IMG/VR virus record: IMGVR_UViG_3300017991_005548
Location: 1 to 64,000 of that record
DNA length: 64,000 nucleotides
Strand: one strand, 5' to 3'
Positions 1 to 64,000 of the stretch are shown here, one piece after another. The notes below the pieces were generated by a model. The model did not search any database. It saw nothing but the letters and a program-made list of their open reading frames with translations, and was not told the origin of the DNA. Both the position numbers and the translations under genes were made by a program. Every line of letters starts with the position of its first letter. The stretch's first letter is position 1.

Positions 1-3000
1 ATAATTTTCAGAAGAGCTACTGGATTCGCTTTTTGAGCTTGAAGATTCTGACTGAGATGAAGAACTTTCAGAATAATTTTCAGAAGAACTACTGGATTCG
101 CTTTGCGAACTTTCTGATTGAGACGACTCACTCTGAGATGATTCTGATTGAGAACTACTTGACTCAGAATAATTTTCTGATGAACTCGAACTTCTTGAGC
201 TTTCGCTTTGCGAACTATCTGATTGTGATGAGCTTGACTCAGATTGAGATGAAGAACTCTCAGACTGAGAACTTATACTCTCTGTAAAAAGCGCACACTC
301 TTCATATACATAATTAATGTTCTCAGTTGAACTACTAGACGATTCTGATTGACTACTACTTGACTCCGATTGAGAACTACTCGACTCCGATTGAGAACTA
401 CTTGATTCTGATTGAGATGAAGAACTCTCAGAATAGTTTTCTGAAGAACTTGACGATTCAGATTGGCTACTGCTTGATTCACTCTGAGATGAAGACGATT
501 CAGATTGAGACGATTCACTCTGAGATGAGGATGATTCAGATTTGGAACTACTTGATTCTGATTGAGATGATTCACTCTGAGATGACTCTGATTTACTGCT
601 ACTTGATTCACTTTCAGATTGAGAACTCTCGGACAAAGATGAACTTGACTCGCTTTGAGAACTTTCACTCTGAGAGCTACTGGACTCGCTTTGAGATGAG
701 CTTGATTCAGACTGAGAACTTTCAGATTGAGAACTAGAGCTTTCTGATTGGCTACTGGAACTTTCAGATTGAGATGAACTCGATTCAGATTGAGATGATT
801 CACTTTGGCTACTTTCGCTTTGTGAACTGCTTGATTCTGATTGACTACTTGAACTCTCTGATTGAGATGACTCACTCTGAGAACTAATACTCTCGGTAAA
901 TAAATCACAAAGTGCGTACTCAAAATTAACATTCTCAGTTGAACTACTTGAACTTTCACTTTTTGAACTAGAGCTTTCGGAGACTGAGCTTTCGGAGACT
1001 GAGCTTTCAGAATAATTCTCAGAACTTGTACTTGACGATTCTGAATAATTTTCACTTGAAGTCGATGAACTTTCAGAACTCGCAGAATAAACTTCGCTTG
1101 AAGTCGATGAACTTGAATCCTTGGAAGAACTTGAACTTGAATCCTTGGAAGAACTTGAAGAACTTACAGGACAAACTCCAGGTTCTAGTGTTGGAGCAGG
1201 AGGAGTCCCAGAAATTACAAACCATTCCAATGAACTCGGTGACACCCATGGTTCTGTTGAGGCCGTATTATATGCAGAAGTACCTCCTAGAACATCAGAC
1301 ATTACCCATTTACTTGAATCTGAGAAATATAAGAACCTAGATCCGTTGTAATAATATGTTGTATCATTATGTACTCCAGCTATCTGGTAATTTCCATTAA
1401 ATGATATGTCTCCAGCAAGCTCAACACAAATAGTTCCTGGCAGATTCCCACTAGAAATTGAAGAACTTGAAGAAAACTGCTCTGAACTACTTGAACTTCC
1501 TGATGACTCAGAACTATTTGAATATTGTTCTGATGAACTACTTGATTCAGATTTGGAACTAGACGATTCTGATTGAGATGAGGAACTTTCTGACTGGGAT
1601 GATTCTGACTGTGAAGACTCGCTCTGAGAACTGCTGGATTCACTTTGGCTACTAGAACTTTCACTCTGGGAACTGCTAGATTCTGATTGGCTACTGTCAG
1701 ACTGGGAGCTTTCGCTTTGAGAACTTTCAGATTGCGAACTAGAAGATTCACTGTCACTCTGGGACGAATCGCTCTTTGAACTACTAGATTCGCTTTGAGA
1801 TGATTCGCTTTGAGATGATTCGCTTTGAGATGATTCAGATTGGGAACTCTCACTTTGACTAGATGATGATTCAGATTTACTACTGCTTGATTCAGACTGG
1901 GAACTTTCTGACTGACTGCTACTCGATTCACTCTGAGAGGAGGAACTTTCTGACTGAGAACTCTCGGATTGAGACGACTGAGAAGATTCTGATTGAGAGC
2001 TTGAGCTTTCTGACTGGGAGCTATCACTTTGGCTACTGCTACTCTCTGACTGAGAAGATTCAGATTGTGAACTACTTGATTCAGATTGTGAACTACTTGA
2101 TTCAGATTGTGAACTGCTACTCTCTGACTGAGATGATGAGCTTTCTGATTGAGAACTTTCAGATTTACTACTGCTCGATTCACTTTGGGAAGACTCAGAT
2201 TTGGATGATTCAGATTGGGATGATGAACTCTCTGATTTTGAACTACTGGATTCGGATTGAGACGATTCACTCTTACTACTACTGGACTCGCTTTGAGAGC
2301 TTTCGGATTGAGACGAAGAACTTTCAGACTGCGATGATGAACTCTCGGATTGAGATGACTCAGATTGGGAACTCTCAGATTGTGAGCTAGAAGACTCGCT
2401 ATCACTCTGGGACGACTCAGATTGGGAACTGCTAGACTCAGACTTACTACTCTCAGATTGAGACGATTCTGACTGTGAACTTTCACTTTGAGAACTACTT
2501 GATTCACTTTGAGAGGATGAACTCTCGGACTGACTACTCTCACTCTTTGAACTACTTGACTCTGATTGGGACGACTCACTCTTTGAACTACTTGACTCTG
2601 ATTGGGACGACTCACTCTGAGACGATTCCGACTGTGAACTTTCACTTTGAGAACTGCTTGATTCTGATTGAGAACTTTCGGACTGACTACTTTCACTCTT
2701 TGAACTACTTGATTCACTCTGAGATGATTCACTCTGAGATGATTCACTCTGAGATGATTCACTCTGAGAGCTACTTGATTCCGATTGAGAACTCTCACTT
2801 TGAGAACTTTCAGAATGCGCCAAACTTGAAGTTGATGAACTTGAATCCTTGGAAGAACTTGAACTTGAATCCTTGGAAGAACTCGAAGAGCTTACAGGAC
2901 AAATTCCGTTCTCTGTTACTGGGGCTGGAGGAGTTCCATTATCAACAAACCAAGACAAATACCCAGGACCAATCCAAGGGGGAACTAAGTTTGTACTATA

Positions 3001-3798
3001 CGCAGATACCCCTCCAAGAGTCGTTGACAATGTCCATCTACTAAGATTCGAATAAAATAGAAATCTTGATCCACTGGAATAATAAACTGTCTCATTGTAA
3101 ATGCCAACAGCACTGTAAGTAGCATTATAAGAAGTATCTCCAGCATGTTCCACACAAACATCATCTATCAAACCGCCACTAGAAATTGAAGAACTTGAAG
3201 AAAACTGCTCTGAACTACTTGATTCAGATTGAGATGAGGAGCTTTCACTATATAGTTGAGATGAGGAGCTACTTTCACTTGACTCACTTGAGATACTTCT
3301 GGAACTATCGGAATAATTCTCTGATGAACTTGACTCGCTTGAGATACTACTTGAACTCTCAGATGATCCAGAGCTAACACTATATTGTTCTGAACTACTT
3401 GAGCTACTTTCACTAGAGCTACTATCACATAAAGTTGGGAGACGAACAATAGTTATTGAAGGCCAAACGCCTGTTGTAGTTTGAGCATCAATAAATGTTT
3501 GAACCTGTGGTATTGTTGGGTCAGGAGTTATGATATCTGTGAACACCCAAGCATATTCACAACGAACATCATTAATTGATCTGTCAACATTGCCATCAAA
3601 ATCAGCATCAGGTATCTCAGGAAGTCTAGCAACAGTTATCGATGGCCAAACGCCTGTTGCTGTTTGAGCATCAACAAAATCTTGAACCTGAGCTATACTT
3701 GGGTTAGGAGTAAATTGATCTACAAAAACCCAAGCATAATAAATACGAACATCATTTATAGTGATGTCTTTGTCATTGTCGAAATCTGCACAACCCAT
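1..3798 (-). CDS. Giant Ser-rich modular protein (>1266 aa, runs off the window start) with N-terminal tandem dockerin-like repeats; not in the ORF track
   Basis: ATG at 3798-3796 after AGGAAAATAAA gives MGCADFDNDKDITINDVRIYYAW...DADFDGNVDRSINDVRCEYAW..., paralogous to the N-terminus of 3810..7037. The same frame reads SESSQ-type repeats down to position 1 (...SESSSSSENY). It holds two copies of a ~90 aa Cys-bounded domain (~2895-3170, ~1165-1445) and two STENxNxxYxxCxxFTESISSQ motifs (~270-330, ~880-940). Frame spot-checked, not translated end to end. Confidence 0.85.
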   Translation of the reverse strand, partial: MGCADFDNDKDITINDVRIYYAWVFVDQFTPNPSIAQVQDFVDAQTATGVWPSITVARLPEIPDADFDGNVDRSINDVRCEYAWVFTDIITPDPTIPQVQTFIDAQTTTGVWPSITIVRLPTLCDSSSSESSSSSSEQYSVSSGSSESSSSISSESSSSENYSDSSRSISSESSESSSSSQLYSESSSSQSESSSSEQFSSSSSISSGGLIDDVCVEHAGDTSYNATYSAVGIYNETVYYSSGSRFLFYSNLSRWTLSTTLGGVSAYSTNLVPPWIGPGYLSWFVDNGTPPAPVTENGICPVSSSSSSKDSSSSSSKDSSSSTSSLAHSESSQSESSQSESSSSQSESSQSESSQSESSQSESSSSKSESSQSESSQSESSSSQSESSQSESSQSESSQSESSSSKSESSQSESSSSKSESSQSESSSSQSESSSSQSESSQSESSQSESSKSESSSSQSESSQSDSESSSSQSESSQSESSQSESSSSQSESSSSQSESSQSESSSSKSESSQSESSSSKSESSSSQSESSKSESSQSESSSSKSESSQSESSSSQSESSSSQSESSSSQSESSSSQSESSQSESSSSQSDSSQSESSSSQSESSQSSQSESSQSESSSSQSESSSSQSESSQSESSSSKSESSSSQSESSQSESSQSESSQSESSQSESSSSKSDSSQSDSESSSSQSESSQSESSQSDSSQSESSSSQSESSSSQSESSSSQSESSQSESSQSESSSSQSESSSSKSESSSSSEQYSNSSESSGSSSSSEQFSSSSSISSGNLPGTICVELAGDISFNGNYQIAGVHNDTTYYYNGSRFLYFSDSSKWVMSDVLGGTSAYNTASTEPWVSPSSLEWFVISGTPPAPTLEPGVCPVSSSSSSKDSSSSSSKDSSSSTSSEVYSASSESSSTSSENYSESSSTSSENYSESSVSESSVSESSSSKSESSSSSTENVNFEYALCDLFTESISSQSESSQSESSSSQSESSSSQSESSQSESSQSESSSSQSESSSSQSESSSSQSESSQSESSSSQSESSSSQSESSQSESSSSLSESSQSESESSSSKSESSQSESSQSESSSSKSESSSSQSESSQSESSSSQSESSSSQSESSSSSENYSESSSSQSESSSSQSESSSSQSESSSSQSESSSSSTENINYVYEECALFTESISSQSESSSSQSESSSSQSDSSQSESSRSSSSSENYSESSSSQSESSQSESSQSESSQSESSSSSENYSESSSSQSESSSSKSESSSSSENY

Positions 3799-3809
3799 TT
3801 TATTTTCCT

Positions 3810-6800
3810 TTAACTACTCGAACTTGATGAAAACAAGTTCGAACTTGATGACGACACATTATTGAATGACTCTGAGCTAGAACTCTTAACCATCGCGTTT
3901 GTGCAATCAAACTCAATATCTTCAAAACTTTCAATCTGGAAGAAATTAATAATCGTATAAGTATGATATCCTGGGACCGTCCCTCCCAAATAAGAACCTG
4001 TAAAATTCGTTGGACCACCTTGATTAACAAGTGTCATTCTTGCTGTGATACTAGGATTCTCTACAGGGTCTATCCTATTAATTGGTATATGCACTGCCGC
4101 TACCGTCTTGACAGGACTTATATCATAATTATAATTGTATGTGAAACTATCTCCCCCATTAAATGACACGCTATCAGAAGCTATCTCCTCAGTTTCAGAT
4201 CCTGGCTCCAAATAAGTAAGAAGAACGGATAGTTGTTTCAAACATTGTGCGTCAAGTGAACTCGATGAACTATCATCAGAATATCCCTCGGACGAACTCT
4301 CTGAATAACTCGATGAACTCTCTGAATATTGCTCAGATGAAGAACTAGAGCTACTTGAATCACTTGAATTGCTCTGAGACGATTCAGATTGAGAACTCTC
4401 TGATTGTGATGACTCAGATTGAGAACTGCTGGACTCACTTTGGGAACTTTCAGATTGAGAACTATCACTCTGAGAACTGCTGGATTCAGATTGAGAACTC
4501 TCAGATTGAGAACTGGAAGACTCAGACTTAGAGGAAGAAGACTCACTCTCGGAACTTGAACTTTCTGAATATTGTTCAGAACTTGAACTTGACTCAGAAC
4601 TAACGGAACTAACAGAATATCCTCCAGATGACGATGAACTAGATGAGTCAATACTTGAGCTACTTGAGCTACTTGAACTACTGCTGTAATTAGCATTCGC
4701 ACATTCTTCACAATTGTTATAAATACTGTCAATGTTATGAGTAATTGGCTTGTCTACCAAACCAACTCTTTGGTAACAGACTCCATTTACGCTGATAAAT
4801 TCTGCTTCGGTATATGGAACAACTATATTTCCGTTCCATTCATCGATATCGAGTGCCGTAACAACGTCTTCTATTGGACATCCAAGACCATACAATCCAC
4901 TAGATGGTCCTGCAAAATTCAATCCTACAATCTTTAATTCTCCACCGACTTCAATCAATACAGTAGAACCTGAATCTCCTCCCTGCCCCATTCTTGTATC
5001 AGCACTATATAATATTTGGTCAGTAAAATATGCCTGTAAATTGGTTCCAGACCCATCTCCATAATTGACTGTTGCCGCAGTAAACTTCTGGGTCAATGTT
5101 GCAAAAGGAGGTGGAGTAATTCCTGTTGTTCTGCCACTCTTGTAAACTTGGTCCCCAATATTGTATTCAGATTTATTGGAAAATGCGAAAGGACCATGTC
5201 CAACTTCAAGGATATTAGTAGCCGCATCGTCAACATCAACTGAGAAAATCGCACAGTCTACTGAATTACTAGCAACTCCGCTTCCTCCGAACTTCATAGC
5301 TACGGCTCTTTTCACCTGACCCGCTCTATCAGTAGGAGAGACACCTCCATCATTTGGAGATGGCTGTAACATCCACAAACCAGTTGTATCGGTACTACCC
5401 TCTTCTCCAAGGAAGGCTTCCTCATAAACATGAGGGTCACTGTGGTTACTTGATATGTTCGAAAAGCTAAACTCTCCTCCACTGTAAATGACTGTAACAC
5501 TATGAGTATGAGGATTCGTAGTATCTGGATCGCCACCTGACAACAACGATCCTCCAGATGAAACAACAACACTAGAAGATATCCCATCTATCAAATTCCC
5601 AGCCTGTTGCCCAGTTATTGTAACTAAATGATAATGGCTATATCCCCAAGATTCCCCTGTACTGAAATCAAGGAAAAAATAAGTTGTTGAATAAGGAGTT
5701 CTATAATCAGGATCATATTTCAGGCCAGCACAGTGATTATTAGTAAGTGCGACCAATGAATCGTCTGTAGTATCTTTTACAATAGCTCCAAGAGTACATG
5801 CTGTTCCACTTTCCTCTATGGCACTAATTCCTCCTTGAAGTGGTCTGTACTTTTCATCATGAGGAGGACATCCGCCACCAGCACCATCTTTACAACTTCC
5901 ATGAGCGAACAGTTTCTCAACTACAATAATATCTGTTTTGGTGTTAGTTGACAAACGCTCTGGAATAAGATCATTTTCGTCTAGCTCAGAAATATCAACT
6001 TTTCTCTCTACACCGACAACTACGCATGGTTCTCCAGTATCTACACCATCAACAATCTTAGTTCCTGCCATGGCCATAACAACATTAGCTTTTGGCGCTA
6101 TTTCAGCAACATACAATTCATTGGCATCTCTTTCTTCCTGACTATCATATTCAGGAGATCTTGGGACGGCTCTTGCCGTAGCTTGACTGAAACTCCTTGG
6201 ATTAGAGCACATTGTAAATTCAATATTACCATAGCTTGAAGAACTTGAAGAACTTGAAGAGTCTATCGATGAACTAGAACTGGAAGATTCTGAACTTTCA
6301 GATTGTGAACTTTCGGAATAACCTTCAGAAGAAGAACTAGAAGATTCTGAACTCAAACTCTGAGATGATTCAGAATATTGTTCAGAAGAAGAACTAGACT
6401 TACTTGAATCAGATTGTGAACTGTCAGAATAATTTTCGGAACTTGAGCTAGATTCGCTTGAAACGCTTTGTGAACTGTTAGATTGTGAACTGTCAGAGTA
6501 GCCTTGGCTAGACTTACTTGAATCAGACAATGAACTGTCAGATTGTGAACTGTCAGAATACTCTTCAGACGAACTTGACGAACTTGGAGAACTATCCGAA
6601 CTGACAGAACTTACAGAGTACTCTTCAGAAGAAGAACTTGAACTACTGTGACTAGAACTACTTTCACACAGAGTTGGAAGACGAACAATAGTTATTGAAG
6701 GCCAAACACCTGTTGCTGTCTGAGCATCAATAAACGCCTGAACTTGCGGTATTGTTGGATCAGGAAATGTAAGGTCTGTGAACACCCATGCAAAATAACA

Positions 6801-7037
6801 ACGGACATCATTGATTGTCCTACTTCCATTACCATCAAAATCAGCATCAGGGATTTCAGGAAGTATATCTGCGGTTATTGATGGCCAAACACCTGAAGCT
6901 GTTTGAGCGTCAATGAAATCTTGAACTTGGGATAATGTTGGATTTGGAAAATATCTATCCATGAAAACCCAAGCATAATAAACGCGAACGTCATTTATAT
7001 TCAAGTCAAAATTATGTTCGAAATCTGCACAACCCAT
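3810..7037 (-). CDS. Ser-rich modular protein: dockerin-like repeats, S1 (trypsin/Nal1-like) serine protease, Cys module, C-terminal Cys-bounded domain
   Basis: Catalytic triad motifs ALTNNHCA, VDCAIF, GQGGDSGS; prodomain-like segment GEPCVVVGVERKV...IP...TDIIVV; N-terminal DFEHNFDLNIND / DFDGNGSRTIND Ca-loop-like pair; poly-Ser linkers. Confidence 0.8.
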   Translation of the reverse strand: MGCADFEHNFDLNINDVRVYYAWVFMDRYFPNPTLSQVQDFIDAQTASGVWPSITADILPEIPDADFDGNGSRTINDVRCYFAWVFTDLTFPDPTIPQVQAFIDAQTATGVWPSITIVRLPTLCESSSSHSSSSSSSEEYSVSSVSSDSSPSSSSSSEEYSDSSQSDSSLSDSSKSSQGYSDSSQSNSSQSVSSESSSSSENYSDSSQSDSSKSSSSSEQYSESSQSLSSESSSSSSEGYSESSQSESSESSSSSSSIDSSSSSSSSSYGNIEFTMCSNPRSFSQATARAVPRSPEYDSQEERDANELYVAEIAPKANVVMAMAGTKIVDGVDTGEPCVVVGVERKVDISELDENDLIPERLSTNTKTDIIVVEKLFAHGSCKDGAGGGCPPHDEKYRPLQGGISAIEESGTACTLGAIVKDTTDDSLVALTNNHCAGLKYDPDYRTPYSTTYFFLDFSTGESWGYSHYHLVTITGQQAGNLIDGISSSVVVSSGGSLLSGGDPDTTNPHTHSVTVIYSGGEFSFSNISSNHSDPHVYEEAFLGEEGSTDTTGLWMLQPSPNDGGVSPTDRAGQVKRAVAMKFGGSGVASNSVDCAIFSVDVDDAATNILEVGHGPFAFSNKSEYNIGDQVYKSGRTTGITPPPFATLTQKFTAATVNYGDGSGTNLQAYFTDQILYSADTRMGQGGDSGSTVLIEVGGELKIVGLNFAGPSSGLYGLGCPIEDVVTALDIDEWNGNIVVPYTEAEFISVNGVCYQRVGLVDKPITHNIDSIYNNCEECANANYSSSSSSSSSSSIDSSSSSSSGGYSVSSVSSESSSSSEQYSESSSSESESSSSKSESSSSQSESSQSESSSSQSDSSQSESSQSESSSSQSESSQSESSQSESSQSNSSDSSSSSSSSEQYSESSSSYSESSSEGYSDDSSSSSLDAQCLKQLSVLLTYLEPGSETEEIASDSVSFNGGDSFTYNYNYDISPVKTVAAVHIPINRIDPVENPSITARMTLVNQGGPTNFTGSYLGGTVPGYHTYTIINFFQIESFEDIEFDCTNAMVKSSSSESFNNVSSSSSNLFSSSSSS

Positions 7038-7051
7038 TTTGTATTTTCCCT

Positions 7052-8578
7052 TTAGTTACTTGAAGTCGATGATGAAGACTCATTATTAAACGATTCTGAG
7101 CTAGAACTCTTTACCATAGCATTTGTGCAATAGAACCTAACTGAATTGAATTCCTCTATAAAATCAAAATTAACAAGCGAATACCTAGCATCATCCCCCG
7201 ATGATAAGAAATCAAGATATGAAGCAACATATGTTGTTTCAAACGTACTGTTCCTTCTAGTCATTCTAGTTGTTATTCCTAAATTCTGAGATGTATCTAA
7301 CCTGTTCTTATTAATAACAAATGATACAACTGTTTGTGTTGATGGGATGACTGCGGAATCAAAATTATAAGTAAAATAGCCATTCCCATTATAATCTACA
7401 CTATTAGATGTGAATGTATCTGAACCACCCTCAATATATTCTACTTCAATAGTTAATGGCTTGAGACATTCTGTGTCATCCAAAGAACTTGAACTACTTG
7501 ATGACTCACTGTAGTTCTCTGAGCTAGTTGAAGAACTAGACTCTGAATCTAAAATAACAGCAGAACTGGACGAACTATTAGACTGGGAACTTTCGCTTGC
7601 AGAAGATTCGCTTTGAGAAGAACTTGATTCGGACTTAGACGAACTTGACTCAGATTCCGAACTACTTGACTCAGATTCCGAACTACTAGATTCACTCTCT
7701 GAACTACTTGACTCTGAACTCTCCGACTGAGAGCTTGAACTTTGCGAACTTTCAGACTGTGATGATTCAGACTTGGAACTTTCAGACTGTGATGATTCAG
7801 ACTGTGATGACTCTGACTGTGAACTTTCAGATTGACTACTTGAACTCTCTGATTGTGAACTTTCGCTTTGAGAACTCTCACTTGCAGAACTTTCAGACTC
7901 AGAACTTTCAGACTCACTTGCAGAACTTTCAGACTCAGAACTTGAGGATTCAGAATAGTCTTCAGAAGAGGATGAAGATTCGCTTTCTGAACTACTTGAT
8001 TCTGAGGCCGAAGATTCGCTTTCTGAACTACTTGATTCGCTATTGCCCTCAGATGATGTACTTGAACTTGAGTCTAAAGAGGAGCTTGAACTTGATGTAG
8101 TTGAAGAACTTGATGAAGATACGTTATTAAAACTCTCTGAAGAACTAGACTCATCTGATATCAACTCTTCACTCGAACTTGAAGAACTTGAATCATAAAC
8201 AACAATATAACCAGTTTCTTGTTCCCCAGAAGTAGGATCTCTTAACGGAATCCATTCGTTGTCAAATAAATTCGTTGTTACAGTTCTATATTTGGGTACA
8301 TACCTTTTGATTGGTGGGTTGGGCTTTGTGATGAAAGGATCAGCATCTCCAACCTGAATTCTCACGATTTCTATGATATACCAAGCAGGAGAAAAACAAT
8401 ATCCACCATACTCATAATGGAATATCAAAATGTAAACTTTAGGAGTAACTTCGCCCGTAACGATGTCTGTGTCTTTCTTGATGTAGAACGGCTGGCCATC
8501 ATGAGTTCCTCTTAACTCATAAATACCATTAGCGTTTTCATCGCCAAAATCAATAGCGATTAGCTGGGGGAAAGACAT
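7052..8578 (-). CDS. Ser-rich modular protein sharing its C-terminal domain with 3810..7037
   Basis: CLKPL...FTYN...NRLD...ITTRMT...CTNAMVKSSSSESFNN aligns with CLKQL...FTYN...NRID...ITARMT...CTNAMVKSSSSESFNN; SD GGAG upstream. Confidence 0.8.
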   Translation of the reverse strand: MSFPQLIAIDFGDENANGIYELRGTHDGQPFYIKKDTDIVTGEVTPKVYILIFHYEYGGYCFSPAWYIIEIVRIQVGDADPFITKPNPPIKRYVPKYRTVTTNLFDNEWIPLRDPTSGEQETGYIVVYDSSSSSSSEELISDESSSSESFNNVSSSSSSTTSSSSSSLDSSSSTSSEGNSESSSSESESSASESSSSESESSSSSEDYSESSSSESESSASESESSESESSASESSQSESSQSESSSSQSESSQSESSQSESSQSESSKSESSQSESSQSSSSQSESSESSSSESESSSSESESSSSESESSSSKSESSSSQSESSASESSQSNSSSSSAVILDSESSSSTSSENYSESSSSSSSLDDTECLKPLTIEVEYIEGGSDTFTSNSVDYNGNGYFTYNFDSAVIPSTQTVVSFVINKNRLDTSQNLGITTRMTRRNSTFETTYVASYLDFLSSGDDARYSLVNFDFIEEFNSVRFYCTNAMVKSSSSESFNNESSSSTSSN

Positions 8579-8731
8579 GTTATTATCTCCAAAATCATAT
8601 GCAACAATTATTTAACAGATTAATTTTTAGAATGTTTTTTACAATCCTCTGACTATAATTGATATTCACGTTCTTAATAAATTCGCGTTTTGTCAACAAG
8701 AAACCTTTTCCAAAAGCAAAAAACTACTAAA

Positions 8732-9535
8732 TTACTCCTCATTAAAGAAGTCTGACTTAATAACTTTCATAATCCCTGTGTAACGAGACATGTTTTCGCG
8801 ATAATTATATGTTGATCGATTACTTAAAATTGCCCAGTTCTGAACCGTATCTATACTCCACTTATTTAAACAAGGAATAATAGGACCAGTGGCAATCGCA
8901 ATAACATACTTGACTTTCGTGGAGATATTACCAATTTGCATTAAATTTAAACCGTAATCCAAAGTACATGGGGCGGCACCACTATCAAGATGTCTTGTTA
9001 CTATGATCTTATAACGATCTTTTAGTCTATCTACAAAAGTATCAAAAGTACTGGCTGGTTTCTTGTATTGACCACTACATGCCCTTGAGTTGACCAACAA
9101 TATGTCGAAATCTTCTGGGATATCTTTATGCGCTCTTTCTAAAATCGATGGGTTGTTCATCAATATATCATCAACCTTAGTAAAAGGACAGTGAACTCCA
9201 ATTTCCTTTGACAACAATTGAAAATAGTCAAGGTAAATTTCATTCAAACAAAAAGCACCCTTATATCTCTTTCGTTTGAATGGTATACTCGCATACCAGG
9301 TGTTAACAGTTTTGTTCCCTGTTGATTTTTCATACCGTCTTCTTGCTTGCATTGTCCCCAGTTTAATGCGATCTTCCAAACCAACAATATGTGACTGAAG
9401 TTCTTTCTTGTACTTTTTCATTACATAGAAAATACAATTTACATCATCATTCTGAATGCAAAGGTTTCTCATGTAATGAATCTGATAGACACAATCTCCT
9501 AAATGACGACCATTATGGAAATAAATCTCTCTCAT
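8732..9535 (-). CDS. Putative glycosyltransferase (GT-B, GT9-like)
   Basis: N-terminal HLGD and C-terminal VIAIATGP segments resemble GT9 motifs. Confidence 0.45.
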   Translation of the reverse strand: MREIYFHNGRHLGDCVYQIHYMRNLCIQNDDVNCIFYVMKKYKKELQSHIVGLEDRIKLGTMQARRRYEKSTGNKTVNTWYASIPFKRKRYKGAFCLNEIYLDYFQLLSKEIGVHCPFTKVDDILMNNPSILERAHKDIPEDFDILLVNSRACSGQYKKPASTFDTFVDRLKDRYKIIVTRHLDSGAAPCTLDYGLNLMQIGNISTKVKYVIAIATGPIIPCLNKWSIDTVQNWAILSNRSTYNYRENMSRYTGIMKVIKSDFFNEE

Positions 9536-9537
9536 TT

Positions 9538-9858
9538 TTAGTAAGGCTCTTCAGGTGGAGCAGGAAAATCGTCTGTGTCTAATTCTTCAATTGATGGGTT
9601 AAATGCATTAAGAAATGCTTGTCTTTGCTCCAATGGAACATTTAAAAAATCCATACGTTCATCTGGAATCTTTAAAACAGCCCAACGGCCATCAATCATT
9701 TCTTTTGGGGCATCAGCCCATTTAGTTGTTGCCTGCGATTCTGGAGCAGGCTTTCCATTCTTATTTCCTATTACTGGGAATTGTGGAGAATTATTCAAAG
9801 CGTTTAAAGCCGCAATTGCAACATTCTCATCATCCCATACATAATAAAGCATTCCCAT
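9538..9858 (-). CDS. Hypothetical protein
   Basis: 106 aa ORF with AAGGAG SD. Confidence 0.7.
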   Translation of the reverse strand: MGMLYYVWDDENVAIAALNALNNSPQFPVIGNKNGKPAPESQATTKWADAPKEMIDGRWAVLKIPDERMDFLNVPLEQRQAFLNAFNPSIEELDTDDFPAPPEEPY

Positions 9859-9915
9859 TTTTTCTCTCCTTTAGAGTTTTGTTATTAATTCAAAAATCAG
9901 GAAGGGAATACCTAC

Positions 9916-9942
9916 AAAAAAGCCCCCAAAAAATGGGGGCTT
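9916..9942 (-). terminator. Intrinsic terminator ending the Thr/Lys tRNA operon
   Basis: AAGCCCCCA-TTTTT-TGGGGGC followed by U6 on the minus strand. Confidence 0.8.
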
Positions 9943-9996
9943 GAATTGCTATATGGGATATATTTTTAATTGGAAATATTACCCACATAGCAATAT

Positions 9997-10084
9997 TGGT
10001 GGAGCCGACAGGATTCGAACCTGCGCGGAGCTTGCGCTCTCTTGATTAAAAGTCAAGTACCTTCAGCCACTCGGTTACGACTCC
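9997..10084 (-). tRNA. tRNA-Lys(UUU) with a long variable arm (88 nt)
   Basis: GGAGTCG/CGGCTCC acceptor, CTTGA-CTTTTAA-TCAAG anticodon arm, GAGC-GCAA-GCTC variable hairpin, GCAGG-TTCGAAT-CCTGT T arm, ACCA end. Confidence 0.85.
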
Positions 10085-10086
10085 AA

Positions 10087-10962
10087 TTAAATTATTCCAT
10101 AACTTCTCGCCCATTTACGAATTGTATTACATGTTACCCCATATTTTTTACCAATAGCAACCCAAGTCATCTTATCTATCATGTCTTTTAGCTCTTCTTT
10201 AGATGGGCGATTCTGAACCTTACGACGACTTGGCAACTTACCATTACATGAAGTACATCTGGTGCTTCTATGCTCAATTGCTTTGTTGCAATCTACACAT
10301 CTATTTGTTTTTTCTTCCTCTAGCTTTTTAACATATTCCTCTATGGTTGTTTCAATTTTACAGTTTGCACATTTGTCCTTAATGACATTTTTGATCTGGG
10401 CAACAACCATTTTTCTATGCTTTTTGTCAAGCTTATTGTATTTAGACCACCTGATTCTATATACGAACCATCCATTGTCTTCCAAATATTTATTTCTACG
10501 CTTATCACTTTTTATTATTTTTTCATCGCAATAATGTTGCTCTCCATCGATTTCTATGTCTATTTTTCTTATTGGATCAGAGAAATCGAGTTGATATGTG
10601 CCAACTCTGTGATGGTATATTAACTCTATATTCTCATTTCTAAATAACTTCTCAAAATATTTTTCTGGGTACGACATTCCTTTGCTATGATGGTTAAGTA
10701 AATACGGGACTTTATCTGGATTTTCTTTAAGAAACTTTCTTCTTGCCTTACTAATCTTTTCTTTTGTTTTCTCTGACAGTTTTCTGGGTTTTAGTTTACA
10801 ACTTAATTTCATGGCACTCGATCTTTCTCTTGATACAAAATCTCCTCGTTTTCTGGCAGACGTAATTGCCGCCATACTAACTCCAAATTCCTCAATAACT
10901 TCTCTCCATGTATGTCCTTCGTCATAAAACTTCTGAATTTCAATCCAATTGTATCTAGGCAT
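10087..10962 (-). CDS. Free-standing putative homing endonuclease (DUF559/Vsr-like PD-(D/E)xK with HTH and Cys4 zinc modules)
   Basis: YQLDF...IDIEIDGEQH...DKRRNKYLEDNGWFVYRIRW; NUMOD-like LSEKTKEKISKA; CVDC...CTSC; lies between two complete tRNA genes. Confidence 0.75.
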   Translation of the reverse strand: MPRYNWIEIQKFYDEGHTWREVIEEFGVSMAAITSARKRGDFVSRERSSAMKLSCKLKPRKLSEKTKEKISKARRKFLKENPDKVPYLLNHHSKGMSYPEKYFEKLFRNENIELIYHHRVGTYQLDFSDPIRKIDIEIDGEQHYCDEKIIKSDKRRNKYLEDNGWFVYRIRWSKYNKLDKKHRKMVVAQIKNVIKDKCANCKIETTIEEYVKKLEEEKTNRCVDCNKAIEHRSTRCTSCNGKLPSRRKVQNRPSKEELKDMIDKMTWVAIGKKYGVTCNTIRKWARSYGII

Positions 10963-11051
10963 AACAACACTCCTTTTTAGTTGTATTGTTATGTATTTCT
11001 AGATAAGTATAGCAACATCCTTTGAGAAATTGGACTTTTATGGTTCAAATT

Positions 11052-11128
11052 TGGTGGGCTGGGTGGGACTTGAACCCACGACCAACGGAGTAAGAATCCG
11101 CGACTCTATCCAACTGAGTTACCAACCC
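11052..11128 (-). tRNA. tRNA-Lys(CUU)
   Basis: Cloverleaf; anticodon arm GCGGA-TTCTTAC-TCCGT; ACCA end. Confidence 0.9.
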
Positions 11129-11133
11129 ATTTT

Positions 11134-11208
11134 TGGTGGACCTGGAGAATTTTGAAATCTCGACCAACGGATTAAAAGTCCGCGACTCTGCCTCTGAGTT
11201 ACAGGTCC
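11134..11208 (-). tRNA. tRNA-Lys(UUU)
   Basis: GGACCTG/CAGGTCC acceptor; GCGGA-CTTTTAA-TCCGT; atypical T arm GAGAT-TTCAAAA-TTCTC; ACCA end. Confidence 0.85.
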
Positions 11209-11263
11209 AAAGTGAGAGAGCATATCTACTTCGAAGACTTAACAATATGCTTTTAAACTCTCT

Positions 11264-11339
11264 TGGAGCCGCCTGACGGAATTGAACCGACATCCTCTGA
11301 GTACAAAACAGAGATAATAATCCTTTATACTAAGGCGGC
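11264..11339 (-). tRNA. tRNA-Thr(UGU)
   Basis: GCCGCCT/AGGCGGC acceptor; loop TTTGTAC closed by a U-U pair; TCCA end. Confidence 0.85.
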
Positions 11340-11345
11340 GTCATA

Positions 11346-11417
11346 AGCCCTTGCCCAGCAACGATCTGGGACTAATCCCTTACGAGGGGATAGTTCTGCC
11401 AATTAAACTACAAGGGC
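11346..11417 (-). tRNA. tRNA-Thr(CGU), CCA not encoded
   Basis: GCCCTTG/CAAGGGC acceptor; ATCCC-CTCGTAA-GGGAT; atypical T loop ATCGTTG. Confidence 0.75.
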
Positions 11418-11445
11418 ATCTTACTTAAATTTTCAAAGATCATTC

Positions 11446-11520
11446 TGGAGCATCCAATCGGACTCGAACCGATAACCCCCTCCTTACCATGGAGGAATTC
11501 TACCATTGAACTATGGATGC
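11446..11520 (-). tRNA. tRNA-Thr(GGU)
   Basis: GCATCCA/TGGATGC acceptor; CCTCC-ATGGTAA-GGAGG; TCCA end. Confidence 0.9.
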
Positions 11521-11528
11521 ATAGGCAC

Positions 11529-11562
11529 AAAAAAACCCGAAGTCTTTATCGGACTTCGGGTT
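11529..11562 (-). terminator. Attenuator terminator upstream of the Thr/Lys tRNA genes
   Basis: 9-bp stem CCCGAAGTC/GACTTCGGG, 7-nt loop, U7 tract ending 8 nt before tRNA-Thr(GGU). Confidence 0.9.
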
Positions 11563-11584
11563 GGTCAGTATCTTTACGTTCAGG

Positions 11585-11662
11585 TCAAGACAACAAACCT
11601 CCCGAAGCCACGCGTTTCTTCGTGGTTTTGGTTGTTTTAGTTGTCTTGGTTGTAGCGTACAT
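11585..11662 (-). CDS. Thr/Lys-rich attenuator leader peptide MYATTKTTKTTKTTKKRVASGGLLS (25 aa)
   Basis: AAGGA SD upstream; 13 consecutive Thr/Lys codons; contains antiterminator segment GCTTCGGG (11601-11608) complementary to the terminator 5' arm. Confidence 0.85.
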   Translation of the reverse strand: MYATTKTTKTTKTTKKRVASGGLLS

Positions 11663-11734
11663 TTTTAAAATTCCTTATCTTCATTTAATTGAAGTTTATG
11701 AGCATTGTTCATTAAACTCGCTCAAGTTACCCCT

Positions 11735-11762
11735 ATTATAAGCTATGTTTGGAGCTTTTCAA
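11735..11762 (-). promoter_or_regulatory. sigma70-type promoter of the Thr/Lys tRNA operon
   Basis: TTGAAA-N16-TATAAT followed by AGGGGTAAC. Confidence 0.75.
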
Positions 11763-11786
11763 GCGCAACTGAGATTTTTTTTGAAA

Positions 11787-12995
11787 TTATGGACAAGTCT
11801 CGTTTCCAACAGTAGGAACGTATGATGGCGCACCTTTCCATCCTGCCCAAGTATCAGTTCCAACACCATTAGCTTGGAGTGCATCCCACTTAATGGTCAA
11901 ATTACCATATGACCCCAAACTAGAAGCATCAAATGTAACGAATGTAAAACTGCTATTGGGAATAACTGTGGTTGAAGTTAGTGTACCTACATAAACTCCA
12001 GCAGAAATCCTGTTGTTATATTGAGAGTTTGTTCCCAAATTGATCCATACATGATGGTAAATATTGCTTCTTAAATAACAAGCAACTTTTTGAAATGTGG
12101 AATAAGATCCGCCAATTCTTAATTGCATTGATCCATTATAAGTGTTATTCCAAGATTCTGCTGGACTATTGCTATACGTACCTGGACATATTATTTTTGA
12201 TTCTCCATTGTACCATGAGACGAATCCTGTCCCATCATGCAACCAGTTAATGCTGTTTGCCGTTCCAGTCCAACAAAGAGTAACTTTCATTCTAGGATCT
12301 GAATTCCCCCCACACATAATTTTGGGCAATGGAGGTCCATCACTTTCTGAAGAACTTGAGGAACTATCTGGAGGTAAACCAGAACTGGAAGATTCAGAGT
12401 ATGAACTCTCAGAGTATGAACTGGAAGATTCAGAGTATGAAGATTCAGAATATGAACTGGATGATTCAGAATATGAACTTTCGGAGTATGAACTGCTAGA
12501 CTCTGAAGAATTGCACCCTCCTTCACATACTTCTATTACTTCTCCCTCTGTGTAATTTAGATATGCTCCTGGAGTTGCTAAGACAATTGCATCCTCACTA
12601 CCCCAATTTGTATAAGTCCCTTCATCAAATCCATTAATACAGACAGTTCCCTCTGAGATATTGCCAAAAAGAGTTGGTGGAGAAAACCAAAGGGTATTTT
12701 TAACTTCTGATATCCCACCAATTGTTACGTTAACACATTCAATAGAGCTTGAAGAAGATGGTGCGGCCAAAGATTCTGAAGAAGATGATCCTCCACCAAA
12801 AGACTCTGAAGATTCAGACAAAAGGCTCTCGGAGGAAGAGCTTGCGAGTTCACAAGCCAAACAGGAATCAAAAGTACCCTCAATCTCAAATGGGAAAGCA
12901 TTTCTTGGTTTTGTTGTTTCACCAGAGAATTTGTAACATTGACCATCTATCTTTATAGATGATCCTTGATAATCATCAAATACTTTGCTTGACAT
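11787..12995 (-). CDS. Cys-module family protein with Ser/Tyr repeat linker
   Basis: N-terminal DYQGSSIKIDGQCY...FDSCLACEL module; SYSESS(S) repeats; middle Cys-bounded domain shared with 23521..24087. Confidence 0.8.
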   Translation of the reverse strand: MSSKVFDDYQGSSIKIDGQCYKFSGETTKPRNAFPFEIEGTFDSCLACELASSSSESLLSESSESFGGGSSSSESLAAPSSSSSIECVNVTIGGISEVKNTLWFSPPTLFGNISEGTVCINGFDEGTYTNWGSEDAIVLATPGAYLNYTEGEVIEVCEGGCNSSESSSSYSESSYSESSSSYSESSYSESSSSYSESSYSESSSSGLPPDSSSSSSESDGPPLPKIMCGGNSDPRMKVTLCWTGTANSINWLHDGTGFVSWYNGESKIICPGTYSNSPAESWNNTYNGSMQLRIGGSYSTFQKVACYLRSNIYHHVWINLGTNSQYNNRISAGVYVGTLTSTTVIPNSSFTFVTFDASSLGSYGNLTIKWDALQANGVGTDTWAGWKGAPSYVPTVGNETCP

Positions 12996-13060
12996 AATTG
13001 GGATTCCAGCACATTTTGTTTCGAAATATTTTTCTTTGTGCTATACCCAAATACCTGCAA

Positions 13061-13252
13061 TTATTTTTTGGATCGTTCCCTATTTAACGACTCTCTAAGG
13101 GAATAAGTGTCGAAGGCCATGACCGAAATCATTTCAAGCATTACTTGATCCAAAGGCTTATAGCCACCTTTATACAATTTTAGTAAACTCTCTACGTGAT
13201 AATTATGTTTGGCGATTCTCTCCAATTCCCCTAACAGCTTCCTCTTCCTCAT
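13061..13252 (-). CDS. Hypothetical protein
   Basis: 63 aa ORF overlapping the upstream gene. Confidence 0.5.
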   Translation of the reverse strand: MRKRKLLGELERIAKHNYHVESLLKLYKGGYKPLDQVMLEMISVMAFDTYSLRESLNRERSKK

Positions 13253-13652
13253 TTGTACCAGCCATTAGTTTAATCCTTTTCTTTGTTTTCTCGATAACGT
13301 CAGCAAACTTTGAACCCCCAAAAGGGCAATAGTGACATTCCATGTCTTTATTCCTCATTTCCCTCATCATAACCTTTGCTCCACGCAAATTTAATGAGTG
13401 AACAATGATAGATAATTTCTTATTTGGAGTCTCATGAAGTCGTCTTGCAACAGTAGCCCCAGTATTAAATTCATCACTATCTACATACTGTCTTCCCTCA
13501 AGATCATGATCTAGGAAAATATAGTCATACTTATTGGTATTTAGCCACTCCATTGCAAGGTCAACTTGGTCAGTAATGTCTAACTGACATGGTAAATGCT
13601 CTCTAAAAATTGCGATTCTTCTTGGGTCATCTTCCAGGATAAAAACTCTCAT
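13203..13652 (-). CDS. Receiver-fold protein of the cyclic-phosphate-processing receiver type
   Basis: ILEDD...IFLDHDL...TG...IIVHSLNxxG motif pattern. Confidence 0.65.
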   Translation of the reverse strand: MRVFILEDDPRRIAIFREHLPCQLDITDQVDLAMEWLNTNKYDYIFLDHDLEGRQYVDSDEFNTGATVARRLHETPNKKLSIIVHSLNLRGAKVMMREMRNKDMECHYCPFGGSKFADVIEKTKKRIKLMAGTNEEEEAVRGIGENRQT

Positions 13653-14047
13653 TGTATCTCCTTTATGAATTCTTCATCTTCCATTAATTCATCCATTGCT
13701 TTTTCGACCTTATCTGCCGTTTTCTCCAACAGAAACTCTCTAAGCAAAGGTATGGCCATTATAAAATATAAAACGCCATACTTTCCAAATTGCCATTTAT
13801 GATGCAATTCATGGGCGACAACACTCACGAGCATCTCTGGAGCATCTTTCCCATAATGAATTAGGTTTATCTCTGATGGTTTCTTCCAATCAAAACTGCC
13901 TAATATACCATTATTAGCATCATATTTCTCATTCCAATATATCTTCACACCTGAAGGGTCAGCAATTGGGTAAGGCAACCTGTCTTTGGCCTTAGAAATA
14001 ATTTTTACGAAATATTCTTGTTCCTTTTGAGTTAGTTCTTGTTTCAT
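13649..14047 (-). CDS. Putative zinc metallopeptidase-like protein
   Basis: VAHELHHKWQ (HExxH) with downstream ExxA. Confidence 0.55.
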   Translation of the reverse strand: MKQELTQKEQEYFVKIISKAKDRLPYPIADPSGVKIYWNEKYDANNGILGSFDWKKPSEINLIHYGKDAPEMLVSVVAHELHHKWQFGKYGVLYFIMAIPLLREFLLEKTADKVEKAMDELMEDEEFIKEIQ

Positions 14048-14078
14048 TCCCCGAACCCCCTATAAATTCTCTAATACT

Positions 14079-14106
14079 ATTATAACTTCAAAAATACATA
14101 TTCCAA
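14079..14106 (-). promoter_or_regulatory. sigma70-type promoter
   Basis: TTGGAA-N16-TATAAT upstream of 14047. Confidence 0.55.
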
Positions 14107-14116
14107 GAGCCACAAC

Positions 14117-14145
14117 AAAAAAGACCATAGATACCTATGGTCTTT
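14117..14145 (-). terminator. Intrinsic terminator
   Basis: GACCATAG/CTATGGTC stem followed by U6. Confidence 0.7.
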
Positions 14146-14163
14146 AAATTAGTGTTTTATTGA

Positions 14164-14191
14164 TAGAGTTTAGAGTTTAGAGTTTAGAGTT
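14164..14191. repeat. Heptanucleotide tandem repeat (TAGAGTT)x4
   Basis: Seen directly; overlaps the stop of 14184..14450. Confidence 0.85.
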
Positions 14192-14450
14192 TAGAATCTC
14201 TAAGGGCTGTAAGGGCATCAATCCTACCTTGCATTAAAGTGATTCTGTCATTTAACTGTTCAACCGTCAATTGACTTAATTGAGCCTGTCTAATAATTGG
14301 TCTGATGACTTGAGCAGTATATTTGGCGATCAAATCTCTTCTTACTCTACCAGGCTTTTCATCAGGATAATCGTTTGTAACGATGTCCTGTAAAGTTCTT
14401 CCGCCTTCAAGTTTAGTTTTTACATCTTCAAGTTGAGTATCATTTAACAT
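14184..14450 (-). CDS. Hypothetical protein with C-terminal coiled-coil-like segment
   Basis: 88 aa ORF, GAGGA SD. Confidence 0.7.
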   Translation of the reverse strand: MLNDTQLEDVKTKLEGGRTLQDIVTNDYPDEKPGRVRRDLIAKYTAQVIRPIIRQAQLSQLTVEQLNDRITLMQGRIDALTALRDSKL

Positions 14451-14523
14451 TTTTAATCCTCTAATTTTGAATTTTGATTAATATTTTTGTTTCTAATTAT
14501 ACAAAGAAAATCCTTTATGAATT

Positions 14524-15510
14524 TTATGGTGGACTACTCTTATATGGATGTCCAGTTGGTAAACTTCCTTCTTGGCCCCACTTCCAAGCGAGATATCCCT
14601 CAACCTCTTGACGCTCTGTGTTTGTTAGTGCCTTTCTATAAACAAGAACCTCTGCATAATCTGCTTGCATGAAGTTACTATATCCCTCATTCAGTGCGCC
14701 CAAGGTAAGTGTAGAGCTATAGTTCGGAATAGATGTGCTAGTTTCTGTACTTGTTTTACTTAAGCTACCGTCCACATACAATTTTGATCTTTGAGAAGCG
14801 ATCAAAGATCCGTCAAATACTGTTTCCATCATATAAACCGTTCCACTACTGAAAGTTTGAGGATCGGAATCCCACCTATCCCCAATACCGTTAATATCGA
14901 TATATACATAACTATCATTCCAATAGAACATGCCATAAGCGTATTCCCCGAATTCGCCAAAACCAGTGCGCTTAGCGATAATGCCATCTGGATCTCCACT
15001 TAAAGTTGGTTTTAGCATTACCAATATTGTTAATCCTGAAGTTCCGTCTAAAGTGTCATCGTCTGGAACAACCAATATGTCTGAAACTCCATCAAATCTA
15101 ACGACATATTTTCCATCTAAGGCATTTGAGACATATGTGGGTTGATCAGTACCCGTACCTTGAGCCGCATGGTTTTCATTCCCTGATTTATCGTCCCATT
15201 GACTAACGAATCCTCCTGATTCAGTAATCGTATCAGAGTCGTCTGCATCAAGCCACAGAACTAAATTTGATATATCGGACGGCATAAATCCATCTGAACT
15301 CGAAGAACTACTTGAAGATACGTTGTTGAAACTTTCAGAGCTTTCTGAAGAACTTGATTCTAGAGCACACTCTAGACAAGAATCAAAAGTTCCACCTACT
15401 TCAGATGGATCAGTATCAACTGGGGCCAAGGTTTCTCCTACAAAAAGATAACATTCTCCATTTATTTTAATTGAAAGCCCTTGGTAATCTTGTAAAATCT
15501 TATCTGCCAT
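14524..15510 (-). CDS. Cys-module + poly-Ser + LamG/concanavalin-A-like domain (array copy 6)
   Basis: LWLDA...VSQWDDKSGN...FDG...EGYLAWKWG pattern typical of phage LamG-like fibre domains. Confidence 0.8.
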   Translation of the reverse strand: MADKILQDYQGLSIKINGECYLFVGETLAPVDTDPSEVGGTFDSCLECALESSSSESSESFNNVSSSSSSSSDGFMPSDISNLVLWLDADDSDTITESGGFVSQWDDKSGNENHAAQGTGTDQPTYVSNALDGKYVVRFDGVSDILVVPDDDTLDGTSGLTILVMLKPTLSGDPDGIIAKRTGFGEFGEYAYGMFYWNDSYVYIDINGIGDRWDSDPQTFSSGTVYMMETVFDGSLIASQRSKLYVDGSLSKTSTETSTSIPNYSSTLTLGALNEGYSNFMQADYAEVLVYRKALTNTERQEVEGYLAWKWGQEGSLPTGHPYKSSPP

Positions 15511-16469
15511 TATGGTGCCGCTCCTTTGTATGGATGTGTTAACGGTAAATTATCTTCTAGCCCCCATTTCCAAGCAAGATAGCCTTCTAATTTTTGTCTG
15601 GTGTCAGTTGTTATATCGTTCTCAATAACGATTATCTCGCAAATGTATCCATCCAAACGTTCGGTTGCTCTGTCAGCGACTCCCATTCCTTGAGAAGCGG
15701 TATTTGAAGTATTTCCTGCGGTTTGAAATGCTGTTGGCCCAGAAAGCGTTCCGTCATAAGTCGAATATACTTGTGCATTAGCCCAATCTGCAATAGAAAC
15801 AAACATATGTGGGTCTGTATCGGTTGTTTGCCAAAAAATTTCTAAATAGGAATCACTATCTAATCTTCTACCAGCAGTACCCAGGTCTCCAGCTTCAACC
15901 TGATGCTTTAATCTTGTGGAACCACTATTCTGATAAACCTCAAATAGAATATTTGTCCCAGTAATAACATCCTTCTTGTGAACAGTTAAAATCATAGCAG
16001 AAGGAACGTTTTGTAGATAAGCACCCGACCCGATAGCAATACTGTCATCTCCATCAAAGTCTATTACATTTAAGCCATTTTGCGTTGTGGCACCAGTAGT
16101 TGGCTGTTCGGCACCAGTTCCTTGAGTTAAATGATAATCATTTCCTGATTTATCATCCCATTGACTAACACTCCCTCCAGAATCAGTAATGGTATCTGTA
16201 TCAGCCGCATCATACCAACCTAGCAATGTCAATTCTGCTGGGGTGAAACCTCTACTTGATGAGCTACTTGATGAAGATACATTGTTAAAACTTTCAGAAC
16301 TTTCTGAAGAGCTAGATTCTAAAGCACACTCTAAACAAGAATCGTAAGTTCCACCTATCTCTGAAGGGTCAGTGTCAACTGGAGCAGTCGTTTCCCCTAC
16401 AAAAAGATAACATTCTCCATTTATCTTTATTGAAGGTCCCTGATATTGTTGTAAAATTTTATCTTCCAT
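15510..16469 (-). CDS. Cys-module + poly-Ser + LamG-like domain (copy 5)
   Basis: Same motif pattern; TAATG stop/start overlap. Confidence 0.8.
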   Translation of the reverse strand: MEDKILQQYQGPSIKINGECYLFVGETTAPVDTDPSEIGGTYDSCLECALESSSSESSESFNNVSSSSSSSSRGFTPAELTLLGWYDAADTDTITDSGGSVSQWDDKSGNDYHLTQGTGAEQPTTGATTQNGLNVIDFDGDDSIAIGSGAYLQNVPSAMILTVHKKDVITGTNILFEVYQNSGSTRLKHQVEAGDLGTAGRRLDSDSYLEIFWQTTDTDPHMFVSIADWANAQVYSTYDGTLSGPTAFQTAGNTSNTASQGMGVADRATERLDGYICEIIVIENDITTDTRQKLEGYLAWKWGLEDNLPLTHPYKGAAP

Positions 16470-17434
16470 TATGGTGGCGCTCCTTTATATGGATGATCTG
16501 ATGGTAAATTATCTTCTAGACTCCATTTCCAGGCCAAATAACCTTCGAGTTTTTGTCTTGTATCCAAAGTCTCGTCTTCAACAACTATTAACTCCCCAAT
16601 AGCTCCATCAAAACGTTTATTTCCTCCCCCAACATCTCCATCCCCGATCTCAAATAACTGAGTTGTATCATTGGGAATAGAAGTTGGGTTCGTTTGAACA
16701 GACTCAGCTTGCTCAACCCCATTCACAAAACATCTAGCATCTCCATATGTCCCACCCTGAGGTCTTGTCATTACAGTTATGGTAGGGGTACTAAGAGTTA
16801 CTGGTGTATATTTGTCATTACCATTATTATATCTCCAAGCCCATCCATCAGAACCAACAGACACCTTAATTGAATTTGTGACATTTCCACTAAAACCACA
16901 CCAACGATCATCTGAAGTTACACTACTATCAACCACTATGACTACGGCAATCATAACATCAGGGTTAGCTCCAAGACCAAGTCTTGAATTTATAGATAAT
17001 TCTTTTTGTGGGAAATCTAGAATATTTAACCCATTTATATTTCTTGTTCCTGTAATTGGTTGATCTGATCCGCTTCCTTGAGTTACATCATAATTATTCC
17101 CAGACTTGTCGTCCCATTGACTTACATTTCCACCTGAATCCGTTATGGTGTCAGAATCTGTTGCGTCCCACCAACCAACAGGACTGACATCTAATGGATT
17201 AAACCCTCTACTTGATGAAGAACTGCTAGAAGAAACATTATTAAAACTCTCCGAACTGTCTGAGGAACTAGAAGTACTTGATTCCAATGTACACTCAAGA
17301 CAAGAGTCAAAAACCCCACCTATTTCAGATGGATCTGCATTAATTGCTTCAGTTGTCTCTTCAACAAATAAATAGCATTGTCCATCTATCTTAACTGAAG
17401 CCCCCTGATAATCTTGAAATATCTTAACTGACAT
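16469..17434 (-). CDS. Cys-module + poly-Ser + LamG-like domain (copy 4)
   Basis: Start revised to MSVKIFQ at 17434 by paralog alignment and TAATG overlap. Confidence 0.8.
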   Translation of the reverse strand: MSVKIFQDYQGASVKIDGQCYLFVEETTEAINADPSEIGGVFDSCLECTLESSTSSSSDSSESFNNVSSSSSSSSRGFNPLDVSPVGWWDATDSDTITDSGGNVSQWDDKSGNNYDVTQGSGSDQPITGTRNINGLNILDFPQKELSINSRLGLGANPDVMIAVVIVVDSSVTSDDRWCGFSGNVTNSIKVSVGSDGWAWRYNNGNDKYTPVTLSTPTITVMTRPQGGTYGDARCFVNGVEQAESVQTNPTSIPNDTTQLFEIGDGDVGGGNKRFDGAIGELIVVEDETLDTRQKLEGYLAWKWSLEDNLPSDHPYKGAPP

Positions 17435-18315
17435 TATGGAACCCACTTATTATTCAAATAATTAATCACAGTATCTTGCTCAGAACTTGTCAAATCTTCG
17501 TTATAGAAAATCAATTCGCAAAGAGCCATTTTTAAATACCTAACATTCCCTGAGATAGGATCACCACCTATACGGATGTTGTTATAAACTGATCCTGCAA
17601 TTGTTGAACCTCTCTGAAACTTAGAAACTTGTATCTGATCAAAAGTAAAACTAGCTGATGCAACTCCATTAACTTCAAAATCACCATCTGTATAACAAAA
17701 ATCATTGGCATCATTTGTTGGTCTCCAAGCCGCAACAGTTCCACTAGCTAGTCGAATGTTACCTCTATCGCCTGCATTTGAGACCAAACCACTACAACAT
17801 CCAGTATTTGGCTGACCAGACTTTACAATGACTGCCGCAAAGACCCACTCCATATCTGTAACATTAATAGAATTCCTTTGCAGAAAATCATTTGAACCAT
17901 CAAAAGTTAAAGTGTTAAGATTATTTTGAGTTTCCAATTCTGTTTGAGGCTGATTCGACCCAGTTCCCTGAGTTACATGGAAATTGTTTCCTGATTTATC
18001 ATCCCATTGACTAACAAATCCACCTGAATCGGTTATAGTGTCCGTATCAGATGCGTCATACCACAAAGACAAGCCTGGGATATCATATGGGAAGAAGCCA
18101 CTTGATGACGAACTGGAAGAAGAAGTATTTCCTATGCTTTCAGAACTGTCTGAAGAACTTGATTCTAGAGCACACTCTAAACACGAACTAAAAGTCCCAC
18201 CTACCTCTGATGGATCGGTATCTACTGGAGCAGTTGTTTCTCCTACAAAAAGATAACACTCTCCGTTTATCTTAATTGAAGGACCTTGATATTCTTGTAA
18301 GATTTTATCATCCAT
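17434..18315 (-). CDS. Cys-module + poly-Ser + LamG-like domain (copy 3)
   Basis: Start revised to MDDKILQ at 18315; TAATG overlap. Confidence 0.8.
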   Translation of the reverse strand: MDDKILQEYQGPSIKINGECYLFVGETTAPVDTDPSEVGGTFSSCLECALESSSSDSSESIGNTSSSSSSSSGFFPYDIPGLSLWYDASDTDTITDSGGFVSQWDDKSGNNFHVTQGTGSNQPQTELETQNNLNTLTFDGSNDFLQRNSINVTDMEWVFAAVIVKSGQPNTGCCSGLVSNAGDRGNIRLASGTVAAWRPTNDANDFCYTDGDFEVNGVASASFTFDQIQVSKFQRGSTIAGSVYNNIRIGGDPISGNVRYLKMALCELIFYNEDLTSSEQDTVINYLNNKWVP

Positions 18316-19181
18316 TATATGCCCCACTTATCAGACAAATAATCTTCCACTTGTAATCTCTCACTAGTCGTTAAAGCTCTATTGTATATTATTATTTCTC
18401 CAATATCACCATTAAAAGTCTCCCCAATACGCAAACTATAATTAGATGGGTTGGCAAAATCATTTGTTGTTAAGTCGCTGAACTGGGAGGTTCCATTCAT
18501 CCAAACATTCTGGCCAACACCATCTTCATTCCTCATGGTAAAATAATTCCAGTTATTACCTCCAGTCCAAGACCACTGACACCTTCCTCCAGCACTCCAT
18601 TCTCCAAAATCGAAATACCCATCACCAGTACTCCACGTCAAGTGACATCCAATTCTATTTACTTCTCTTGGATTTGAAAAAATTGGATAGCTTGCTGTAG
18701 TTACGCTTCTTTTCTGAACGATGAACATTGTTATATCATCTTGAGGCCATGTATATGGATCTTTATCCATGTAATCTCCCCCATCCCATCTAATAATATT
18801 ATTGCCATTTTGAACATTTGTTTGATAGGTTGGTTGTAACGAACCAGTCCCTTGAGTAACATCATTGTCATTACCTGATTTGTCATCCCATTGACTAACA
18901 CTGCCAGAGGATTCTGTTATGGTATTAGAATCAGCCGCGTCAAGCCACAATTGAATGTCTGCAATATCATATGGGAAGAAACCACTCGAACTGGAAGAAG
19001 AACTTGAATCCAACGAACTTGATGAACTTTCTAGAGTACACTCCAAACAAGAATCATAGGTCCCTCCAATCTCAGATGGGTCAGCATTAATACTTTCAGT
19101 TGTTTCCTCAACAAATATATAACACTGCCCATCGATTTTAACAGAAAAGCCTTGATAATTTTGAAATATCTTAACTGACAT
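18315..19181 (-). CDS. Cys-module + poly-Ser + LamG-like domain (copy 2)
   Basis: Start revised to MSVKIFQ at 19181; TGATG overlap. Confidence 0.8.
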   Translation of the reverse strand: MSVKIFQNYQGFSVKIDGQCYIFVEETTESINADPSEIGGTYDSCLECTLESSSSSLDSSSSSSSSGFFPYDIADIQLWLDAADSNTITESSGSVSQWDDKSGNDNDVTQGTGSLQPTYQTNVQNGNNIIRWDGGDYMDKDPYTWPQDDITMFIVQKRSVTTASYPIFSNPREVNRIGCHLTWSTGDGYFDFGEWSAGGRCQWSWTGGNNWNYFTMRNEDGVGQNVWMNGTSQFSDLTTNDFANPSNYSLRIGETFNGDIGEIIIYNRALTTSERLQVEDYLSDKWGI

Positions 19182-20104
19182 CAGATTCCCCACTTATCCA
19201 TTAAATAATTTTCAACAGTAATTCTTTCACCATCTGTTAAATCTCTATCATAAATAACAACTTCTCCACAATAGAACCTGGCATAAGCATTGTTCCCTCG
19301 ATTAACTCCTAATCTAATTCTACTTGAAAAAAGACTAAAAGTATCATTTCTAGTTGAGCCTGTTTGACTACCGTTTAAAAAGGCTTTTTGTTGAGATCCT
19401 GTATTCCAAGCTGTAAAAAGATATCTAGTATTATTAACTGGACTTCCATATGTTATCTGCCTTTGAGTTGTGGTAGCATCATGATATCTATAGTCCATAT
19501 TAGCTGACCCTGCAAAACTTAACTGTAATGCTCCAGCAAAATTAAATACATTATGACTACTATATATACCATCATTAGTGTCAAATGGAGAGAACGCAGT
19601 AACAGCCATAAAAATTGTAAATGCTCCTGATGGACTTGCAGATAAGTTTTCCATATCATCATCAACTCCATCAAAAAACATACAGCCAAGGCCATTAAAA
19701 CCAGAAGAAAGATATTGAGGTTGTTTGGTTCCAGTCCCTTGAGTTAAATCCCACCCTCCAGTCCATTTGTCATCAATTTGGGAAATAGATCCTGCTGACT
19801 CTGTAATCGTATTAGAATCTGATGCATCATACCAAGCATAAAGGTTGTTGATGTCATATGGGTAGAAACCACTTGAGGAAGAGCTACTGGAAGAAACATT
19901 ATTGAAACTCTCAGAACTTTCCGAAGAACTAGAAGTACTTGAAGAACTAGACTCTAATTCACATTGAAGACAAGAGTCGTAAATTCCACCAATCTCAGAT
20001 GGGTCAGCATTAATTGCTTCGGTAGTTTCCTCAACGAATATATAACACTGCCCATCGATTTTAACAGAAGAGCCTTGGTAATCTTGAAATATCTTGACTG
20101 ACAT
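19181..20104 (-). CDS. Cys-module + poly-Ser + LamG-like domain (copy 1)
   Basis: Same N-terminal module; AWYDA...FDG...ENYLMDKWG. Confidence 0.8.
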   Translation of the reverse strand: MSVKIFQDYQGSSVKIDGQCYIFVEETTEAINADPSEIGGIYDSCLQCELESSSSSTSSSSESSESFNNVSSSSSSSSGFYPYDINNLYAWYDASDSNTITESAGSISQIDDKWTGGWDLTQGTGTKQPQYLSSGFNGLGCMFFDGVDDDMENLSASPSGAFTIFMAVTAFSPFDTNDGIYSSHNVFNFAGALQLSFAGSANMDYRYHDATTTQRQITYGSPVNNTRYLFTAWNTGSQQKAFLNGSQTGSTRNDTFSLFSSRIRLGVNRGNNAYARFYCGEVVIYDRDLTDGERITVENYLMDKWGI

Positions 20105-20146
20105 TAGTATAAAAAGTTTTGATTGTCTCGATATTTATTTCAAGAT

Positions 20147-20864
20147 TTACCCTCTTAACCCCTTGCTGATTTTGGAATACTCATCATAGATCAGGTTCAA
20201 TTTCCCTTTCATAATATCTTGGGGTCTGAACTTTTTCTTTATTCTTTCGTCCTTAACTCTACTCTCAATGAAATTATAGGTTCTAACCCTGGTCCCTCTG
20301 CCCATGTCTCCTATTTGCTCTCTACGTTTATTATTATGATCGTTATGGTCCTTTGCGCCTTGCATGGCGTTAATACGGCTAGTAACGACTGAGAGAGCTA
20401 TTTGACGGTTTCTGTGCTGATTCTTGGTATTGGCGCAAGCAGATATGCCAGTAGGCTTATGAGTTATCTTGACATTAGAGGCAGTTCTATTCCTATGTTG
20501 ACCACCAGGACCTCCACCACAGAAACATTCAATTTCGAAATCAGCCATATTTAACTGATATTCGTAACATTCTGTGTATGGAAGAACTGCAACAGCAATA
20601 GTAGAGGTATGTCGTCTACCTTTTGACTCTGTGGGGGGACACCTCTGAACGCGATGTATGCCGCTTTCTAAAGAGAACTTATTGGTGAGATTTTTGCCTG
20701 ACAACAGGAATGAATATGAAGAAACAGAATGGCTAAAGACAATCCATGGAGATGTCTTCTGCCTTACAATACCCTTGGTACATTTTTACCATGTCTACTA
20801 AGAAAAGTTTGGAGTCTTCTCCACCTTCTCCAGCTTTGAGTTCGAGTACAATTTGTTCTTTCAT
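20147..20864 (-). CDS. prfA: Peptide chain release factor 1-like protein lacking domain 1, requiring a +1 frameshift at CTT-TAG-C (join 20864..20736, 20734..20147; 238 aa)
   Basis: ORF1 (AGGAGG SD, 43 aa) IVLELKAGEGGEDS matches RF1 ILEIRAGTGGDEA; the +1 frame gives ESGIHRVQRCPPTESKGRRHTS (PxT), GPGGQH and RTYNF. Confidence 0.85.
20732..20738 (-). promoter_or_regulatory. Putative programmed +1 frameshift site CUU-UAG-C
   Basis: Analogue of the prfB CUU-UGA-C site; RF1 homology switches frame here. Confidence 0.75.
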
Positions 20865-20891
20865 AATAAACCTCCTGAGGTTACAACGATC

Positions 20892-20919
20892 ATTATACCA
20901 TTTATTATAGGAAAATCAA
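20892..20919 (-). promoter_or_regulatory. sigma70-type promoter of the release-factor gene
   Basis: TTGATT-N16-TATAAT with extended -10 TG. Confidence 0.65.
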
Positions 20920-20920
20920 G

Positions 20921-21322
20921 TTATTCTGTTAGATCTGTTAATTTGAACTGAGGGCTGTTTACACTTGCTTGTAAAGGCTCGACTGGAGTTATATTATCTT
21001 CTAATTCTTCTTTTGTTGCACCAATTATTTGAAGAACCTCTCCATCAATATTGTCTACATCAAACTTTCTATAGCTAATTTTGGTCATTTCATCTCCATC
21101 AAAAACAGCGTATGGATAGACAATTTGTGGGTGATCCTCTCCATTTAGTCTCATATTCATTAATTGAGATTCCAAATCAGGATCATCTAAATGAATTCGA
21201 ATAAATTCTTTATCTTCTTGAATTCCCCAAGGTGAATCATCAAGTTTAACTATAATAATATCTCCTTTCTCGTGAACCCCATGTAGACTAAATCCATTAT
21301 TTACAAGTGCTATTAATGCCAT
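20921..21322 (-). CDS. Hypothetical protein
   Basis: 133 aa ORF, AGGAG SD. Confidence 0.7.
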   Translation of the reverse strand: MALIALVNNGFSLHGVHEKGDIIIVKLDDSPWGIQEDKEFIRIHLDDPDLESQLMNMRLNGEDHPQIVYPYAVFDGDEMTKISYRKFDVDNIDGEVLQIIGATKEELEDNITPVEPLQASVNSPQFKLTDLTE

Positions 21323-21332
21323 ATTATTTCTC

Positions 21333-22493
21333 CTATGTGTTTAATTCAAATGCTCCAATATCTGGAGGATCTTTTCTAGTTGTTCCAAGTATATCTGTCT
21401 CTACTCCAGAAATAGCTATCCCAGCCGCATAGATGTCAGCACTAGAATTTTTAACACTATGATCAGACCCAACTGTCGTCCATTGATCGGAGCTGGATTT
21501 ACTTATTAAATTACCACTTCCCAACCAAGAATTCGCTGTGGTATCAGAAGAACAACAATAGTCAACATTTTCTGTAATAATTCCAAGTGTGTAAAAATCA
21601 TCCCCACCATTATCCATACTAATGTTGTTCTGGCAATTCCAATCAACAGTGACATCATTTAAGGTGCGGATGTAAAAACCTCTTGTTCCATAGTTGTAAA
21701 TAGAATTATTATATGTATTAAGAGTGTAGTTATATGTGCCATCATTCTCATAAAGTTGAAATGCTACTGCACCATCTCTTGTTTCACTTCCCGAACAATA
21801 GAATGAATTATTGATAATATTAAATACACCATCTACGTTATAGACATTAATAAATATACAAAATGCGCTATTAGCTCCCTGTAATTGGAATACGCAGTTC
21901 TTAACTGTCAAATGATTCGCATGACCTTCACCTTGAGCAAACAATGTGGTAGCAAATGTATTTGTCCCGATTACTCTCATTCCATCAATTTCTACATATG
22001 GGTCAACAATTGTAAATACACTACCACTTGAAGAACAATACGCCCCATTGAGGGCAGTTGTTCCATCATGTTTGTGGCCATCTGCTGGAGCTATTTTTAG
22101 ATGATTATTCTCATCTTGATTAGTGCCTCCACTAATTACACATGTTCCTGCGTTAAACCCTGAATCAACTAAGCCGAGAACGACACCTCTGTCCGTAAAG
22201 TCTGTATTTCTAGCCGCTTCAAATGCGGCTAATGAAGAATAATCTCCATCGATGTTTTTTATTGTATAAACTTCTGGATCTCCAAATGATGAAGTAGAGC
22301 TAGATTCCGAATAAGCTTCAGATGATGATGAAGAACTGGATTCTAATTTACATTCCAAACAAGAGTCGTAAGTTCCACCTATAACACTTGGGTCTGTATT
22401 AAATGGTTGAGTCGTTTCTCCAATAAATTTATAACAAACATCATTTATTTTAATAGATGCTCCTTGATAATCATCAAATATTTTATTTGCCAT
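21333..22493 (-). CDS. Cys-module + poly-Ser + right-handed beta-helix (pectin-lyase-like) domain
   Basis: Shared N-module; Asn-ladder repeats (IINNSFY, TYNNSIY, CQNNIS); C-terminal DIxGxxR..PDIGAFE. Confidence 0.7.
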   Translation of the reverse strand: MANKIFDDYQGASIKINDVCYKFIGETTQPFNTDPSVIGGTYDSCLECKLESSSSSSSEAYSESSSTSSFGDPEVYTIKNIDGDYSSLAAFEAARNTDFTDRGVVLGLVDSGFNAGTCVISGGTNQDENNHLKIAPADGHKHDGTTALNGAYCSSSGSVFTIVDPYVEIDGMRVIGTNTFATTLFAQGEGHANHLTVKNCVFQLQGANSAFCIFINVYNVDGVFNIINNSFYCSGSETRDGAVAFQLYENDGTYNYTLNTYNNSIYNYGTRGFYIRTLNDVTVDWNCQNNISMDNGGDDFYTLGIITENVDYCCSSDTTANSWLGSGNLISKSSSDQWTTVGSDHSVKNSSADIYAAGIAISGVETDILGTTRKDPPDIGAFELNT

Positions 22494-22508
22494 AATTTAC
22501 TCTTTTCT

Positions 22509-23012
22509 TTATGGATAATTGGTAGGCAATAAATTCCCATAAAAAGTTACTGTTGGAGCATAAGCAACTTCTACCAAATCACCTACTTCCACATCAAAAG
22601 GTACAGATTGAGTTTTTGATCGTACTCCTCCACCTCTATACTCTTCAACATTATTGATTTTAATGCTACAAGTGTAACCAAGGTTACCAGTATGCCAAAC
22701 TCTCAAAACTCCATCTCTTGGGACAGAATCTATTAATGTTGAATATGTCCCACCAACTCCAGTTTTATAGAAATAATTCTCGCTAAGATAATATGCGACT
22801 GCATGTTCTATTGCAGTTAATGTAGTTCTACCTTGACTGTCTGCTGTTATATATGCAGAATAACCTGATATATTGTCATAGATCACAGAACTTAAACTAG
22901 CATCTTTAGGAGTTCCATCTGTTTTAGTTCCAACATACTCAAAAGCTTTTTGAGTTCCTTGGTCATTTATGACAATAGCAGAGCCAACATAAGAATAATA
23001 ATGTTTACTCAT
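22509..23012 (-). CDS. Hypothetical fibre-like protein, paralog of 23027..23509
   Basis: Shared RVWHTGNxGYT and VEVAYAPTVTFYGxxLPxNYP. Confidence 0.7.
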   Translation of the reverse strand: MSKHYYSYVGSAIVINDQGTQKAFEYVGTKTDGTPKDASLSSVIYDNISGYSAYITADSQGRTTLTAIEHAVAYYLSENYFYKTGVGGTYSTLIDSVPRDGVLRVWHTGNLGYTCSIKINNVEEYRGGGVRSKTQSVPFDVEVGDLVEVAYAPTVTFYGNLLPTNYP

Positions 23013-23026
23013 AATTCACCTCATTG

Positions 23027-23509
23027 TTATGGATAATTAAATGGCAATATAACGCCATAAAAAGTTACTGTTGGAGCATAAGCAACTTCTACTGAAGCGC
23101 CTTCCGCAACATTAAAGCCTCTCGACAAAGTAAAAGATTTTGCATGTGATGATGCATATATTTGCGATCCGTTAACAACTACTCGCATTGTATATCCAGC
23201 GTTACCAGTATGCCAAATCCTCATAACTCCCTCTGCGGGAGCACTAGACCATAAAGTACTTAAACTGCCAGTAACACCACTGACAGAAGCGTAATTGGTA
23301 AACGCCAACAAATACTCTGCCCCATCATAGTCTGATTTCCCCTGTGGATCTGCATATGTAAATATAGACCCATTAGATGTTCCTGTCACTCCTGATGGGT
23401 ATGCACTAGGCACTCCTGTTGTTTGACCAATACGTTCAAGGTATACAACCTCATCCCCAATATCATACGAGACTCCATCTCCTTGATCTGATGTAAAATA
23501 ATAACTCAT
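23027..23509 (-). CDS. Hypothetical fibre-like protein, paralog of 22509..23012
   Basis: Same shared motifs; GGAG SD. Confidence 0.7.
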   Translation of the reverse strand: MSYYFTSDQGDGVSYDIGDEVVYLERIGQTTGVPSAYPSGVTGTSNGSIFTYADPQGKSDYDGAEYLLAFTNYASVSGVTGSLSTLWSSAPAEGVMRIWHTGNAGYTMRVVVNGSQIYASSHAKSFTLSRGFNVAEGASVEVAYAPTVTFYGVILPFNYP

Positions 23510-23520
23510 AACTTTACTCC

Positions 23521-24087
23521 TTAAAAAGATCCTTGTTGATATTCATAAACTGTTGGGGTTACATCAATAGATTTTTGGTTATATTCCCAAACATTTTGTG
23601 GGAAGCAAGCCTCTTCACAAACATCAACAACTTGGTCTTCTGAGAAATTCTGATAAGCAAGTGGAGCGTCAAGAGTGATGATGTCTTCTGCTCCATAGTT
23701 TCTGTAATGACCACTGTAAATCGCATCTATACAAACAGGTCCTTCGTTAATGACCCCTAAAAATGGGGGTGGTGAGAACTGCAATCCATTTATGTTTTCA
23801 AGTACATGTTGAATAGTACCATTAGTACACTCATAAGAACTTGAAGACGATTCATTACCAACAGATTCTGAAGATGAACTTTCTGCTCCAATAGATTCAG
23901 ATGATTCTGACAATGAACTTTCAGATGAAGAACTATCTAAAGCACATTCCAAACATGAATCAAAAACTTCTTCGATTTCAATTGGATAAGAATTAATAGG
24001 TTTTACGGTTTCACCGATCCATTTATAACAAACACCATTAATCTTAATGGATGCTCCTTGATAATCGTCAAATATTTTATTCGCCAT
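23521..24087 (-). CDS. Cys-module + poly-Ser + small Cys-bounded domain
   Basis: Shared N-module; FSPP...EGxVCI...GxEDxIxL...VxxVCExxC domain also in 11787..12995. Confidence 0.75.
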   Translation of the reverse strand: MANKIFDDYQGASIKINGVCYKWIGETVKPINSYPIEIEEVFDSCLECALDSSSSESSLSESSESIGAESSSSESVGNESSSSSYECTNGTIQHVLENINGLQFSPPPFLGVINEGPVCIDAIYSGHYRNYGAEDIITLDAPLAYQNFSEDQVVDVCEEACFPQNVWEYNQKSIDVTPTVYEYQQGSF

Positions 24088-24097
24088 AATTTACTCC

Positions 24098-25516
24098 TTA
24101 AACTGCTCCACCATCATAAACTGCTCCCCATTCTGATCCAATTGCAGTTCTCCCTGCTTCAGCGGCACCTCCCGCAGTGTATTTACTGTTGCCGAACGTT
24201 GGGATTCCTGCGGCAGGTTTTAACGATTGACCTCCCCATGAAATCAGAAGTGCATCATAGTTAGCAGTAGACAGGGCATCGTAAGGAGTGCCACGAGCTA
24301 TTTCTGCCATGAACTCATGTATTACTGTGACGTTAGAAACATCCCAGTTGCTGAGGTCTTGGTCAAAATTAGGTTGGAACCTAATGGCTTGTTGAATATC
24401 AGTAACGCTTGATGTATCCCACACCCCTATCGGCTGATTGAATACGCCTCTACTGGCTAAAGTTGCACCTAGCATATTTGCCAGTGTTGTCACGTTACCC
24501 ATGTTTGTAAAGTTTTGGATCGCGCCATTGAATAAAGGACAAGTATTAAACATACCTGAGCAGTCAGTGACACTATTCATGTCCCAGTTCCAATTTGCGC
24601 TTGCGCCTGTCATTCCAGTACATCCTGCGAACATCCATGAACAATCCGAACACGCCGACAAATCAGGCACATCAGATGCGGTGATTTCAAGGCCACTACA
24701 ACTCGAAAATGCGTTAGCCATCTGAGGCCACTGATACGTTCCCCACTGTCGAATTTCTTTGAGCTTTGATGCATATCCCCATCCTGAAATCCAACCAGAA
24801 GAAGAAGAGAAGTCAACAGACATTTCATACTCGGTATCTGCGTCAGGATAGATATGTTCGATTATAAATCCACCAGTAACCGTTTGTTGGTTTCCATCAC
24901 CCCAATCAATATATGTTGTGTTAGGGTTACCTATGTAAATTTGAACTGTTTTATTCTCTCCTGAATCCCACAATGCTTTAAAAAGATCACCCTCAGGGTA
25001 AGAACTGCTTGACGAACTTGAAGTTGAACATGGATCATCACAAACCTCTACAACTTGTCCAACCGAATACTTACTTGCCGCACCTGGCTCAACTAAAGAA
25101 ATACCAATCCAAAGACCAACATTTATCTCTCCAATATCATTTCCATTTACACAAACAAAACCTGAAAAAGTATTTAATGGAGAAGTTGATTCAAAGCCTA
25201 ATACATTTCCTACAATGGTTAATATTGAAACAGTGGCACAACCTTCTGAACTTGATGAAGAAACATTTTCTTCACTTTCTGAAGAATTGGAACTAGAAGA
25301 ACTGCTAACATTACCAATTGATTCAGAAGATGATGATTGAGTACTTTCTGATGAACTTGATTCAATAGCACATTCGAGACAATTATCAAAAACTTCTTCT
25401 ATTTCGCTTGGGCTTGAATTAACAGAACTAGTTGTTTCACCGATCCATTTATAACAAACCCCACCTATTTTAATTGATGCTCCTTGATAATCGTCAAATA
25501 TTTTTTCTCTACCCAT
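24098..25516 (-). CDS. Cys-module + poly-Ser + PKD-like + BspA/DUF285 leucine-rich repeat protein
   Basis: YIDWGDG; FNQPIGVWDTSSVT, FDQDLSNWDVSNVT repeats; LSTANYDALLISW. Confidence 0.8.
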   Translation of the reverse strand: MGREKIFDDYQGASIKIGGVCYKWIGETTSSVNSSPSEIEEVFDNCLECAIESSSSESTQSSSSESIGNVSSSSSSNSSESEENVSSSSSEGCATVSILTIVGNVLGFESTSPLNTFSGFVCVNGNDIGEINVGLWIGISLVEPGAASKYSVGQVVEVCDDPCSTSSSSSSSYPEGDLFKALWDSGENKTVQIYIGNPNTTYIDWGDGNQQTVTGGFIIEHIYPDADTEYEMSVDFSSSSGWISGWGYASKLKEIRQWGTYQWPQMANAFSSCSGLEITASDVPDLSACSDCSWMFAGCTGMTGASANWNWDMNSVTDCSGMFNTCPLFNGAIQNFTNMGNVTTLANMLGATLASRGVFNQPIGVWDTSSVTDIQQAIRFQPNFDQDLSNWDVSNVTVIHEFMAEIARGTPYDALSTANYDALLISWGGQSLKPAAGIPTFGNSKYTAGGAAEAGRTAIGSEWGAVYDGGAV

Positions 25517-25591
25517 AAAAAATCTCTCTAGATAATATTGATAAATAGTTCAATATATATATCTGAGAAACCTTTGGAAAAATAGAGAGTT

Positions 25592-25673
25592 TGGTATGGG
25601 GGGTGGGACTTGAACCCACAGAAATTCACTTGTTTATAAGACAAGCCGCTTAACCAAATTTGCGTACCCCCAC
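25592..25673 (-). tRNA. tRNA-Ile(UAU)
   Basis: CTTGT-CTTATAA-ACAAG anticodon arm; GTGGG-TTCAAGT-CCCAC; ACCA end; 9-nt variable region. Confidence 0.8.
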
Positions 25674-25689
25674 ACAGGTAAGAAGTTTT

Positions 25690-25796
25690 GGGGAGGTGGG
25701 GAGGCTCACTGGGGTAAGTGGCTTCTTATTATATTGCCGTCCATTGTGTCAGCCCGTTCTCCTTCTAACGGGTGTTTCCGATGACATGGCATCCCC
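25690..25796 (-). ncRNA. GC-rich structured RNA of unknown class inside the tRNA operon
   Basis: Nested pairings GGGGA/TCCCC, CCAT/ATGG, TGTCA/TGACA, CCCGTT/AACGGG; abuts tRNA-Val. Confidence 0.5.
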
Positions 25797-25798
25797 TT

Positions 25799-25875
25799 TG
25801 GTGGGCAGTACAGGACTCGAACCTGTCACGACCTCGGTGTAAACGAGGCATTCTAGCCAAATGAATTAACTGCCC
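25799..25875 (-). tRNA. tRNA-Val(UAC)
   Basis: CCTCG-TTTACAC-CGAGG; ACCA end. Confidence 0.9.
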
Positions 25876-25939
25876 AGTAAAATCATATTCGAAATACTTC
25901 TTTCATATTATAACCTAAATTTCCTTTAGTTCAACAAAC

Positions 25940-26019
25940 AAGCTGATTTATTTTTTGAAGGGTTTGAACCTTCTAGATGGTGTAAGCATCGTTAACCTGT
26001 TTTTTGCTGTAATCAGCCT
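25940..26019 (-). ncRNA. tRNA-mimic RNA with a Val(UAC) anticodon hairpin and a T arm inside a non-acceptor closing helix
   Basis: AGGCTGATT/AATCAGCTT closing stem; GATG-CTTACAC-CATC; GAAGG-TTCAAAC-CCTTC; no CCA. Confidence 0.55.
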
Positions 26020-26026
26020 TTATTTT

Positions 26027-26103
26027 TGGTGGACCTACACGGATTCGAACCGAGATTTCCTCCCTGCCAGAGAGGTGTGTTAGCCATTAGTCACTATAAG
26101 CCC
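26027..26103 (-). tRNA. tRNA-Ala(GGC)
   Basis: G3:U70; CCTCT-CTGGCAG-GGAGG; ACCA end. Confidence 0.85.
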
Positions 26104-26137
26104 TTTTTGTTTCATAACTCGTTGATAATTAACGACT

Positions 26138-26216
26138 TGGTGGAGACGGTCGGAATCGAACCGACCACATGCTGGTTGCAAACCAGTATCGCCAAAGCCT
26201 TGGTACATGCGCCCCC
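26138..26216 (-). tRNA. tRNA-Ala(UGC) with aberrant D arm
   Basis: G3:U70; loop TTTGCAA; canonical T arm; ACCA end; D region CATGTACCAAGGCTTTGGCGAT is non-canonical. Confidence 0.75.
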
Positions 26217-26221
26217 AAGTT

Positions 26222-26443
26222 TTAAACGCCTAATTCGTTATCCTCAAAAAACACAACATCCGAAATCGGTTCTAGTCTTTCGTATGTCTCATTCCATATT
26301 TCAATTTCTTCATCCGTCAATGCAACCTTGTCATTTTTACAGTTCCATCGATCTTTGTCTGGACACCAACAACTGCCTTCTGCATGTATCCATTGTGCCA
26401 TGCATTTCTCAAACATTTTCTTGTAATCTACGTTGTCTTCCAT
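26222..26443 (-). CDS. Small hypothetical protein inside the tRNA operon
   Basis: MEDNVDYKK start after a GGAG SD. Confidence 0.6.
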   Translation of the reverse strand: MEDNVDYKKMFEKCMAQWIHAEGSCWCPDKDRWNCKNDKVALTDEEIEIWNETYERLEPISDVVFFEDNELGV

Positions 26444-26480
26444 CGTCTGTCTCCAGTATCTGGTCATTTATACGGACATC

Positions 26481-26504
26481 ATGGCCACATAAATGGCCAC
26501 ATAA
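26481..26504. repeat. 12-bp tandem duplication (ATGGCCACATAA)x2
   Basis: Seen directly, just 3' of tRNA-Ala(UGC). Confidence 0.8.
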
Positions 26505-26508
26505 GTCT

Positions 26509-26585
26509 TGGTGGAGCATAAGAGACTCGAACTCTTGACATCCTGCTTGCAAAGCAGGTGCTCTAGCCATCTGAGCTAATGCCCC
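26509..26585 (-). tRNA. tRNA-Ala(UGC)
   Basis: Canonical cloverleaf, G3:U70, CCTGC-TTTGCAA-GCAGG, ACCA end. Confidence 0.92.
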
Positions 26586-26646
26586 AAAATACGGGATACC
26601 TAAGCATTGCCCGTTTTTGAATGGATGTCGAAACATTGCCATTCTT

Positions 26647-26739
26647 TGGTGGAGAAGATTGGAGTCGAACCAATTAAAATTGTTTGCCGAAGAGAGCCTT
26701 ATAACAAGCTCAGTTTGCCCTCCGCAGGGCATCTTCTCC
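26647..26739 (-). ncRNA. tRNA-like RNA: intact acceptor stem, T arm and CCA, non-tRNA core
   Basis: GGAGAAG/CTTCTCC-ACCA; ATTGG-TTCGACT-CCAAT; internal hairpins GCCCT/AGGGC and GAGCTT/AGGCTC; no 7-nt anticodon loop. Confidence 0.65.
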
Positions 26740-26776
26740 AGTTGTTTTAGAACTCTGTTCGTTAAAACATCGTTCT

Positions 26777-26853
26777 TGGTAGTTGGGACAGGACTCGAAC
26801 CTGCATCCTCCGATATGTAAAAACGGTGCTCCGCGCAATTAAGCTACCCAACC
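26777..26853 (-). tRNA. tRNA-Val(UAC), divergent
   Basis: Loop TTTACAT; U-U mismatch in the anticodon stem; D loop lacks GG; canonical T arm; ACCA end. Confidence 0.75.
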
Positions 26854-26879
26854 AACAATAATAAATTGTAAAAGATCAC

Positions 26880-26910
26880 AAAAAAAGCCCTGTCATTTCT
26901 GACAGGGCTT
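26880..26910 (-). terminator. Attenuator terminator upstream of the Val/Ala/Ile tRNA genes
   Basis: 9-bp stem GCCCTGTCA-GAAA-TGACAGGGC followed by U7. Confidence 0.9.
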
Positions 26911-26932
26911 AAACCGACTTCTGGAAACTACA

Positions 26933-27019
26933 TCATCCAGAAAGAGCAGAAAAGCCCTGCCCGTCTGCGACTACCGCGACGGCTACTACTGCTATGGCTA
27001 TTTCTACTCTCTTTTTCAT
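26933..27019 (-). CDS. Val/Ala/Ile-rich attenuator leader peptide MKKRVEIAIAVVAVAVVADGQGFSALSG (28 aa)
   Basis: GGAG SD 9 nt upstream; 12 consecutive Ile/Ala/Val codons; contains antiterminator segment GCAGGGCTT (26952-26960). Confidence 0.85.
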   Translation of the reverse strand: MKKRVEIAIAVVAVAVVADGQGFSALSG

Positions 27020-27047
27020 AAAACATATCTCCAGTTACGTTGCCCCT

Positions 27048-27075
27048 ATTATAAGGCATCTATTTGGCTTTTCAA
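27048..27075 (-). promoter_or_regulatory. sigma70-type promoter of the Val/Ala/Ile tRNA operon
   Basis: TTGAAA-N16-TATAAT followed by AGGGGCAAC; near-identical to 11735..11762. Confidence 0.75.
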
Positions 27076-27100
27076 GCTCGAATCGAAAATAAATTCGTCT

Positions 27101-27661
27101 TTATTGAAGAAAAATCAAAAAAAACTCTCTGTGCCTGTTGCAAGCAGATGAAGCGAACTCTTTTATGTTCTCCATATCTTCATTTGAAAGGTGCGAAGCA
27201 CAATCAACAAAGACATATGTTGGCTCCAAACCCAGACCCCAACAGGACCGAGAAGATAAGAGAAAGTGGATATTGAAGCCATCTGCTTCAGTCATTTGAG
27301 GCCACTCAATGTGGTCAATACTATGGTCTCTTAATGTAGCATTGCACATGTTCCTATGAAATTCAAGTTGTCGTGCGTTATGCGAGAACACAGCAGAATC
27401 TACTCTATTTCTAGCAATAAACTCCATAAGTGCAGTTGAATGACCACTTCTTCTTGTTGCCCTAGCATGTACTGTACACCATGAATCAATCCAATTGGGA
27501 TAAGAACTACCACTATCCCAAAATCGCGCTTGGTTTTGACATGTTCTTGAAATGGAAACAAGGGTCTCCAAAGCCCCCAATACCGTATCCTCACAATTTG
27601 AGACGATATTAACGGCTCTGGTTTGCATAGAGTCTAGCTTTACGACTCCGCAATTAGACAT
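27101..27661 (-). CDS. Hypothetical protein, possible degenerate P-loop fold
   Basis: RRSGHST and hhhhD (YVFVD) resemble Walker A/B without the catalytic Lys. Confidence 0.5.
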   Translation of the reverse strand: MSNCGVVKLDSMQTRAVNIVSNCEDTVLGALETLVSISRTCQNQARFWDSGSSYPNWIDSWCTVHARATRRSGHSTALMEFIARNRVDSAVFSHNARQLEFHRNMCNATLRDHSIDHIEWPQMTEADGFNIHFLLSSRSCWGLGLEPTYVFVDCASHLSNEDMENIKEFASSACNRHREFFLIFLQ

Positions 27662-27993
27662 TATTCTTCTGCTTCTTCTGGACCTTGTTCGTCGCCATCA
27701 GCTTCATCAGGATCATCCACCTCAGGCTCAATAATGCGCATCTGAGGCATTACGGTAGAATTCATCTTTCTTCTGTTCTGAGCTTCTCTTCTTTCATCAT
27801 TGATGACTTCAAAATAGTATTGAAGAGTGCCCATCAAATAACGGTATGAACCAGTCCACTCATGGAACTCATTGTAATTACCTTCATCAGAAACGTTATT
27901 CCCCATAATGAAGAACTCTCTTACGTTTTTGATTTCGACTTCCGAAGATCTCTGTTTTTCCTGTTCAGTTTCTGGGATCAGTTTGATAATCAT
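27661..27993 (-). CDS. Hypothetical protein with acidic tail
   Basis: 110 aa, AGGAG SD. Confidence 0.7.
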   Translation of the reverse strand: MIIKLIPETEQEKQRSSEVEIKNVREFFIMGNNVSDEGNYNEFHEWTGSYRYLMGTLQYYFEVINDERREAQNRRKMNSTVMPQMRIIEPEVDDPDEADGDEQGPEEAEE

Positions 27994-28008
27994 GCTTTTC
28001 TCCTGTGA

Positions 28009-28926
28009 TTATATGTTGAGTTTTTCCTTAAGAATTTTCCTAAATGTCTTGGCCGCACCTTCTGGGGTAGCATTTTCCAAGTACCATTGATAGCCGTTTT
28101 CGGCAATTTCCTTGATATTATACCGATTTTCTAAGTCTTTGAGATCAGTATCCTCATCAATATAGATATAATGTTTACCTTCAACCAGTGGATTATAGTA
28201 ATAGGGCTTGTAATTAAGCAGTAAAGGCTTCTTCATCATCATGTAATCGATTTCTCTCCGATTCTTCTTGTCAGTAACGACAGTTGACCTTCCACCAAGA
28301 ACGATACCATATTTACTTCTAGCCATATAATCTCGATATTCATCATCATTCAGTGGTCTTCCGGTTTTCTTCAAACCTTGATCGCTTCTGATGACCTCAA
28401 TTCCTTGTTTTTCTAACTCTGGAAGAAGCTTATGTCTGGCTTTCCAGTTCTTGCCACAGAAGAAACCAAGTCTATCAATTTCAACTTCTTGTTGAAGTTC
28501 TTCTTCTCTGCCAACAAACTTGGTGAACAAACGACTTGGAAAAAATGTCCAAGGACAGAACTTATCTCTGAACACTTGAAGTTCCTCAAGAGATTTTGGG
28601 ATCATCTTCTTTCTATTCATATATCTATGAACTCGTTTAGTAGAAACATGACAATCTTGGACTTTGATAATCAAATCAAAATCATAATTGTAAACTCCCA
28701 GAGAATAACATGGACTTGGATATTCCCACAAATCAAGATAGATCTTCTTACCTGCACACTGCAATATAGTAGCTCGATACCATCTTGTTACTTTTAATGC
28801 TTCCTCATGATAAAACATGTCGTAAAGATCACTGTTTTTGAGAGCATTCAAAAGGTATGGCATCCCTAGAGTACCACCATATCCGTCCAACTGCTTTTTA
28901 TTAATACCTAACTTGATTTTTTCCAC
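28009..28926 (-). CDS. Putative glycosyltransferase (GT-B, CgeB-like C-terminus)
   Basis: YRDYMARSKYGIVL...RREIDY...LVEGKHYI...IAENG. Confidence 0.6.
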   Translation of the reverse strand: MEKIKLGINKKQLDGYGGTLGMPYLLNALKNSDLYDMFYHEEALKVTRWYRATILQCAGKKIYLDLWEYPSPCYSLGVYNYDFDLIIKVQDCHVSTKRVHRYMNRKKMIPKSLEELQVFRDKFCPWTFFPSRLFTKFVGREEELQQEVEIDRLGFFCGKNWKARHKLLPELEKQGIEVIRSDQGLKKTGRPLNDDEYRDYMARSKYGIVLGGRSTVVTDKKNRREIDYMMMKKPLLLNYKPYYYNPLVEGKHYIYIDEDTDLKDLENRYNIKEIAENGYQWYLENATPEGAAKTFRKILKEKLNI

Positions 28927-28936
28927 TTTACTTCTC

Positions 28937-30247
28937 CTATGATCTAAATGGCAAATGTTTAATTAATTTCCTCTCGCCTTTTGTCTTTTGAGAAACTGGT
29001 TTTGGAGTCGGAGGAACTTCTTCAATCTTCTCTATCTTTGGTTCAACAGTAACAGTCTTAATATCAGTGTTGACCCTTTGGATATTCTGGTTACTGGACC
29101 CAACAGAAACGTCATCTCCCGTATTATCAACAGAAACTACACGATAAGATTTCTTAACTTCTGGGACTTCTTCAATCTCTGTAGTTCTAACAACAGGTTC
29201 TTGCGATTTCTTAACCTTAGCGGCAGTAGTCATTTCTCTTGATGCGGATATAAGTTCATCTCTTTTCTCAAGATTCTTTAAATAAGGTTTCTGAGCGTCT
29301 TCTGGCTCATCTTTCGTCTTATCCTTATCTCCTGGCTTACAATACATGCCCCAAGTTCTTTCATCCTCAACTTTTCCTAACTTTCCTGTCACTTCTTCCA
29401 TAGCCTCTGAGAATGGCATGTGAGGGAAACAAGTAAGACCAGAATCAGGATTACAGTTGTAAACCTCAAGTCCTTCTTCCTTGAAATATGGCTGAAGTTT
29501 GGGATAATATTCAGTATTCATTATCTTGTATGTCTTCTTATTGCAGTTAACAGCACCTTTCTCTCGTCTTTCATCAAAATGATAAGTGTAGTCTTCAGAC
29601 ATTGTGAAATCTGCACCCAAAAGATAAATTCTTCTAAAACCAAGCAAGAAAAGGATTCTGACAGCAGGAAGCATAACGCTTCTACCTCCACCATACTGTC
29701 CACTATTTCCCCAGTTAATTTTATCTTCGAAAAGCCAACGGCTTGCCTCAAATTTCTCATTCCTATGAAAGAAAACGCAATTAGGGCACTCGCCAACAAG
29801 AACTTTCTTGCCCTCTTTCTTCATTTCTGACCAAGTATCATTATCAAAAATTGGCTTCTCAGCATGAGCATGTGGAACAAACTTAGTAATTGCTGGATCA
29901 AGCCAAATTGATTTAAGAAATCTCTGAGGATCATCTACGCATGACCAAAAAGTTGGTCGAAAAGTCGCAGGTCCATTGTTTACCCCATAAGTGATGACCC
30001 CTGGTTTTTTTAACGCCGCAAGATCATACATCCCACTTACTAAACTTGGCCCATTAAGAATCAAAAAAGCAGAAGCTCCTTTGTATTGACCAACCAAATT
30101 TAACTGAGCGCACTCTCTGGTAAAGAAGAATGGAGTCTGCTGATAATATTCATTCGACACGCAATGTCCAAGGTGTCTATCTCGATGATGCCTGAATGTC
30201 TTAATATCATTGCCGTCTTTAAGTAAGCTTCTACGTCTGGTTCCCAT
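28937..30247 (-). CDS. DUF115/Maf/Cst-like transferase domain with charged C-terminal tail
   Basis: ILNGPSL, YGVNN, LGFRRIYLLGADF, VYNCNPDS motifs. Confidence 0.6.
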   Translation of the reverse strand: MGTRRRSLLKDGNDIKTFRHHRDRHLGHCVSNEYYQQTPFFFTRECAQLNLVGQYKGASAFLILNGPSLVSGMYDLAALKKPGVITYGVNNGPATFRPTFWSCVDDPQRFLKSIWLDPAITKFVPHAHAEKPIFDNDTWSEMKKEGKKVLVGECPNCVFFHRNEKFEASRWLFEDKINWGNSGQYGGGRSVMLPAVRILFLLGFRRIYLLGADFTMSEDYTYHFDERREKGAVNCNKKTYKIMNTEYYPKLQPYFKEEGLEVYNCNPDSGLTCFPHMPFSEAMEEVTGKLGKVEDERTWGMYCKPGDKDKTKDEPEDAQKPYLKNLEKRDELISASREMTTAAKVKKSQEPVVRTTEIEEVPEVKKSYRVVSVDNTGDDVSVGSSNQNIQRVNTDIKTVTVEPKIEKIEEVPPTPKPVSQKTKGERKLIKHLPFRS

Positions 30248-30276
30248 ATATATTCTCCATTAAGAACTTTTTTTCA

Positions 30277-30594
30277 TTATACAATAACCTCTTCACCAAA
30301 CTCAACATCGAACCCAGTTACTAGAAAGGTTTTTTCTTTTGTTTCGCCATTAAATGGTTTTACATAATATTCTACTACAATTTTAGTGAATTCATCAGCC
30401 GAGGCATCGAGTCGGATAGATTTAACCGCTCCATTGCTGATTTCTTCATTTTTTACATTACACTTTATATCCATTCCATGGATGTAGAACTGAGAATAGT
30501 GTTGTCTACCAAATATTCTTCCATCAGAAATGCAAATGGGGGATGGAAATGAAGAATCAAGTCTCCCTCCATGGAAATTACTATGTTCGGACAT
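30277..30594 (-). CDS. Hypothetical protein
   Basis: Start revised to MSEHS after a GAGG SD; weakly similar to the neighbour. Confidence 0.55.
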   Translation of the reverse strand: MSEHSNFHGGRLDSSFPSPICISDGRIFGRQHYSQFYIHGMDIKCNVKNEEISNGAVKSIRLDASADEFTKIVVEYYVKPFNGETKEKTFLVTGFDVEFGEEVIV

Positions 30595-30596
30595 CC

Positions 30597-30944
30597 TTAT
30601 ACCTCTATTACGTGCTCGTCCCATAGCTTTTGCGCTTCTTCTCTATCATTTGCTAAAAAATCAACATCTAAACGAGATATGGGGAATCTTGCAACCTTAC
30701 CTTTTTCCCCATTTGTCCCGTAAGTTTCAATTATTAAGTAACAGACATCTCCAGCAACAACCTCAATTGTGGCACGTTTAAGAGTATACTCATCTGGTAG
30801 TTCCCATGTATCTTTTGCGTCTATTTCAATCTTATCCCATGTTAACTTTTCAAAATCTGGACCATGTTCTCCGCTCATGTTACACATTTTTTTTGGACGA
30901 CCAAAAAGACAACAAAGACAAGTATCTGATCTTAATTTTTTCAT
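30597..30944 (-). CDS. Hypothetical protein
   Basis: 115 aa co-oriented ORF. Confidence 0.6.
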   Translation of the reverse strand: MKKLRSDTCLCCLFGRPKKMCNMSGEHGPDFEKLTWDKIEIDAKDTWELPDEYTLKRATIEVVAGDVCYLIIETYGTNGEKGKVARFPISRLDVDFLANDREEAQKLWDEHVIEV

Positions 30945-30947
30945 GAT

Positions 30948-31688
30948 TTACCTTTGGATATTTGGCCCACCCCTATCATGATTGAGATGATATTGAGGAA
31001 GAACATTTAACGGTCTTCTGCCACCCATATGAACTCTAAACTGTCGGTCAGATTTCGTTCTTCTCCAAACATCTCTAAGTCTGTGGCAGTATCTCCCTAC
31101 TTTCGTTCCATCTTCCTGAACATCACCCTTCTCTTTGATTGCCTCAACTCTTGCCAATTGAAAATATCCAGCACAGGTTTTTCTTCCGCTAATCCATTTC
31201 TTTGGCCAATCTTTGGGAATTTGAGCCACATCCTCGATTACACAAGGATAAACTCTCTCGTCATTTTCGAAATATTCTATGCAAAAGGGAATATCTAAAG
31301 AATGACGATCAGCCCCAAGAACTTTTGTTTCGTCTTTATAATCATCACTCTCTAGCTTCTTCTTAATATCATCAAAAAACATTGGATCATACACCATATC
31401 AGAATCGGCAAACAAAATCCAATCAGCTTCTGTTGCTCCTGCCCTCATATTTCGAGGAATAGCCCTATTAGGAGCCTGTTTAGGGGTCAATTCGACATCA
31501 AGTATGTTCAAACCCTTTTCTTTAAAAAAATCAATAACCTGAGGAGTTGTTGGATCTCCATTTTCAGGGGTATAAGAAATGCTAACCAGTATGTCTGGTA
31601 TATCTCCTTTCTGTTGCAATATCGAACTGAGCATCCAACACAATCTTCGTTGATATGAATGACAATGTATACAAATTTCTAATTTCAT
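30948..31688 (-). CDS. GT-A fold glycosyltransferase (GT2-like)
   Basis: RN...ADWILFADSD; GYFQL; HLNH. Confidence 0.7.
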   Translation of the reverse strand: MKLEICIHCHSYQRRLCWMLSSILQQKGDIPDILVSISYTPENGDPTTPQVIDFFKEKGLNILDVELTPKQAPNRAIPRNMRAGATEADWILFADSDMVYDPMFFDDIKKKLESDDYKDETKVLGADRHSLDIPFCIEYFENDERVYPCVIEDVAQIPKDWPKKWISGRKTCAGYFQLARVEAIKEKGDVQEDGTKVGRYCHRLRDVWRRTKSDRQFRVHMGGRRPLNVLPQYHLNHDRGGPNIQR

Positions 31689-31697
31689 AAAAACTCC

Positions 31698-32351
31698 TTA
31701 AGCTTTAACAAACCACCAAGATCTGATTACACCTCCAACAGCATGGATCTTATAACCATATCTCGCTCCATAATAATCTACTACCGTTTTGACATGATAA
31801 TCCAAACCTCTCCCCCAATAATCTTTCATGCCAGAATTCTCACCATCTTTATAATCATGACCTGCTACCACTCCACCCGTTCTAACTTTAGGAGTCCATG
31901 CATAGATATCATTAAATATTCCTTCCAAACTGTGGTCGCCATCGATGTATACAAAATCAAGAAGGCCATCTGGGATTTCCTGATAAACCTCAATACTAAA
32001 TGCCTTGACTAATTCAACCCTTCCAGCATCAATAAATTCTTTCAGATGATTCTCACAATCTTTTTGTCGATTACTTCCATCCTTGTCATACTTTTCTTTC
32101 CCATAACCAGATCCAAAATCATCAATCCATGGATCAATACAATAGTATTTCTGCAAATCTGATTTAGAAACCATGTGGTGAGAAAACGTCCCCTTGTCAA
32201 CCCCTATTTCTGCTCCGAATTGATATTTCATATCTTTGCAAAGCTTAGGAAAAAAGTGATCTCGGTACTTATTTTTTCCTTTCTCTTTAAGGATCTTACT
32301 CGCGACTTCTTCAACTTGATTGATTATTTGTTCATTCCTGTACTTCACCAT
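31698..32351 (-). CDS. Class I SAM methyltransferase (Methyltransf_24-like)
   Basis: AEIGVDKG, IDPW, DFVYIDGDH, GGVVAGHDY; start revised to MVKYR after GGAG. Confidence 0.85.
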   Translation of the reverse strand: MVKYRNEQIINQVEEVASKILKEKGKNKYRDHFFPKLCKDMKYQFGAEIGVDKGTFSHHMVSKSDLQKYYCIDPWIDDFGSGYGKEKYDKDGSNRQKDCENHLKEFIDAGRVELVKAFSIEVYQEIPDGLLDFVYIDGDHSLEGIFNDIYAWTPKVRTGGVVAGHDYKDGENSGMKDYWGRGLDYHVKTVVDYYGARYGYKIHAVGGVIRSWWFVKA

Positions 32352-32383
32352 AGAAAACTCCAGCATTATTGTATTCGAATTTA

Positions 32384-33175
32384 TTATACAGTTTCGTCGT
32401 AGATCCCACCCCATCCATTTGGGTTGGCCTTATAGGGTCTTGTCCCCCTCATCGCCTTGGTAAGAATCTTCTTGTTCTTCTCCTGACAAGCCAGATCATT
32501 TTTTAAATTTGGCTTAGAATGTGGTTGATGAAAAAGATTTATGCTTTCCATTGTCTCTCCAAGCCAAATAACCTTGGCTCCTGATCGCCCCATTCTTGTA
32601 AAAAGATCAAAATCTTCAGAACCCCACCCTACAAAAGCTTCATCAAAACCTCCGACTTTATGCCATTGATCAATGTGAGCACACTGACAGCCGCCAGCAG
32701 TAGTTCTTTTTTTGATTCTCCCCCGTCTACATGAAGCTAAATTTTCGAATGGGTCAAGTCTCCCTTTGTATATCTGATTAGCTATTTTTGGTTTCCAATA
32801 CATAGTCCTAGACTCAATGAAAACATTTGGAGCAACTCTCTTCAAAATCTCATCAACAAAAGTTGGCCCGAAAAAGATATCAACATCAGTGGTCATGATG
32901 TATGGAGTTCTAGCATTTCTAATTCCCACATTGTTCATCTTCGCTCTTTCAAATTCTTCCCCAAGAGGCTCTTGAACAATTCTAATCAATGGTTCGCATT
33001 CTCTGGATTCAAAAAACTTCTTAAGTTCATCATAATTCTTACTCCCACCATCAGCTATAACCACCTCAAAATCTTTATTGGTTTGCTTTTCTAATGATAA
33101 TAAGAAAAACTTTGTGATATTCTTTTTAAGGTCTAACCGATCCCTATTAGAAGCGGCTATAGTCAAGGTTTTCAT
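32384..33175 (-). CDS. GT2/GT7C-like glycosyltransferase
   Basis: VIADGGS, TDVD, GGFDEAFVGWGSED. Confidence 0.85.
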   Translation of the reverse strand: MKTLTIAASNRDRLDLKKNITKFFLLSLEKQTNKDFEVVIADGGSKNYDELKKFFESRECEPLIRIVQEPLGEEFERAKMNNVGIRNARTPYIMTTDVDIFFGPTFVDEILKRVAPNVFIESRTMYWKPKIANQIYKGRLDPFENLASCRRGRIKKRTTAGGCQCAHIDQWHKVGGFDEAFVGWGSEDFDLFTRMGRSGAKVIWLGETMESINLFHQPHSKPNLKNDLACQEKNKKILTKAMRGTRPYKANPNGWGGIYDETV

Positions 33176-33909
33176 TACTTCTCCTTTGGCGGGGCGTATC
33201 TATACGATGGAAGTCCCTGATAGTGTATAAAATGAACTCTTTTGGAATTAATCTCTTTCTTTGTATATGAAGAATACTTCCATAAATTGCAAAATTCTGG
33301 CTCATGCAGTTCCCAGTATTTCTCTTGTCCCATCCATCCTCCAGATCTACGATCCATCGCCCTTGCAAGTGGAGGCTCCGCTGAATTCCCAGGTTTCTTT
33401 TCCCAACATTCTATGATCTCATCTGGGAAGGTCTTATCTCTAATGTAAAGGAATCCTGCATTAGGAAGCTTTCTGGTATCCTTCTTGCCTCTCCAGAAAC
33501 ATTTCCTGCGCTTATATTGCTGTAAATTAGCTTGACAGTATTCCTTCTTCCCCATAACTTCCCAGAAATCATTCGGCAATGCTTTTTTTGCGTGACAATC
33601 CCAATCAATAAACACAATCTCATCATAATCTTCCATGGCTATCTTTAAAATATCCAATTTATGTCGATATTGATTAGAAGACAAATCATATGGATGTGGA
33701 TCTTTGTCCAGAAGAACCAAATTATCCATTGAAAATCTATCCCTGAGATGATTATAATTCTCTTCTCCGAATATATAGGTTACAAATGGTGCTGTGAATG
33801 GATTCTTCAGAGTTTTATTGATATCATATTCCATCTTATAACGTCTTTCCACAACCCTATTCTCTCTTGAGAAAATCCCCCACAGTCCTCTTATAAATGC
33901 TCTTTTCAT
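33175..33909 (-). CDS. Putative GT-A glycosyltransferase, KRxFIRGLWG family copy 4
   Basis: RHKL, FIDWD (DxD), PNAGF; start revised to MKRAF by paralog alignment. Confidence 0.6.
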   Translation of the reverse strand: MKRAFIRGLWGIFSRENRVVERRYKMEYDINKTLKNPFTAPFVTYIFGEENYNHLRDRFSMDNLVLLDKDPHPYDLSSNQYRHKLDILKIAMEDYDEIVFIDWDCHAKKALPNDFWEVMGKKEYCQANLQQYKRRKCFWRGKKDTRKLPNAGFLYIRDKTFPDEIIECWEKKPGNSAEPPLARAMDRRSGGWMGQEKYWELHEPEFCNLWKYSSYTKKEINSKRVHFIHYQGLPSYRYAPPKEK

Positions 33910-33920
33910 AAGTTTCTCCT

Positions 33921-34652
33921 TTACCAACCAACCCTCAATCTTCTGTGGACCTGTTTTTTATTTAAGTGTTTGAAGCACCTGTTTTTTGATGCATATTGTT
34001 CTTTGGAAAATACCTTGCACTCATCTAGATAGAAAAAATCAGGCTCAAAATTATTCCAATACTCTTCCATACCTTGCCATCCACCGAGAAGATCATCTGT
34101 GTATTTTGCAATAACTCTTTCTTCAGACCATGGCCTACCCATATCTTCCCATAACTGCAATAGATCCTCTGCCACTTTCTTCTCTCTACAATAGACAAAA
34201 CTAGCACAAGGGATCATCTTCAAATTTTCAGTTCTCCACTTGGCTTTTCTTCTTTTGTAAGATCGAAGTATAGCTTGTAGAGGTTGCTTTTTGCTAAGGA
34301 CTTCCCAGAAATCTTCTGGCAATCTTTTGATTGGATATGTGTCCCAATCAAGAAATACAACTTCATCAAATTCCTGCATACCTTGATAAAGAACCTCCAA
34401 CTTATGTCTGAACTGTTCTGTATCTATATCCCAGACAATCGGCCTCTTATCGACCAGTTTCGCGTTAAAACCCTCATCTACCAGGAACTTATAGTTATCT
34501 TCCCCAAATACATAAGCGGTAAAAGGCTCGTTCCATGGATTCGCTTTCAAAACCTTAATGTCGTTATCTATTTTGGAGCGCCTTTTATATAAACGACGAC
34601 CTTGATGGTCATGAATGCCCCACAAACCTCTTATAAAGCCTCTTTTCATCAA
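33921..34652 (-). CDS. Putative GT-A glycosyltransferase, KRxFIRGLWG family copy 3
   Basis: RHKL, FLDWD; close paralog of 35205..35936. Confidence 0.6.
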   Translation of the reverse strand: MMKRGFIRGLWGIHDHQGRRLYKRRSKIDNDIKVLKANPWNEPFTAYVFGEDNYKFLVDEGFNAKLVDKRPIVWDIDTEQFRHKLEVLYQGMQEFDEVVFLDWDTYPIKRLPEDFWEVLSKKQPLQAILRSYKRRKAKWRTENLKMIPCASFVYCREKKVAEDLLQLWEDMGRPWSEERVIAKYTDDLLGGWQGMEEYWNNFEPDFFYLDECKVFSKEQYASKNRCFKHLNKKQVHRRLRVGW

Positions 34653-34653
34653 C

Positions 34654-35214
34654 TTAATCCTTATCTAAATCACTTACTTTGAAAAGCCAACTAGTATCAA
34701 TGAATTTCTTATGTGGTATCCCTAAAACTTCATGAACAGCCTTCCTAACAGAATCTCTCTTAATATCATGGCCAGTAATATATCCAGTTTTCTTGACTTT
34801 TGGCAACCACTTTATAATATCATTCTTAACGGCTTCATATTGATGGTTGCCGTCAATATATACCAAATCTAAGCTCTCATCTTCGAACTTATCAACTGCC
34901 TCATCTCCAGGCATTTTGTATTTTTTAAGTTTATCTTTGTGTGGAGCCATTTTTTGATCGAACATCTTCTCTACAAGCTCCATTGGCCTGCTTTTAGAAG
35001 CGCCATCACTATCATCATAACCATTCTGCCAAGGGTCAATGGCATGAATCATTTTGATATTATTGTCAGATGCAAAAATTGACGTACTATCTCCTGAATA
35101 ACAACCAATTTCTACCATAACAATATCTTTCATATCACTAACGTATTTAATCATATTCTTAAGGCCGTTTATGAGTTTGGCCTTTCTTCGCATTATATTC
35201 CTACTCATTTCCAA
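34654..35214 (-). CDS. Class I SAM methyltransferase (Methyltransf_24-like)
   Basis: VEIGCYSGDS, IDPW, DLVYIDGNH, ITGHD. Confidence 0.85.
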   Translation of the reverse strand: MEMSRNIMRRKAKLINGLKNMIKYVSDMKDIVMVEIGCYSGDSTSIFASDNNIKMIHAIDPWQNGYDDSDGASKSRPMELVEKMFDQKMAPHKDKLKKYKMPGDEAVDKFEDESLDLVYIDGNHQYEAVKNDIIKWLPKVKKTGYITGHDIKRDSVRKAVHEVLGIPHKKFIDTSWLFKVSDLDKD

Positions 35215-35936
35215 CCTCTCTTTAATCTACCAGCAACCTGCTTTTGGTTTAGGTGCTTGAAACATCTGTTCTTTGTTTTATATTGCTCTCTTGAGAACAA
35301 AATACATTCATCTAGATAGAAGAAATCAGGCTCGAAGTTATCCCAATAAACATCCATACCCTGCCAACCACCTAAAGCCTCATCCATGTATCGTGCCATA
35401 ATTATTTCTTCAGACCATGGTCTACCTCTTTGCTCCCACATTTCACAAAGTCTTTCAGTAACAGCCTTATCTCTACAATAAACAAAGCTTGCGCAAGGAA
35501 CTTTTCTCTGCTCATCTTTTCGCCATGTAGCTTTCTTTCTGTGGTAAATACGTAAAATAGCCTGAAACGATCTTTTCTTGCCAAGAACTTCCCAAAAATC
35601 CTTTGGTAATGGTTTCGTTGGTAATGTATCCCAGTCAAGGAATACCATCTCATCGAAATCATTCATCCCTTGATCGAATGCTTCAAGTTTATGTCTGAAT
35701 TGCTCTTTTTCCATATCCCAGACAATTGGTTTCTTATCGACCAATCTGGAATCAATCCCTTCGTCCAAAAGATACTTATGATTGTCCTCTCCAAAAGTAT
35801 AACAAACATAAGGCTCGTTCCAGGGATTCATCTTAAGTAGTTTAATGTCATTATCAATTTTAGAACGTCTTTTATAGAGGCGACGACCCTGATGATCATG
35901 AATCCCCCATAGACTTCTTACAAAACCTCTCTTCAT
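35205..35936 (-). CDS. Putative GT-A glycosyltransferase, KRxFIRGLWG family copy 2
   Basis: RHKL, FLDWD. Confidence 0.6.
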   Translation of the reverse strand: MKRGFVRSLWGIHDHQGRRLYKRRSKIDNDIKLLKMNPWNEPYVCYTFGEDNHKYLLDEGIDSRLVDKKPIVWDMEKEQFRHKLEAFDQGMNDFDEMVFLDWDTLPTKPLPKDFWEVLGKKRSFQAILRIYHRKKATWRKDEQRKVPCASFVYCRDKAVTERLCEMWEQRGRPWSEEIIMARYMDEALGGWQGMDVYWDNFEPDFFYLDECILFSREQYKTKNRCFKHLNQKQVAGRLKRGWK

Positions 35937-35946
35937 TATTTATACC

Positions 35947-36693
35947 TCATAGTAAATGTAAAAAACATGATTTCTTTCCATCTAACATGGTTTGTGAATA
36001 GACGGATTTTCTTCTTAAATTGCAAACCTCTGGCTCAAACAAATTCCAGTAGACTTCTGAACCACACCAACCACCACAGAAATCATCAATGTATTTAGAC
36101 ATTGCAGGTTCATCATCAAAAATCAAACTTTTTTCTCGGAACCGAAGTTCCAATCCTCTTTTCTGTCTTTCCGCCTGCTTTTCGTCAACCCATTTATGAA
36201 GGCCATCCCATATATCTATCATCTTTTCTGGGATAGAATCATCTCTAAAATAGGCGAATCCTCCATTACAAACTTTTCTAAGATCTGTTTCTCTCCAAAG
36301 GCACTTTTTAGTCCTATATTGGAATAGGTTAGCCTGGAAGGACTCTTTTTTACCCAATTCGTCCCAAACATAGTCGAATTTATCAGTTGGCACACAATCC
36401 CAATCGAGAAAAGCAATCTCATCAAAATAATTGAATGCGATATGAAAAATCTCTAGTTTATGACGGTACATCTCCGTTTCAAGATCCCACATGGTTGGGA
36501 ATGTATTTACGCAGATGGAGTTAAAGCCATTATCTTCCAGCCATTTGTGGTTCTCATGCCCAAACGTAAATATCGTAAACCAATCTCGTTCTTTGGTTTC
36601 AAGAATTTCCTTTTGGATTTTACCGTTACGATGTTTCCAAACATCGCCCCACAAACCTCTTATGAATGCTCTCCTTACAGTGGACATTCCCAT
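35947..36693 (-). CDS. Putative GT-A glycosyltransferase, KRxFIRGLWG family copy 1
   Basis: RHKL, FLDWD, CNGGF, DDEP. Confidence 0.6.
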   Translation of the reverse strand: MGMSTVRRAFIRGLWGDVWKHRNGKIQKEILETKERDWFTIFTFGHENHKWLEDNGFNSICVNTFPTMWDLETEMYRHKLEIFHIAFNYFDEIAFLDWDCVPTDKFDYVWDELGKKESFQANLFQYRTKKCLWRETDLRKVCNGGFAYFRDDSIPEKMIDIWDGLHKWVDEKQAERQKRGLELRFREKSLIFDDEPAMSKYIDDFCGGWCGSEVYWNLFEPEVCNLRRKSVYSQTMLDGKKSCFLHLL

Positions 36694-37481
36694 CCAAGCT
36701 CCTCAGATAACTCTTTCAGTTCATCATTTTGAGTTAATTTGACGAAACGATTGTCGTCTTTGACAGTTTCCCATCTTTTGAGAACATTCATCGACTGGGC
36801 ATCCTTCTTTTTCTTCATTCCGTCAAAACTACTTCCCCATGATCTCCCATGACCTATCTTCATGACTGTATTCAATCGACTATCATCTTCTTTGAGGTCA
36901 AGAATTGTTTCCAACAACCTTCTGTACTGTGGATCTGAAAACCATTCATCATATTTAAGAACAACCTTATGTTCAAAATTCTGAGTCTTGTTCAGACATT
37001 CTTTGGCCATTTTTATCCACATTTTTGAGAAACTATTTGGATTTGACAAAAGTCTGTTCCTACCCCAGTTTAATACACTAGCATATTGGTTATATGGGTC
37101 TCGTATTACAAGGACATTATCTCTTCGTTTACTAAACTCATCCAGTCCATATTGTTGACAGAAATAATGTTTCTGCTCTCGAATCTCTGGGTTGAGTCCA
37201 ATATCGAATACTGTAAACTCCGTTCCGAGAATGATCGCACTTGGCTTGGAATTTCCAACCTCATCATAATGAGTCAGTTCCTTATATCCCAACTCATCTT
37301 TAGTAAAAGCCCAAAAAGGGATTTCAAAACCAACCATCTTGCCTTTCTTTCTGCCAAGCTGAGACATACAGTTCTTATAAACAACTGAATCAAAATGACC
37401 TATAAGCCAAGATGTGATTGCATGCTGTCCAGTTCTCTGTACTCCCACTACATGAATTTCTCTATCAGTTGCGTAATTCAT
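36675..37481 (-). CDS. Sulfotransferase-fold protein
   Basis: GVQRTGQHAI (5'-PSB-like), IRDPYNQYAS (3'-PB-like). Confidence 0.6.
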   Translation of the reverse strand: MNYATDREIHVVGVQRTGQHAITSWLIGHFDSVVYKNCMSQLGRKKGKMVGFEIPFWAFTKDELGYKELTHYDEVGNSKPSAIILGTEFTVFDIGLNPEIREQKHYFCQQYGLDEFSKRRDNVLVIRDPYNQYASVLNWGRNRLLSNPNSFSKMWIKMAKECLNKTQNFEHKVVLKYDEWFSDPQYRRLLETILDLKEDDSRLNTVMKIGHGRSWGSSFDGMKKKKDAQSMNVLKRWETVKDDNRFVKLTQNDELKELSEELGWECPL

Positions 37482-39328
37482 TTTACCTCACGAATTATGA
37501 ATATAAAATCTTCCTCTTTGGGTTCAATAACCTCGCACTTAGGGCATTCAAAATCATTCTTCTTGTTTATTTTTTCACAAGTATCTGACCCACCATGTTC
37601 AAAACATAACATGGGATGAGGTTCTTCCTCAGGCATATTGGCGTTTTGTTCGACAATTTCTTGATCGATCTCAAACCCACCCTCATGTTCTTCAACATAG
37701 TCTTCCATTTGATCATCAGACCCAAAACACTCTTTCTCCTGATTAGCCGCTTCAACTTGCTTGATCTTCTCAGCAAGCTCACTAATTGGCCTTCTGCTAT
37801 TGCCTTGAGTAAATCCATGATTTCTCTTAAAATTAGCGACTCCACCAAGATGAGGATCAAAACGGTTGCAGACAAAAAACATGTAAGTATCCTGACTTGG
37901 TACAGGCAATTTTCTCTCTCTTAAAAGTGAAACACAAAAACGAGTAAATTTCGCCTTATGCAACTGAATAAAAGAAATAGTTCTTTTTGTGTTGTGATAA
38001 AATCTTCTGCCTTTTACTTCTCCCTCATCCATCATGGGTTTAGCGTTTTTAAGCTTTCGCCTCCAATGCCCAGTGGCCCATTTGTCAAGCTTTTTGATGT
38101 GTTCTGGTCTGCTATATGACCACTTATGGCCACAATAAGCGTATTTCTTCATATCTTCGTTGAATAATGGTTTGTCATTGGTCGCATAACTATCTGCATC
38201 CAATTTCAACCAATAATCTGTTTTGACATGTTCTGCTGTTCCAAAAACAAACGCACTCAGCATTTCTTCTCTATGATCATCAGCTTCTGGGAAAGACCAT
38301 GGAATTAATTTCACATTAGGAAGTTTAAGAAACTCTAACCTTTCGTCATTCAGTTCCATCCCATTAACAAAAACCATAACAGGATATTTATCGATGTTTT
38401 TGTACTTTCTCCAGTTAGGAAATGTCAACCTAAGAAATTCTACATATTTCTCATCACAGGCAGTAACAATTGTTACATCATCAATAATCCCATCTCTGAC
38501 TTTCAAATATTTTCTAAGTCTTTTATCAGCATATTGAAGGTAATGGTTGATATTTGCTGTATTGTTTTCACACATCTCTTCGAATTCTTTCTTCCAATGA
38601 TCGCAATTTGGAAAATCCAAACAATGCTTCTTACCATGGAAGTGGACAACTCTCTTGTCCTCTACCTTTTCTCCAAACTTTACGCTAACATTGTATTTAA
38701 TTGGGGCGATGTGGACTTTCAAACCCCACTCGTCAGCAGAGGGATATAGAATCTGGAAGGCAACTTCATCTGGAATAAATATCCTGGCTTTAGATCCCTT
38801 GTGGGCCAGATTTACCCAATCAGTTACGAATTTCGTCCACTTCTTAGACTTTCTGAACGAAAGGATGCCAGTGTTCACTGCTGGATTTTCCTCAAGAGCT
38901 TTCTTCATATGTCTTTCTTCAGCGATGCCGTCAAATTTCTTAACTCTTTTTGCCATTGTTCGGCCATTTGACTTCCATCCACAAAAATGAGGTATTGAAA
39001 CATCTGCATCGTCAAGATAATCAAACATTTCATCAATACTACCTTTAAGAACCATATCAGAATCAAGCCAAAGTGTTCTGTCATAAGGAGGGTTAGCAAA
39101 CATATCTGTTTTTCTGACAAGAGTTTTTAGTTCATGCTTCTCGTCATTATGGATAATATCAACATTGTAATGCTTACAAACATCGTCAAATTCATGAGGG
39201 TAGGGATCTTCAAGATAAAACGTAATAGGGCCATCCCAGTGCCTTCTAATCGTTTCGAGAGCGACGATTGCTCGGACAATACATTGATCTCCCCTATTAA
39301 ACATAATAATTCCGCGTGTTTCTTCCAT
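37478..39328 (-). CDS. Two-domain GT-A glycosyltransferase (GT8-like + second DxD domain)
   Basis: LWLDSD, VNTG, DE, YN, VHFHGKK; second domain LKLDAD, QD. Confidence 0.75.
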   Translation of the reverse strand: MEETRGIIMFNRGDQCIVRAIVALETIRRHWDGPITFYLEDPYPHEFDDVCKHYNVDIIHNDEKHELKTLVRKTDMFANPPYDRTLWLDSDMVLKGSIDEMFDYLDDADVSIPHFCGWKSNGRTMAKRVKKFDGIAEERHMKKALEENPAVNTGILSFRKSKKWTKFVTDWVNLAHKGSKARIFIPDEVAFQILYPSADEWGLKVHIAPIKYNVSVKFGEKVEDKRVVHFHGKKHCLDFPNCDHWKKEFEEMCENNTANINHYLQYADKRLRKYLKVRDGIIDDVTIVTACDEKYVEFLRLTFPNWRKYKNIDKYPVMVFVNGMELNDERLEFLKLPNVKLIPWSFPEADDHREEMLSAFVFGTAEHVKTDYWLKLDADSYATNDKPLFNEDMKKYAYCGHKWSYSRPEHIKKLDKWATGHWRRKLKNAKPMMDEGEVKGRRFYHNTKRTISFIQLHKAKFTRFCVSLLRERKLPVPSQDTYMFFVCNRFDPHLGGVANFKRNHGFTQGNSRRPISELAEKIKQVEAANQEKECFGSDDQMEDYVEEHEGGFEIDQEIVEQNANMPEEEPHPMLCFEHGGSDTCEKINKKNDFECPKCEVIEPKEEDFIFIIREVK

Positions 39329-39385
39329 AAATGCAAATTCCTTGTGAGGGTTACTCGATTTTATTATACAGGGATAATTGTGGGA

Positions 39386-39640
39386 TTATATACTTCGGTG
39401 CTTATTATTTGCAATCCAAGTTATTCCTTGATAAATCCCAGGTTTATAGTAGTCAAATCGGTATTGTCTTTTGAGTTGGGCAAGTTCTTCATCTGTGAGA
39501 TCTTCGAAAGTTTTTCCTTCTGGCAAAAACTGCTCTTCGGATCTCTGGAAAACATCCATATCCTTAGACACGTCATCGTAAGTATCTACAGCGTCCCTGG
39601 GTTTAGAAATAGCTGGTTGAAAACGTTCCATTTCGAACAT
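39386..39640 (-). CDS. Hypothetical protein
   Basis: 84 aa, GGAGGT SD. Confidence 0.6.
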   Translation of the reverse strand: MFEMERFQPAISKPRDAVDTYDDVSKDMDVFQRSEEQFLPEGKTFEDLTDEELAQLKRQYRFDYYKPGIYQGITWIANNKHRSI

Positions 39641-39670
39641 AATAACACCTCCAAGTATTTATTCAATACT

Positions 39671-40612
39671 CTACTGGAGATACCCTAGTTCTTCCAAAAG
39701 TGCCATGGCCCTTTCATTCTTTGTGAATTCATCAATTCTATCTTGATGTTCTGACTTCTTCCATTTGCCAACTCTATTGGATGAGATCTTCTTTGCTTCC
39801 CCTGCCCAGGCATAATTAGTTTTTACATTAGTAGAATCCTGATAATCAACCAATTCTTTCTCATATGGGATACCTATATGAGAACATACCCTCTGCAATG
39901 TCTCTTCTGGCTTTATTACAAGATCTTCATATTTGACTATCATAGAGATATCTTTAAATTCAAGACCCTTTGTAACATCATTAACCCATCGATCTATATC
40001 TACCCAATATTGCCCAGGATGATATGGATGAACCGATGTAGTAACATCTCTTCCATCTCTTATCAAATGTATAAGCTTTACATCGCCCTTGAATATTTTA
40101 TGAATTTCATCAAAAACTAAGATATTTTTAGGTGTCTTTTCACACCAGATCTTCCCATCCATGTCATGTCCGTCAAGCTCTCTTATGATTCTAATAAGTC
40201 TTGTTGGATTTGGATAAAAGGCAAAAAGTTCTTCATCAATGGCATGAATCTTCTCATGAGCACCAAGTATACTAAGCAAAAGAGTAGTCCCTGATCTACC
40301 ACACCCTCCAACAATAACTGGAGAACCATATTTCTTGAGAGCCTCTACCTCTCGATACATCCAAGTGTTTATTGTACCAGATGAAACCATCTCTTTGAAC
40401 AACTTGACAAACAACTCTGGATTATTCTCAGCAGGCTTTTCGTAAGAAACTCTCCATGAATCTCCCCAAAGCCATTTCCCTCCACTCTCAAAATGAACGA
40501 ACTGCGAAGAAGCCCCTTCCTCTATCTTATATATTGACTCACCAGGATGAGTATAATATTTATACGGTTCTATTGTAAGTACTTTGTCTATAGAAGCTTT
40601 GGTTATTTTCAT
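39671..40612 (-). CDS. Sulfotransferase
   Basis: GCGRSGTTLL, EKTP, IRDGRDVTTS, KYEDLV. Confidence 0.85.
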   Translation of the reverse strand: MKITKASIDKVLTIEPYKYYTHPGESIYKIEEGASSQFVHFESGGKWLWGDSWRVSYEKPAENNPELFVKLFKEMVSSGTINTWMYREVEALKKYGSPVIVGGCGRSGTTLLLSILGAHEKIHAIDEELFAFYPNPTRLIRIIRELDGHDMDGKIWCEKTPKNILVFDEIHKIFKGDVKLIHLIRDGRDVTTSVHPYHPGQYWVDIDRWVNDVTKGLEFKDISMIVKYEDLVIKPEETLQRVCSHIGIPYEKELVDYQDSTNVKTNYAWAGEAKKISSNRVGKWKKSEHQDRIDEFTKNERAMALLEELGYLQ

Positions 40613-41310
40613 TGCATCCTCACGAAACTGTCACAGAAGCCCCTTAATCTTCTAAGATCTTCACAATCCATAGATCCCAGATGCCCCTTCTCATAATTTG
40701 CTTGCAACGATTTATCAAGAGTAAAGTGTTTTTCTACAACCTTAGCTCCGCGAACAACAGAAGCAATTGCCGCAGTTAATCCAAAAGTATGATCACTAAA
40801 ACCCATGTATCTTGAGTTTTTAAAATCGCAATTTGGAATATCTTCTAAACGTGCTGGATAATCTGAGATACATAAAAAATAATGGACGTTATCTCCATCA
40901 TATCGAAAATCATTCTGGTTAAAACCGTTAGATACATAGACTGGCTTGTTAGTTGCCATCACTTTATGACATAATGCCATGTCTTCAAAAGTTCGACTTG
41001 CTATCTTGTAACTGGAGAAGCTCAACTGTTCGCACCAATAGAATCTTTCCTCATCAAAAACGGAACAAAGAACCCCAAGGTCAATTGAATCGGCATATCT
41101 CTTGATTCTACTTAGCTCTGGTAATGTAATTTCAGCATACTTCTTTCTGTCATCACCAAATAGTCTTTGTGATGAATATAGTTGGAATTTCACCATATCT
41201 GCTCCAAATGTCTTGCATTGAAGCATCATACTAAATATCGCATCAATCGATCCGCCATGTTGAGGATGCAGTTCTGCTATGATCTCAATTCTTTCGTTTT
41301 TTGGTTCCAT
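40609..41310 (-). CDS. neuB: NeuB-family nonulosonate synthase (short, no C-terminal SAF domain)
   Basis: IIAE..QHGG, GADMVKFQ, YKIAS, CISDYP, GFSDHT, VEKHFTLD. Confidence 0.85.
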   Translation of the reverse strand: MEPKNERIEIIAELHPQHGGSIDAIFSMMLQCKTFGADMVKFQLYSSQRLFGDDRKKYAEITLPELSRIKRYADSIDLGVLCSVFDEERFYWCEQLSFSSYKIASRTFEDMALCHKVMATNKPVYVSNGFNQNDFRYDGDNVHYFLCISDYPARLEDIPNCDFKNSRYMGFSDHTFGLTAAIASVVRGAKVVEKHFTLDKSLQANYEKGHLGSMDCEDLRRLRGFCDSFVRMQ

Positions 41311-41911
41311 TGAGTCTTTCCTCCACTTCTTTTACATTGTCAATATCATGCACATCTATATAATTTGTAACATAGACACCACTTCTCGTACTAAGAGACT
41401 TTTGATAAACATACTCCCTTCTCATTATTCTAAAAGCGGCATTCATTATAAGATCCTCATTAACACTAAATATCTCACTTCGGTCGAACTTTATAAATTT
41501 CTCAAGTGCTCGATCTAAATCATCACTATTGATCTCTGGAGAATTCGCCTGTACTGAAATTACGATGTCTGGAATACCAACTGTATCATAATTAGGGCTA
41601 ACTATTGTACCTGCCTCTGGATTAACAAGAACATCCGTTGCATGTATAATTGCGTCCTGTTTAAATACATGATCTTCTGCCAACTCTTCTGGTCTAACAA
41701 TAACTCCAGCCCTATGGCCCAAGGCTATGCCCCAAATTTCCTTATCTTCAGTTGAAACATAAACCCTATCAATATATTCAGACTTTTGGCAGGCATTTAT
41801 TGCCCAAGCCAACATCGGAACACCACAAACTGGGTAAATGTTCTTTCTAGGCAATCTTTTAGACCCACCTCTTGCAGGTATTACGGCAACAACTTTTTTC
41901 CCATCAATCAT
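41285..41911 (-). CDS. neuA: CMP-nonulosonate (acylneuraminate) cytidylyltransferase
   Basis: IPARGGSKRLPRKN, VSTED, RPEELA, QANSP. Confidence 0.85.
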   Translation of the reverse strand: MIDGKKVVAVIPARGGSKRLPRKNIYPVCGVPMLAWAINACQKSEYIDRVYVSTEDKEIWGIALGHRAGVIVRPEELAEDHVFKQDAIIHATDVLVNPEAGTIVSPNYDTVGIPDIVISVQANSPEINSDDLDRALEKFIKFDRSEIFSVNEDLIMNAAFRIMRREYVYQKSLSTRSGVYVTNYIDVHDIDNVKEVEERLNGTKKRKN

Positions 41912-42528
41912 ACAATTGTCTCTTTGTACTCTTGGCTCTTCGTTTTGTTGCTCTTATGCATTCTATATCTATAGAAAGGGAACTTCAAATGATGGATTTT
42001 GTATTTCTCTCCGAGTCTCTTTCTCAATTCCTCTTCCTCTCTATGTCTCATAGCAGGATTGTAACCACCTAATTCAAGGAGCAAATCTCTACGATACATA
42101 ATCCCACAAGAAATTGGATCTGTTTCTGCGTACTTTCTTTCAATCTCATGCTCGAAATTATCAACATGATAATAATCGCAAGAAACGCAGAATGCATCAT
42201 GATTACTCATCAAATAAGTTCTCATGAAAAAGGCGAGATTCTTGTTAATGAAATCATCGGCATCAACTCGAACAGCAAATTGCCCTCTAGCGGCCCTTAA
42301 GCCAACGTTAGACGCTTCTGCGACTCCCAGGTTAGTTTCATTCCTAATGTAAATGATATCCTTAAGGAATGGCTTTACAACTTCGCTTGAGTTGTCTGTA
42401 CTGTTATCATCAACCAGAATGATCTCAGGCTCAATATTAGCTTGGTCAAGACAACTTCTTAGGCATCTTGCCAAGTACCTTCCATAGTTATAGTTAGTGA
42501 TGATTATTGAAACGTCACTTGTCTTCAT
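41908..42528 (-). CDS. GT2 glycosyltransferase
   Basis: VSIIITNYN, VDDNSTD, RVDADD; start revised to MKTSD after GGAGG. Confidence 0.9.
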   Translation of the reverse strand: MKTSDVSIIITNYNYGRYLARCLRSCLDQANIEPEIILVDDNSTDNSSEVVKPFLKDIIYIRNETNLGVAEASNVGLRAARGQFAVRVDADDFINKNLAFFMRTYLMSNHDAFCVSCDYYHVDNFEHEIERKYAETDPISCGIMYRRDLLLELGGYNPAMRHREEEELRKRLGEKYKIHHLKFPFYRYRMHKSNKTKSQEYKETIV

Positions 42529-43121
42529 GATATTACCTCCAATTGAACACCCTCCCAATCAATAACTGTACCAGATCCGAGAGCATTCCAATCCTTTTCT
42601 TCTCCAATATATTTTACAACTTTTAGGTCTTCAGATGACTTTATAAAATCGATAACCTTATCTCCTTTCTTCGTCACTAACCCATAATCATGTATTACGA
42701 TGATCGGATTCTGATTGATAGAAACCCCAATGGCATTCTGGATGTCCATTCTCAGGTTCTTCTCAGTGTGAATACAATCTATTAAAACGAAACCTATATT
42801 TTCTAGGTCCCATTCTTCATTATAAACATCTTTTTCGATAATTTTATAATTATCCAACCCAAGTGAAGAACATAATTTGTCAGCATTGCGAACCTGCTCT
42901 ACTGAATGATCAAAGCCATACACTTGTTTTCCCAATTGTTTCGCTACAGTTGCAAGAACAGCAGTTGTATTCCCAGATGAAGTACCCACTTCCAAAATAT
43001 CTCCTTCAAAAGGACACTCCAACAAAATATCAATAACATCTTTTTTGAACTTGAGGGTTGTCGTCGCCTTCACTTTATCTTTATGCTGGATCTTACTCAA
43101 TAACTCTTCAAAACTATCCAT
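42525..43121 (-). CDS. Class I SAM methyltransferase
   Basis: LEVGTSSG, LIDCIH, VIHDY. Confidence 0.75.
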   Translation of the reverse strand: MDSFEELLSKIQHKDKVKATTTLKFKKDVIDILLECPFEGDILEVGTSSGNTTAVLATVAKQLGKQVYGFDHSVEQVRNADKLCSSLGLDNYKIIEKDVYNEEWDLENIGFVLIDCIHTEKNLRMDIQNAIGVSINQNPIIVIHDYGLVTKKGDKVIDFIKSSEDLKVVKYIGEEKDWNALGSGTVIDWEGVQLEVIS

Positions 43122-43788
43122 TAATATAACCCTCCAATACAGAAAACCACTTGCTCCTATCCCCTTTCAGCCCACCTCTTCCTTGATGTAAGAAAAATGG
43201 ATCATCATTGATAAATGATTGTTCACAATAAACTTCAGGGAATACGTGCTTCTCTTCCATCTCTTTATTGTTCCTTGAGTTGGGCAATATTAAGAATTCC
43301 AGACCATTGTCTTCACAAAATTTCGTAAGATTACCGCCAGTATCTTGATGTTCATGAGAAAAAACCAAATTGTTGTCCGTTAGGAAACTCCGACGCATAA
43401 ACATGAACTGAGGTCTAGCAATACCCAGAGATTCTTCGTATCTTCCTGATACAAAAGCATATTTGTCTGCCAATTCTTTTAAATCCTTCACCCATTCTCT
43501 AACAAAAACCGTATCTGGATCAAGTATGCAAACGTATTCATTCTTGCAAAACTGAAAAGCTTGATTCACCCCATTCGAATGACTTTCTGAACCTAATGAA
43601 CCTTTGTAATTACCTGGTTCTATGTGTATACCAGATTGATCCTTGAAAATTGCATTTAATTCAGATAAATCATTCGAATTGTCAACAATTACGACATTGT
43701 AATCACACAAAACGAACCTTTTTATGCTATTGGTCAACAATTTTATAAACCTGACCGATTTGTAGTTTACTATAACGAAATCTATCAT
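43114..43788 (-). CDS. GT2-like glycosyltransferase
   Basis: VIVNY, VDNS, ILDPD, DTG. Confidence 0.8.
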   Translation of the reverse strand: MIDFVIVNYKSVRFIKLLTNSIKRFVLCDYNVVIVDNSNDLSELNAIFKDQSGIHIEPGNYKGSLGSESHSNGVNQAFQFCKNEYVCILDPDTVFVREWVKDLKELADKYAFVSGRYEESLGIARPQFMFMRRSFLTDNNLVFSHEHQDTGGNLTKFCEDNGLEFLILPNSRNNKEMEEKHVFPEVYCEQSFINDDPFFLHQGRGGLKGDRSKWFSVLEGYING

Positions 43789-44927
43789 GAAACATCCTTT
43801 ATAACACTATCTAATATTTTCTTTGCGACTCCACCTGGCTTAAACAGTTGTTTTTCCCTAACTTCATCAAATAGGTCTGAGAAATCTTTTGCCGTAACTC
43901 GATTAACAGCCTCTTCAAACTCTTCGAAGTTCACCTCATGATGTAAAAAGTCCTCAACAGAAGAACTCTTGGAACAAAGTGGACAATTATAAGGTTTGTC
44001 ATATATCAAACTCGATAACTCTTTTCTTTTCTTATCCCTGATCTGTTTTTTGCAGAATGGGCAAACAATCCTATCCCCCAAATTAGCACAAAAATCATGA
44101 TCATACAAAGGTCTAAAATTTCTCTCGTAAGGCTTGCAATTAACATTAACAATAGGTATACCCATCATAACGGCTTCTTTAATCGTTGAAGAACTGCTGT
44201 TAACCAACACATCACAAGCAGTCATTAACTCCATTGTCGGATGAGGAAACCACTTCTTATCTTCTATGTAGATATCCCCTCTCAGATCCTCTGTTGTCCT
44301 CTCTTTCGCTCTCGCTTTAACAACAACACAGTAATCCATCCTTCTTAGATAGTCAAAAACAACTCTGAAATCCACTATCCCGACATCTCTTAACCTGGGA
44401 ACAATAACGAGAGCTTTTTTCTGGTCTTTGGGCAAGCCATATTCGCGGATAACCTCATCTCTATCAATTTTAAGATCATATTTAGGCAATCCACAATAGA
44501 TATTCTTCTCAGACATAGTATTGTAGTACTTTGCAAAATATTCTCCTGGCATCACGATCTTATTGGCTCTGTTCTTATATAAATTGTGATATCCAGCATG
44601 TTTAAAATCACTCATATGGGTTAAAACTACGGTATATACATCTCCATTTAAGAAATTAAGCCCTCTATTCTCTGAAACGAATACAGGAGTCCTAACACCC
44701 AATAATGCTCGTCTAGCGTTTTTATTGATGATCTCAAATCCATAAATCTCACTCAATTGCCGTAAATTGTCAAGATTATCACATATGTTATTAAACCCTT
44801 TCTTACAGATTATATAAAAACGAGATTTTATCCCTAATTTATTGGCTTCTATTGCCATAGGGATAAAATATTTCAGCATATGAGTTTGTAGAACAACAAA
44901 GTTGATGAAATTCATCTTACTCCTCAA
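43785..44927 (-). CDS. Putative GT-B transferase (TagF/sialyltransferase-like) with Cys4 insertion
   Basis: GLPKYD, CDVLVNSSSSTIKEA; CPFC...CPLC; paralog of 46149..47135. Confidence 0.55.
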   Translation of the reverse strand: MRSKMNFINFVVLQTHMLKYFIPMAIEANKLGIKSRFYIICKKGFNNICDNLDNLRQLSEIYGFEIINKNARRALLGVRTPVFVSENRGLNFLNGDVYTVVLTHMSDFKHAGYHNLYKNRANKIVMPGEYFAKYYNTMSEKNIYCGLPKYDLKIDRDEVIREYGLPKDQKKALVIVPRLRDVGIVDFRVVFDYLRRMDYCVVVKARAKERTTEDLRGDIYIEDKKWFPHPTMELMTACDVLVNSSSSTIKEAVMMGIPIVNVNCKPYERNFRPLYDHDFCANLGDRIVCPFCKKQIRDKKRKELSSLIYDKPYNCPLCSKSSSVEDFLHHEVNFEEFEEAVNRVTAKDFSDLFDEVREKQLFKPGGVAKKILDSVIKDVS

Positions 44928-46152
44928 TGCCTGGAGATTTGTAATAAAATAACTGCATGTCTTTTCTCTGACATGTCAGCGGAGTCAGTTGAATGTTTTC
45001 GTCATATCTTCGATAATCTTCTGGCTCTATGCAATAATCAAACTTCCCAGTGTTGGTTTTGGCCCCCAACATATCTGATAACTCATAAATCAATACGTGC
45101 TTACAAACCCTTAATAGACCCTTCACTAACCGTGCCTTTTCCTCTCCTTTCGGAAGGTGCATAAGAAATCCCATACTAACGCCAAGATCAAAATAGTTGT
45201 CTTCATAATTCTCTAAGCAATATTTCCTCATGTCTCGACAGAAAAAATGGGCGTTTCTATCTGAAAAAAGTTCCCTAGCTTGATTTAACGCTTCTTCACT
45301 GATGTCGAACCCTACAGCTTCACAATCATATCTATCAACAGCATACAATAAATTTCTACCTACATTACACCCAACTTCAACGATATTATTTACATCAGCT
45401 TCATTGGAAATCTGATCAAAATAATCATACATAGATTTAGTTCGATCCTTTTTGACCTTAGAATTCAGATAGTTGCCCTTTATGGTCTCACCTTTGTATT
45501 TAACATACAAATTCTCTCCCCAATAATTCGCTTTTTTCTTTCTTAAAATATAATATTTGTAAGAGCCATCTACCTCATCAAAATACTCATAATTAGGATT
45601 GAATGATTTGAATGATTCATCCACTTTCTTAATATCAAAAAGACTACAATCAGCTTCATTAACCTCATGAGTTCCTTTATCAAATCCAATAACAATAATC
45701 CCATCTTCTTTTAGTATAGAAAACCACTTTTCTAAAGTAATATTTGGATTTGGGGCGTGATCTAAAGAATTCGAAAAAATGATATCCCACTTCTCGTTCC
45801 AATCTTTTGGAAAATTCGAGAAATCCATTACGAAATCTGCATTAGATTCTGGAGAAATATCAAGAGAACTCACAGAAACATTTTTGTCTTTTAGCCCCTC
45901 TCTCCAAACATCTCGTTCATGGTTGTTTCTCGTCCCAAGGCAGATCATCTCAGAACCGTCTTCAACCAAATCATATATTTTGTCACAGCATTCTAAGTAA
46001 TGATTTTTATCTCTCTTCTTGTAGGCTTTGGCCTTATGTCTTTTAACCTGAGCATCAACATACTCATCTTGACTTACTCCCTCGTCGTAAAACCTTTTCT
46101 TAACAAAGTTAAAATCAAAAGTATTTTTAAATGCTCTTTTCTTCTTTCTCAT
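44917..46152 (-). CDS. Tandem two-domain SAM methyltransferase
   Basis: CLGTR...DIIFSNSLDH and VEVGCNVG...LMH. Confidence 0.75.
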   Translation of the reverse strand: MRKKKRAFKNTFDFNFVKKRFYDEGVSQDEYVDAQVKRHKAKAYKKRDKNHYLECCDKIYDLVEDGSEMICLGTRNNHERDVWREGLKDKNVSVSSLDISPESNADFVMDFSNFPKDWNEKWDIIFSNSLDHAPNPNITLEKWFSILKEDGIIVIGFDKGTHEVNEADCSLFDIKKVDESFKSFNPNYEYFDEVDGSYKYYILRKKKANYWGENLYVKYKGETIKGNYLNSKVKKDRTKSMYDYFDQISNEADVNNIVEVGCNVGRNLLYAVDRYDCEAVGFDISEEALNQARELFSDRNAHFFCRDMRKYCLENYEDNYFDLGVSMGFLMHLPKGEEKARLVKGLLRVCKHVLIYELSDMLGAKTNTGKFDYCIEPEDYRRYDENIQLTPLTCQRKDMQLFYYKSPGIEE

Positions 46153-47135
46153 AATAATTTCTCCAATATATTTTTAGAAACATCTCCTTTTTCGAATAGG
46201 TGTTTTTCACGCGACTCTTGAAAACTACCTTTCAAATCAGTAGACATAATTTTTTCAATTGACCTTTTAATCTTCTCAACATCTGCCGAGACAGCAAGAT
46301 TAATGACATAGTCGTAGTCATATAAAAAATCAAAACGTCTTGACGATTTCACACAGAAGTTGATAAAAGGTACATCCATCATAACACATTCTTTTGATGC
46401 AGTTGAATCAAAATTAACTACAAAATCGCTAACAGACATAAGTTCCATTGTAGAATGAGGATACCAACTAAAATCTTCAACATATGTATCCCCTCTATAT
46501 AATTCGTGATTCTTCATCCCTGATTGAATTGGATCTTTCCCTCTCGTTTTAACAATAATGCTATACCCCATCTGATGCAACGACTCATAAGCTCTTTGCA
46601 AAACTGTAAATAACTTTCCGTTAAGATATTTTACACGAGGAAATATGACAAGAGCATTCTTCTCTCCAACTCTATATCTCCTTCGCACAGAATCTGGATC
46701 AATGACTACGTCATACTTTGGACTACCAAAATACAAATTTTTGGGACTCTCCTTTTTAAAATACTGCGCAAAAAATTCACTTGGCATACATACATGATCA
46801 ACATCGTCTATATAATGATCATAATGAACTGTAAAATCTCTCATTGAAGTGATTGCCACACTCTTTTGGCAGGAAGAGATATTATCAATGTTCACTCCTT
46901 CAATAGAAAAAACAATCGAATCTTTGTCTTCAATCTTTCTACGATAATTCACTACGAATCCATGATCAAAAGCCATTTCTTCAAGGAGATGCTTGTGTGA
47001 AGCTGGGTTGTGGTACTTTTGAGTTTTATAGACATGCAACTGAGATTTAAGACCCAAACGATTCCCTTCTTTAATAAGGGGAATGTAATATCTTAATGCC
47101 GCCATTTGATCTAGTATGAATCTTAGATTGCTCAA
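46149..47135 (-). CDS. Putative GT-B transferase (TagF/sialyltransferase-like)
   Basis: GSPKYD, SDFVVNFDSTASKE. Confidence 0.55.
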   Translation of the reverse strand: MSNLRFILDQMAALRYYIPLIKEGNRLGLKSQLHVYKTQKYHNPASHKHLLEEMAFDHGFVVNYRRKIEDKDSIVFSIEGVNIDNISSCQKSVAITSMRDFTVHYDHYIDDVDHVCMPSEFFAQYFKKESPKNLYFGSPKYDVVIDPDSVRRRYRVGEKNALVIFPRVKYLNGKLFTVLQRAYESLHQMGYSIIVKTRGKDPIQSGMKNHELYRGDTYVEDFSWYPHSTMELMSVSDFVVNFDSTASKECVMMDVPFINFCVKSSRRFDFLYDYDYVINLAVSADVEKIKRSIEKIMSTDLKGSFQESREKHLFEKGDVSKNILEKLL

Positions 47136-48058
47136 ATTATTTCCTCATACTGTTTACACATATCTTCTTTCCCATAATCATAAAACGCCATACGATTCTG
47201 GCAAATTTTATAATGTATATAGTCACTCTGCAATACTCTTATTATCTCAAATAACTCTTCTGCATCTTTAAACGTCCTTACAAAATCCTTTGCATACTCA
47301 ATACAAGCGTCAGCTTCGCTATGAATGAGAGGAATTAACCCACAACTCAGCCCTTCTGGTATATGGTTGGGGCCTGGTTCAAACAATGATGCTGATACAT
47401 AAACATCATGCTCCCTTAGTAATTCTGGCAATGCATGATAAGGTTGAGCCGATATCTTTCGACAATACTGTAAACTACCTTTCATCGGCCTCCCTATAAA
47501 AGTGAATTGAGCAATCTGTGGATTTCTATTACAAAATCTATCCAATTCTTTGTAAATAGGATAACCCTTATATATGTTATCTGAGAAATGGTGAGTTACG
47601 ATCTTTAGTGGGGACATTGGCCTTCTTGATCTATCCTCTCTATAAAAAAGAGTTCTATCGCTACCATTTCTAATGACAACCGAATTAGAAACATTCATCC
47701 CCTTATCTATAAAATACCCTCTGAGCCATTCACTTACAAATACAGTCTTGTCAGCAACCCTTTTATTAGATTGAATAATGAGATCATCCAACCCCTTGCT
47801 GTTTGGTCTATGAGCATCATTTTCATTGATTCGATGAATGACCTTAGCCCCTTTCTTCCTTTGCTCTTCAACTTCCTCCAAACTAAATGTAACGCTTCTA
47901 TCACGAACATCCATCAGAACAATTACGTCAACGTCATTCGACAGATCAAAAACTACATCATGTCCTTTGCCAGAGAAATAGGCAGACAACATCCTAAGGA
48001 CTTGATTCCCCCCTCCGTATGGACCATCTACTATTCTTCTGTTAAAAGCTATTTTCAT
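47132..48058 (-). CDS. GT4-like glycosyltransferase
   Basis: GG, FVS, NG, KG, EPGPNHIPE (Ex7E). Confidence 0.8.
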   Translation of the reverse strand: MKIAFNRRIVDGPYGGGNQVLRMLSAYFSGKGHDVVFDLSNDVDVIVLMDVRDRSVTFSLEEVEEQRKKGAKVIHRINENDAHRPNSKGLDDLIIQSNKRVADKTVFVSEWLRGYFIDKGMNVSNSVVIRNGSDRTLFYREDRSRRPMSPLKIVTHHFSDNIYKGYPIYKELDRFCNRNPQIAQFTFIGRPMKGSLQYCRKISAQPYHALPELLREHDVYVSASLFEPGPNHIPEGLSCGLIPLIHSEADACIEYAKDFVRTFKDAEELFEIIRVLQSDYIHYKICQNRMAFYDYGKEDMCKQYEEII

Positions 48059-48804
48059 TAATCTCTGAACCTACGAACTCTTATGCTACCTTTCTTCGCT
48101 AGTTTATAATGTTCATCTATAAGCTTCATAGTTTTCTTTCTTTCGATCTCAGCCTCTCTAAGATTAGGACCATGGCCACTATCATCTGGACTATGAACCC
48201 ATGTCTCAACCATAATTGAACCCTTGTTAGAGTGATTTATGATATTCTGAGTTACATCATAAGGATTTGGGAGATGCTCATATACATCCATAATACAGAC
48301 GATATCAAAATTACATGAGAATTTAGGATTCGAATAATCCGCTGTTATCTCATGCACTTCGCATTCAACCCCTGCCTTGTTCAACCTCCACTTAGCAAAC
48401 TCAAGATGTTCTCCAGCTACATCAACCAAAACAAACTTCATGTTCGACACATCTTTAGTTTGAGTGACCCAATGAGTAAATGGAGCGATTCCACATCCAT
48501 ATTCCAAAACAACACTGTTATCTTTTAGATATGGATTAAAAAATCTTCCATAATTGAACCCTCTTCTATAAACCATCTGACGGAATACCTGCCATGCCCC
48601 AATATCTTTATAGAAATCCATTTTTGATTGTAAAGATTCTCTAGGCTTCATATCCCAAAGGTCTTCAAAAGTCATTCCACTTACAGCTTCACATGTATCG
48701 GACTCTGGCAAATCAGGCTTACGCCCCTTTGCTCTTGTCCCCAATATCTCTGCCTCTTCTGGAGTTACTCCATAATACTCACATAAATCATCACACCAAA
48801 CCAT
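48058..48804 (-). CDS. Class I SAM methyltransferase
   Basis: LEYGCGI, DVYEHLPNP. Confidence 0.8.
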   Translation of the reverse strand: MVWCDDLCEYYGVTPEEAEILGTRAKGRKPDLPESDTCEAVSGMTFEDLWDMKPRESLQSKMDFYKDIGAWQVFRQMVYRRGFNYGRFFNPYLKDNSVVLEYGCGIAPFTHWVTQTKDVSNMKFVLVDVAGEHLEFAKWRLNKAGVECEVHEITADYSNPKFSCNFDIVCIMDVYEHLPNPYDVTQNIINHSNKGSIMVETWVHSPDDSGHGPNLREAEIERKKTMKLIDEHYKLAKKGSIRVRRFRD

Positions 48805-48815
48805 GTTAATTCCTC

Positions 48816-49442
48816 TTATTTGTTATAAAGTATGCATAGACCAAATTTGTCTCTTATAAACTCTATTCTTACATCGTCATCTTCATAAACGTCTTCTGTA
48901 ACAACTTCAGATCCAAATATCTCTTCAAGAACATAAAGTTCCCATGCGGCATATACCTTCTTGTTCTGAAAATTGTTTGAAGCTCTCTTAAGAGCCTCAT
49001 AGACATTCATAGAGATATCATGGGTCATGAAGTTAACCTCATTCTCCAAAGCTAATTTTACTAAATTCCTGGTCAGTATATATGGATGGGCATCAAGGAA
49101 AAGAAGGTCTGGGTTATATTTCTCAAAAAGTCCTTCCTCTTTCCCAGTTACATCCTCAACATGCAAAGTAAAGTCTTTCTTGTCCATGAACTTCACTTTG
49201 TCTTCAATATCCCAAGAGTGAATCTCAAGATCTATTTCCAGGTATTTTGCAATATCATAAAAAACTCTGGTTGAACATCCATACTGCACTCCAAACTCCA
49301 AAAGAACTTTGGGTCTATTCTCTTGGAAATATTCAAAAATACCTCTCACTTCTTCTTTAGAAACTGTTTTGGCTTTTTTCAGTATCCTTGGCAATTGACT
49401 ATTATCAAAAAAATCATCGAAATTCTTCATATTCTTCTCCAT
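48816..49442 (-). CDS. Class I SAM methyltransferase
   Basis: LEFGVQYGCST, FLDAH, THD. Confidence 0.7.
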   Translation of the reverse strand: MEKNMKNFDDFFDNSQLPRILKKAKTVSKEEVRGIFEYFQENRPKVLLEFGVQYGCSTRVFYDIAKYLEIDLEIHSWDIEDKVKFMDKKDFTLHVEDVTGKEEGLFEKYNPDLLFLDAHPYILTRNLVKLALENEVNFMTHDISMNVYEALKRASNNFQNKKVYAAWELYVLEEIFGSEVVTEDVYEDDDVRIEFIRDKFGLCILYNK

Positions 49443-49444
49443 CT

Positions 49445-50323
49445 TTAAACAAACTCCTGAAATAACTGGTCAAATCTTGGTACAATTACTTCATGTAAAA
49501 AATTCTGCACATTTTGATAATTATACATGACATAATCCTTACTCTTAAATATCTTTTTGGCGATCTCATCAGGCTCACATAAACAATTGGGGTGAATAAC
49601 CTCAGAAACAATCCCGACATCAGTAGCAACAACAGGTACTTTCCTATAAGTAGCTTCTAAAACTGCTTGTGGACCGCCCTCTGTTCTAGATGAAATAATA
49701 TAAGCATCCAACTTGTCATAAAGAGGATTTAAATTATCAACTTTATGATGATATTCATATCGTATACCTCGTTTCTCAAGTTCACCAATGACATACTCTC
49801 TACAAAAACCTGCCAAAACTACATTGACCTCGACCGATTTGTTAATTTCTTCAATAGCGTCGATTAGAATATCTGGTCCTTTCACTAACTTTGCTTTTCT
49901 TGTCCTCGTTTCTCCATCCTTTTGAAAAGAACCGATGTTGAAAAACTTGTTTGGCTCAACTTCATACTTTGGTTCCCTGGCTTTTGATAACACCCAGTAA
50001 GGAATCTGCCTAATATTGTCATTTACGCCGAGATCCTGCATCTCTTTAAAAGTGAATCTGTTGTTGGTTACGCAAGCAACTGCTTTCTTCAACAGATCCA
50101 ATTTATACATCTTAATCTGTGGCTTATTAATGTGATGTAAATGCGCTACTACTGGTCTTCCAAAATTTAATGCTCTACCAAGTGACCAAAAATCAACAGA
50201 CCAGATTATATCAGGTTGTTTTCTCGGTCCAACAACCTCAAGGCTTGTATATTTTTGGAAATCTTTCTTGATATTGTCAAGAACCCAATTCGCACCATCA
50301 GAAACAACTGCTATCTTTGTCAT
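49445..50323 (-). CDS. GT4-like glycosyltransferase
   Basis: KGPD, EGGPQAVLEA, VATDVG. Confidence 0.85.
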   Translation of the reverse strand: MTKIAVVSDGANWVLDNIKKDFQKYTSLEVVGPRKQPDIIWSVDFWSLGRALNFGRPVVAHLHHINKPQIKMYKLDLLKKAVACVTNNRFTFKEMQDLGVNDNIRQIPYWVLSKAREPKYEVEPNKFFNIGSFQKDGETRTRKAKLVKGPDILIDAIEEINKSVEVNVVLAGFCREYVIGELEKRGIRYEYHHKVDNLNPLYDKLDAYIISSRTEGGPQAVLEATYRKVPVVATDVGIVSEVIHPNCLCEPDEIAKKIFKSKDYVMYNYQNVQNFLHEVIVPRFDQLFQEFV

Positions 50324-51354
50324 TCTCCAAGGACTCCCTCTATCAGTTTAACGAATTCTTTAGCCCTTGCATCGATAGTATGATGATTCTTGAAAGTGTC
50401 CTTCGCGTTAGCAACAATTCGTTCTCTTTCCTGATCGTTATCAACATAATACTTGATTCTCTCAAGAAAATTGTCTTGAGTTACCGACACATAGTTAAAC
50501 CCATCTTCCAAATGAAGTTCCTTTTCTCCATATGGCTTCTCACCAACGTATAATGTCCCACAACCCATAGACTCGAAGATTTTATTGAAAGCTAAGTGAT
50601 ATCTCCCTCCACAACTTACCAAAATCTTCGATTTACTAATAACTTTCGCGTACTCATCTCTAACCATAGGAGTATGTTTGAAGTTGAAACCGCAATGTGG
50701 ATAGTTTTTGTATACAATCCCTATCTTATCTGAAATTCCAGATAATGCTTTATGCATACCTCTTCTAAACCTGTAAAAATTACCCATGGCACCAAGAGTA
50801 ATGACATCATGTTCTTTAGGCAGTCCATAATCCTTGAAACATGTCTCCTCAACACACCTCGGATGAGCTACGAATTTCATATGATCTCGTATTCTCTTGT
50901 CAAAAAACGAGTTAAAATCTTTTGGATTTGAATATGGTGGGGTAAAACAGCAGAACATATGACTGAATTGCAACCCTCCGAGATCGTTCGAAAATTTCCT
51001 CGGTTTTCTTGCCCAAAAATCACTAAGAGCAAAAACCTTCTTTACTCCCTTTACCTTCCCAAACCCAGTTGGGAAATTCCATAGGTTTTCAGGTATATTG
51101 TAGTGATTTATATAAATGTCACCAACTTTCTCATTTGGAGTGAAGTAACTGTAAACAATATCAGGTTTGTCATCTCCATATACTTGAGAAATAATCTCTC
51201 CCAGGTCGGTATGCTTATAATTTGGCCATCCTGGTCCATACATCTGAGTATCACATGCCCTATTGACACATTCCATGTCGTAGATCATGTTCCCAGAATG
51301 CCATCCCTCCCGATTAACATTCAAAAGCAATACTTTATACTTACTCAGAGACAT
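50320..51354 (-). CDS. CgeB/Glyco_trans_1_2-like glycosyltransferase
   Basis: KIFESMGCG, ERERIVANA, HHT...RA; start revised to MSLSK after AGGAGG. Confidence 0.75.
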   Translation of the reverse strand: MSLSKYKVLLLNVNREGWHSGNMIYDMECVNRACDTQMYGPGWPNYKHTDLGEIISQVYGDDKPDIVYSYFTPNEKVGDIYINHYNIPENLWNFPTGFGKVKGVKKVFALSDFWARKPRKFSNDLGGLQFSHMFCCFTPPYSNPKDFNSFFDKRIRDHMKFVAHPRCVEETCFKDYGLPKEHDVITLGAMGNFYRFRRGMHKALSGISDKIGIVYKNYPHCGFNFKHTPMVRDEYAKVISKSKILVSCGGRYHLAFNKIFESMGCGTLYVGEKPYGEKELHLEDGFNYVSVTQDNFLERIKYYVDNDQERERIVANAKDTFKNHHTIDARAKEFVKLIEGVLGE

Positions 51355-52276
51355 ATTCCCTCCTTTCGAAATACAATGCGAACATAGCCTTAAAACCATA
51401 AATCGCCACATCCCAAGACCATCTACTAACTATTTCTGCCTGAAAATTCTTCGCCTGTTCAATTCTAAACTCATCATCTTTCATTTTTTCTATTGCTTCA
51501 CAAAGACTATCAACATTCCTATCAATTAGCAGTCCTTTTTCTCCATCTTTTATCATATCTGTAGCGGCCCCACTTCTTGTTGAAATAGGAGCCAAACCCA
51601 TTGCTCCAGCTTCCATGAGGGGGTTATTCAAACCTTCAGTTTTGGACATACAGACATGGATATTGGCTTTTGAGTAGAAATATGGCATTTCTTCAAGTGT
51701 CAATTTTCTATTGTATTCAGCGGTTATGATTTCTGCATTAACCTTTTTACAAGCTTGTTTAACCAGATCAAAACCCTTGTTGGCAGATCCACGACCAGAA
51801 ACACTTACCTTTATCGGACCTTCCAAAGGTTGGAATGCATTCTCATTCTTCTTTATGTCAAATACATCTAAATTCACTCCATGTCCAACATTCAAAAGTG
51901 GCTTGTCATCCACTATACCACTAAAAACGTCAAACATTCTTGAATTTACTACATGGAATATAGAGCATTTATCTTTGATCGAAGCACATCTTCCTGGGAA
52001 CCCATGTTCATACAATCCTTTGGGACCTTCTGGATGCTCTCTATGTAGAAATTCACATCTCAACCCCATTATCGTTTTCTCTTTGGGTGGATATCCACCC
52101 CTCAAAGGAATTGGATCAAGAACATACACTAAATCGTAGTCTTTAGACATATTCTTGATACCCTGCTTTCTATAAGCGATATCTATATCATATTCTGTAA
52201 TGCGTTTCTGGATCTCATGACAATGTCTGTCAAAAATCCACCCTTTCTGATCTGCGACTAATAAAATCTTCTTCAT
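51341..52276 (-). CDS. GT4-like glycosyltransferase
   Basis: HGVN, KG, EGLNNPLMEAGAMG. Confidence 0.85.
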   Translation of the reverse strand: MKKILLVADQKGWIFDRHCHEIQKRITEYDIDIAYRKQGIKNMSKDYDLVYVLDPIPLRGGYPPKEKTIMGLRCEFLHREHPEGPKGLYEHGFPGRCASIKDKCSIFHVVNSRMFDVFSGIVDDKPLLNVGHGVNLDVFDIKKNENAFQPLEGPIKVSVSGRGSANKGFDLVKQACKKVNAEIITAEYNRKLTLEEMPYFYSKANIHVCMSKTEGLNNPLMEAGAMGLAPISTRSGAATDMIKDGEKGLLIDRNVDSLCEAIEKMKDDEFRIEQAKNFQAEIVSRWSWDVAIYGFKAMFALYFERREYVSE

Positions 52277-53088
52277 AAACTACTCCAGTATCTTTGCAGT
52301 GGAAGTGTTAGTATGTCAATTGTATTTCTCCCTGCCTTACATGAATTACAATCGTAAAATTCGTTAAATCTCTGACTTTGGGGATGACCTCCATACCAAT
52401 GCAGAGCATAAGATTCCTGAGTGATATGAATAACGTCCTCATATACCTTATTTATCAGGTAAGACTCAGGAATTGGATAGAAATAATTTGGAGGAGCATT
52501 AAAAAGAACATTCTCACTTTCCCACTCTTCTCGATGCTTAGAAAACAAATCCCGAAACATGAATGGCCCCAAACTATTGTAATCCTTAGGATCATAACAG
52601 TCCATCATCTCATTCATAATTTGTTTTACGACAGGACAATACTTCTTTGCCCCTATAACGCCAACAGGAGCATAAATACCACAAGATTGCGCCCTATATA
52701 TGCTGTAGATAAAATCAACGTCAGGAAGGCTGTAAAATGGTCTTAGTATTATCTGATCTGTATCAAGATAATACCCACCATTATTGTAAAGCCACCACCA
52801 TCTAAAAAGATCGGATTGATAATTTGGGGCATAAGTGGGGAAAAGGTTTGATTCGACTACTTTTACACCGAGTTTAGACAAGGCTGGGATGTAGTCAGTA
52901 AACAAACGGCCCTCTCGCTGGAAATCCTGCTTCTCTACTCCCCATTTAATGTCTTTGGCAGACTGCTTGGAGAGATAGAGTTCGATCTCAGCGTCAGGAT
53001 GGTGTTTCCTTAAAGAAACAAAAGTCAGGAACCGAAGATATGACAACTCAGTTCCTGACCAAAAAAGTCCAAATTTTAACGGAATCAT
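52273..53088 (-). CDS. GT32-like (DXD sugar-binding) glycosyltransferase
   Basis: SDLFR..LY..GGYYLDTD, LGP, FYP, HW. Confidence 0.8.
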   Translation of the reverse strand: MIPLKFGLFWSGTELSYLRFLTFVSLRKHHPDAEIELYLSKQSAKDIKWGVEKQDFQREGRLFTDYIPALSKLGVKVVESNLFPTYAPNYQSDLFRWWWLYNNGGYYLDTDQIILRPFYSLPDVDFIYSIYRAQSCGIYAPVGVIGAKKYCPVVKQIMNEMMDCYDPKDYNSLGPFMFRDLFSKHREEWESENVLFNAPPNYFYPIPESYLINKVYEDVIHITQESYALHWYGGHPQSQRFNEFYDCNSCKAGRNTIDILTLPLQRYWSSL

Positions 53089-53129
53089 TGGGTTGCCTTA
53101 TAGTTGTCAACAACCCAAATATTATACAG

Positions 53130-54557
53130 TTAATCTTCCCACCATTGATCAACTTGCTCTAGTCCAAGACCTTTTAATTCTTGAATAGTTTCTTCTACAG
53201 ATTTACTGCCATAAATTCCGTATGTGTTCTCCATTTCTTCGCAAAAACCCCCAACCATTTTAAAAACTTGACACAAATACTGCCTTTCACTACTTCCAGC
53301 ATCATAATAAGAGTCTGCTAATTCTCCACTTTCCCTTCTAAAAGCAAAAGAGAAACAATCTTGGCTGAATTCTGGATCATATGGATCAAGCTTTGAAATA
53401 CAGAAAACACATGGATCTACTTCATCCGTTTTTAATTCCTGAAGGAGTCTCGCATTTTCTTCTGCCTTCACCAATACGTTGAGATCAAAAAACATCTTCT
53501 TGACCTCTTCCAGGTTATATGTCCCACCTTTGATCGTAACGGTTCTATCAGGCTCAATCGTGTAAAATGACTCATCCTCTTCAGGTTCATCTGGAACAAC
53601 TGGCGTTTTGGCGAAAAACGAATCTGGATACATAAACTGCATCCCAAGACGCTTCGCAAAAGTCTTATCAGTTGTTTGATCTCCAACCATAATGCATTCA
53701 CTCACATTCAGCTTGTATTTGTAAATATAAGGAATGGCCATCCCTGATTGAGGCTTACGGCAATAGCAACTTACTGGCGGAACCTTATGAGGACAATAAG
53801 AGACCTCAACATCATTACAAATTGCTAAAGTTGCATTCGTAACTTCGAAACACAACTCGGCACCTTTTTCAGTCAACTCGCCTTTTGCAATACCAGATTG
53901 GTTTGATACCCCAATAAGGTAATATCCAAGCTTTTTATAGGCCCGTAAGACCTCTCCCGCCCCTTTCCTTACTTTGATCTCTGTTGGCTTTGTAGGGTAC
54001 TTCCCATTGCCTCCAACAGTCTCCCTCAAAGTACCATCATAATCAAGGAAAATTGCTTTGTTTGTAAAACCCTCCCTTGGTTCCCTTCTGAACACTCTTT
54101 TCTCCACATTTTCAAAACCTTCGTCTTTCGTCGGTTTTTCAAATTCTTTCTTCATTTTGAAAAAGACAGAAATAGGGAACATGTTCGGATCTTTCTTAAC
54201 TTCTTTCAGATCCTCTTTGTCATAAAACACCTTGCCATATCGTTCCATCATCCTCTGCAAAGCATTAATCTGACAATCTTCCACAGAAGTTGACATCCAA
54301 AGACAACTGATCGGAACATCATGCTTCTTACACATCTCAATAAAAGGCTTGCGCTTATCTGCTTGCATAAAAGTGCAATCAAGAACAACAGAGTTCCCAT
54401 TTTTGAGAGAAGCCTCAAGTTTCGGCAACAAATCGAGTGTTCTCCCACCCTCTTTATCTCGGCTTAAATACGCATATGTATGCTTCTTCATGATTTCCTT
54501 TACTGCCGAGCTTTTCCCACTTGCAGGGAATCCAACCGTCATGATTGCTTTTTGCAT
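53130..54557 (-). CDS. Polynucleotide kinase/phosphatase-like protein (AAA_33 kinase + HAD-IIIA)
   Basis: GFPASGKS, VVLDCT, EPTKDEGF-like; FLDYDGT, SNQSG, CYCRKP, MVGD. Confidence 0.75.
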   Translation of the reverse strand: MQKAIMTVGFPASGKSSAVKEIMKKHTYAYLSRDKEGGRTLDLLPKLEASLKNGNSVVLDCTFMQADKRKPFIEMCKKHDVPISCLWMSTSVEDCQINALQRMMERYGKVFYDKEDLKEVKKDPNMFPISVFFKMKKEFEKPTKDEGFENVEKRVFRREPREGFTNKAIFLDYDGTLRETVGGNGKYPTKPTEIKVRKGAGEVLRAYKKLGYYLIGVSNQSGIAKGELTEKGAELCFEVTNATLAICNDVEVSYCPHKVPPVSCYCRKPQSGMAIPYIYKYKLNVSECIMVGDQTTDKTFAKRLGMQFMYPDSFFAKTPVVPDEPEEDESFYTIEPDRTVTIKGGTYNLEEVKKMFFDLNVLVKAEENARLLQELKTDEVDPCVFCISKLDPYDPEFSQDCFSFAFRRESGELADSYYDAGSSERQYLCQVFKMVGGFCEEMENTYGIYGSKSVEETIQELKGLGLEQVDQWWED

Positions 54558-54575
54558 TGATTTACTCCTTTAATT

Positions 54576-55001
54576 TTAACACAACATTCCATAATCCCAT
54601 TCTCCCGCTACAGCACCACACTCTTTGCAGTTAATCTGTCCTTTATTCTCTAGACCAAAACCGAATCTAATTATCGTAGTATAACTTTCTTCAAGGTCTG
54701 CACTTCCGCAACTCCAACATCGTATCGGACTTCCCTGGCTGTCCCAAAAACCAAGCAGTTCTGCTAATAACTTGAATTCTTGGCTCCCAACCTCGTTATT
54801 AATAACAAGAAGTCTTCTATAAAGAAGATATTGCTCTTTGTCACTAAATCTACAGTAGTTTTCCTGAATATAACAAGACAGATATTCACGTCTCATCAAA
54901 TCAATTTTGGAAGATGATGTGAACTCCCCATGGAACCCTAGAACAGAGATAACACAAGGCATTCCTTTCTGGAAACTCGTATAGTAACAGACCTTTGACA
55001 T
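54576..55001 (-). CDS. Hypothetical protein with C-terminal zinc ribbon
   Basis: CWSC...CKEC. Confidence 0.6.
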   Translation of the reverse strand: MSKVCYYTSFQKGMPCVISVLGFHGEFTSSSKIDLMRREYLSCYIQENYCRFSDKEQYLLYRRLLVINNEVGSQEFKLLAELLGFWDSQGSPIRCWSCGSADLEESYTTIIRFGFGLENKGQINCKECGAVAGEWDYGMLC

Positions 55002-55274
55002 TTATTCCTCGAAAACATCCAACTTATCATCGGACCCTTCAAATTGTTCCATACGAACTTGAATATATGGAGCCTTGTCAAAAGTGGAGAACGTCTTCGC
55101 AGTTGCAAGAATCATAAAAACAAACAGGAAAATGCCTGTCATGAAATTATTGTAGTTAAGCGCAAGCATCTGACCCAACGTAAACATAAAAAGCATCATA
55201 AAGATGATGCAACAAGGGACTATGAATCCCCAGGTAAGATAAATCGCGGTATAAACTTCCATGAACTCTTGCAT
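55002..55274 (-). CDS. Small membrane protein
   Basis: Two hydrophobic stretches; start revised to MQEF after AGGAG. Confidence 0.55.
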   Translation of the reverse strand: MQEFMEVYTAIYLTWGFIVPCCIIFMMLFMFTLGQMLALNYNNFMTGIFLFVFMILATAKTFSTFDKAPYIQVRMEQFEGSDDKLDVFEE

Positions 55275-55311
55275 TTTCGGGACTCCTTTTCTTAGTTTAT
55301 ACCAATACAAT

Positions 55312-55343
55312 AAACCCCCTTAACTAAAAGTCAAGGGGGTTTT
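55312..55343. terminator. Hairpin, probable terminator
   Basis: AAACCCCCTT...AAGGGGGTTT inverted repeat. Confidence 0.55.
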
Positions 55344-55362
55344 CAAAATATTTCCGATTTTC

Positions 55363-55860
55363 TTAAAGGTTGACTTTTCGAAGATGTTCAACCAGACCTC
55401 TCTGTGATGGAAATACTAGTTTCTCCATCTCATCAAGATCGCACCATTTATACTCACAGATCTCTGGAATCTTATTTGGACCCCAGTACGAAGCACATCT
55501 CATTTCATGATTTTTCAGCACTCCATTAGTATCGTTGAGTAAATACAGAATCACATCTTTGTCCTTCATTGAGAAAGTATAGAATGGACTAGTTGATTGG
55601 CTCAACTGTAATTCAACACTTCTAAGAATATCGATGCCCGATTCTTCTTTAAGTTCTCTAGTTGCGGTTGCAATCAAACTTTCCCCATATTCCTGCTGTC
55701 CTTTAAAAACTGTCCAGCACTGATCTTTGGGGTATTTGGTTGTTCTGCCAATTAAATACTTTCCGTCCTGTGAGCGAACAATAAACCCAGCAGAAACCAC
55801 TCGTTTTGGTCTTCTTTCGTTTCTACTACCCTTTTCGCTATCCCTACGAACCTCTGACAT
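55363..55860 (-). CDS. NUDIX hydrolase
   Basis: KGQQEYGESLIATATRELKEESGI Nudix box. Confidence 0.85.
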   Translation of the reverse strand: MSEVRRDSEKGSRNERRPKRVVSAGFIVRSQDGKYLIGRTTKYPKDQCWTVFKGQQEYGESLIATATRELKEESGIDILRSVELQLSQSTSPFYTFSMKDKDVILYLLNDTNGVLKNHEMRCASYWGPNKIPEICEYKWCDLDEMEKLVFPSQRGLVEHLRKVNL

Positions 55861-55869
55861 ACCCTTCTC

Positions 55870-56703
55870 CTACATTAACATTGCGTCTACTGATAAAGAT
55901 TCCCCAACATCTTTATTATACCCACCTTTTTGTAACAGACACGCCATTTTACCAATATATCTGTCACGAATAGGCTCAAAATACATACTTTTTATGAAAT
56001 TCCCCTGAATCCTGGCATAAATTGTAAACTTTCTCTCTTTATGCTCATAATTCACAAAAATATACATGTCTGAAACTGATTCCTTCGGATCGACAAGATA
56101 AGTGTGTTGTACAGGAACCTCCCTCATCTCTTCCTCAGTCTGAAACGGTCTCGTCCTCCCTTTAAATTTCATTCCAGATGTCAAAACCTTGACAGTTCTT
56201 GTTCTAAAGCTCTTCTCATCTCTCACTATAAGAATATTGTCATTGTTTCGAACCGCTTCTTGTAGATTAGTTGAACACTGGTGGTTTTTAATCCATTTAT
56301 CAACTACATACATCGCCCCCTTGTCTACAAAATCAAAAATCCTTTTCTTTGCATCTTTGGAGCACCAGTTATCTATCTTCGCGTTATCCTCTTTTGTTAA
56401 CTCATAAGTAAAATTAATTCTCTTCCCACTCTTAACTTTCTTAGGCTCTGGCTTAGGCTCTGGCTTAGGCTCTGGCTTAGGCTCTGGCTTAGGATTAGAC
56501 TCCAGAATCTTTTCCTCGAAACTTTCGATGAACTTAACTTCAACCTCTGAACACTCTATTGAATGTTCAGCAACTTTTATCGCTCTTGCCACACAATGAG
56601 GATTACCTTCTTCCAGAATAAAACAACAGTTTTCAATATCATTATGAAGATCAGCGAGTTCTTTCTTATACATCAAAGCTATGTCTTTCCAATCGTACAT
56701 CAA
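55870..56703 (-). CDS. Hypothetical protein with (PKPE)n linker
   Basis: 277 aa; 12-bp repeat x4 at 56441-56488. Confidence 0.65.
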   Translation of the reverse strand: MMYDWKDIALMYKKELADLHNDIENCCFILEEGNPHCVARAIKVAEHSIECSEVEVKFIESFEEKILESNPKPEPKPEPKPEPKPEPKKVKSGKRINFTYELTKEDNAKIDNWCSKDAKKRIFDFVDKGAMYVVDKWIKNHQCSTNLQEAVRNNDNILIVRDEKSFRTRTVKVLTSGMKFKGRTRPFQTEEEMREVPVQHTYLVDPKESVSDMYIFVNYEHKERKFTIYARIQGNFIKSMYFEPIRDRYIGKMACLLQKGGYNKDVGESLSVDAMLM

Positions 56704-58997
56704 ACAACCTGCAATATCTTCTTTCCCGTAGATAACTCTTTGATGATATTATTGAGGTTTGTGAATCGCCTCTTAATTGAGCTACGACTTGGAGCTAATC
56801 TATACATATGATCATTCCCATATATGTATAAATGTTTCTCGGCCCTAGTAAACCCTGTATAAACCAATTCTTTGTTCATCATGATAGATGCCTCAGATGA
56901 CATCAGCATAATGATATGCTTTGACTGAGATCCCTGGAATTTATGAACAGTAATCACCCAAGCGACCATGATCTCATCCATCTCCTGTCCATAGTAATAT
57001 ATGATATCATTATCAAACTTGACAAGTATGAACTTCTCTTTTTTGTCGCTTTTCTTTGGATCTCGAATCCTTTCCCCAAGATCAGTAATTACTCCCATAT
57101 CCCCATTAAACACACTCTTGTCATAATTATTCTTAATTTGGATAACTCTATCCCCAATATAGAATTTTTTGAACTCTCGCTCTAAGAATTTAGTGGTCAT
57201 GTTGTTTTTGGAAGCCATCTTCTGCTGAACAATTTCATTCAACCTATGAACTCCACAAGTTCCCTTCTTCATAGGAGAGATAATCTGAAGATCCTCGATA
57301 TCCTCTTTTTCAGTGTATTTGTCAATAAACTTGATTAATTCATCCTCAATAGTATTGGAATTCAACTCTTTCCATGTGATATCTGTAGCAGTTTCTGGTA
57401 TCGCAGTAACAACACCATTCGAAACACTATTAGCTATCAAACTAATATAGCTGTTTTCATCCTGCCTATGAATTTTATCAAGAGTCACAACATTTGCACA
57501 ACCCGATTTGACAATGTCTGCCAGAAAATTACCAGGAGAAACAGATGGCAACTGGTTCTTATCACCAACAAAAACAATATTGGTTCTAGGGTTACTGTCA
57601 ACAGCAACCATCAACGCATACATTGTATCAATACCTGCCATACTGATCTCATCTACCAGTAAAATCTCTTGTTCAATCCCTTTTCGAGGAAGAACATCAT
57701 CTGGGCCGATATCCAAGCCTCTATGAATAGTAGTAGCGGCTCCACCAGTCCTTTCAGACAACACTTTGGCCGCTTTTCCAGTTGGGGACATCATATTCAT
57801 AGAAAGTTTCTTCTTTCTTGCCAAATAATAGATACATCTACAAATTGTTGATTTTCCAGTACCACCACCACCAGTTATTACAGAGACCCTGTTATCAAAA
57901 ACACTTTTGATTGCCTGTTTCTGAGTTTCATCCAGTTTAATATCTCGCCCCAGGAAAAAAGATATATTTTTCTCGGCATCTTCTATATCTTTGTCACTGC
58001 ACTCATATCTGGATGGTTTCTGATTTCTTTTATGTAGAACTTCAGCAACAAACTGCTCTCTTTCCCAAATATGGGTTAAATATACGAATGACAGACCCTC
58101 TCCATGATCTTTTACAGCCGTAAATGGACTGCTGGGATCTTTGACAATATGCGGAATCAACTTGGCATAATTGCTATTAAATTGATTACCCAGAGCTTCA
58201 TCACATTCAGCCAATGTTTTAATTACTGACTTTTTCAAAGTGGTATAAGGTATACATAAATTCCCATTGGAAGAGGAGTCGTCTTTAATACAATATTCCA
58301 TACAAGCTGAGATCCGAAACTCAACCTTAACGTTTCTATTGATCTTATGAGCGATAACGTCAGCACTCAAAAACCCAATACCTCTCAAATTAGTCAACAG
58401 ATATGGATTCTCTTGAAGCTTTTCTTTGGTCTTATGTTCCCAAATTTCATATGCTTTATCAGCAAGTTTAACTGGGATATTGCATTTTATAAACCACTCA
58501 TATAGATTTCTCTTATGTTGTTTCTTTTGCCACTCTTCCTCAATAGCCTCAAGTCTGTTCTCTGTAATCCCGTTAATACATAACAACCTTTTCGGGTGAT
58601 TATCAAGGATATCAATTATCTCATCAACTTCAAAAGTTTTGAGTATTTCTGTCGCCCTTGACTCTTTGATGTTTGGCAGTTGCATCAGGAAACTTTTCAT
58701 GGCCTTCTGATTTGTTGGCACATCCTGATAATAACCAGAAGCTTTGTACTGTTTCCCTCTTTTCGGATCATCAACAAAATCGCCAACAAAAATATAACTA
58801 TGCCCTTCTGGCCTATCCCCTTCGGCCATCGTTTCTACAACAATAGTAAAAGACTTCCACCTTTCATTCATGTATGGTCGGACTAACTTCTGCAAACCTT
58901 TATTATATCTTTCACTATATGGATCTAGATTACAGGCAAGAATTGCAAAATTATCACGACGAAAAGTAACCTTCTCAACAATGCAGGGAAGTTCCAT
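56700..58997 (-). CDS. recD2: RecD2-like SF1B helicase
   Basis: HhH N-terminus, ENPY, TGGGGTGKS, SPTGKAA, VDE, GDKNQLPSV, RQ, TVHKFQGS, YTGFTRA. Confidence 0.9.
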   Translation of the reverse strand: MELPCIVEKVTFRRDNFAILACNLDPYSERYNKGLQKLVRPYMNERWKSFTIVVETMAEGDRPEGHSYIFVGDFVDDPKRGKQYKASGYYQDVPTNQKAMKSFLMQLPNIKESRATEILKTFEVDEIIDILDNHPKRLLCINGITENRLEAIEEEWQKKQHKRNLYEWFIKCNIPVKLADKAYEIWEHKTKEKLQENPYLLTNLRGIGFLSADVIAHKINRNVKVEFRISACMEYCIKDDSSSNGNLCIPYTTLKKSVIKTLAECDEALGNQFNSNYAKLIPHIVKDPSSPFTAVKDHGEGLSFVYLTHIWEREQFVAEVLHKRNQKPSRYECSDKDIEDAEKNISFFLGRDIKLDETQKQAIKSVFDNRVSVITGGGGTGKSTICRCIYYLARKKKLSMNMMSPTGKAAKVLSERTGGAATTIHRGLDIGPDDVLPRKGIEQEILLVDEISMAGIDTMYALMVAVDSNPRTNIVFVGDKNQLPSVSPGNFLADIVKSGCANVVTLDKIHRQDENSYISLIANSVSNGVVTAIPETATDITWKELNSNTIEDELIKFIDKYTEKEDIEDLQIISPMKKGTCGVHRLNEIVQQKMASKNNMTTKFLEREFKKFYIGDRVIQIKNNYDKSVFNGDMGVITDLGERIRDPKKSDKKEKFILVKFDNDIIYYYGQEMDEIMVAWVITVHKFQGSQSKHIIMLMSSEASIMMNKELVYTGFTRAEKHLYIYGNDHMYRLAPSRSSIKRRFTNLNNIIKELSTGKKILQVV

Positions 58998-59020
58998 GAG
59001 ATATCTCTTTCTTTGGGGGA

Positions 59021-60079
59021 TTAAATGGAGATCGTTACATATTCAATTTTTGATCTTCCATAAGTATAAACGAGGTGTAGGTTTCCGTCATTTTCTATCA
59101 TGTAAGGATAGCTCAACTCTTCGGAAACGCATTTGTCCTGATCTTCACTATCAATAGATTCTCTGACAACTAATTCATTAGCAACTTCAATATTCATAAC
59201 ATAATCAGGGTCTTCTTCATATGGATTATGTTTATCGTCTAATTTTATTTCTTGAATAACTAGTGGTTTTCTATAGAGTTCACTTGGATTGCTTACCAGG
59301 AATGCTCTTCCATCAACAGTAACAACATCAACCCCACTATTAGGATTAGGGAGATTCGTTTTTATCGGAGATATCCAGCCACTACCCATACTATACTGAA
59401 CACGTCTTGAGTAGTAGATACAATCTAATCCTCCAGAAGATCTGAAAAAAGCATGAGCATTATTATCTACATCTTTCCATATGGCAGGCTGAATAACCCC
59501 CATGCTGACACTTGGTCTTCCATTATATGGGTTCCTATATTGAACTTTTCGTTCTACTGCCAACGGTTTGCTTCTATAGGCATAATCCCACTTGCCATCT
59601 GAGATAATATATCCTTCCATATAGCTTACCCAATCGCAAAAAGTTTCAACCGAACTCCCACAAACAACACTATGCTCTCCAGTTGGGATGGGTTTCGTCT
59701 TTACAGGCCCATTCAAACCAGCAGGCAACGTTTGACTGTCATTTCTTATGTCTCTTTCGCAAGTAGAAGAATCCCAATCTGTTACATTATGAATGAAAGT
59801 CTGCCACCTATCACAAAACTGACCTGCTTTTTCAAACATCCATAGTTTATCTTTATGAGCAAAAAGAATTGGATTCCATCTTGGTGTAGGGTCTTGAGCA
59901 CCAAGAATAATATTTTCTCCTTCATCATTTAAATTGTGAAGAAAAATTGCTACATCAGGAGCGCCTTCTCTTGTGCCTCCGAACCAAGCAAAAACTGGAT
60001 GATCTTCCCAGAATTCTATAGTTGCGGCATGTACGGATCTTGTGGGGGTGTCTAAAAATCTTCTGTCTGTTATTTGCAT
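59021..60079 (-). CDS. BNR_2 sialidase-like beta-propeller
   Basis: HAATI, WFGGTREGAPDV, WNP, GPVK, QP, LPNPNSG, RxPL, SYP, HLVYT; start revised to MQITD. Confidence 0.7.
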   Translation of the reverse strand: MQITDRRFLDTPTRSVHAATIEFWEDHPVFAWFGGTREGAPDVAIFLHNLNDEGENIILGAQDPTPRWNPILFAHKDKLWMFEKAGQFCDRWQTFIHNVTDWDSSTCERDIRNDSQTLPAGLNGPVKTKPIPTGEHSVVCGSSVETFCDWVSYMEGYIISDGKWDYAYRSKPLAVERKVQYRNPYNGRPSVSMGVIQPAIWKDVDNNAHAFFRSSGGLDCIYYSRRVQYSMGSGWISPIKTNLPNPNSGVDVVTVDGRAFLVSNPSELYRKPLVIQEIKLDDKHNPYEEDPDYVMNIEVANELVVRESIDSEDQDKCVSEELSYPYMIENDGNLHLVYTYGRSKIEYVTISI

Positions 60080-60166
60080 CGTTGATCTCCAATAAAAAAC
60101 TCTGCTACCCAATAATTATACTATAAGATAGCAGAGTTTTTGAAATTTTCAAGGAAAAAGACTAAA

Positions 60167-61174
60167 TTAGTCGTAAACTACAACGAACATCTTTCCAGCA
60201 GGGCTAAAAGCTACTGCTGTATTTTCATCGTTATAGGTAGTTCCATTGAAATCGTTAATTACAGCAGGAATACCTTCTGTATTAACTTTAACCAATCTTG
60301 TGCCATTGGCCGCATTAGCATCAATAACGTAGAGGTTACCAGATGCATCTACGGAGCAGTGACGAAGTTCGTTGTACTGACAGTTAAATGCAGTTGTTCC
60401 AAGAGCTTTCCCTGCAACTCCAGATCCAGAATGGAGATAAACCCATCCACGAGGAGTAATTTTCTTGATTTTGTAGTTGGCAGTATCACAAACAAATACA
60501 TTACCATTCGCATCACAAGCAACGCCAAGAGGATTGTCGAAAAGAGTCTTTGCAGTAGTTGCAACATTTTCGCCGTCTCCAGCAGTATCACCTGCATAGG
60601 TATAAACCGTACCATCCTTAATTCTACGAATTGAGTCGTTACCTGAATCGGCAACATAAACAGTACCACTTGGATCTACATCAACATCCCATGGAGTATC
60701 AAACTTAGCGGCTCCACCAACGCCATCAGTATGACCAGCTACGCCACCACCGTCTCCAGCGAGAACGCTTACATAACCATCTCTGATAACTCTAATCTGG
60801 TTGTTTCCAGAATCAGCAACATAAATGTTACCACTGTTGTCGCAGGCCAAACCAACTGGAGCATTAAATCTAGCATCCAAAGCTGGGACGTTAGCCAATG
60901 TTCCGTTATCTCCTGAGGTTCCATCTTCTCCAGCGTAAAGAGAAACTCTTCCGCCTTCATCAATTTTGAGAATAGTATGTCTGTCTAAATCAGAGACATA
61001 GATATTACCACTATTGTCTACGCAAACACCAGATACAGAAACTGATCCTTTTGCAGTAAGCTGATTAGGGCCAGCTTCCAACTTAGCGGCAATCTCAGCA
61101 TCTGTTAAGTTAACACCAAGAGCCGCAGTCGTTGCAAGATCGCTCTGAGTTATTCTAATTACACTATTAGCCAT
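60167..61174 (-). CDS. NHL-repeat beta-propeller protein
   Basis: Repeated FNxPxGLAxDxxGNIYVADSGNxxIR; AGGAGG SD. Confidence 0.9.
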   Translation of the reverse strand: MANSVIRITQSDLATTAALGVNLTDAEIAAKLEAGPNQLTAKGSVSVSGVCVDNSGNIYVSDLDRHTILKIDEGGRVSLYAGEDGTSGDNGTLANVPALDARFNAPVGLACDNSGNIYVADSGNNQIRVIRDGYVSVLAGDGGGVAGHTDGVGGAAKFDTPWDVDVDPSGTVYVADSGNDSIRRIKDGTVYTYAGDTAGDGENVATTAKTLFDNPLGVACDANGNVFVCDTANYKIKKITPRGWVYLHSGSGVAGKALGTTAFNCQYNELRHCSVDASGNLYVIDANAANGTRLVKVNTEGIPAVINDFNGTTYNDENTAVAFSPAGKMFVVVYD

Positions 61175-61265
61175 TTTTATTCCTCCTAAAAACCATTTAA
61201 GGATTCATTCGTTTTCTTATTCTAGAAAACTTTTTGTTCTTCCTTTCTCACTTTACATTTTTTAT

Positions 61266-62600
61266 TTAGAGTCTGTTAGCCGCCTCTTCAGACAGCAATG
61301 ATCTTACTCCATCTCTAAGAATAACATGGGCAGAGTTACTTGAATCTTTGAACGCATCCAATACAACTGAAAGACCATTTGTCCTACGATCCAAATATGG
61401 GTTATCTATCTGTTCAATATCACCAGTTAGAATAACCTTTGTATTCTCTCCCGCTCTTGTTATGATCGTTTTTATCTCAAGTGGAGTAAGATTTTGAGCT
61501 TCATCGATAATGATATATTGATTATGAATACTCCTACCTCTTATATAAGTTAGAGGCTCAATAAAGATTTTATCACTAAGCTCAGCTATCTTTTTCCCAC
61601 TCATCTTCTTCTGACCCTTTTTCTCAGGTGATTTTGCTTTATTACTATGAACAATCTCCAAAGCATCATAAATGGGTTGCATCCATGGGTCTAACTTCTC
61701 ATTCACATCTCCTGGTAAAAAACCAATATCTCGACCCATTGGTTGAACAGGTCTACTAATGAGCATTTTTTCATACCTTTCTTCCTGCTCTACCATATAT
61801 TCACCAGCGGCTGTTGCAAGCAAGGTCTTCCCAGTCCCTGCCATTCCTACCAAACATACCAAATGGATATCATCATCTAACAATGCATCCAAAGCAAAAG
61901 CTTGCTCTCTATTTTTTGATTTAATCTTTAATGATGGAGGTAAAAAATCTAATCTCTCTACCATAGATCTGTCCTTACTGACTCTGGCAAGCATATTTTT
62001 GCTTTCATCTGGACTTTGGACCATTAGGTAGTAATTGCCCCAAGGAATGTCATCATCATCAAATACCCACTCTACAGGACATTCATCCTTTAGTTTAATT
62101 TCAGCATATGTTTTTCTATTAACCTCAACAGTACGGAATCCTTCATCAAGAATAACACTTTCGCATACTCTGGTTGCTTCATAGCATTCAGCCCTGATCC
62201 CAAGAGCATTCGCTTTCAGTCTAACGTTAATATCTCTTGAAATAACTATACACTCATTCTCTGGCTCTTGAGCCTTCATAATATCTGCAATATGAAGTAC
62301 ATGAAAATCGACATCCTTCTCCTTTCTATAGGTTCCTAAGTTGCCATTATAAATAACTCTTATTTGACCTTCCCTATCATCTCCTAATCTAACCCCTTTT
62401 CTTAAATCCCCCAATTCTCTGAATTTGTCGAGTGATCTAGAAACTTGACGGGAGTTTCGCCCTAACGCCCCATTGTCTCTTTTGAATGTGTCTAGCTCTT
62501 CAATCACTCCGATTGGAATAATCACAGTATGTTCCTCAAAACTGAATATCGCTTCAGGATCTTGCAACAGAACATTTGTGTCAATAACGAAATTTTTCAT
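61266..62600 (-). CDS. phoH: PIN-PhoH family protein (PhoH2/YlaK type)
   Basis: VIDTNVLL PIN domain; GMAGTGKT, GFLPG, YIRGRS, IIDEAQN, GDIEQID. Confidence 0.92.
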   Translation of the reverse strand: MKNFVIDTNVLLQDPEAIFSFEEHTVIIPIGVIEELDTFKRDNGALGRNSRQVSRSLDKFRELGDLRKGVRLGDDREGQIRVIYNGNLGTYRKEKDVDFHVLHIADIMKAQEPENECIVISRDINVRLKANALGIRAECYEATRVCESVILDEGFRTVEVNRKTYAEIKLKDECPVEWVFDDDDIPWGNYYLMVQSPDESKNMLARVSKDRSMVERLDFLPPSLKIKSKNREQAFALDALLDDDIHLVCLVGMAGTGKTLLATAAGEYMVEQEERYEKMLISRPVQPMGRDIGFLPGDVNEKLDPWMQPIYDALEIVHSNKAKSPEKKGQKKMSGKKIAELSDKIFIEPLTYIRGRSIHNQYIIIDEAQNLTPLEIKTIITRAGENTKVILTGDIEQIDNPYLDRRTNGLSVVLDAFKDSSNSAHVILRDGVRSLLSEEAANRL

Positions 62601-62618
62601 TATTCCTCCTTTATGGAT

Positions 62619-62981
62619 TTATTTTGGCGTGTTCTTCTTTTTCTCTTCTTTCTGGGAAGCCTTCACTTCATCCATAGAAGAGTAAACTTTTGTGACTTTG
62701 CCAAAAACTTTTTTGGTCCAACCATTGATTCGACCATGATTGTTTCCAATTAAACAACCACGTTTATCGTTTTTAGCTTTAACTAGGTGAGTATATAGGT
62801 TCCCTCGAACCTTGCAGTATACCATATCCCCGACTTCGGTATCCTGCCATGTGGTGGGTACAAGCTTTACTGGTTGCTTGCTTTTGATGAGTGGAGTCAT
62901 GCTGTTTCCAGGTTCTCGACTGATGATCGACTCCCCTTCCAACAACTTATTGACTTTCCAATTATGCATCCATTCTTCCAT
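62619..62981 (-). CDS. S24/S26 peptidase-like domain protein
   Basis: GNSMTPLI...VGDMV...YTHLVK. Confidence 0.55.
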   Translation of the reverse strand: MEEWMHNWKVNKLLEGESIISREPGNSMTPLIKSKQPVKLVPTTWQDTEVGDMVYCKVRGNLYTHLVKAKNDKRGCLIGNNHGRINGWTKKVFGKVTKVYSSMDEVKASQKEEKKKNTPK

Positions 62982-63092
62982 TCAGTGACTTTTGTTGGTC
63001 ATTAATTCAATAATGATCCGACCTTTTCCTACCGACACTATTTTAGGAAAATAAAATCAACATTTAAATCACTGTTCTACAACAAAATAGAA

Positions 63093-63296
63093 CTAAGAAT
63101 CCTTCTTCTCCTGTTCCCTTTGTTTCTTTGCATATGCTAAACGTTTATTCCAAGCCTTTCTTCTTCTTTCGCAAGCTTCACAAGGCTTTATGCCAAACGT
63201 CTTTGTAATTTTGGCGAATGTATCTCCGAAACCTTCAGAAGGTTGAGACCAAATCTTTTTTGTCCTATTCCAAAACCATTTTATCCACTTAATCAT
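63093..63296 (-). CDS. Small hypothetical protein
   Basis: GFGDT...GIKPCEACERR. Confidence 0.6.
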   Translation of the reverse strand: MIKWIKWFWNRTKKIWSQPSEGFGDTFAKITKTFGIKPCEACERRRKAWNKRLAYAKKQREQEKKDS

Positions 63297-63763
63297 AACT
63301 TCAAAAACCTCGAAAATAATTCCCTTGCCTTAGGGTCTTTTACAATCTCCAAACCGTGATCTATTATCATCCCATTCGGTCTATGTTTATTTCTGTCAAG
63401 TAAGTGAATAGCCCTTTCTGGACCCAAGAATTTGCAACCAACGATATAAGCAGTAGCAGAGCTTCTGGAAATGCCAGCCCAACAATGAACCATAAGATTT
63501 TTTGGGTTAACTTCTTTTACCCACTGAATAATCTCCTCAACATCCTCTTTCTTTGGAGAATGGTATCCCCAATCGTCATATCTCTTATATGGAACATCAT
63601 CCATATATTTGATCAGGATGTCTTTAGCATGCTTTTCTAAACCATTCAGTGGATGGTTATCCATTCTGTACTTACAATCCCTTAAAGAAATTACATGCCA
63701 TCTTTTAGAGTGTTGCTTCAACTCTTTTGCGGCTTCTTCTGCACTGAAAATTTGAATGTTCAT
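63293..63763 (-). CDS. Protein tyrosine/dual-specificity phosphatase-like protein
   Basis: VHCWAGISRS (Cx5R), downstream PN. Confidence 0.8.
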   Translation of the reverse strand: MNIQIFSAEEAAKELKQHSKRWHVISLRDCKYRMDNHPLNGLEKHAKDILIKYMDDVPYKRYDDWGYHSPKKEDVEEIIQWVKEVNPKNLMVHCWAGISRSSATAYIVGCKFLGPERAIHLLDRNKHRPNGMIIDHGLEIVKDPKARELFSRFLKL

Positions 63764-63841
63764 AATTACTTCCCTTATACTTAATTATACAAAGGCTTTT
63801 TGCCACTTTTACTTGAACAAAAACAAAAACGGCTTACTAAT

Positions 63842-64000
63842 ATGGATCTAATAGACTTCGGTTCTGGACACCCAAAACATTCAAAGTTTTTTGAATACTT
63901 TATCTCACAAACAGAGAATATTAAAATCAAACGATATCTAAGTATCGGTTCTTATAACCCAAAGAAACTCATTGATAAAAAAGTAGGATACTTTCAATTC
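63842..64000 (+). CDS. Partial divergent ORF running off the window end
   Basis: ATG at 63842, MDLIDFGSGHPKHSKFF..., open to 64000. Confidence 0.4.
   Translation, partial: MDLIDFGSGHPKHSKFFEYFISQTENIKIKRYLSIGSYNPKKLIDKKVGYFQF

What the first reader, a model, noticed from the sequence alone, without database searches (positions are those of the whole stretch)
1..7037. Unannotated >1266-aa mucin-like protein and its neighbour both start with dockerin-like repeats
Seen: the real gene at 3798..<1 is missed by the ORF track because it has no stop in the window. It and 3810..7037 begin MGCADF with two ~60-aa repeats, each DFxxxxxxxINDVRxx(Y/F)AWVF...QVQxF(I/V)DAQTxxGVWPSIT. Long SESSQ/SSSSE tracts separate small Cys-bounded domains. 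Established: dockerins are duplicated Ca-binding loop-helix units that bind cohesins, and serine-rich repeat adhesins are O-glycosylated stalks. Inference: a second attachment module for very long, acidic, probably glycosylated filaments assembled in the cytoplasm (no signal peptide).
Basis: partly seen in the sequence, partly recalled or inferred. Interest (0 to 1): 0.62.

Follow-up and report, generated by a model that had tools for sequence, protein, structure and literature searches.

The report
Dockerin-like anchors on megaphage mucin fibres
Two neighbouring genes of a giant (about 0.5 Mb) marine bacteriophage encode very long, acidic, half-serine "mucin-like" proteins that each begin with a doubled calcium-loop module predicted to fold like a bacterial dockerin, which suggests the virus mounts long sticky fibres with a cellulosome-style plug.

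Summary
Window 1..3798(-) is an open 1266-codon frame cut by the contig end. A 99.98%-identical 476-kb IMG/VR record (from a 524.7-kb metagenome contig) shows the full gene encodes 2527 aa, 49% Ser. This gene and its neighbour 3810..7037(-) both start MGCADF, followed by two 62-aa repeats (66% identical, E 1e-22). Paralogue dN/dS is 0.20.

The "dockerin-like" call holds up:
- Each repeat has a 12-residue D1..D12 calcium-type loop plus helix.
- An AlphaFold2 model built on 11 relatives has pLDDT 94.9.
- An unbiased scan of 48,161 PDB chains puts dockerins at ranks 1-11 (Z 5.8-3.6).
- ESM-Atlas shape hits are Dockerin_1 clusters.
- The family profile hits almost only dockerins in PDB sequences.
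- One relative matches Pfam Dockerin_1 within the module.

It is not a canonical dockerin: it has 125 aa and four helices, sits at the N-terminus, has no signal peptide, gets no Pfam hit itself, and no Pfam cohesin was found. The family is rare (about 12 relatives among 1.84 billion representatives) and phage-linked.

The genome is a tailed megaphage with a nonulosonic-acid and glycosyltransferase island nearby.

Anchoring, calcium binding, glycosylation and virion location remain inferences. The partner is unknown.

The parts
1..3798 (-). P1: first 1266 codons of a 2527-aa Ser-rich (49% Ser, pI about 4) fibre-like protein, truncated by the contig end. Full gene = L002:10001-17584(+).
3424..3798 (-). 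P1 dockerin-like double module (aa 1-125). Predicted helices at 14-27, 35-48, 75-90 and 96-109. Cys3, Cys80 and Cys124.
3751..3786 (-). P1 Ca-type loop 1 (aa 5-16, DFDNDKDITIND). Asp at positions 1, 3, 5, 7 and 12; Thr at 9.
3568..3603 (-). P1 Ca-type loop 2 (aa 66-77, DFDGNVDRSIND). D1, D3, N5, D7, S9, D12.
2899..3156 (-). P1 Cys-bounded domain copy 1 (Cys215-Cys300), unknown fold. There are five copies in the genome: three in P1 and two in the 4276-aa giant.
1171..1428 (-). P1 Cys-bounded domain copy 2 (Cys791-Cys876).
1429..2898 (-). Longest Ser tract inside the window (aa 301-790), made of SESSQ/SESSSSQ/SESSSSK units.
883..939 (-). 19-aa single-Cys island (TENVNFEYALCDLFTESIS), one of 8 copies in full-length P1. 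A second copy lies at window 271..327.
3806..3810 (-). AAGGA Shine-Dalgarno-like motif, overlapping the P2 stop codon, 7 nt upstream of the P1 ATG.
3810..7037 (-). P2: 1075-aa protein. Architecture: dockerin-like module, Ser tract, S1-type serine protease region, Ser tract, C-terminal X domain.
6663..7037 (-). P2 dockerin-like double module (aa 1-125). Loops DFEHNFDLNIND and DFDGNGSRTIND.
4710..6209 (-). P2 protease region (aa 277-776). Matches phrog_20754 'protease' (3e-37) and, weakly, Pfam Nal1. Contains TNNHC (His435) and GDSGS (Ser689) motifs.
3894..4247 (-). P2 C-terminal X domain (aa 931-1048), unknown fold, about 43% identical to the P3 X domain. Ends ..CTNAMVKSSSS.
7048..7052 (-). AAGGG Shine-Dalgarno-like motif, overlapping the P3 stop codon, 10 nt upstream of the P2 ATG.
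7052..8578 (-). P3: 508-aa protein. Architecture: unique N-terminal domain (8216..8578), Ser tract, X domain (7118..7459). First gene of the three-gene run.
28937..51411 (-). Candidate glycosylation island; its link to the fibres is inferred, not shown. Genes: Maf/MptE-like and sialyltransferase-like (28937-30247); methyltransferases (31698-32414, 44917-46152); GT2 (32384-33175, 43114-43788); sulfotransferase (39671-40612); NeuB (40609-41310); CMP-sugar cytidylyltransferase (41285-41911); GT4-like (47132-48058); Glyco_trans_1_2 (50320-51411).

Best explanation
P3, P2 and P1 form a translationally coupled operon of a marine tailed megaphage (at least 476-525 kb). They encode modular appendage proteins built from globular domains strung on long, polyanionic, Ser-rich spacers that are probably O-glycosylated.

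P1 (2527 aa) and P2 (1075 aa) each start with a 125-aa, internally duplicated, expanded variant of the dockerin fold. The module has two 12-residue Asp/Asn calcium loops, each followed by a helix (F-hand), plus one extra helix per repeat.

The most likely role of this module is a Ca2+-dependent plug that fixes the N-terminal end of the fibre to a protein receptor on the virion or on a partner subunit. The distal domains then reach out to bind or process host-surface or particle material. These are a ConA-like Laminin_G_3 lectin and three Cys-bounded domains in P1, and an S1-type protease in P2.

Shown here:
- gene structure
- the repeat and its purifying selection
- the predicted fold and its similarity to dockerins
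- phage identity
- glycosylation genes in the neighbourhood

Inferred:
- Ca2+ binding
- partner binding
- virion location
- glycosylation
- the idea that docking and a possible Cys3-Cys124 clasp are completed only in Ca2+-rich, oxidising seawater
For: Fold and sequence:
- The AF2 model on alignment A1 has pLDDT 94.9 and pTM 0.88, with four helices.
- VIA-align against 48,161 PDB representatives puts dockerins at ranks 1-11: Z 5.8 for 8ajy_D (80/84 aligned), 5.4 for 2vn5_B (56/56, 2.2 A), 5.4 for 3ul4_B (62/63), 5.2 for 4dh2_D (70/70). Unrelated folds start at Z 3.6 or below.
- Foldseek gives no significant hit, but dockerins have TM (by target) of 0.55-0.67.
- ESM Atlas by shape: 4 of the top 8 rows are Dockerin_1 clusters.
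- The A1 profile against PDB sequences: 10 of 12 hits are dockerins, plus the double-dockerin module of a C. thermocellum serine protease. E-values are 0.006-0.3, and all matches run through the loop and helix.
- Pfam Dockerin_1 hits relative P0014 inside the module at 23.3 bits (cutoff 22.9) and P0012 at 18 bits. P0011 scores 38.4 bits, with its best stretch in additional N-terminal loops.
- All family loops are 12 residues with D1 invariant and D12 nearly invariant. The Asp/Asn coordination pattern matches type I dockerins (PMC12484212, section 3.1).

Selection: dN/dS is 0.20 at dS 0.73 between the P1 and P2 modules.

Phage and virion context:
- A portal protein matches phrog_16240 at 1.6e-47.
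- Relative P0008 (module, TP-linker, beta-helix-like C-terminus) lies directly upstream of a gp13-like head-tail adaptor and close to a gp21-like prohead protease in TARA contigs.
- Relative P0005 lies near a terminase.
- L001 repeats the arrangement of an X-ending gene followed by an MGCADF gene.

Other domains and context:
- Distal domains: Laminin_G_3 at 7e-18 and protease phrog_20754 at 3e-37.
- Glycosylation island.
- Many other proteins of the genome use Ser-rich spacers between NHL, LamG-like and LRR-like domains.
Against: - Pfam Dockerin_1 does not hit P1 or P2 themselves.
- Structural Z-scores are modest; the tool warns that Z below 8 can reflect a common helical arrangement.
- The fold is a prediction from an 11-sequence alignment.
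- The module is twice the size of a dockerin and is N-terminal, whereas most cellulosomal dockerins are C-terminal (own knowledge).
- No Pfam Cohesin was found in the 476-kb genome, and no partner was identified.
- Virion association is not shown. The locus is about 220 kb from the portal gene on our contig and has no recognised structural neighbour except the distant phrog_10356-like paralogues at 14.5-20 kb.
- Cytoplasmic Ca2+ is normally too low for dockerin folding.
Confidence: 0.55

Rival explanations
1. Head-to-tail daisy chain. The ~115-aa X domain at the C-terminus of P3 and P2 is the cohesin-like receptor of the dockerin-like module at the N-terminus of the next protein. P3-X would bind Doc-P2, and P2-X would bind Doc-P1, giving one composite fibre of about 4100 residues anchored through the P3 N-domain. 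This is a specific sub-case of the best explanation.
For: Doc and X each occur exactly twice in the 98%-complete genome, in the order [..X][Doc..X][Doc..]. The only related locus with flanks (L001, a different JGI sample) again has an X-ending gene immediately followed by an MGCADF gene. The short SD-coupled junctions suggest stoichiometric co-expression.
Against: There is no independent evidence that X binds anything. The X fold is unknown: no PDB sequence hit, only a sub-threshold Pfam Ig_TgrO1 hit, and no further relatives. More distant Doc-bearing proteins (P0006, P0008, P0009) carry other C-terminal domains. Only one comparative locus is available.
Confidence: 0.15
2. The module is a Ca2+-dependent structural or sensor domain with no dedicated protein partner. 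This would resemble the many non-cellulosomal dockerin-like or EF-hand-like modules, for example a Ca2+-triggered stabiliser of the N-terminus or a direct binder of host-surface polysaccharide.
For: No cohesin was detected. The similarity to dockerins is concentrated in the Ca loop plus helix. Several relatives are stand-alone 124-159-aa proteins (P0005, P0012, P0014, P0016). EF-hand Pfam models give weak hits on relatives.
Against: The whole-domain superposition covers complete dockerins, not just one loop. The N-terminal position on very long fibres, and P0008's place beside neck genes, favour an attachment role. The 66% internal symmetry mirrors the symmetric binding face of type I dockerins (PMC12484212).
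Confidence: 0.15
3. The proteins are not virion parts. They would instead be released at lysis or act on or in the infected cell, for example as an extracellular polyanionic matrix or decoy, or as a protease and lectin that remodel the cell surface. The Doc-like module would tether them to a host structure.
For: The locus lies among auxiliary genes (tRNAs, glycosylation island, nucleic-acid enzymes) rather than next to recognised head or tail genes. No structural PHROG hit exists for P1-P3.
Against: There is no signal peptide or membrane segment. The same Ser-spacer architecture is used by many very large proteins of this genome that resemble receptor-binding or adhesin proteins. Relatives sit in structural modules.
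Confidence: 0.12
4. Artefact: the long open frame is a by-product of non-coding repetitive DNA or of misassembly.
For: The contig breaks inside the repeat, and several overlapping alternative-frame ORFs exist in the tract.
Against: - The frame links conserved globular domains (Doc, three Cys-bounded domains, LamG) over 7.6 kb.
- Ser codons are mixed as in the rest of the genome, and DNA repeats are short and degenerate.
- dN/dS is 0.20.
- The sequence is identical in independent contigs.
Confidence: 0.01

Closest known systems
Type I dockerin modules of cellulosomes (Pfam PF00404; e.g. PDB 2vn5_B, 3ul4_B, 4dh2_D, 5nrk_B) and the longer Ruminococcus flavefaciens dockerins (8ajy_D)
   Same: Both are tandem duplications of a 12-residue Asp/Asn Ca-type loop followed by a helix, with Asp at loop position 12. 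The predicted module superposes on whole dockerins (Z 5.8-4.5). The two halves have high internal symmetry. The module is appended by a flexible linker to catalytic (protease) or binding (lectin) domains, as in cellulosomal subunits. The termini are flanked by residues that could clasp (Cys3/Cys124; compare the intramolecular clasp of PMC3821032).
   Different: - Each repeat is 62 aa with an additional helix and an extended G-x-W-P-x-I-T..LP segment, giving 125 aa against about 60-85.
- It is N-terminal, has no signal peptide, and is phage-encoded.
- It gets no Pfam hit itself.
- Gly at loop position 6 is replaced in both P1 loops and in P2 loop 1; only P2 loop 2 keeps it.
- No cohesin was found in the genome.
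Canonical EF-hand pairs (calmodulin-like)
   Same: Both have a 12-residue loop with oxygen ligands at positions 1, 3, 5, 7, 9 and 12, and paired sites. Weak EF-hand Pfam hits occur on relatives.
   Different: Position 12 is Asp, not Glu. There is no entering helix before loop 1, which starts at residue 5. The structural neighbours are dockerins, not EF-hand proteins.
Phage T4 fibritin (wac) and other virion-mounted fibres or decorations
   Same: Both are long appendages fixed by an N-terminal anchor. Relative P0008 occupies the slot just upstream of a gp13-like neck gene. In T4 that slot holds wac (gene order from my own knowledge).
   Different: There is no coiled coil or foldon and no sequence similarity. 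The anchor here is a Ca-loop module and the shaft is a disordered Ser-rich polyanion.
Serine-rich repeat adhesins of Gram-positive bacteria (Fap1, GspB, SraP) and mucins
   Same: Both have very long Ser-rich, probably O-glycosylated stalks separating binding domains, with glycosyltransferases encoded nearby.
   Different: There is no aSec-type signal peptide and no LPXTG anchor. The units are SESSQ/SESSSSQ rather than S-x dipeptides. The proteins are strongly acidic and encoded by a phage.
Polyserine linkers of marine polysaccharide degraders (Saccharophagus degradans, Teredinibacter turnerae; PMC2386152, PMC2699552)
   Same: Ser-rich flexible spacers join modular carbohydrate-binding or catalytic domains in a marine setting.
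   Different: Those linkers are tens of residues long, whereas these reach about 500 in P1 and about 1200 in the 4276-aa protein. Here they contain regular Glu and Gln.

Membership tests
Dockerin (type I, Pfam PF00404) | Tandem duplicated segment, each with a 12-residue Ca-binding loop followed by a helix | tested here: met
   Two repeats, 66% identical. Loops lie at aa 5-16 and 66-77, followed by predicted helices 14-27 and 75-90.
Dockerin (type I, Pfam PF00404) | Asp/Asn (oxygen ligands) at the coordinating loop positions, with Asp at position 12 | tested here: met
   P1 loops: D,D,D,(D),T,D and D,D,N,(D),S,D. P2 loops: D,E,N,(D),N,D and D,D,N,(S),T,D. D1 is invariant and D12 at least 90% conserved in A1. 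This is a sequence pattern only; actual Ca2+ binding was not measured.
Dockerin (type I, Pfam PF00404) | Scores above the Pfam gathering threshold | tested here: not met
   No Dockerin_1 hit for P1 or P2 at E<=1, nor in a six-frame scan of the 476-kb genome. Distant relatives do hit: P0014 at 23.3 bits inside the module; P0011 at 38.4 bits, mostly in other loops.
Dockerin (type I, Pfam PF00404) | Three-dimensional fold superposable on solved dockerins | tested here: met
   Ranks 1-11 of 48,161 chains are dockerins, Z 5.8-3.6, covering 56/56 to 80/84 target residues. Atlas shape hits are Dockerin_1 clusters. This rests on a predicted model and Z is modest.
Dockerin (type I, Pfam PF00404) | Compact ~60-85-aa module (loop-helix, short helix, loop-helix) | tested here: not met
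   The module has 125 aa and four long helices. One extra helix and an extended segment are added per repeat.
Dockerin (type I, Pfam PF00404) | Binds a cohesin module | tested here: inconclusive
   No Pfam Cohesin match in the 476-kb genome. The host genome is unknown. The one complex prediction gave no verdict. Binding itself cannot be tested with these tools.
Dockerin (type I, Pfam PF00404) | Borne by a secreted protein (signal peptide) | tested here: not met
   The N-terminus MGCADFDNDKD is polar and acidic with no hydrophobic h-region. Judged by inspection only.
Canonical EF-hand | Helix-loop-helix with Glu at loop position 12 | tested here: not met
   Asp is at position 12 in all four loops. 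Loop 1 begins at residue 5 with no entering helix.
Serine-rich repeat adhesins (SRRP, aSec-exported) | Long N-terminal signal peptide and C-terminal LPXTG wall anchor | tested here: not met
   There is no signal peptide. Full-length P1 ends EQYFGDGFEE and P2 ends in poly-Ser.
Serine-rich repeat adhesins (SRRP, aSec-exported) | O-glycosylated Ser-rich repeat regions | not testable with these tools
   Ser content is 49-52%. A phage-encoded NeuB, cytidylyltransferase, GT2, GT4 and sulfotransferase island lies nearby. No modification data exist.
S1 (chymotrypsin-like) serine protease (P2 middle region) | His and Ser catalytic motifs in family-typical context | tested here: inconclusive
   Matches phrog_20754 'protease' at 3e-37. 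Pfam Nal1_C and Nal1_N hits are below cutoff. TNNHC (His435) and GDSGS (Ser689) are present, but the catalytic Asp was not located.

The most novel reading that the evidence does not exclude
A virus particle uses a cohesin-dockerin-type, Ca2+-gated plug-and-socket system to assemble its appendages. An expanded phage-specific dockerin at the N-terminus of each fibre subunit would dock onto a so far unrecognised socket: the X domain of the preceding subunit, or a capsid or neck protein. This would yield a modular 'virion cellulosome' that displays a lectin, a protease and glycosylated polyanionic stalks, and that locks only in Ca2+-rich, oxidising seawater after lysis.
Probability: 0.15. Interest if true: 0.8.

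Novelty: new variant of a known kind. Interest (0 to 1): 0.56.

Why it matters
Dockerin-cohesin pairs are the textbook high-affinity connectors of bacterial cellulosomes and a widely used tool in synthetic biology. An expanded, N-terminal, phage-specific version mounted on 1000-2500-residue mucin-like proteins would extend this connector principle to virus architecture.

It would also give a concrete handle on what the huge, unannotated, low-complexity genes of megaphages do. The handle is a 125-aa domain that can be expressed, tested for Ca2+ binding and used as bait.

The family is invisible to Pfam, PHROGs and NCBIfam and is very rare, so these genes are otherwise annotated as nothing.

Tried and rejected
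- Circular join. Joining the contig ends keeps P1's frame open for 161 more codons. I rejected this as chance: the 476-kb contig shows a different continuation, and the next gene differs.
- Family scans of the module. Pfam, PHROGs and NCBIfam gave nothing meaningful. tblastn against GenBank phages gave no hit. The word-index protein search gave none.
- Single-sequence AF2 was useless, with pLDDT 37.6.
- Exhaustive HMMER hits to Big_5/ice-binding giants (P0007, P0010, P0015) and to P0013, P0017 and P0018 were judged spurious or unverified, and were left out of the alignment.
- Complex prediction of X(P2) + 2 Ca + Doc(P1) gave ipSAE 0.21, below the 0.32 mark. This is 'no verdict', neither support nor evidence against.
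- Pfam Cohesin, Gp23 and Terminase_6C scans of the 476-kb genome gave no hits. The Gp23 control rang nowhere, so that scan is uninformative.
- BFVD viral structures gave no match.
- X domain: no PDB sequence hit, no further relatives, no Atlas hit.
- Cys-bounded domain: no Pfam or PDB hit, and only sub-threshold Atlas leads.
- Further related loci. The viral and metagenome scans with A1 or A3, the P1 module and the P2 protease returned only this virus; the A1 viral scan could not run. Portal-based relatives are 4-22% complete fragments lacking the locus.
- Read laying joints inside Ser tracts are cross-mapping of repeats, not real rearrangements.
- Literature searches found no description of such a module on phage fibres.
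- Slips. Searches had wrong frame coordinates. One search named a family not held. Alignment A4 contained a stray one-residue row and was replaced by A5.
- No alternative genetic code was needed or used.

Full report
**What is there**

The window is the first 64 kb of a 296,327-bp single-contig virus record. GC content is about 38% and almost all genes lie on the minus strand. The window carries 11 tRNA genes.

Frame 1..3798(-) starts with ATG and stays open for 1266 codons to the contig end. The next gene upstream on that strand, 3810..7037(-), encodes 1075 aa. The one before it, 7052..8578(-), encodes 508 aa. I call them P1, P2 and P3.

The junctions are near-identical. Each has a stop codon overlapping an AAGGA/AAGGG Shine-Dalgarno-like motif, then 7-10 nt, then ATGGGTTGTGCAGATTTC. 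The MGCADF starts are therefore real, and the three genes look translationally coupled. A terminator-like hairpin lies upstream at 9942-9920.

**The truncated gene completed**

An IMG/VR contig of 476,248 bp matches window 1..13798 at 99.98% identity and carries the whole gene: L002:10001-17584, 2527 aa, 48.8% Ser, 395 acidic against 56 basic residues. CheckV rates this contig 98% complete, and IMG/VR classes it as 'provirus'. The same locus sits in a 524,692-bp metagenome contig, so the IMG/VR record is a trimmed version of it.

Downstream of P1 that genome continues with replication-type genes absent from our contig. Our contig is therefore a fragment that broke inside the Ser repeat. The in-frame continuation obtained by circularising it is coincidence.

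Logan contigs of three studies (sediment and seawater metagenomes; one may be the source) reproduce window 3300-7100 without differences.

A portal protein (phrog_16240, 1.6e-47) confirms a tailed phage. Other phage-type genes include exonuclease V/RecD, PhoH and a Lon-like protease.

**Anatomy of the three proteins**

- **P1:** Doc-like module (aa 1-125). Ser tracts made of SESSQ, SESSSSQ and SESSSSK units (167 in all). Three copies of an ~86-aa domain bounded by two invariant Cys (Cys215-Cys300, Cys791-Cys876, and a third copy beyond the window). Eight copies of a 19-aa single-Cys island. A Laminin_G_3 (ConA-like lectin) domain at 7e-18. A Ser-rich tail.
- **P2:** Doc-like module, Ser tract, protease region, Ser tract, then a ~115-aa C-terminal domain that I call X. 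The protease region matches phrog_20754 at 3e-37, has weak Nal1 hits, and contains TNNHC and GDSGS motifs.
- **P3:** a unique N-terminal domain, a Ser tract, and an X domain about 43% identical to that of P2.

Ser codons in the tracts follow genome-wide usage, and DNA-level repeats are short and degenerate. The repetition is therefore maintained at the protein level.

Ser-rich spacers are a genome-wide habit of this phage. A 4276-aa, 52%-Ser protein has an NHL-repeat N-terminus and two more copies of the Cys-bounded domain. Several other proteins of roughly 800-1500 aa have LamG-like or LRR-like domains.

**The N-terminal module**

The two 62-aa repeats are 66% identical (E about 1e-22). The P1 and P2 modules are 76% identical. 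The module occurs only in these two genes of the 476-kb genome. Between the paralogues dN/dS is 0.20 at dS 0.73.

Pfam, PHROGs, NCBIfam, GenBank-phage tblastn and the word-index search found nothing. I therefore ran the exhaustive HMMER search once. It returned 15 hits in 1.84 billion representatives. Nine are convincing two-repeat relatives, and two more came from a profile search.

All share the same layout: a Cys, then a 12-residue loop D-[FY]-x-x-[DN]-G-x-[LIV]-x-x-x-D, an aromatic helix, N-P-T-x-x-Q-V-Q, a second helix, and ..L-P. Position 1 of both loops is invariant Asp, and position 12 is Asp in at least 90% of sequences.

**Is it dockerin-like?**

Four independent lines of evidence say yes.

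1. Pfam Dockerin_1 matches relatives of the module. P0014 scores 23.3 bits (cutoff 22.9) and P0012 scores 18 bits, both inside the module's second loop. P0011 scores 38.4 bits, with its best stretch in extra N-terminal loops.
2. A profile of the 11 modules searched against all PDB sequences returns almost only dockerins. The E-values are marginal (0.006-0.3), and the matches always run through the loop plus helix.
3. With that alignment AlphaFold2 gives a confident model (pLDDT 94.9, pTM 0.88), against 37.6 without it. An all-against-all structural scan of 48,161 PDB representatives puts dockerins at ranks 1-11 (Z 5.8-3.6). These matches cover whole dockerins, from 56/56 to 80/84 residues. Unrelated folds follow at Z 3.6 or below. 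Foldseek gives no significant E-value, but dockerins are the only hits with TM (by target) of 0.55-0.67.
4. The ESM Atlas shape search returns four Dockerin_1 clusters among the top eight rows.

The loop chemistry (Asp/Asn ligands, Asp at position 12) and the internal symmetry match the description of type I dockerins in PMC12484212 (section 3.1).

There are also clear differences. The module has 125 aa and four long helices. It is N-terminal and has no signal peptide. P1 and P2 score nothing with Pfam's model. No Pfam cohesin was found in the genome. BFVD has no similar viral structure.

I therefore file it as an expanded dockerin-like (F-hand pair) module, not as a Pfam-level dockerin.

**Context that bears on function**

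- Relative P0008, from TARA Oceans contigs, consists of the module, a TP-linker and a beta-helix-like C-terminus. It sits directly upstream of a gp13-like head-tail adaptor or head-closure gene and close to a gp21-like prohead protease. In T4 the slot before gene 13 holds wac, the neck whisker (gene order from my own knowledge).
- Relative P0005 is in a contig with a terminase.
- P0004 is 48% identical, starts MGCADF and has a Ser-rich tail. It follows a gene ending in an X domain (L001). This is the same X-then-Doc order as in the window.
- Within the window, 25-50 kb away, lies a glycosylation island. It contains NeuB, a CMP-sugar cytidylyltransferase, a Maf/MptE-like and sialyltransferase-like protein, GT2 and GT4-type transferases, a sulfotransferase and methyltransferases. 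It could decorate Ser tracts, but that link is inference.

**Most likely mechanism** (confidence about 0.55)

P1 and P2 are fibre or hair subunits. Their N-terminal Ca2+-loop module plugs into a protein socket on the virion or on a partner subunit. The polyanionic, probably glycosylated Ser tracts act as long flexible spacers. The distal lectin, Cys-bounded domains and protease engage host-surface or particle material.

Dockerins need Ca2+, and the module is flanked by conserved Cys3 and Cys124. Dockerin termini commonly form a clasp (PMC3821032). Final locking may therefore occur only in Ca2+-rich, oxidising seawater. This is speculation.

**Rival readings**

- **Daisy chain through X::Doc (0.15).** It is supported only by copy number and by synteny in two loci. 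The single complex prediction gave no verdict and is not counted either way.
- **A Ca2+-dependent structural or sensor module without a protein partner (0.15).**
- **A non-virion role (0.12).**
- **Artefact (0.01).**

**Limits**

All structural statements rest on a predicted model from a shallow alignment, and the Z-scores are modest. No experiment, proteome or micrograph is available. The host is unknown. Comparative data are thin: the family is rare, and related megaphage contigs are fragments.

Read laying was given 3,801 letters. No alternative genetic code was invoked. The costly representative search was used once, after the word search and family scans had left the module open.

Noticed in passing
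window 28937-51411 (-): Large phage-encoded glycosylation island. It contains NeuB (8e-33), a CTP_transf_3 cytidylyltransferase, a Maf/MptE-like and sialyltransferase-like protein, GT2 (two genes), GT4-like, Glyco_trans_1_2, a sulfotransferase (3e-21) and two SAM methyltransferases. They are interspersed with ~240-270-aa proteins that have no family hit.
   Followed up: partly
G000:C1:261791-274621 (-) = L032: A 4276-aa protein, 52% Ser. It has an N-terminal NHL-repeat domain (1.8e-18), two small ~65-aa repeats, two copies of the same Cys-bounded domain as P1, and a ~375-aa C-terminal domain. It has no Doc-like module, so it must be anchored differently.
   Followed up: partly
L002:10001-17584 (full P1); window 883-939 and 271-327: Eight copies of a conserved 19-aa island with a single Cys (TENVNxEYAxCDLFTESIS) are spaced along the Ser tracts. 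The unpaired Cys could form inter-chain disulfides, which would be mucin-like cross-linking.
   Followed up: no
window 14524-20104 (-): Six tandem ~290-330-aa ORFs lie here. The two that were scanned (14524-15510 and 15510-16469) match phrog_10356 'virion structural protein' (up to 8e-35).
   Followed up: partly
window 9997-11520 and 25592-26853 (-): Two tRNA clusters with 11 genes: Lys x3, Thr x3, Ile(TAT), Val(TAC) x2 and Ala x2. The tRNA-Lys at 9997-10084 is unusually long at 88 nt.
   Followed up: no
window 20147-20704 (-): A 185-aa protein with an RF-1-domain (peptide chain release factor-like) PHROG hit (phrog_19918 at 5.5e-44; phrog_20323).
   Followed up: no
whole record; Ga0180433_10000003 (L026): The 296-kb 'genome' is a fragment. 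The same virus is a 476-kb IMG/VR 'provirus' record cut from a 524.7-kb metagenome contig. The provirus call may be a trimming artefact for a megaphage of over 0.5 Mb.
   Followed up: partly
G001:C1:202378-205916 (L007): A few genes downstream of P1 (beyond the window) lie a 150-aa protein starting MGCEWTNGETKEICG and two ~510-530-aa paralogues. The paralogues carry a KI(D/N)G(I/V)CY(N/K)YIGE motif that resembles the FISVNGVCYQRVG segment after the P2 protease.
   Followed up: no
G000:C1:109266-111578 (L015): A Lon-like ATP-dependent protease (phrog_4871, 1.9e-207) is encoded by the phage.
   Followed up: no
P0011, P0019, P0020 (marine metagenome proteins): A sub-branch of the module family carries four Ca-type loops plus a Cys-rich C-terminal region (..CYNxxREEYPxACKxPF..). 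In P0011 the two N-terminal loops are the ones that Pfam Dockerin_1 recognises best, which bridges canonical dockerins and the phage module.
   Followed up: partly

Follow-up and report, generated by a model that had tools for sequence, protein, structure and literature searches.

The window analysed here, the 64,000 nt at positions 1 to 64,000 of the IMG/VR virus record IMGVR_UViG_3300017991_005548, is part of the genome (~524 kb) of a huge phage. Its minus strand carries an operon of threonine and lysine tRNA genes, which we designated unit 1. The predicted promoter, found in a promoter scan and by a shared motif, reads CTTGAAAAG-N14-TATAAT-A-GGGG-T-AAC (11726-11763), with the -35 box at 11762-11757, the -10 box at 11740-11735 and a G-rich stretch directly 3' of the latter. 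The two boxes, TTGAAA-N16-TATAAT (11762-11735), match the consensus at 11 of 12 positions, and the scan gave no second minus-strand site of equal quality between 9000 and 13500. A Shine-Dalgarno sequence, AAGGA (11676-11672), lies 9 nt 5' of the ATG of a leader ORF (11585-11662) of 25 codons, encoding MYATTKTTKTTKTTKKRVASGGLLS and ending in a stop. This ORF is followed by a predicted intrinsic terminator (11529-11562; -16.6 kcal/mol) with an 11-bp stem (5' arm 11562-11552, 3' arm 11544-11534), six pairs of which are G-C, and seven T running to 11529. Only 8 nt separate the terminator from the first tRNA gene.

The tRNA genes, identified with ARAGORN and Rfam, are tRNA-Thr(GGU) (11446-11520), tRNA-Thr(CGU) (11346-11417), tRNA-Thr(UGU) (11264-11339), tRNA-Lys(UUU) (11134-11208) and tRNA-Lys(CUU) (11052-11128). 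Then comes a 291-aa ORF (10087-10962) with DUF559/MTES_1575-type endonuclease and helix-turn-helix domains, which is probably a homing endonuclease. The last gene is an 88-nt tRNA-Lys(UUU) with a long variable arm (9997-10084; ARAGORN, Rfam), and a terminator found by scanning (9920-9942) closes the unit. A first-pass annotation, made from the letters alone, had described the promoter, Shine-Dalgarno sequence, 25-codon ORF, terminator and tRNA genes, and these were borne out base for base at the same coordinates. Its terminator was correct in position and U7, but the stem has 11 rather than 9 pairs, because the scan includes the outer A-U pairs. Its order of three Thr and three Lys tRNAs was also right, except that the 291-aa ORF precedes the last tRNA-Lys(UUU).

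Codons 4-16 of the leader (11615-11653) are 13 consecutive Thr or Lys codons (ACA x3, ACC x3, ACT, ACG, AAA x3 and AAG x2), here called the control codons. The annotation had noted this run and that the downstream anticodons cover it; indeed, 12 of the 13 codons are the exact Watson-Crick complement of a downstream anticodon. The probability of 13 out of 13 codons from a two-amino-acid set was ~9e-12 (binomial scan), and among the 625 small ORFs of the window only two, this leader included, had 8 codons in a row for Thr or Lys.

Inside the ORF, just 3' of the control codons, lies the 5' strand of an antiterminator (segment 2; GGCUUCGGG, 11601-11609). The 8-bp pairing of GCTTCGGG (11608-11601) with the 5' arm of the terminator, as proposed at first, was recovered, and the best duplex, GGCUUCGGG / CCCGAAGUC, extends to 9 bp (-16.2 kcal/mol); antiterminator and terminator are mutually exclusive. 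Complementarity of this quality was equalled in 5 of 1000 dinucleotide shuffles. In addition, the minimum free energy fold (z = -4.9) and constrained folds gave a 1:2 (anti-antiterminator) hairpin (11586-11648), missing from the first-pass annotation, in which the control codons (11648-11621) pair with 11612-11586. According to the folding, this hairpin hides the antiterminator strand as long as no ribosome is stalled.

Four such units are present in the genome. The Thr/Lys unit and a Val/Ala/Ile unit (unit 2) lie within the window, and a Phe unit (unit 3) and a Glu/Pro unit (unit 4) lie 1-7 kb past its end. All four share the promoter motif CTTGAAAAG-N14-TATAAT-R-GGGG-Y-AAC, with TTGAAA-N16-TATAAT matching 11 of 12 consensus positions in each. 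The leader ORFs have 14-28 codons, and a putative Shine-Dalgarno sequence (AAGGA or GGAG) is found 9 nt 5' of every ATG. Terminators are situated ~5-30 nt 5' of the first tRNA.

Unit 2, also on the minus strand, has its predicted promoter, CTTGAAAAG-N14-TATAAT-A-GGGG-C-AAC, at 27039-27076, a Shine-Dalgarno sequence GGAG at 27032-27029 and a leader ORF, MKKRVEIAIAVVAVAVVADGQGFSALSG plus stop, at 26933-27019. An alternative upstream ATG (frame MFYEKESRNSH..) was rejected, since the Shine-Dalgarno sequence would be merely 2 nt away. Control codons 5-18 (26966-27007) encode Val, Ala or Ile in 13 of 14 cases, both Ile codons being AUA. The antiterminator 5' strand, GGCAGGGCUU (26952-26961; duplex -18.5 kcal/mol, 2 of 1000 shuffles), is followed by an intrinsic terminator with an 11-bp stem and a T run (26880-26910). 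The leader string VEIAIAVVAVAVVA stands before Val, Ala, Ala, Val and Ile(UAU) tRNAs, in an array (25592-26853; ARAGORN, Rfam) of tRNA-Val(UAC) (26777-26853), tRNA-Ala(UGC) (26509-26585), tRNA-Ala(GGC) (26027-26103), tRNA-Val(UAC) (25799-25875) and tRNA-Ile(UAU) (25592-25673). The array further contains two tRNA-like elements, a 73-aa ORF (26222-26443) and an internal promoter-like site (25934-25907). The 186-aa protein adjoining unit 2 had no homologue among 5.8 billion proteins.

In unit 3 the leader MNNLNNIFRFFSHL precedes two tRNA-Phe genes, and in unit 4 the leader ..IREPEREEPP.. precedes three tRNA-Glu and three tRNA-Pro genes. The phage has a 91-nt tRNA-Glu(UUC) with a long variable arm. 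Both units have tandem terminators, in which the 3' arm of terminator 1 pairs with the 5' arm of terminator 2 (-15.1 and -13.8 kcal/mol for units 3 and 4, respectively), so that one stall could disarm both. A promoter downstream of the terminator had been named at the outset as evidence against attenuation; the scans showed no promoter-like site between terminator and first tRNA in unit 1 or in the three other units. Promoter-like sites do occur inside arrays 2 and 4, and could give constitutive expression of the distal tRNAs. No further tRNAs were found in ~16 kb upstream of unit 4 or in ~6 kb beyond the window start. The three assemblies checked were identical over the units and offered no polymorphism to use.

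When all leaders were compared with all tRNA sets, the diagonal of the matrix read 13/24, 14/27, 3/13 and 7/24, and the off-diagonal cells 0-3. In every leader the amino acids of the cognate array abound, and those of the three other arrays are scarce (enrichment p of 9e-12, 1.6e-7, 1.9e-5 and 3.5e-3 for the four leaders, binomial scan), and the true assignment of leaders to arrays tops all 24 permutations. Exact anticodon complements account for 28 of the 36 control codons, against 20.9 predicted by the codon usage of the phage (p = 0.004). Unit by unit, only 2-7 of 1000 shuffles equalled or bettered the antiterminator complementarity. As controls, 134 tRNAs at 22 unrelated viral loci yielded nothing comparable, and the arrays there mix amino acids.

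Small ORFs and terminator-like hairpins are common, and promoter and terminator scans report consensus matches only. One could therefore suppose that the ORFs are there by chance, that the terminators are ordinary ones or insulators and that the tRNAs stem from leaky read-through or unrecognised promoters, without any regulation. We consider this extremely improbable. A leader ORF biased towards the amino acids of the tRNAs behind it recurs in all four units and in the Glu/Pro and Arg-type units of relatives, whereas background candidates never came close. Furthermore, the antiterminator complementarity is significant four times and kept by compensatory change, and there would be no point in aiming a strong promoter at a terminator that lies 8 nt from a tRNA gene and is not regulated.

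Six related phages, with IF3 proteins 50-59% identical, possess orthologues of the Glu/Pro and Phe units. Leaders of the kind that the first description suggested looking for upstream of phage tRNA arrays are present in these six relatives, but not at the 22 unrelated viral loci. Four of the six relatives have in addition a six-amino-acid unit, in which the leader ..IIDMHIRRWDR.. is followed by Arg, Trp, Asp, Ile, Met and His tRNAs. Counted over the clade, tRNAs of at least 13 amino acids (T, K, V, A, I, F, E, P, R, W, D, H and M) stand behind such a leader. The Glu/Pro leaders have kept E-P-E-x-E-E-P-P and the antiterminator strand. In one relative the Phe leader has gained Ser codons and precedes a tRNA-Ser and a tRNA-Phe; in two relatives the Phe leader contains only two Phe codons. 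An orthologue of the Thr/Lys unit was not recovered, and homologues of the neighbouring 1075-aa protein have another gene order. The Arg-type leader pattern had no match in the viral collection (pattern scan), so the 476-kb contig of the phage is without that exact leader.

Covariation was scored from per-sequence duplexes, because MAFFT had set the 3' arm one column off in two rows of the alignment (A3). In the Glu/Pro units CUGGAGG / CCUUCAG of the relatives corresponds to CAGGAGG / CCUUCUG of the study phage. The Arg-type units show a three-way change of segment 2, 5' arm and 3' arm, UUGGG / CCCAA / UUGGG versus UAGGG / CCCUA / UAGGG. These changes also bear on the idea of a function in trans, with the leader peptides as micropeptides or the terminated leader RNAs as small RNAs and the adjacent tRNAs being incidental. 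One bacterial leader peptide, peTrpL, has a reported trans role (PMC7298713), and the terminated leaders, 130-200 nt long, would be stable hairpin RNAs. Outside the control run, though, it is the pairing and not the peptide that is kept (SFGLL versus SHRAS reflects compensating RNA changes), and the composition of the peptide tracks the tRNA set, which leaves this idea with a very small probability.

Beyond these phages, a nucleotide search of 50,697 phage records for close relatives returned scattered tRNA matches only. The promoter motif was absent outside the study genome in the viral and metagenome collections scanned. Among the matches listed, scans for TTKTTKTTK-coding sequences and for the shared SD-MNN start gave unrelated sequences, none of them tRNA-linked.

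For the ribosome-dependent folding, the footprint of the ribosome was modelled as a constraint, either on full-length RNA or on transcripts cut before the 3' arm of the terminator. Folding with and without such a footprint, a check put forward with the first description, lowered the terminator probability of unit 1 from 0.98 to 0.02-0.43 for modelled stalls on the control codons. On cut transcripts, a stall in any of the four units left the 5' arm of the terminator paired into the antiterminator (0.84-0.99), and a ribosome placed further along the leader abolished this pairing. In silico, the antiterminator would thus exclude the terminator in all four units, depending on the position of the ribosome. 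At equilibrium on full-length RNA, the terminator prevails in units 2 and 3 wherever the ribosome is placed; in unit 4 it yields only to stalls on codons 1-9. The argument is therefore kinetic, as the switches of units 2-4 are visible mainly on transcripts cut before the 3' arm. The contrasts were blurred for several orthologues, where the equilibrium model adds no evidence.

Without translation, full-length RNA of units 1-3 prefers the 1:2 hairpin and the terminator, as does the cut transcript in units 2 and 3. The bare RNA of the Glu/Pro unit, on the cut transcript, already prefers the antiterminator. The latter is what a general sensor of translation stress would do, in which ribosome shortage, inhibitors or host shut-off raise read-through and codon identity is secondary; moreover, any antibiotic that targets the ribosome induces a tRNA array of a cyanobacterium >100-fold (PMC8421152). 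Yet the behaviour of untranslated units 1-3 is the opposite, and the leaders are codon-specific, fit their own arrays and covary with array content across phages. We therefore regard such a sensor as improbable.

Based on these features, each tRNA array of the phage is very probably a transcription unit under a ribosome-mediated (leader-peptide) attenuator. A strong sigma-70-type promoter would produce a short leader RNA, on which a ribosome would load at the Shine-Dalgarno sequence and translate the ORF of 14-28 codons, the core of which consists of the codons that the downstream tRNAs decode. With fast reading, the ribosome would cover or pass the antiterminator strand, inside or at the end of the ORF, and the terminator would form a few nt 5' of the first tRNA and stop transcription. 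If cognate charged tRNA is scarce, the ribosome would stall on the control codons, break the 1:2 hairpin and free segment 2; this would pair with the 5' arm of the terminator and let RNA polymerase enter the tRNA genes, after which the tRNAs would be excised from the read-through transcript. The new tRNAs would relieve the stall, so that, for each codon, the loop would close on tRNA supply. A leader with several amino acids would imply OR logic, as in the multivalent thr and ilv leaders. We infer leader translation, stalling, regulated read-through and the natural trigger from this architecture, and assume transcription-translation coupling and, from the sigma-70-like promoters, use of the host RNA polymerase.

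A narrower trigger for the same mechanism was raised in the first-pass annotation, namely that anticodon nucleases (PrrC, PARIS AriB) are the signal and that nuclease-resistant phage tRNAs are released as a counter-defence. AriB reportedly cuts tRNA-Lys(UUU) and tRNA-Thr(UGU), and T5 escapes it only with Lys, Thr and Asn tRNAs of its own (bioRxiv 10.1101/2025.02.04.636281); unit 1 pairs exactly Thr and Lys. The odd bodies of the 88-nt tRNA-Lys(UUU) and the 91-nt tRNA-Glu(UUC), with their long variable arms, could evade nucleases. The AriB targets thus fit unit 1, but the amino acids gated in the clade go far beyond any one known nuclease and the control codons span all isoacceptors, beyond the known targets. 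Because the same architecture also precedes the Val/Ala/Ile, Phe, Glu/Pro and Arg/Trp/Asp/Ile/Met/His tRNAs, the more economical reading is a general loop of supply on demand; restriction to counter-defence seems rather doubtful, and a nuclease trigger for the units is speculation. In the T5/PARIS work, phage Lys and Thr tRNAs replace lost host tRNAs, and the parts of these papers at hand treat the tRNAs themselves, with no sensing switch ahead of them (PMC11464382, bioRxiv 10.1101/2025.02.04.636281, PMC10264068).

For the huge-phage clade as a whole, a codon-resolved, closed-loop tRNA supply seems likely, with arrays sorted by amino acid and gated by leaders (up to six amino acids), double terminators in some units, the first attenuators with a tRNA product and at least a Phe unit seemingly derived from a captured cellular pheM-pheS attenuator, the tRNAs being made only on demand as set by decoding speed in the host or defence state met. 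The reason why phages carry tRNAs has been in dispute for fifty years, the candidates being codon compensation, host shut-off and escape from tRNA-cutting defences. Phage tRNA genes that are switched on only at slow decoding of the matching codons would show what selection acts on, and would make the question testable with simple reporters. Leader-peptide attenuation would then reach from amino-acid metabolism to homeostasis of the decoding machinery, with multivalent leaders for six amino acids, tandem terminators that interlock and leaders following the content of their arrays as new design features. The units would be compact natural sensors of the availability of single tRNAs and could serve as reporters.

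To our knowledge, the regulated genes in all described attenuators encode biosynthetic enzymes or aminoacyl-tRNA synthetases, whereas those of the units here are tRNA genes. Full-text literature searches brought up no report of a leader-peptide attenuator in front of tRNA genes, in agreement with the annotation, which knew of none. Its proposal of a thrL/hisL/trpL-type attenuator with tRNA output is backed by the four units, the modelled ribosome-dependent folds and the orthologues with compensatory changes. On this sequence evidence, the units appear to be a real, conserved and new form of ribosome-mediated attenuation. thrL senses Thr and Ile, and the ilv leaders sense Ile, Val and Leu. Like thrL (RF00506) and the ilv leaders, the phage units have a short, in the phage presumably translated, ORF with a run of regulatory codons, 1:2, 2:3 and 3:4 hairpins and an intrinsic terminator; they differ in being viral and in having tRNA genes rather than biosynthetic enzymes as output, which is why the loop would close on tRNA supply.

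T-boxes bind uncharged tRNA directly and need no translation. They resemble the phage units in sensing a specific tRNA pool and in controlling terminator read-through before translation-related genes, whereas the phage units have an ORF and are without an Rfam T-box match. A T-box or other known RNA family was rejected for lack of a significant Rfam match; no T-box reached the gathering threshold in the window, and none was found at E <= 10 in the leader regions of units 1, 3 and 4. The trn operon of Anabaena sp. PCC 7120 is a supernumerary array that is silent by default and induced on impaired translation, which its authors call unprecedented for bacterial tRNA genes (PMC8421152). In contrast to the phage units, a repressor at direct repeats in the promoter is proposed and the 23 functional tRNAs are mixed, not sorted by amino acid; the words leader, attenuation and terminator are absent from that paper (PMC8421152).

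Two matches below threshold, neither significant, each involve the family of the matching amino acid: Thr_leader (RF00506; 18.4 bits versus a gathering threshold of 55, spanning 11533-11664) and Phe_leader (RF01859; 15.6 bits versus 55), both over the full model. The E. coli pheST leader pheM, like the phage units, controls translation machinery and not biosynthesis. pheM and the phage Phe leader both have 14 residues, with MN and IFRFF in common, and no DNA similarity between them was detected. The output of pheM is a synthetase, whereas that of the phage unit is tRNA-Phe (plus tRNA-Ser in one relative), and the phage has two interlocked terminators. A 90-aa ORF with the N-terminal domain of PheRS alpha (PF02912, 55.7 bits) comes after the Phe unit in one relative (L287), which may point to descent of the phage Phe unit from a cellular pheM-pheS locus.

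All elements of the leader-peptide attenuator that the first-pass annotation had described ahead of the Thr/Lys tRNA operon (unit 1) were present on the minus strand where it had placed them. The promoter, TTGAAA-N16-TATAAT (11762-11735), showed 11 of 12 consensus matches in a promoter scan and was the sole minus-strand site of such quality within 9000-13500. It is followed by a Shine-Dalgarno sequence (AAGGA, 9 nt 5' of the ATG), a leader ORF reading MYATTKTTKTTKTTKKRVASGGLLS (11662-11585), a terminator found by terminator scan (11562-11534, then T's to 11529) and, according to tRNA detection, the genes for tRNA-Thr GGU, CGU and UGU, tRNA-Lys UUU and CUU, a 291-aa ORF and a further tRNA-Lys UUU. 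The Thr/Lys run comprises 13 consecutive codons (leader codons 4-16), with all four Thr codons and both Lys codons present. The proposed antiterminator strand, GGCUUCGGG (11609-11601), pairs with the 5' arm of the terminator at -16.2 kcal/mol. In addition, the minimum-energy fold contains a hairpin absent from the first-pass annotation, in which the stretch with the antiterminator strand pairs with the control codons (1:2 hairpin). Compared with its shuffles, the complete leader folds far more stably (z = -4.9).

The 291-aa ORF between the tRNA genes (10087-10962, minus strand) combines helix-turn-helix domains with a DUF559/MTES_1575 endonuclease core, and is probably a homing endonuclease. 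Immediately upstream of unit 1 lies a large Ser-rich ORF (11787-12995, minus strand), which has the N-terminal motif FDDYQGxSIKIxGxCYKxxGETT in common with a large ORF with DUF285 repeats immediately downstream of array 2 (24098-25516, minus strand).

The other tRNA array of the window is preceded by a unit of matching layout on the minus strand (unit 2, Val/Ala/Ile). Promoter scan, sequence, terminator scan and tRNA detection showed the same promoter (27075-27048), a Shine-Dalgarno sequence (GGAG, 9 nt 5' of the ATG), the leader ORF MKKRVEIAIAVVAVAVVADGQGFSALSG (27019-26933), a terminator (26910-26885, followed by T's) and the genes for tRNA-Val(UAC), Ala(UGC), Ala(GGC), Val(UAC) and Ile(UAU), in this order. 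Of the 14 core codons, 13 specify Val, Ala or Ile. The two for Ile are AUA, which is decoded by anticodon UAU. The antiterminator strand GGCAGGGCUU (26961-26952) pairs with the 5' arm of the terminator at -18.5 kcal/mol. Two tRNA-like elements within array 2 were missed at default settings: a degenerate tRNA-Ala(UGC) with G3-U70, which also gave a 28-bit match to the tmRNA model (26138-26216, minus strand), and an element with a weak tRNA-Sec-like match of 23.5 bits (26650-26740, minus strand).

The window is part of a huge phage (approximately 38% G + C), represented by contigs of 476, 296, 524 and 524 kb in different data sets. The promoters of units 1 and 2 have the motif CTTGAAAAGC-N13-TATAATAGGGG-Y-AAC in common. 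Scans of the viral and metagenome collections for this motif showed exactly four sites, all of them in this phage genome. The two further sites, approximately 1.1 kb and 6.7 kb past position 64000, head unit 3, in which the leader MNNLNNIFRFFSHL is followed by two terminators and two tRNA-Phe genes, and unit 4, in which the leader MNNYMYIREPEREEPPAFGRRSADL is followed by two terminators and tRNAs Glu, Pro, Glu, Pro, Glu, Pro. All 19 tRNAs detected in the approximately 100 kb examined fall within the four arrays.

Directly 3' of the -10 hexamer, a G-rich stretch, R-GGGG-Y-AAC, is conserved in all four promoters (11726-11735 and 27039-27048, minus strand, in units 1 and 2). This stretch recalls the ppGpp-responsive, G+C-rich discriminators that stable-RNA promoters have in bacteria. 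Some of the tRNA bodies are unusual. tRNA-Lys(UUU) measures 88 nt (9997-10084, minus strand) and tRNA-Glu(UUC) 91 nt (13146-13236, minus strand, in L014, the stretch with units 3 and 4), both having a long variable arm of 5-6 bp, a feature normally confined to Leu, Ser and Tyr tRNAs; tRNA-Ile(UAU) is 82 nt long (25592-25673, minus strand).

The match between leaders and arrays exceeds chance. In units 1-4, 13 of 24, 14 of 27, 3 of 13 and 7 of 24 leader residues belong to the amino-acid set of the unit's own array (off-diagonal values 0-3), and the true leader/array pairing scored highest among 24 permutations. A purpose-written scan, giving enrichment p values for small ORFs upstream of tRNAs, recovered the four units (p = 9e-12, 1.6e-7, 1.9e-5 and 3.5e-3). 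No comparable leader was found in 22 unrelated viral loci (134 tRNAs), including the tRNA regions of Vibrio phage nt-1, Stenotrophomonas phage CM1 and Yersinia phage fHe-Yen9-04, where amino acids are mixed within the arrays; the best candidate (p = 1.4e-4) lies 222 nt from its tRNA, unlike the compact leader-to-tRNA layout of the four units. Exact complementarity to a downstream anticodon was seen for 28 of 36 control codons, against 20.9 expected from phage codon usage (p = 0.004).

The leaders were refolded with 28 nt kept single-stranded at each codon position as a model of the ribosome. For the full leader of unit 1, this comparison of folds with and without a footprint bore out the predicted switch: terminator probability was 0.98 in free RNA and with the ribosome at codons 16-26, and dropped to 0.02-0.43 on stalling at codons 3-14. 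At equilibrium the terminator outcompetes the alternative helix in units 2 and 3, and likewise in unit 4 except under stalls on codons 1-9; for units 2, 3 and partly 4 the argument for a switch is therefore kinetic, depending on what forms before the 3' arm. In transcripts cut after the 5' arm, stalls on control codons placed this arm in the antiterminator (2:3 helix) with a probability of 0.84-0.99, against 0.00-0.3 with the ribosome further on. Bare RNA cut at this point gave 0.38 for unit 2 and 0.00 for unit 3; in unit 4 the antiterminator was already favoured (0.98). Antiterminator complementarity was equalled by just 2-7 of 1000 dinucleotide shuffles per unit.

The tandem terminators of units 3 and 4 are linked by complementarity of the first 3' arm to the second 5' arm (4:5 helix), at -15.1 and -13.8 kcal/mol, respectively (L014 8025-7966 and 13669-13609, minus strand). 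Under a modelled stall 2:3 and 4:5 form, and a single event could therefore disarm both terminators, in a predicted relay of alternative hairpins. As to the alternative named beforehand, transcription of the tRNAs from a promoter downstream of the terminator, promoter scans showed no promoter-like site between terminator and first tRNA in any of the four units, unit 1 included. Internal promoter-like sites do occur in arrays 2 and 4, and may give some constitutive tRNA expression.

An IF3 (translation initiation factor) homologue, full and with both domains above Pfam cut-offs, lies approximately 0.9 kb upstream of the Glu/Pro promoter (14796-15308 of L283, the stretch upstream of this promoter). 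It belongs to a clade of homologues with 50-71% identity on other metagenome contigs, while the neighbouring genes are lineage-specific instead. Six distinct contigs (IF3 50-59% identity) retain the order IF3, 174-aa gene, small gene, gap, DHH protein, and each of the six gaps contains a leader and a terminator along with Glu/Pro tRNAs. The leaders are MRNYITIELPEQEPPAPGWRNT, MNYAITTEQPEQEPPVGDWRM, MRNYITIERPEQEPPAPCWRPLKV, MNNYITIERPEQEPPAPSWRTLGL, MNYYINNQEPEPEEPPALSWRIVD and MNTRIQFPEHNEEPPVKNWRVDV; their conserved Trp-Arg (UGG AGG) forms the antiterminator strand CUGGAGG, with terminator arm CCUUCAG as partner. Four of the six contigs contain an additional unit type, with leaders based on ..IIDMHIRRWDR.. 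in which 10-12 consecutive codons are solely Asp, His, Ile, Met, Arg and Trp (plus Val or Cys where such tRNAs are present), ahead of tRNAs for Arg(CCU, UCU, ACG), Trp, Asp, Ile, Met and His. The Phe leader of one relative, ..NFSRFFS.., has a UCU codon and precedes tRNA-Ser(AGA) and tRNA-Phe; judged by sequence, this leader with its gained Ser codon tracks the content of its array. Phe leaders in two relatives have only two Phe codons each. No orthologue of the Thr/Lys unit was recovered among the relatives examined, in which gene order around it differs.

The shared arms covary. In Glu/Pro units, CUGGAGG/CCUUCAG (segment 2/arm) in the relatives corresponds to CAGGAGG/CCUUCUG in this phage, a U-A to A-U exchange. 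The arm is altered to CCCUCUAGC in one relative, with the 3' arm changed to match and the antiterminator kept through wobble pairing. Arg-type units have UUGGG/CCCAA/UUGGG (segment 2/5' arm/3' arm) in one phage and UAGGG/CCCUA/UAGGG in three others. Such mirroring of a shared-arm change in both partners is, at the level of sequence, the expectation for two mutually exclusive helices. Past the control run the peptide varies freely at covarying positions (SFGLL vs SHRAS), where it is the RNA that is under selection.

In some relatives the ATG of the Phe leader lies just 6-7 nt 3' of the -10 hexamer (L285 15400-15440; L288 20040-20082), so that the mRNAs translated here may be leaderless. Three relatives have a conserved element of approximately 55 nt, GGCGATATGGTGTAA..GGTC.CGCAC....GCCAC, between Phe-unit terminator and tRNA-Phe (L288 20190-20250, L292 13320-13375, L285 15548-15600).

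The finding is real, with four instances in one genome and conservation in a clade. Sequence and folding models make a family of ribosome-mediated attenuators with tRNA as regulated product the best reading, and we consider this mechanism very probable. Sample codons decoded fast would lead to termination immediately ahead of the tRNAs; slow decoding would allow read-through, and the new tRNAs would restore fast decoding. One leader would sense several amino acids by OR logic, in which it resembles the thr and ilv leaders, where multi-amino-acid sensing of this kind is established. The mechanism is known and the kind of output, tRNA, is new. The units show every sequence-level feature of the trpL/thrL/hisL/pheM class, in agreement with the thrL/hisL/trpL-type logic first suggested. 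In Rfam, the matches to Thr_leader (18.4 bits) and Phe_leader (15.6 bits) fell below the gathering score of 55, which places the units outside these families; each match spans the full model of the family for the matching amino acid. Rfam searches of the window and leader regions gave no T-box match.

The phage Phe leader resembles E. coli pheM (14 residues, K-12 record). Directly 3' of one relative's Phe-leader/tRNA unit, a 90-aa ORF with a PheRS alpha N-terminal domain (55.7 bits; L287 19859-20131) looks like the remnant of a captured pheS gene. Together these make descent of the Phe leader from a captured pheM-pheS locus plausible; no nucleotide similarity of the Phe unit to that locus was detected.

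Leader-peptide attenuation has been reported for biosynthetic and synthetase genes (e.g. PMC4007540), and an inducible tRNA array, with a proposed repressor, in Anabaena (PMC8421152). The claim of novelty held in that no leader-peptide attenuator ahead of tRNA genes appeared in the full-text literature searched, which takes in only a minority of subscription journals, so that absence there is no proof. Phage tRNAs are reported as counter-defence (PMC11464382, bioRxiv 10.1101/2025.02.04.636281, PMC10264068). Candidate triggers would be a host tRNA pool poorly matched to the codon demand of the phage, host tRNA loss during infection, or tRNA-cleaving defences. Of the anticodon-nuclease trigger put forward for unit 1, the Thr/Lys grouping fits the reported PARIS AriB targets, tRNA-Lys(UUU) and tRNA-Thr(UGU), but the breadth of amino acids across units favours a general supply loop.

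A relative also carries an EF-Ts homologue (L292 1077-1859), and the region looks like a translation island. The long ORFs of the window are all on the minus strand, with negative GC skew throughout. Long back-to-back runs of minus-strand ORFs of similar size (approximately 200-410 aa) at 14524-20104, 30948-37481 and 39671-53088 are possibly tandem paralogues.

Follow-up and report, generated by a model that had tools for sequence, protein, structure and literature searches.

A phage tRNA-Lys(UUU) gene with an extra variable arm

Long variable arms in bacterial tRNAs are, by the textbook rule, confined to Ser, Leu, Tyr and Sec, so why does a giant marine phage carry a tRNA with a lysine anticodon built on such a body, and which amino acid does it deliver? 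The gene lies in the first 64 kb (the window, 64,000 nucleotides) of IMG/VR virus record IMGVR_UViG_3300017991_005548, a single contig of 296,327 bp with about 38% G+C and genes almost all on the minus strand. A sequence-only reading had described an 88-nt tRNA-Lys(UUU) with A73, a GAGC-GCAA-GCTC variable hairpin and a Ser/Tyr-like D arm, and proposed either a Lys tRNA reshaped to evade anticodon nucleases or a tRNA charged by SerRS or LeuRS that would misread AAA. The described observation is correct in every detail, with the additions that the gene lies on the minus strand and that it is not a unique oddity. The interpretation is partly supported, given that the Lys identity is backed by comparative data, nuclease evasion remains an inference that fits known biology, and charging by SerRS or LeuRS is disfavoured.

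We first evaluated whether the gene is real. ARAGORN finds 11 tRNA genes in the window and 46 in the record, and calls tRNA-Lys(ttt), 88 nt, at 9997-10084 on the minus strand, while the Rfam tRNA model RF00005 matches 10000-10084 (-) at 62.5 bits (E 3.6e-11) against a gathering score of 29. The 5' strand of the acceptor stem, GGAGUCG (10078-10084), pairs with CGGCUCC (10001-10007) over 7 bp including G1-C72 and G2-C71, with a single U-G at pair 5-68, and is followed by U8 and A9. The D arm (10059-10075; ACCGAGTGGCTGAAGGT) is of class II type, with a 3-bp stem ACC/GGU and an 11-nt loop GAGUGGCUGAA that contains G15, G18, G19, U20a and G20b. The anticodon arm (10041-10057) reads CUUGA-CUUUUAA-UCAAG, with the anticodon UUU at 10048-10050 and UAAUCA at positions 36-41. 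The variable region (10025-10040) is 16 nt long and consists of A, a 4-bp stem GAGC/GCUC capped by the GNRA tetraloop GCAA, and three unpaired bases CGC. Hence, the body departs from a canonical class I tRNA-Lys, which has a 4-5-nt variable loop and a 4-bp D stem. The T arm GCAGG-UUCGAAU-CCUGU (10008-10024), the discriminator A73 (10000) and an encoded CCA (9997-9999) complete the gene, and the 7-bp acceptor with a 5-bp T stem is the standard 7/5 branch.

A 291-aa ORF at 10087-10962 (-), whose stop lies 2 nt before the tRNA, has a DUF559/Vsr-like endonuclease fold plus HTH domains by profile matches (Pfam DUF559 at 30.7 bits, MTES_1575, HTH_23; PHROG HNH endonuclease) and looks like a homing endonuclease. 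It separates the long-armed gene from a canonical cluster at 11052-11520 (-) that comprises Thr(GGU), Thr(CGU), Thr(UGU), a 75-nt Lys(UUU) at 11134-11208, which is the normal-length counterpart of the long-armed gene, and a 77-nt Lys(CUU). Consensus scans alone give a promoter-like site TTGAAA-16-TATAAT (11 of 12 matches) at 11735-11762 (-) upstream of the cluster and a terminator-like hairpin followed by a T run at 9920-9942 (-), 55 nt downstream of the 3' end of the tRNA, which probably ends the transcription unit.

The same record holds at least three further long-armed tRNAs with class I anticodons: Glu(UUC), 91 nt, at 70056-70146; Ile(GAU), 91 nt, at 90835-90925; and Cys(GCA), 88 nt with U73, at 105941-106028. 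Each lies near a normal-length tRNA with the same anticodon. A 476-kb IMG/VR contig is 99.98% identical to the record from its position 212,354 onward, and its extra 212 kb looks like phage as well, with PARP, NAD synthase and few recognisable genes. This part adds long-armed Gly(UCC), 87 nt, Met(CAU), 89 nt, and Asn(GUU), 91 nt, bringing the total to seven. The long-armed Gly and Asn genes each sit beside a normal-length counterpart, whereas the only other CAU gene found lies about 57 kb from the long-armed Met. The RtcB protein of the phage also occurs on a 524,692-bp contig, so the true genome is probably 510-525 kb and the record is a fragment. Contigs from three marine sediment or seawater studies hold the locus and are identical across the tRNA, and no RNA run was found to contain it, so these data show neither expression nor natural variation. 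A search with a neighbouring protein (window 7052-8578) returned only the same phage, an INPHARED search of the 3-kb region matched only canonical tRNAs, and a Terminase_6N search found nothing.

To test whether such tRNAs are common, we scanned viral contigs in IMG/VR with the pattern CTTTTAAN{18,30}GGTTCGAATCC, which requires a Lys(UUU) anticodon loop followed by 18-30 bases and a fixed T loop. At least 115 stretches matched, in which ARAGORN made 106 calls of long-armed tRNA-Lys(UUU), 82-94 nt long, of which 87 were distinct after clean-up. An alignment of 85 of them gives a cloverleaf in which 18 of 20 pairs show compensatory changes and through which the D-loop consensus AGYGGYCGAA runs. 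Their variable regions fold at -2 kcal/mol or lower in 68% of cases, against 12% of shuffles, and 44 of 74 hairpin loops are GNRA. With the variable arm and anticodon loop removed, the nearest relatives of the target are these phage Lys tRNAs (74-81% identity) and not its own Ser, Tyr, Leu or short Lys tRNAs, although this comparison is somewhat inflated by the fixed T loop of the pattern. Mean D-arm identity between tRNA categories did not separate the classes. Cultured phages have members too: Xanthomonas phage XacN1 has an 89-nt Lys(CUU), Caulobacter phage CcrBL9 and relatives have an 87-nt Lys(CUU), and about 100 T5-like Escherichia and Salmonella phages, plus Aeromonas phages PX29 and Ah1, have an 87-nt Thr(UGU), all annotated simply as tRNA-Lys or tRNA-Thr.

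In bacteria the form is rare. The same pattern in 185,579 species genomes matched at least 120 stretches, but only 11 of these loci contain a long-armed Lys tRNA, of which five lie in phage-like arrays of 10-17 tRNAs and one, from Marinobacter, is an assembly artefact with NN and a duplicated 10-mer. The other 109 loci are chance matches, plus some tRNAs that ARAGORN reads with other anticodons. Judged by the ratio of real to chance hits, we estimate the density per base to be roughly 100 times higher in viral contigs than in prokaryote genomes. Three Actinomycetota MAGs carry a near-identical long-armed Lys(UUU), which in the one whose neighbours were scanned lies among housekeeping-type genes, and they show no canonical Lys(UUU) by pattern. 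None of 400 other genomes sampled from that phylum has the pattern. Hence, a long-armed tRNA-Lys is not routine in any bacterial group examined, and the condition that the sequence-only reading had named as refuting it, a routine occurrence in the host phylum, does not hold.

Several lines of evidence point to lysine as the amino acid, although charging itself is inferred. Bacterial Lys identity is the anticodon triplet plus A73 (PMC9976931), and both are present. Across about 250 long-armed phage tRNAs the discriminator follows the rule of each anticodon: Asn G 10/12, Trp G 8/8, Asp(GUC) G 11/11, Cys U 4/4, Gly U 3/4, His C 3/3, Met A 8/9, Thr U or A, and Lys A 67/90, with 22 of the 90 long-armed Lys(UUU) having U73 instead. 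All 14 long-armed Thr(UGU) sequences inspected begin G1, C2. A single class II synthetase charging them all would predict one uniform discriminator. In 35 of 52 phage arrays of 10 or more tRNAs, several of which cover 15-18 amino acids, the long-armed gene is the only Lys(UUU) gene in the stretch fetched. In the RtcB gene of the phage, 12 of the 14 AAA codons at conserved columns align with Lys, which on this one conserved gene rejects a genome-wide reassignment of AAA. The standard code already gives 86% coverage by long ORFs, and opening TAG adds little despite a CUA suppressor tRNA. No LysRS-type (PF00152; Lys/Asp/Asn) or SerRS-type (PF00587; Ser/Thr/Pro) gene that might pair with the long-armed tRNAs was found in the record or in the 476-kb contig.

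The body does not match Ser or Leu tRNAs. The target has A73, whereas 43 of 55 phage Ser tRNAs across the four Ser anticodons in the comparison set have G73. Its 4-bp variable stem is followed by three unpaired bases, whereas phage Ser tRNAs average 5.2 bp (bacterial SerRS substrates have about 5-7 bp) and 93 of 96 have 0-2 unpaired 3' bases, a spacing that sets the orientation of the arm. Leu tRNAs have 1-2 unpaired bases and Tyr tRNAs mostly 3, against 3-4 in 70 of 74 long Lys and 30 of 32 long Thr. Of the Leu elements A73, A15-U48, G18, G19 and A20a (PMC9976931), the target has A73, G18 and G19, but positions 15/48 are G/C and 20a is U. Compared with the Tyr set of A73, G34, U35 and a Tyr-type arm, it has A73, U35 and a Tyr-like arm geometry, but U at positions 34 and 36. 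The remark in the sequence-only reading that the genome is extremely rich in Ser-repeat proteins has no bearing on this, given that those repeats are read with ordinary Ser codons.

Canonical bacterial class II tRNAs, above all tRNA-Tyr, share with the target a 3-bp D stem, a long D loop of GAGYGG...GAAGG type and a tetraloop-capped variable hairpin, and the short stem, about three unpaired 3' bases and A73 are most like tRNA-Tyr. However, the anticodon is UUU rather than GUA, and the anticodon and T arms are close to those of E. coli tRNA-Lys(UUU). Nematode nev-tRNAs and eukaryotic noncanonical V-arm tRNAs (PMC3333845; Hamashima et al. 2016, as cited in PMC5389517) are likewise class II bodies carrying anticodons of class I amino acids, but they are eukaryotic and leucine-type, with identity elements that do not match the anticodon, whereas in the phage family the discriminator and acceptor elements match it. 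Bacterial and phage allo-tRNAs and (8/4) tRNA-Ser/His (PMC5389517) are unusual long-armed tRNAs from metagenomes and phage tRNA clusters, some with non-Ser anticodons, but allo-tRNAs have an 8/4 or 9/3 acceptor/T branch, a tRNA-Sec-like D arm and Ser identity (G73 or U73). Full-text searches, and term searches within the main PARIS, OLD, phage-tRNA and noncanonical-tRNA papers, found no description of long-armed Lys or Thr tRNAs in phages, although only open papers were covered and a prior description elsewhere cannot be excluded.

A possible reason for the arm comes from host defence. [quoted passage not shown] UUU is the target anticodon of PrrC as well, and P2-OLD targets Thr(UGU), from which phage Thr tRNAs rescue cells (PMC12445682). 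The known phage escape tRNAs, namely T5 tRNA-Lys(UUU), Thr(UGU) and Asn(GUU) against AriB and phage tRNA-Thr(UGU) against P2-OLD (PMC11464382, PMC12409363, PMC12445682, PMC10264068), are, like the target, phage-encoded copies of tRNAs that host nucleases destroy, with the same anticodons; they are presumed to be charged by the host synthetase and often sit among homing endonuclease genes in tRNA clusters. They are described as normal class I molecules protected by a few substitutions in the anticodon stem-loop or D loop, or by a shorter anticodon stem, and term searches found no mention of a variable arm in those papers. T5 itself has the normal 75-nt Thr(UGU), so the published T5 rescue data do not cover long-armed tRNAs. 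Among tRNAs that share a locus with a long Lys, Thr(UGU) is long-armed in 32% and Asn(GUU) in 23%, against 0/42 Asp and 0/40 Phe, and the larger contig encodes RtcB next to a tRNA cluster, an RNA ligase and a CCA-adding-type enzyme. However, these frequencies are conditional on a long Lys being present and the scans fixed the T loop, so they are biased samples. The anticodon bias is not clean either, as Ile(UAU), Trp, Cys, Met and Val also appear long-armed, and a control scan for Asp(GUC), expected to be empty, found 11 genuine long-armed tRNA-Asp, which weakens a strict link to nuclease-target anticodons. The target also keeps the exact AriB-sensitive sequence instead of the changes (U39A or A41C) that protect the T5 tRNA-Lys, so any protection would have to come from shape alone.

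We consider the gene most likely to be a functional lysine tRNA on a class II-shaped body, from a widespread, phage-enriched family of class I tRNAs that carry a variable arm, covers Lys, Thr, Asn, Met, Trp, Cys, Ile, Val, Gly, Glu, His and Asp, and in this view keeps the identity elements of each anticodon. The tRNA would be transcribed with the neighbouring cluster, charged by the host LysRS, which reads the anticodon and A73, and used to decode AAA/AAG as lysine. The extra arm, a hairpin of conserved geometry whose sequence varies freely, appears to be under selection, and our preferred reason for it is steric. The arm projects beside the 3' strand of the anticodon stem, directly after position 43, and comes with a remodelled D loop and elbow, so nucleases such as AriB might fail to dock or cut while LysRS, EF-Tu and the ribosome still accept the tRNA. 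What the analysis shows is the tRNA gene, its family and, from RtcB, the meaning of AAA in this genome; transcription with the cluster, charging with lysine, decoding by this particular tRNA and the steric block are inferred. That it is a real tRNA gene of this family is close to certain and charging with lysine is likely, whereas nuclease evasion is tentative, and the explanation as a whole is about as likely as not. Some charging by TyrRS cannot be excluded from sequence, and class II synthetases such as LysRS approach the tRNA from the variable-loop side, so a long arm might hinder LysRS.

Other readings are each less likely. A mistranslating tRNA, charged by TyrRS, SerRS or LeuRS, which depend little or not at all on the anticodon, and reading AAA partly as Tyr, Ser or Leu in the manner of nev-tRNAs or allo-tRNAs, would fit the long arm, the Ser/Tyr-type D arm, G1-C72 and G2-C71 as in bacterial tRNA-Ser (PMC9976931) and the Tyr-compatible features, and the canonical Lys(UUU) 1 kb away means that the long-armed copy is not needed for normal decoding in this genome. 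It is nevertheless improbable given the discriminators and acceptor elements across the family, the arm geometry unlike Ser and Leu, the sole Lys(UUU) genes in most arrays and the alignment of AAA with Lys. The same redundancy and the retained UAAUCA would suit a non-translating decoy or sponge for anticodon nucleases, or another regulatory or priming role, but this is equally improbable given cloverleaf covariation that extends to the acceptor stem, the encoded CCA and kept discriminator, and the sole Lys(UUU) genes in 35 of 52 arrays and in three MAGs.

Slightly less doubtful, but still unlikely, is that the arm is a handle for a phage factor, such as a modification or repair enzyme or a nuclease that destroys host class I tRNAs and spares arm-tagged phage copies. 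The systematic pairing of long and short tRNAs for Lys, Glu, Ile, Cys, Gly and Asn, the RtcB, RNA ligase and CCA-adding-type genes and the strong phage enrichment agree with it, but no candidate arm-binding protein was identified, long-armed tRNAs occur in very different phages, including T5-like phages of about 110 kb, with no obvious shared accessory gene examined here, and three bacterial MAGs appear to use one as a chromosomal gene. A tolerated variant without a special role, spread by descent and by exchange of tRNA cassettes helped by homing endonucleases, is about as unlikely. The abutting endonuclease-like ORF, the scatter over many anticodons including Asp, and the short, class I-like Leu tRNAs common in the same loci, which suggest generally relaxed body constraints in phage tRNAs, speak for it. 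However, the arm keeps a defined geometry (one unpaired base, 3-4 bp, a tetraloop, then 3-4 unpaired bases) and GNRA loops across highly diverged sequences, which argues for purifying selection on the hairpin, and the density is far higher in viral contigs.

What differs from the described escape tRNAs is a whole extra arm and a class II D arm in place of point changes at the cut site. Structured extra arms on Lys, Thr, Asn and other class I tRNAs turn out to be common in phages, including easily handled T5-like phages of E. coli and Salmonella and the jumbo phages XacN1 and CcrBL9, and tools that score by isotype model may label such genes Ser, Tyr or ‘undetermined’. If these tRNAs are charged by their cognate synthetases, they show that LysRS, ThrRS, AsnRS and others tolerate a class II body, which is useful for tRNA engineering and orthogonal tRNA design. 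A bolder possibility, which we hold only tentatively, is that phages have a second, general way to protect their translation from tRNA-targeting immunity, in which class I tRNAs are rebuilt on a Tyr-like class II scaffold that keeps the cognate identity elements, so that host synthetase and ribosome still use the tRNA while shape-reading nucleases cannot; a giant phage such as this one would then carry a whole parallel long-armed set next to the normal set. If the arm blocks defence nucleases, it is a new counter-defence principle in the arms race around PARIS, OLD, PrrC, retron and Schlafen-type tRNases, and it would also help explain why large phages carry duplicated tRNA sets.

Beyond the long-armed tRNA-Lys, the same phage carries six more long-armed tRNAs with class I anticodons. 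Three of these lie outside the window in the 296-kb virus record (G000), namely Glu(UUC) of 91 nt (G000:70056-70146), Ile(GAU) of 91 nt (G000:90835-90925) and Cys(GCA) of 88 nt (G000:105941-106028), and three lie in loci L010 and L012 of the larger 476-kb IMG/VR contig (G002), namely Gly(UCC) of 87 nt (L010:1814-1900), Met(CAU) of 89 nt (L010:2927-3015) and Asn(GUU) of 91 nt (L012:1179-1269). All but Met have a normal-length tRNA of the same anticodon nearby. An 82-nt tRNA-Ile(UAU) on the minus strand (window 25592-25673) has an 8-nt variable loop, and in the phage loci 4 of 12 Ile(UAU) genes are long-armed. A UAU anticodon is an unusual way to read AUA in bacteria. The reverse oddity is also seen, in that tRNA-Leu(UAG) of 77 nt and tRNA-Leu(UAA) of 76 nt (G000:104966-105042 and 105495-105570) are without a long variable arm, and in the phage loci (viral loci L014-L126) approximately 40–55% of Leu(UAG/UAA/CAA) genes are short. 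These could be class II tRNAs reshaped the other way.

Other tRNA genes of the record are unusual in different respects. Three genes with Rfam tRNA scores of 35–47 bits are found at G000:69658-69785, 103429-103562 and 103580-103698 (L487:459-586, L488:230-363 and L488:381-499 in the extracted loci). Two of them carry 50–64 nt in place of the 7-nt anticodon loop, and the remaining one, of 134 nt, is read by ARAGORN as having a 42-nt intron. The inserts of the former two share a hairpin followed by UUC(C)AGCAAC and are too short for group I introns. A 75-nt tRNA at G000:197395-197469 has the anticodon CUA and is an amber suppressor, labelled ‘Pyl’ by ARAGORN. However, the standard code already gives 86% long-ORF coverage, and opening TAG adds little.

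Around the tRNA genes, a homing-endonuclease-like ORF with a DUF559/Vsr fold plus two HTH domains (window 10087-10962, minus strand) is wedged between the long-armed Lys gene and the canonical tRNA cluster, and its stop lies 2 nt from the tRNA. We also found an RNA-repair flavoured gene set (window 13203-13652, minus strand; L007:8413-9681; G002:98705-99301; G000:201114-201527), which consists of a cREC-REC ‘cyclic-phosphate processing receiver’ domain protein near the tRNA cluster, RtcB beside the Gln/Asn tRNA cluster, an RNA ligase (PF09414) and a 680-aa CCA-adding-type nucleotidyltransferase. Farther along the window, six tandem ORFs of approximately 290–330 aa lie in a row on the minus strand (window 14524-20104). 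Two of the four that were scanned have a Laminin_G_3 (concanavalin-like) domain, so this may be a paralogous array.

The record itself is cut at an arbitrary point. The 476-kb contig continues 212 kb upstream of the record's first position (G002:1-212353 against G000:1) with phage-like genes and more tRNAs, and the RtcB protein sits on a contig of 524,692 bp. The genome is probably approximately 510–525 kb, although both records are labelled ‘provirus’. In the part of the 476-kb contig that is presumed to be phage, a 441-aa protein (L006:17466-18791) has WGR, PARP regulatory and PARP catalytic domains, a eukaryote-like poly(ADP-ribose) polymerase architecture.

Outside this phage, a near-identical long-armed tRNA-Lys(UUU) of 85–87 nt is present in three Actinomycetota MAGs (L192:5179-5263, L204:2977-3061 and L205:1157-1243), and in L192, the one locus scanned, it lies among housekeeping-type genes (PPK2, DsbA). 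No canonical Lys(UUU) was found by pattern in these three MAGs, and 0 of 400 other genomes sampled from the phylum have the long-armed pattern. In cultured phages, T5-like coliphages and Salmonella phages carry an 87-nt long-armed tRNA-Thr(UGU) at the position where T5 has a 75-nt one, as in Escherichia phage JLBYU40 (L252:1489-1575) and approximately 100 other records. It is annotated plainly as tRNA-Thr, and these phages provide a ready experimental system.
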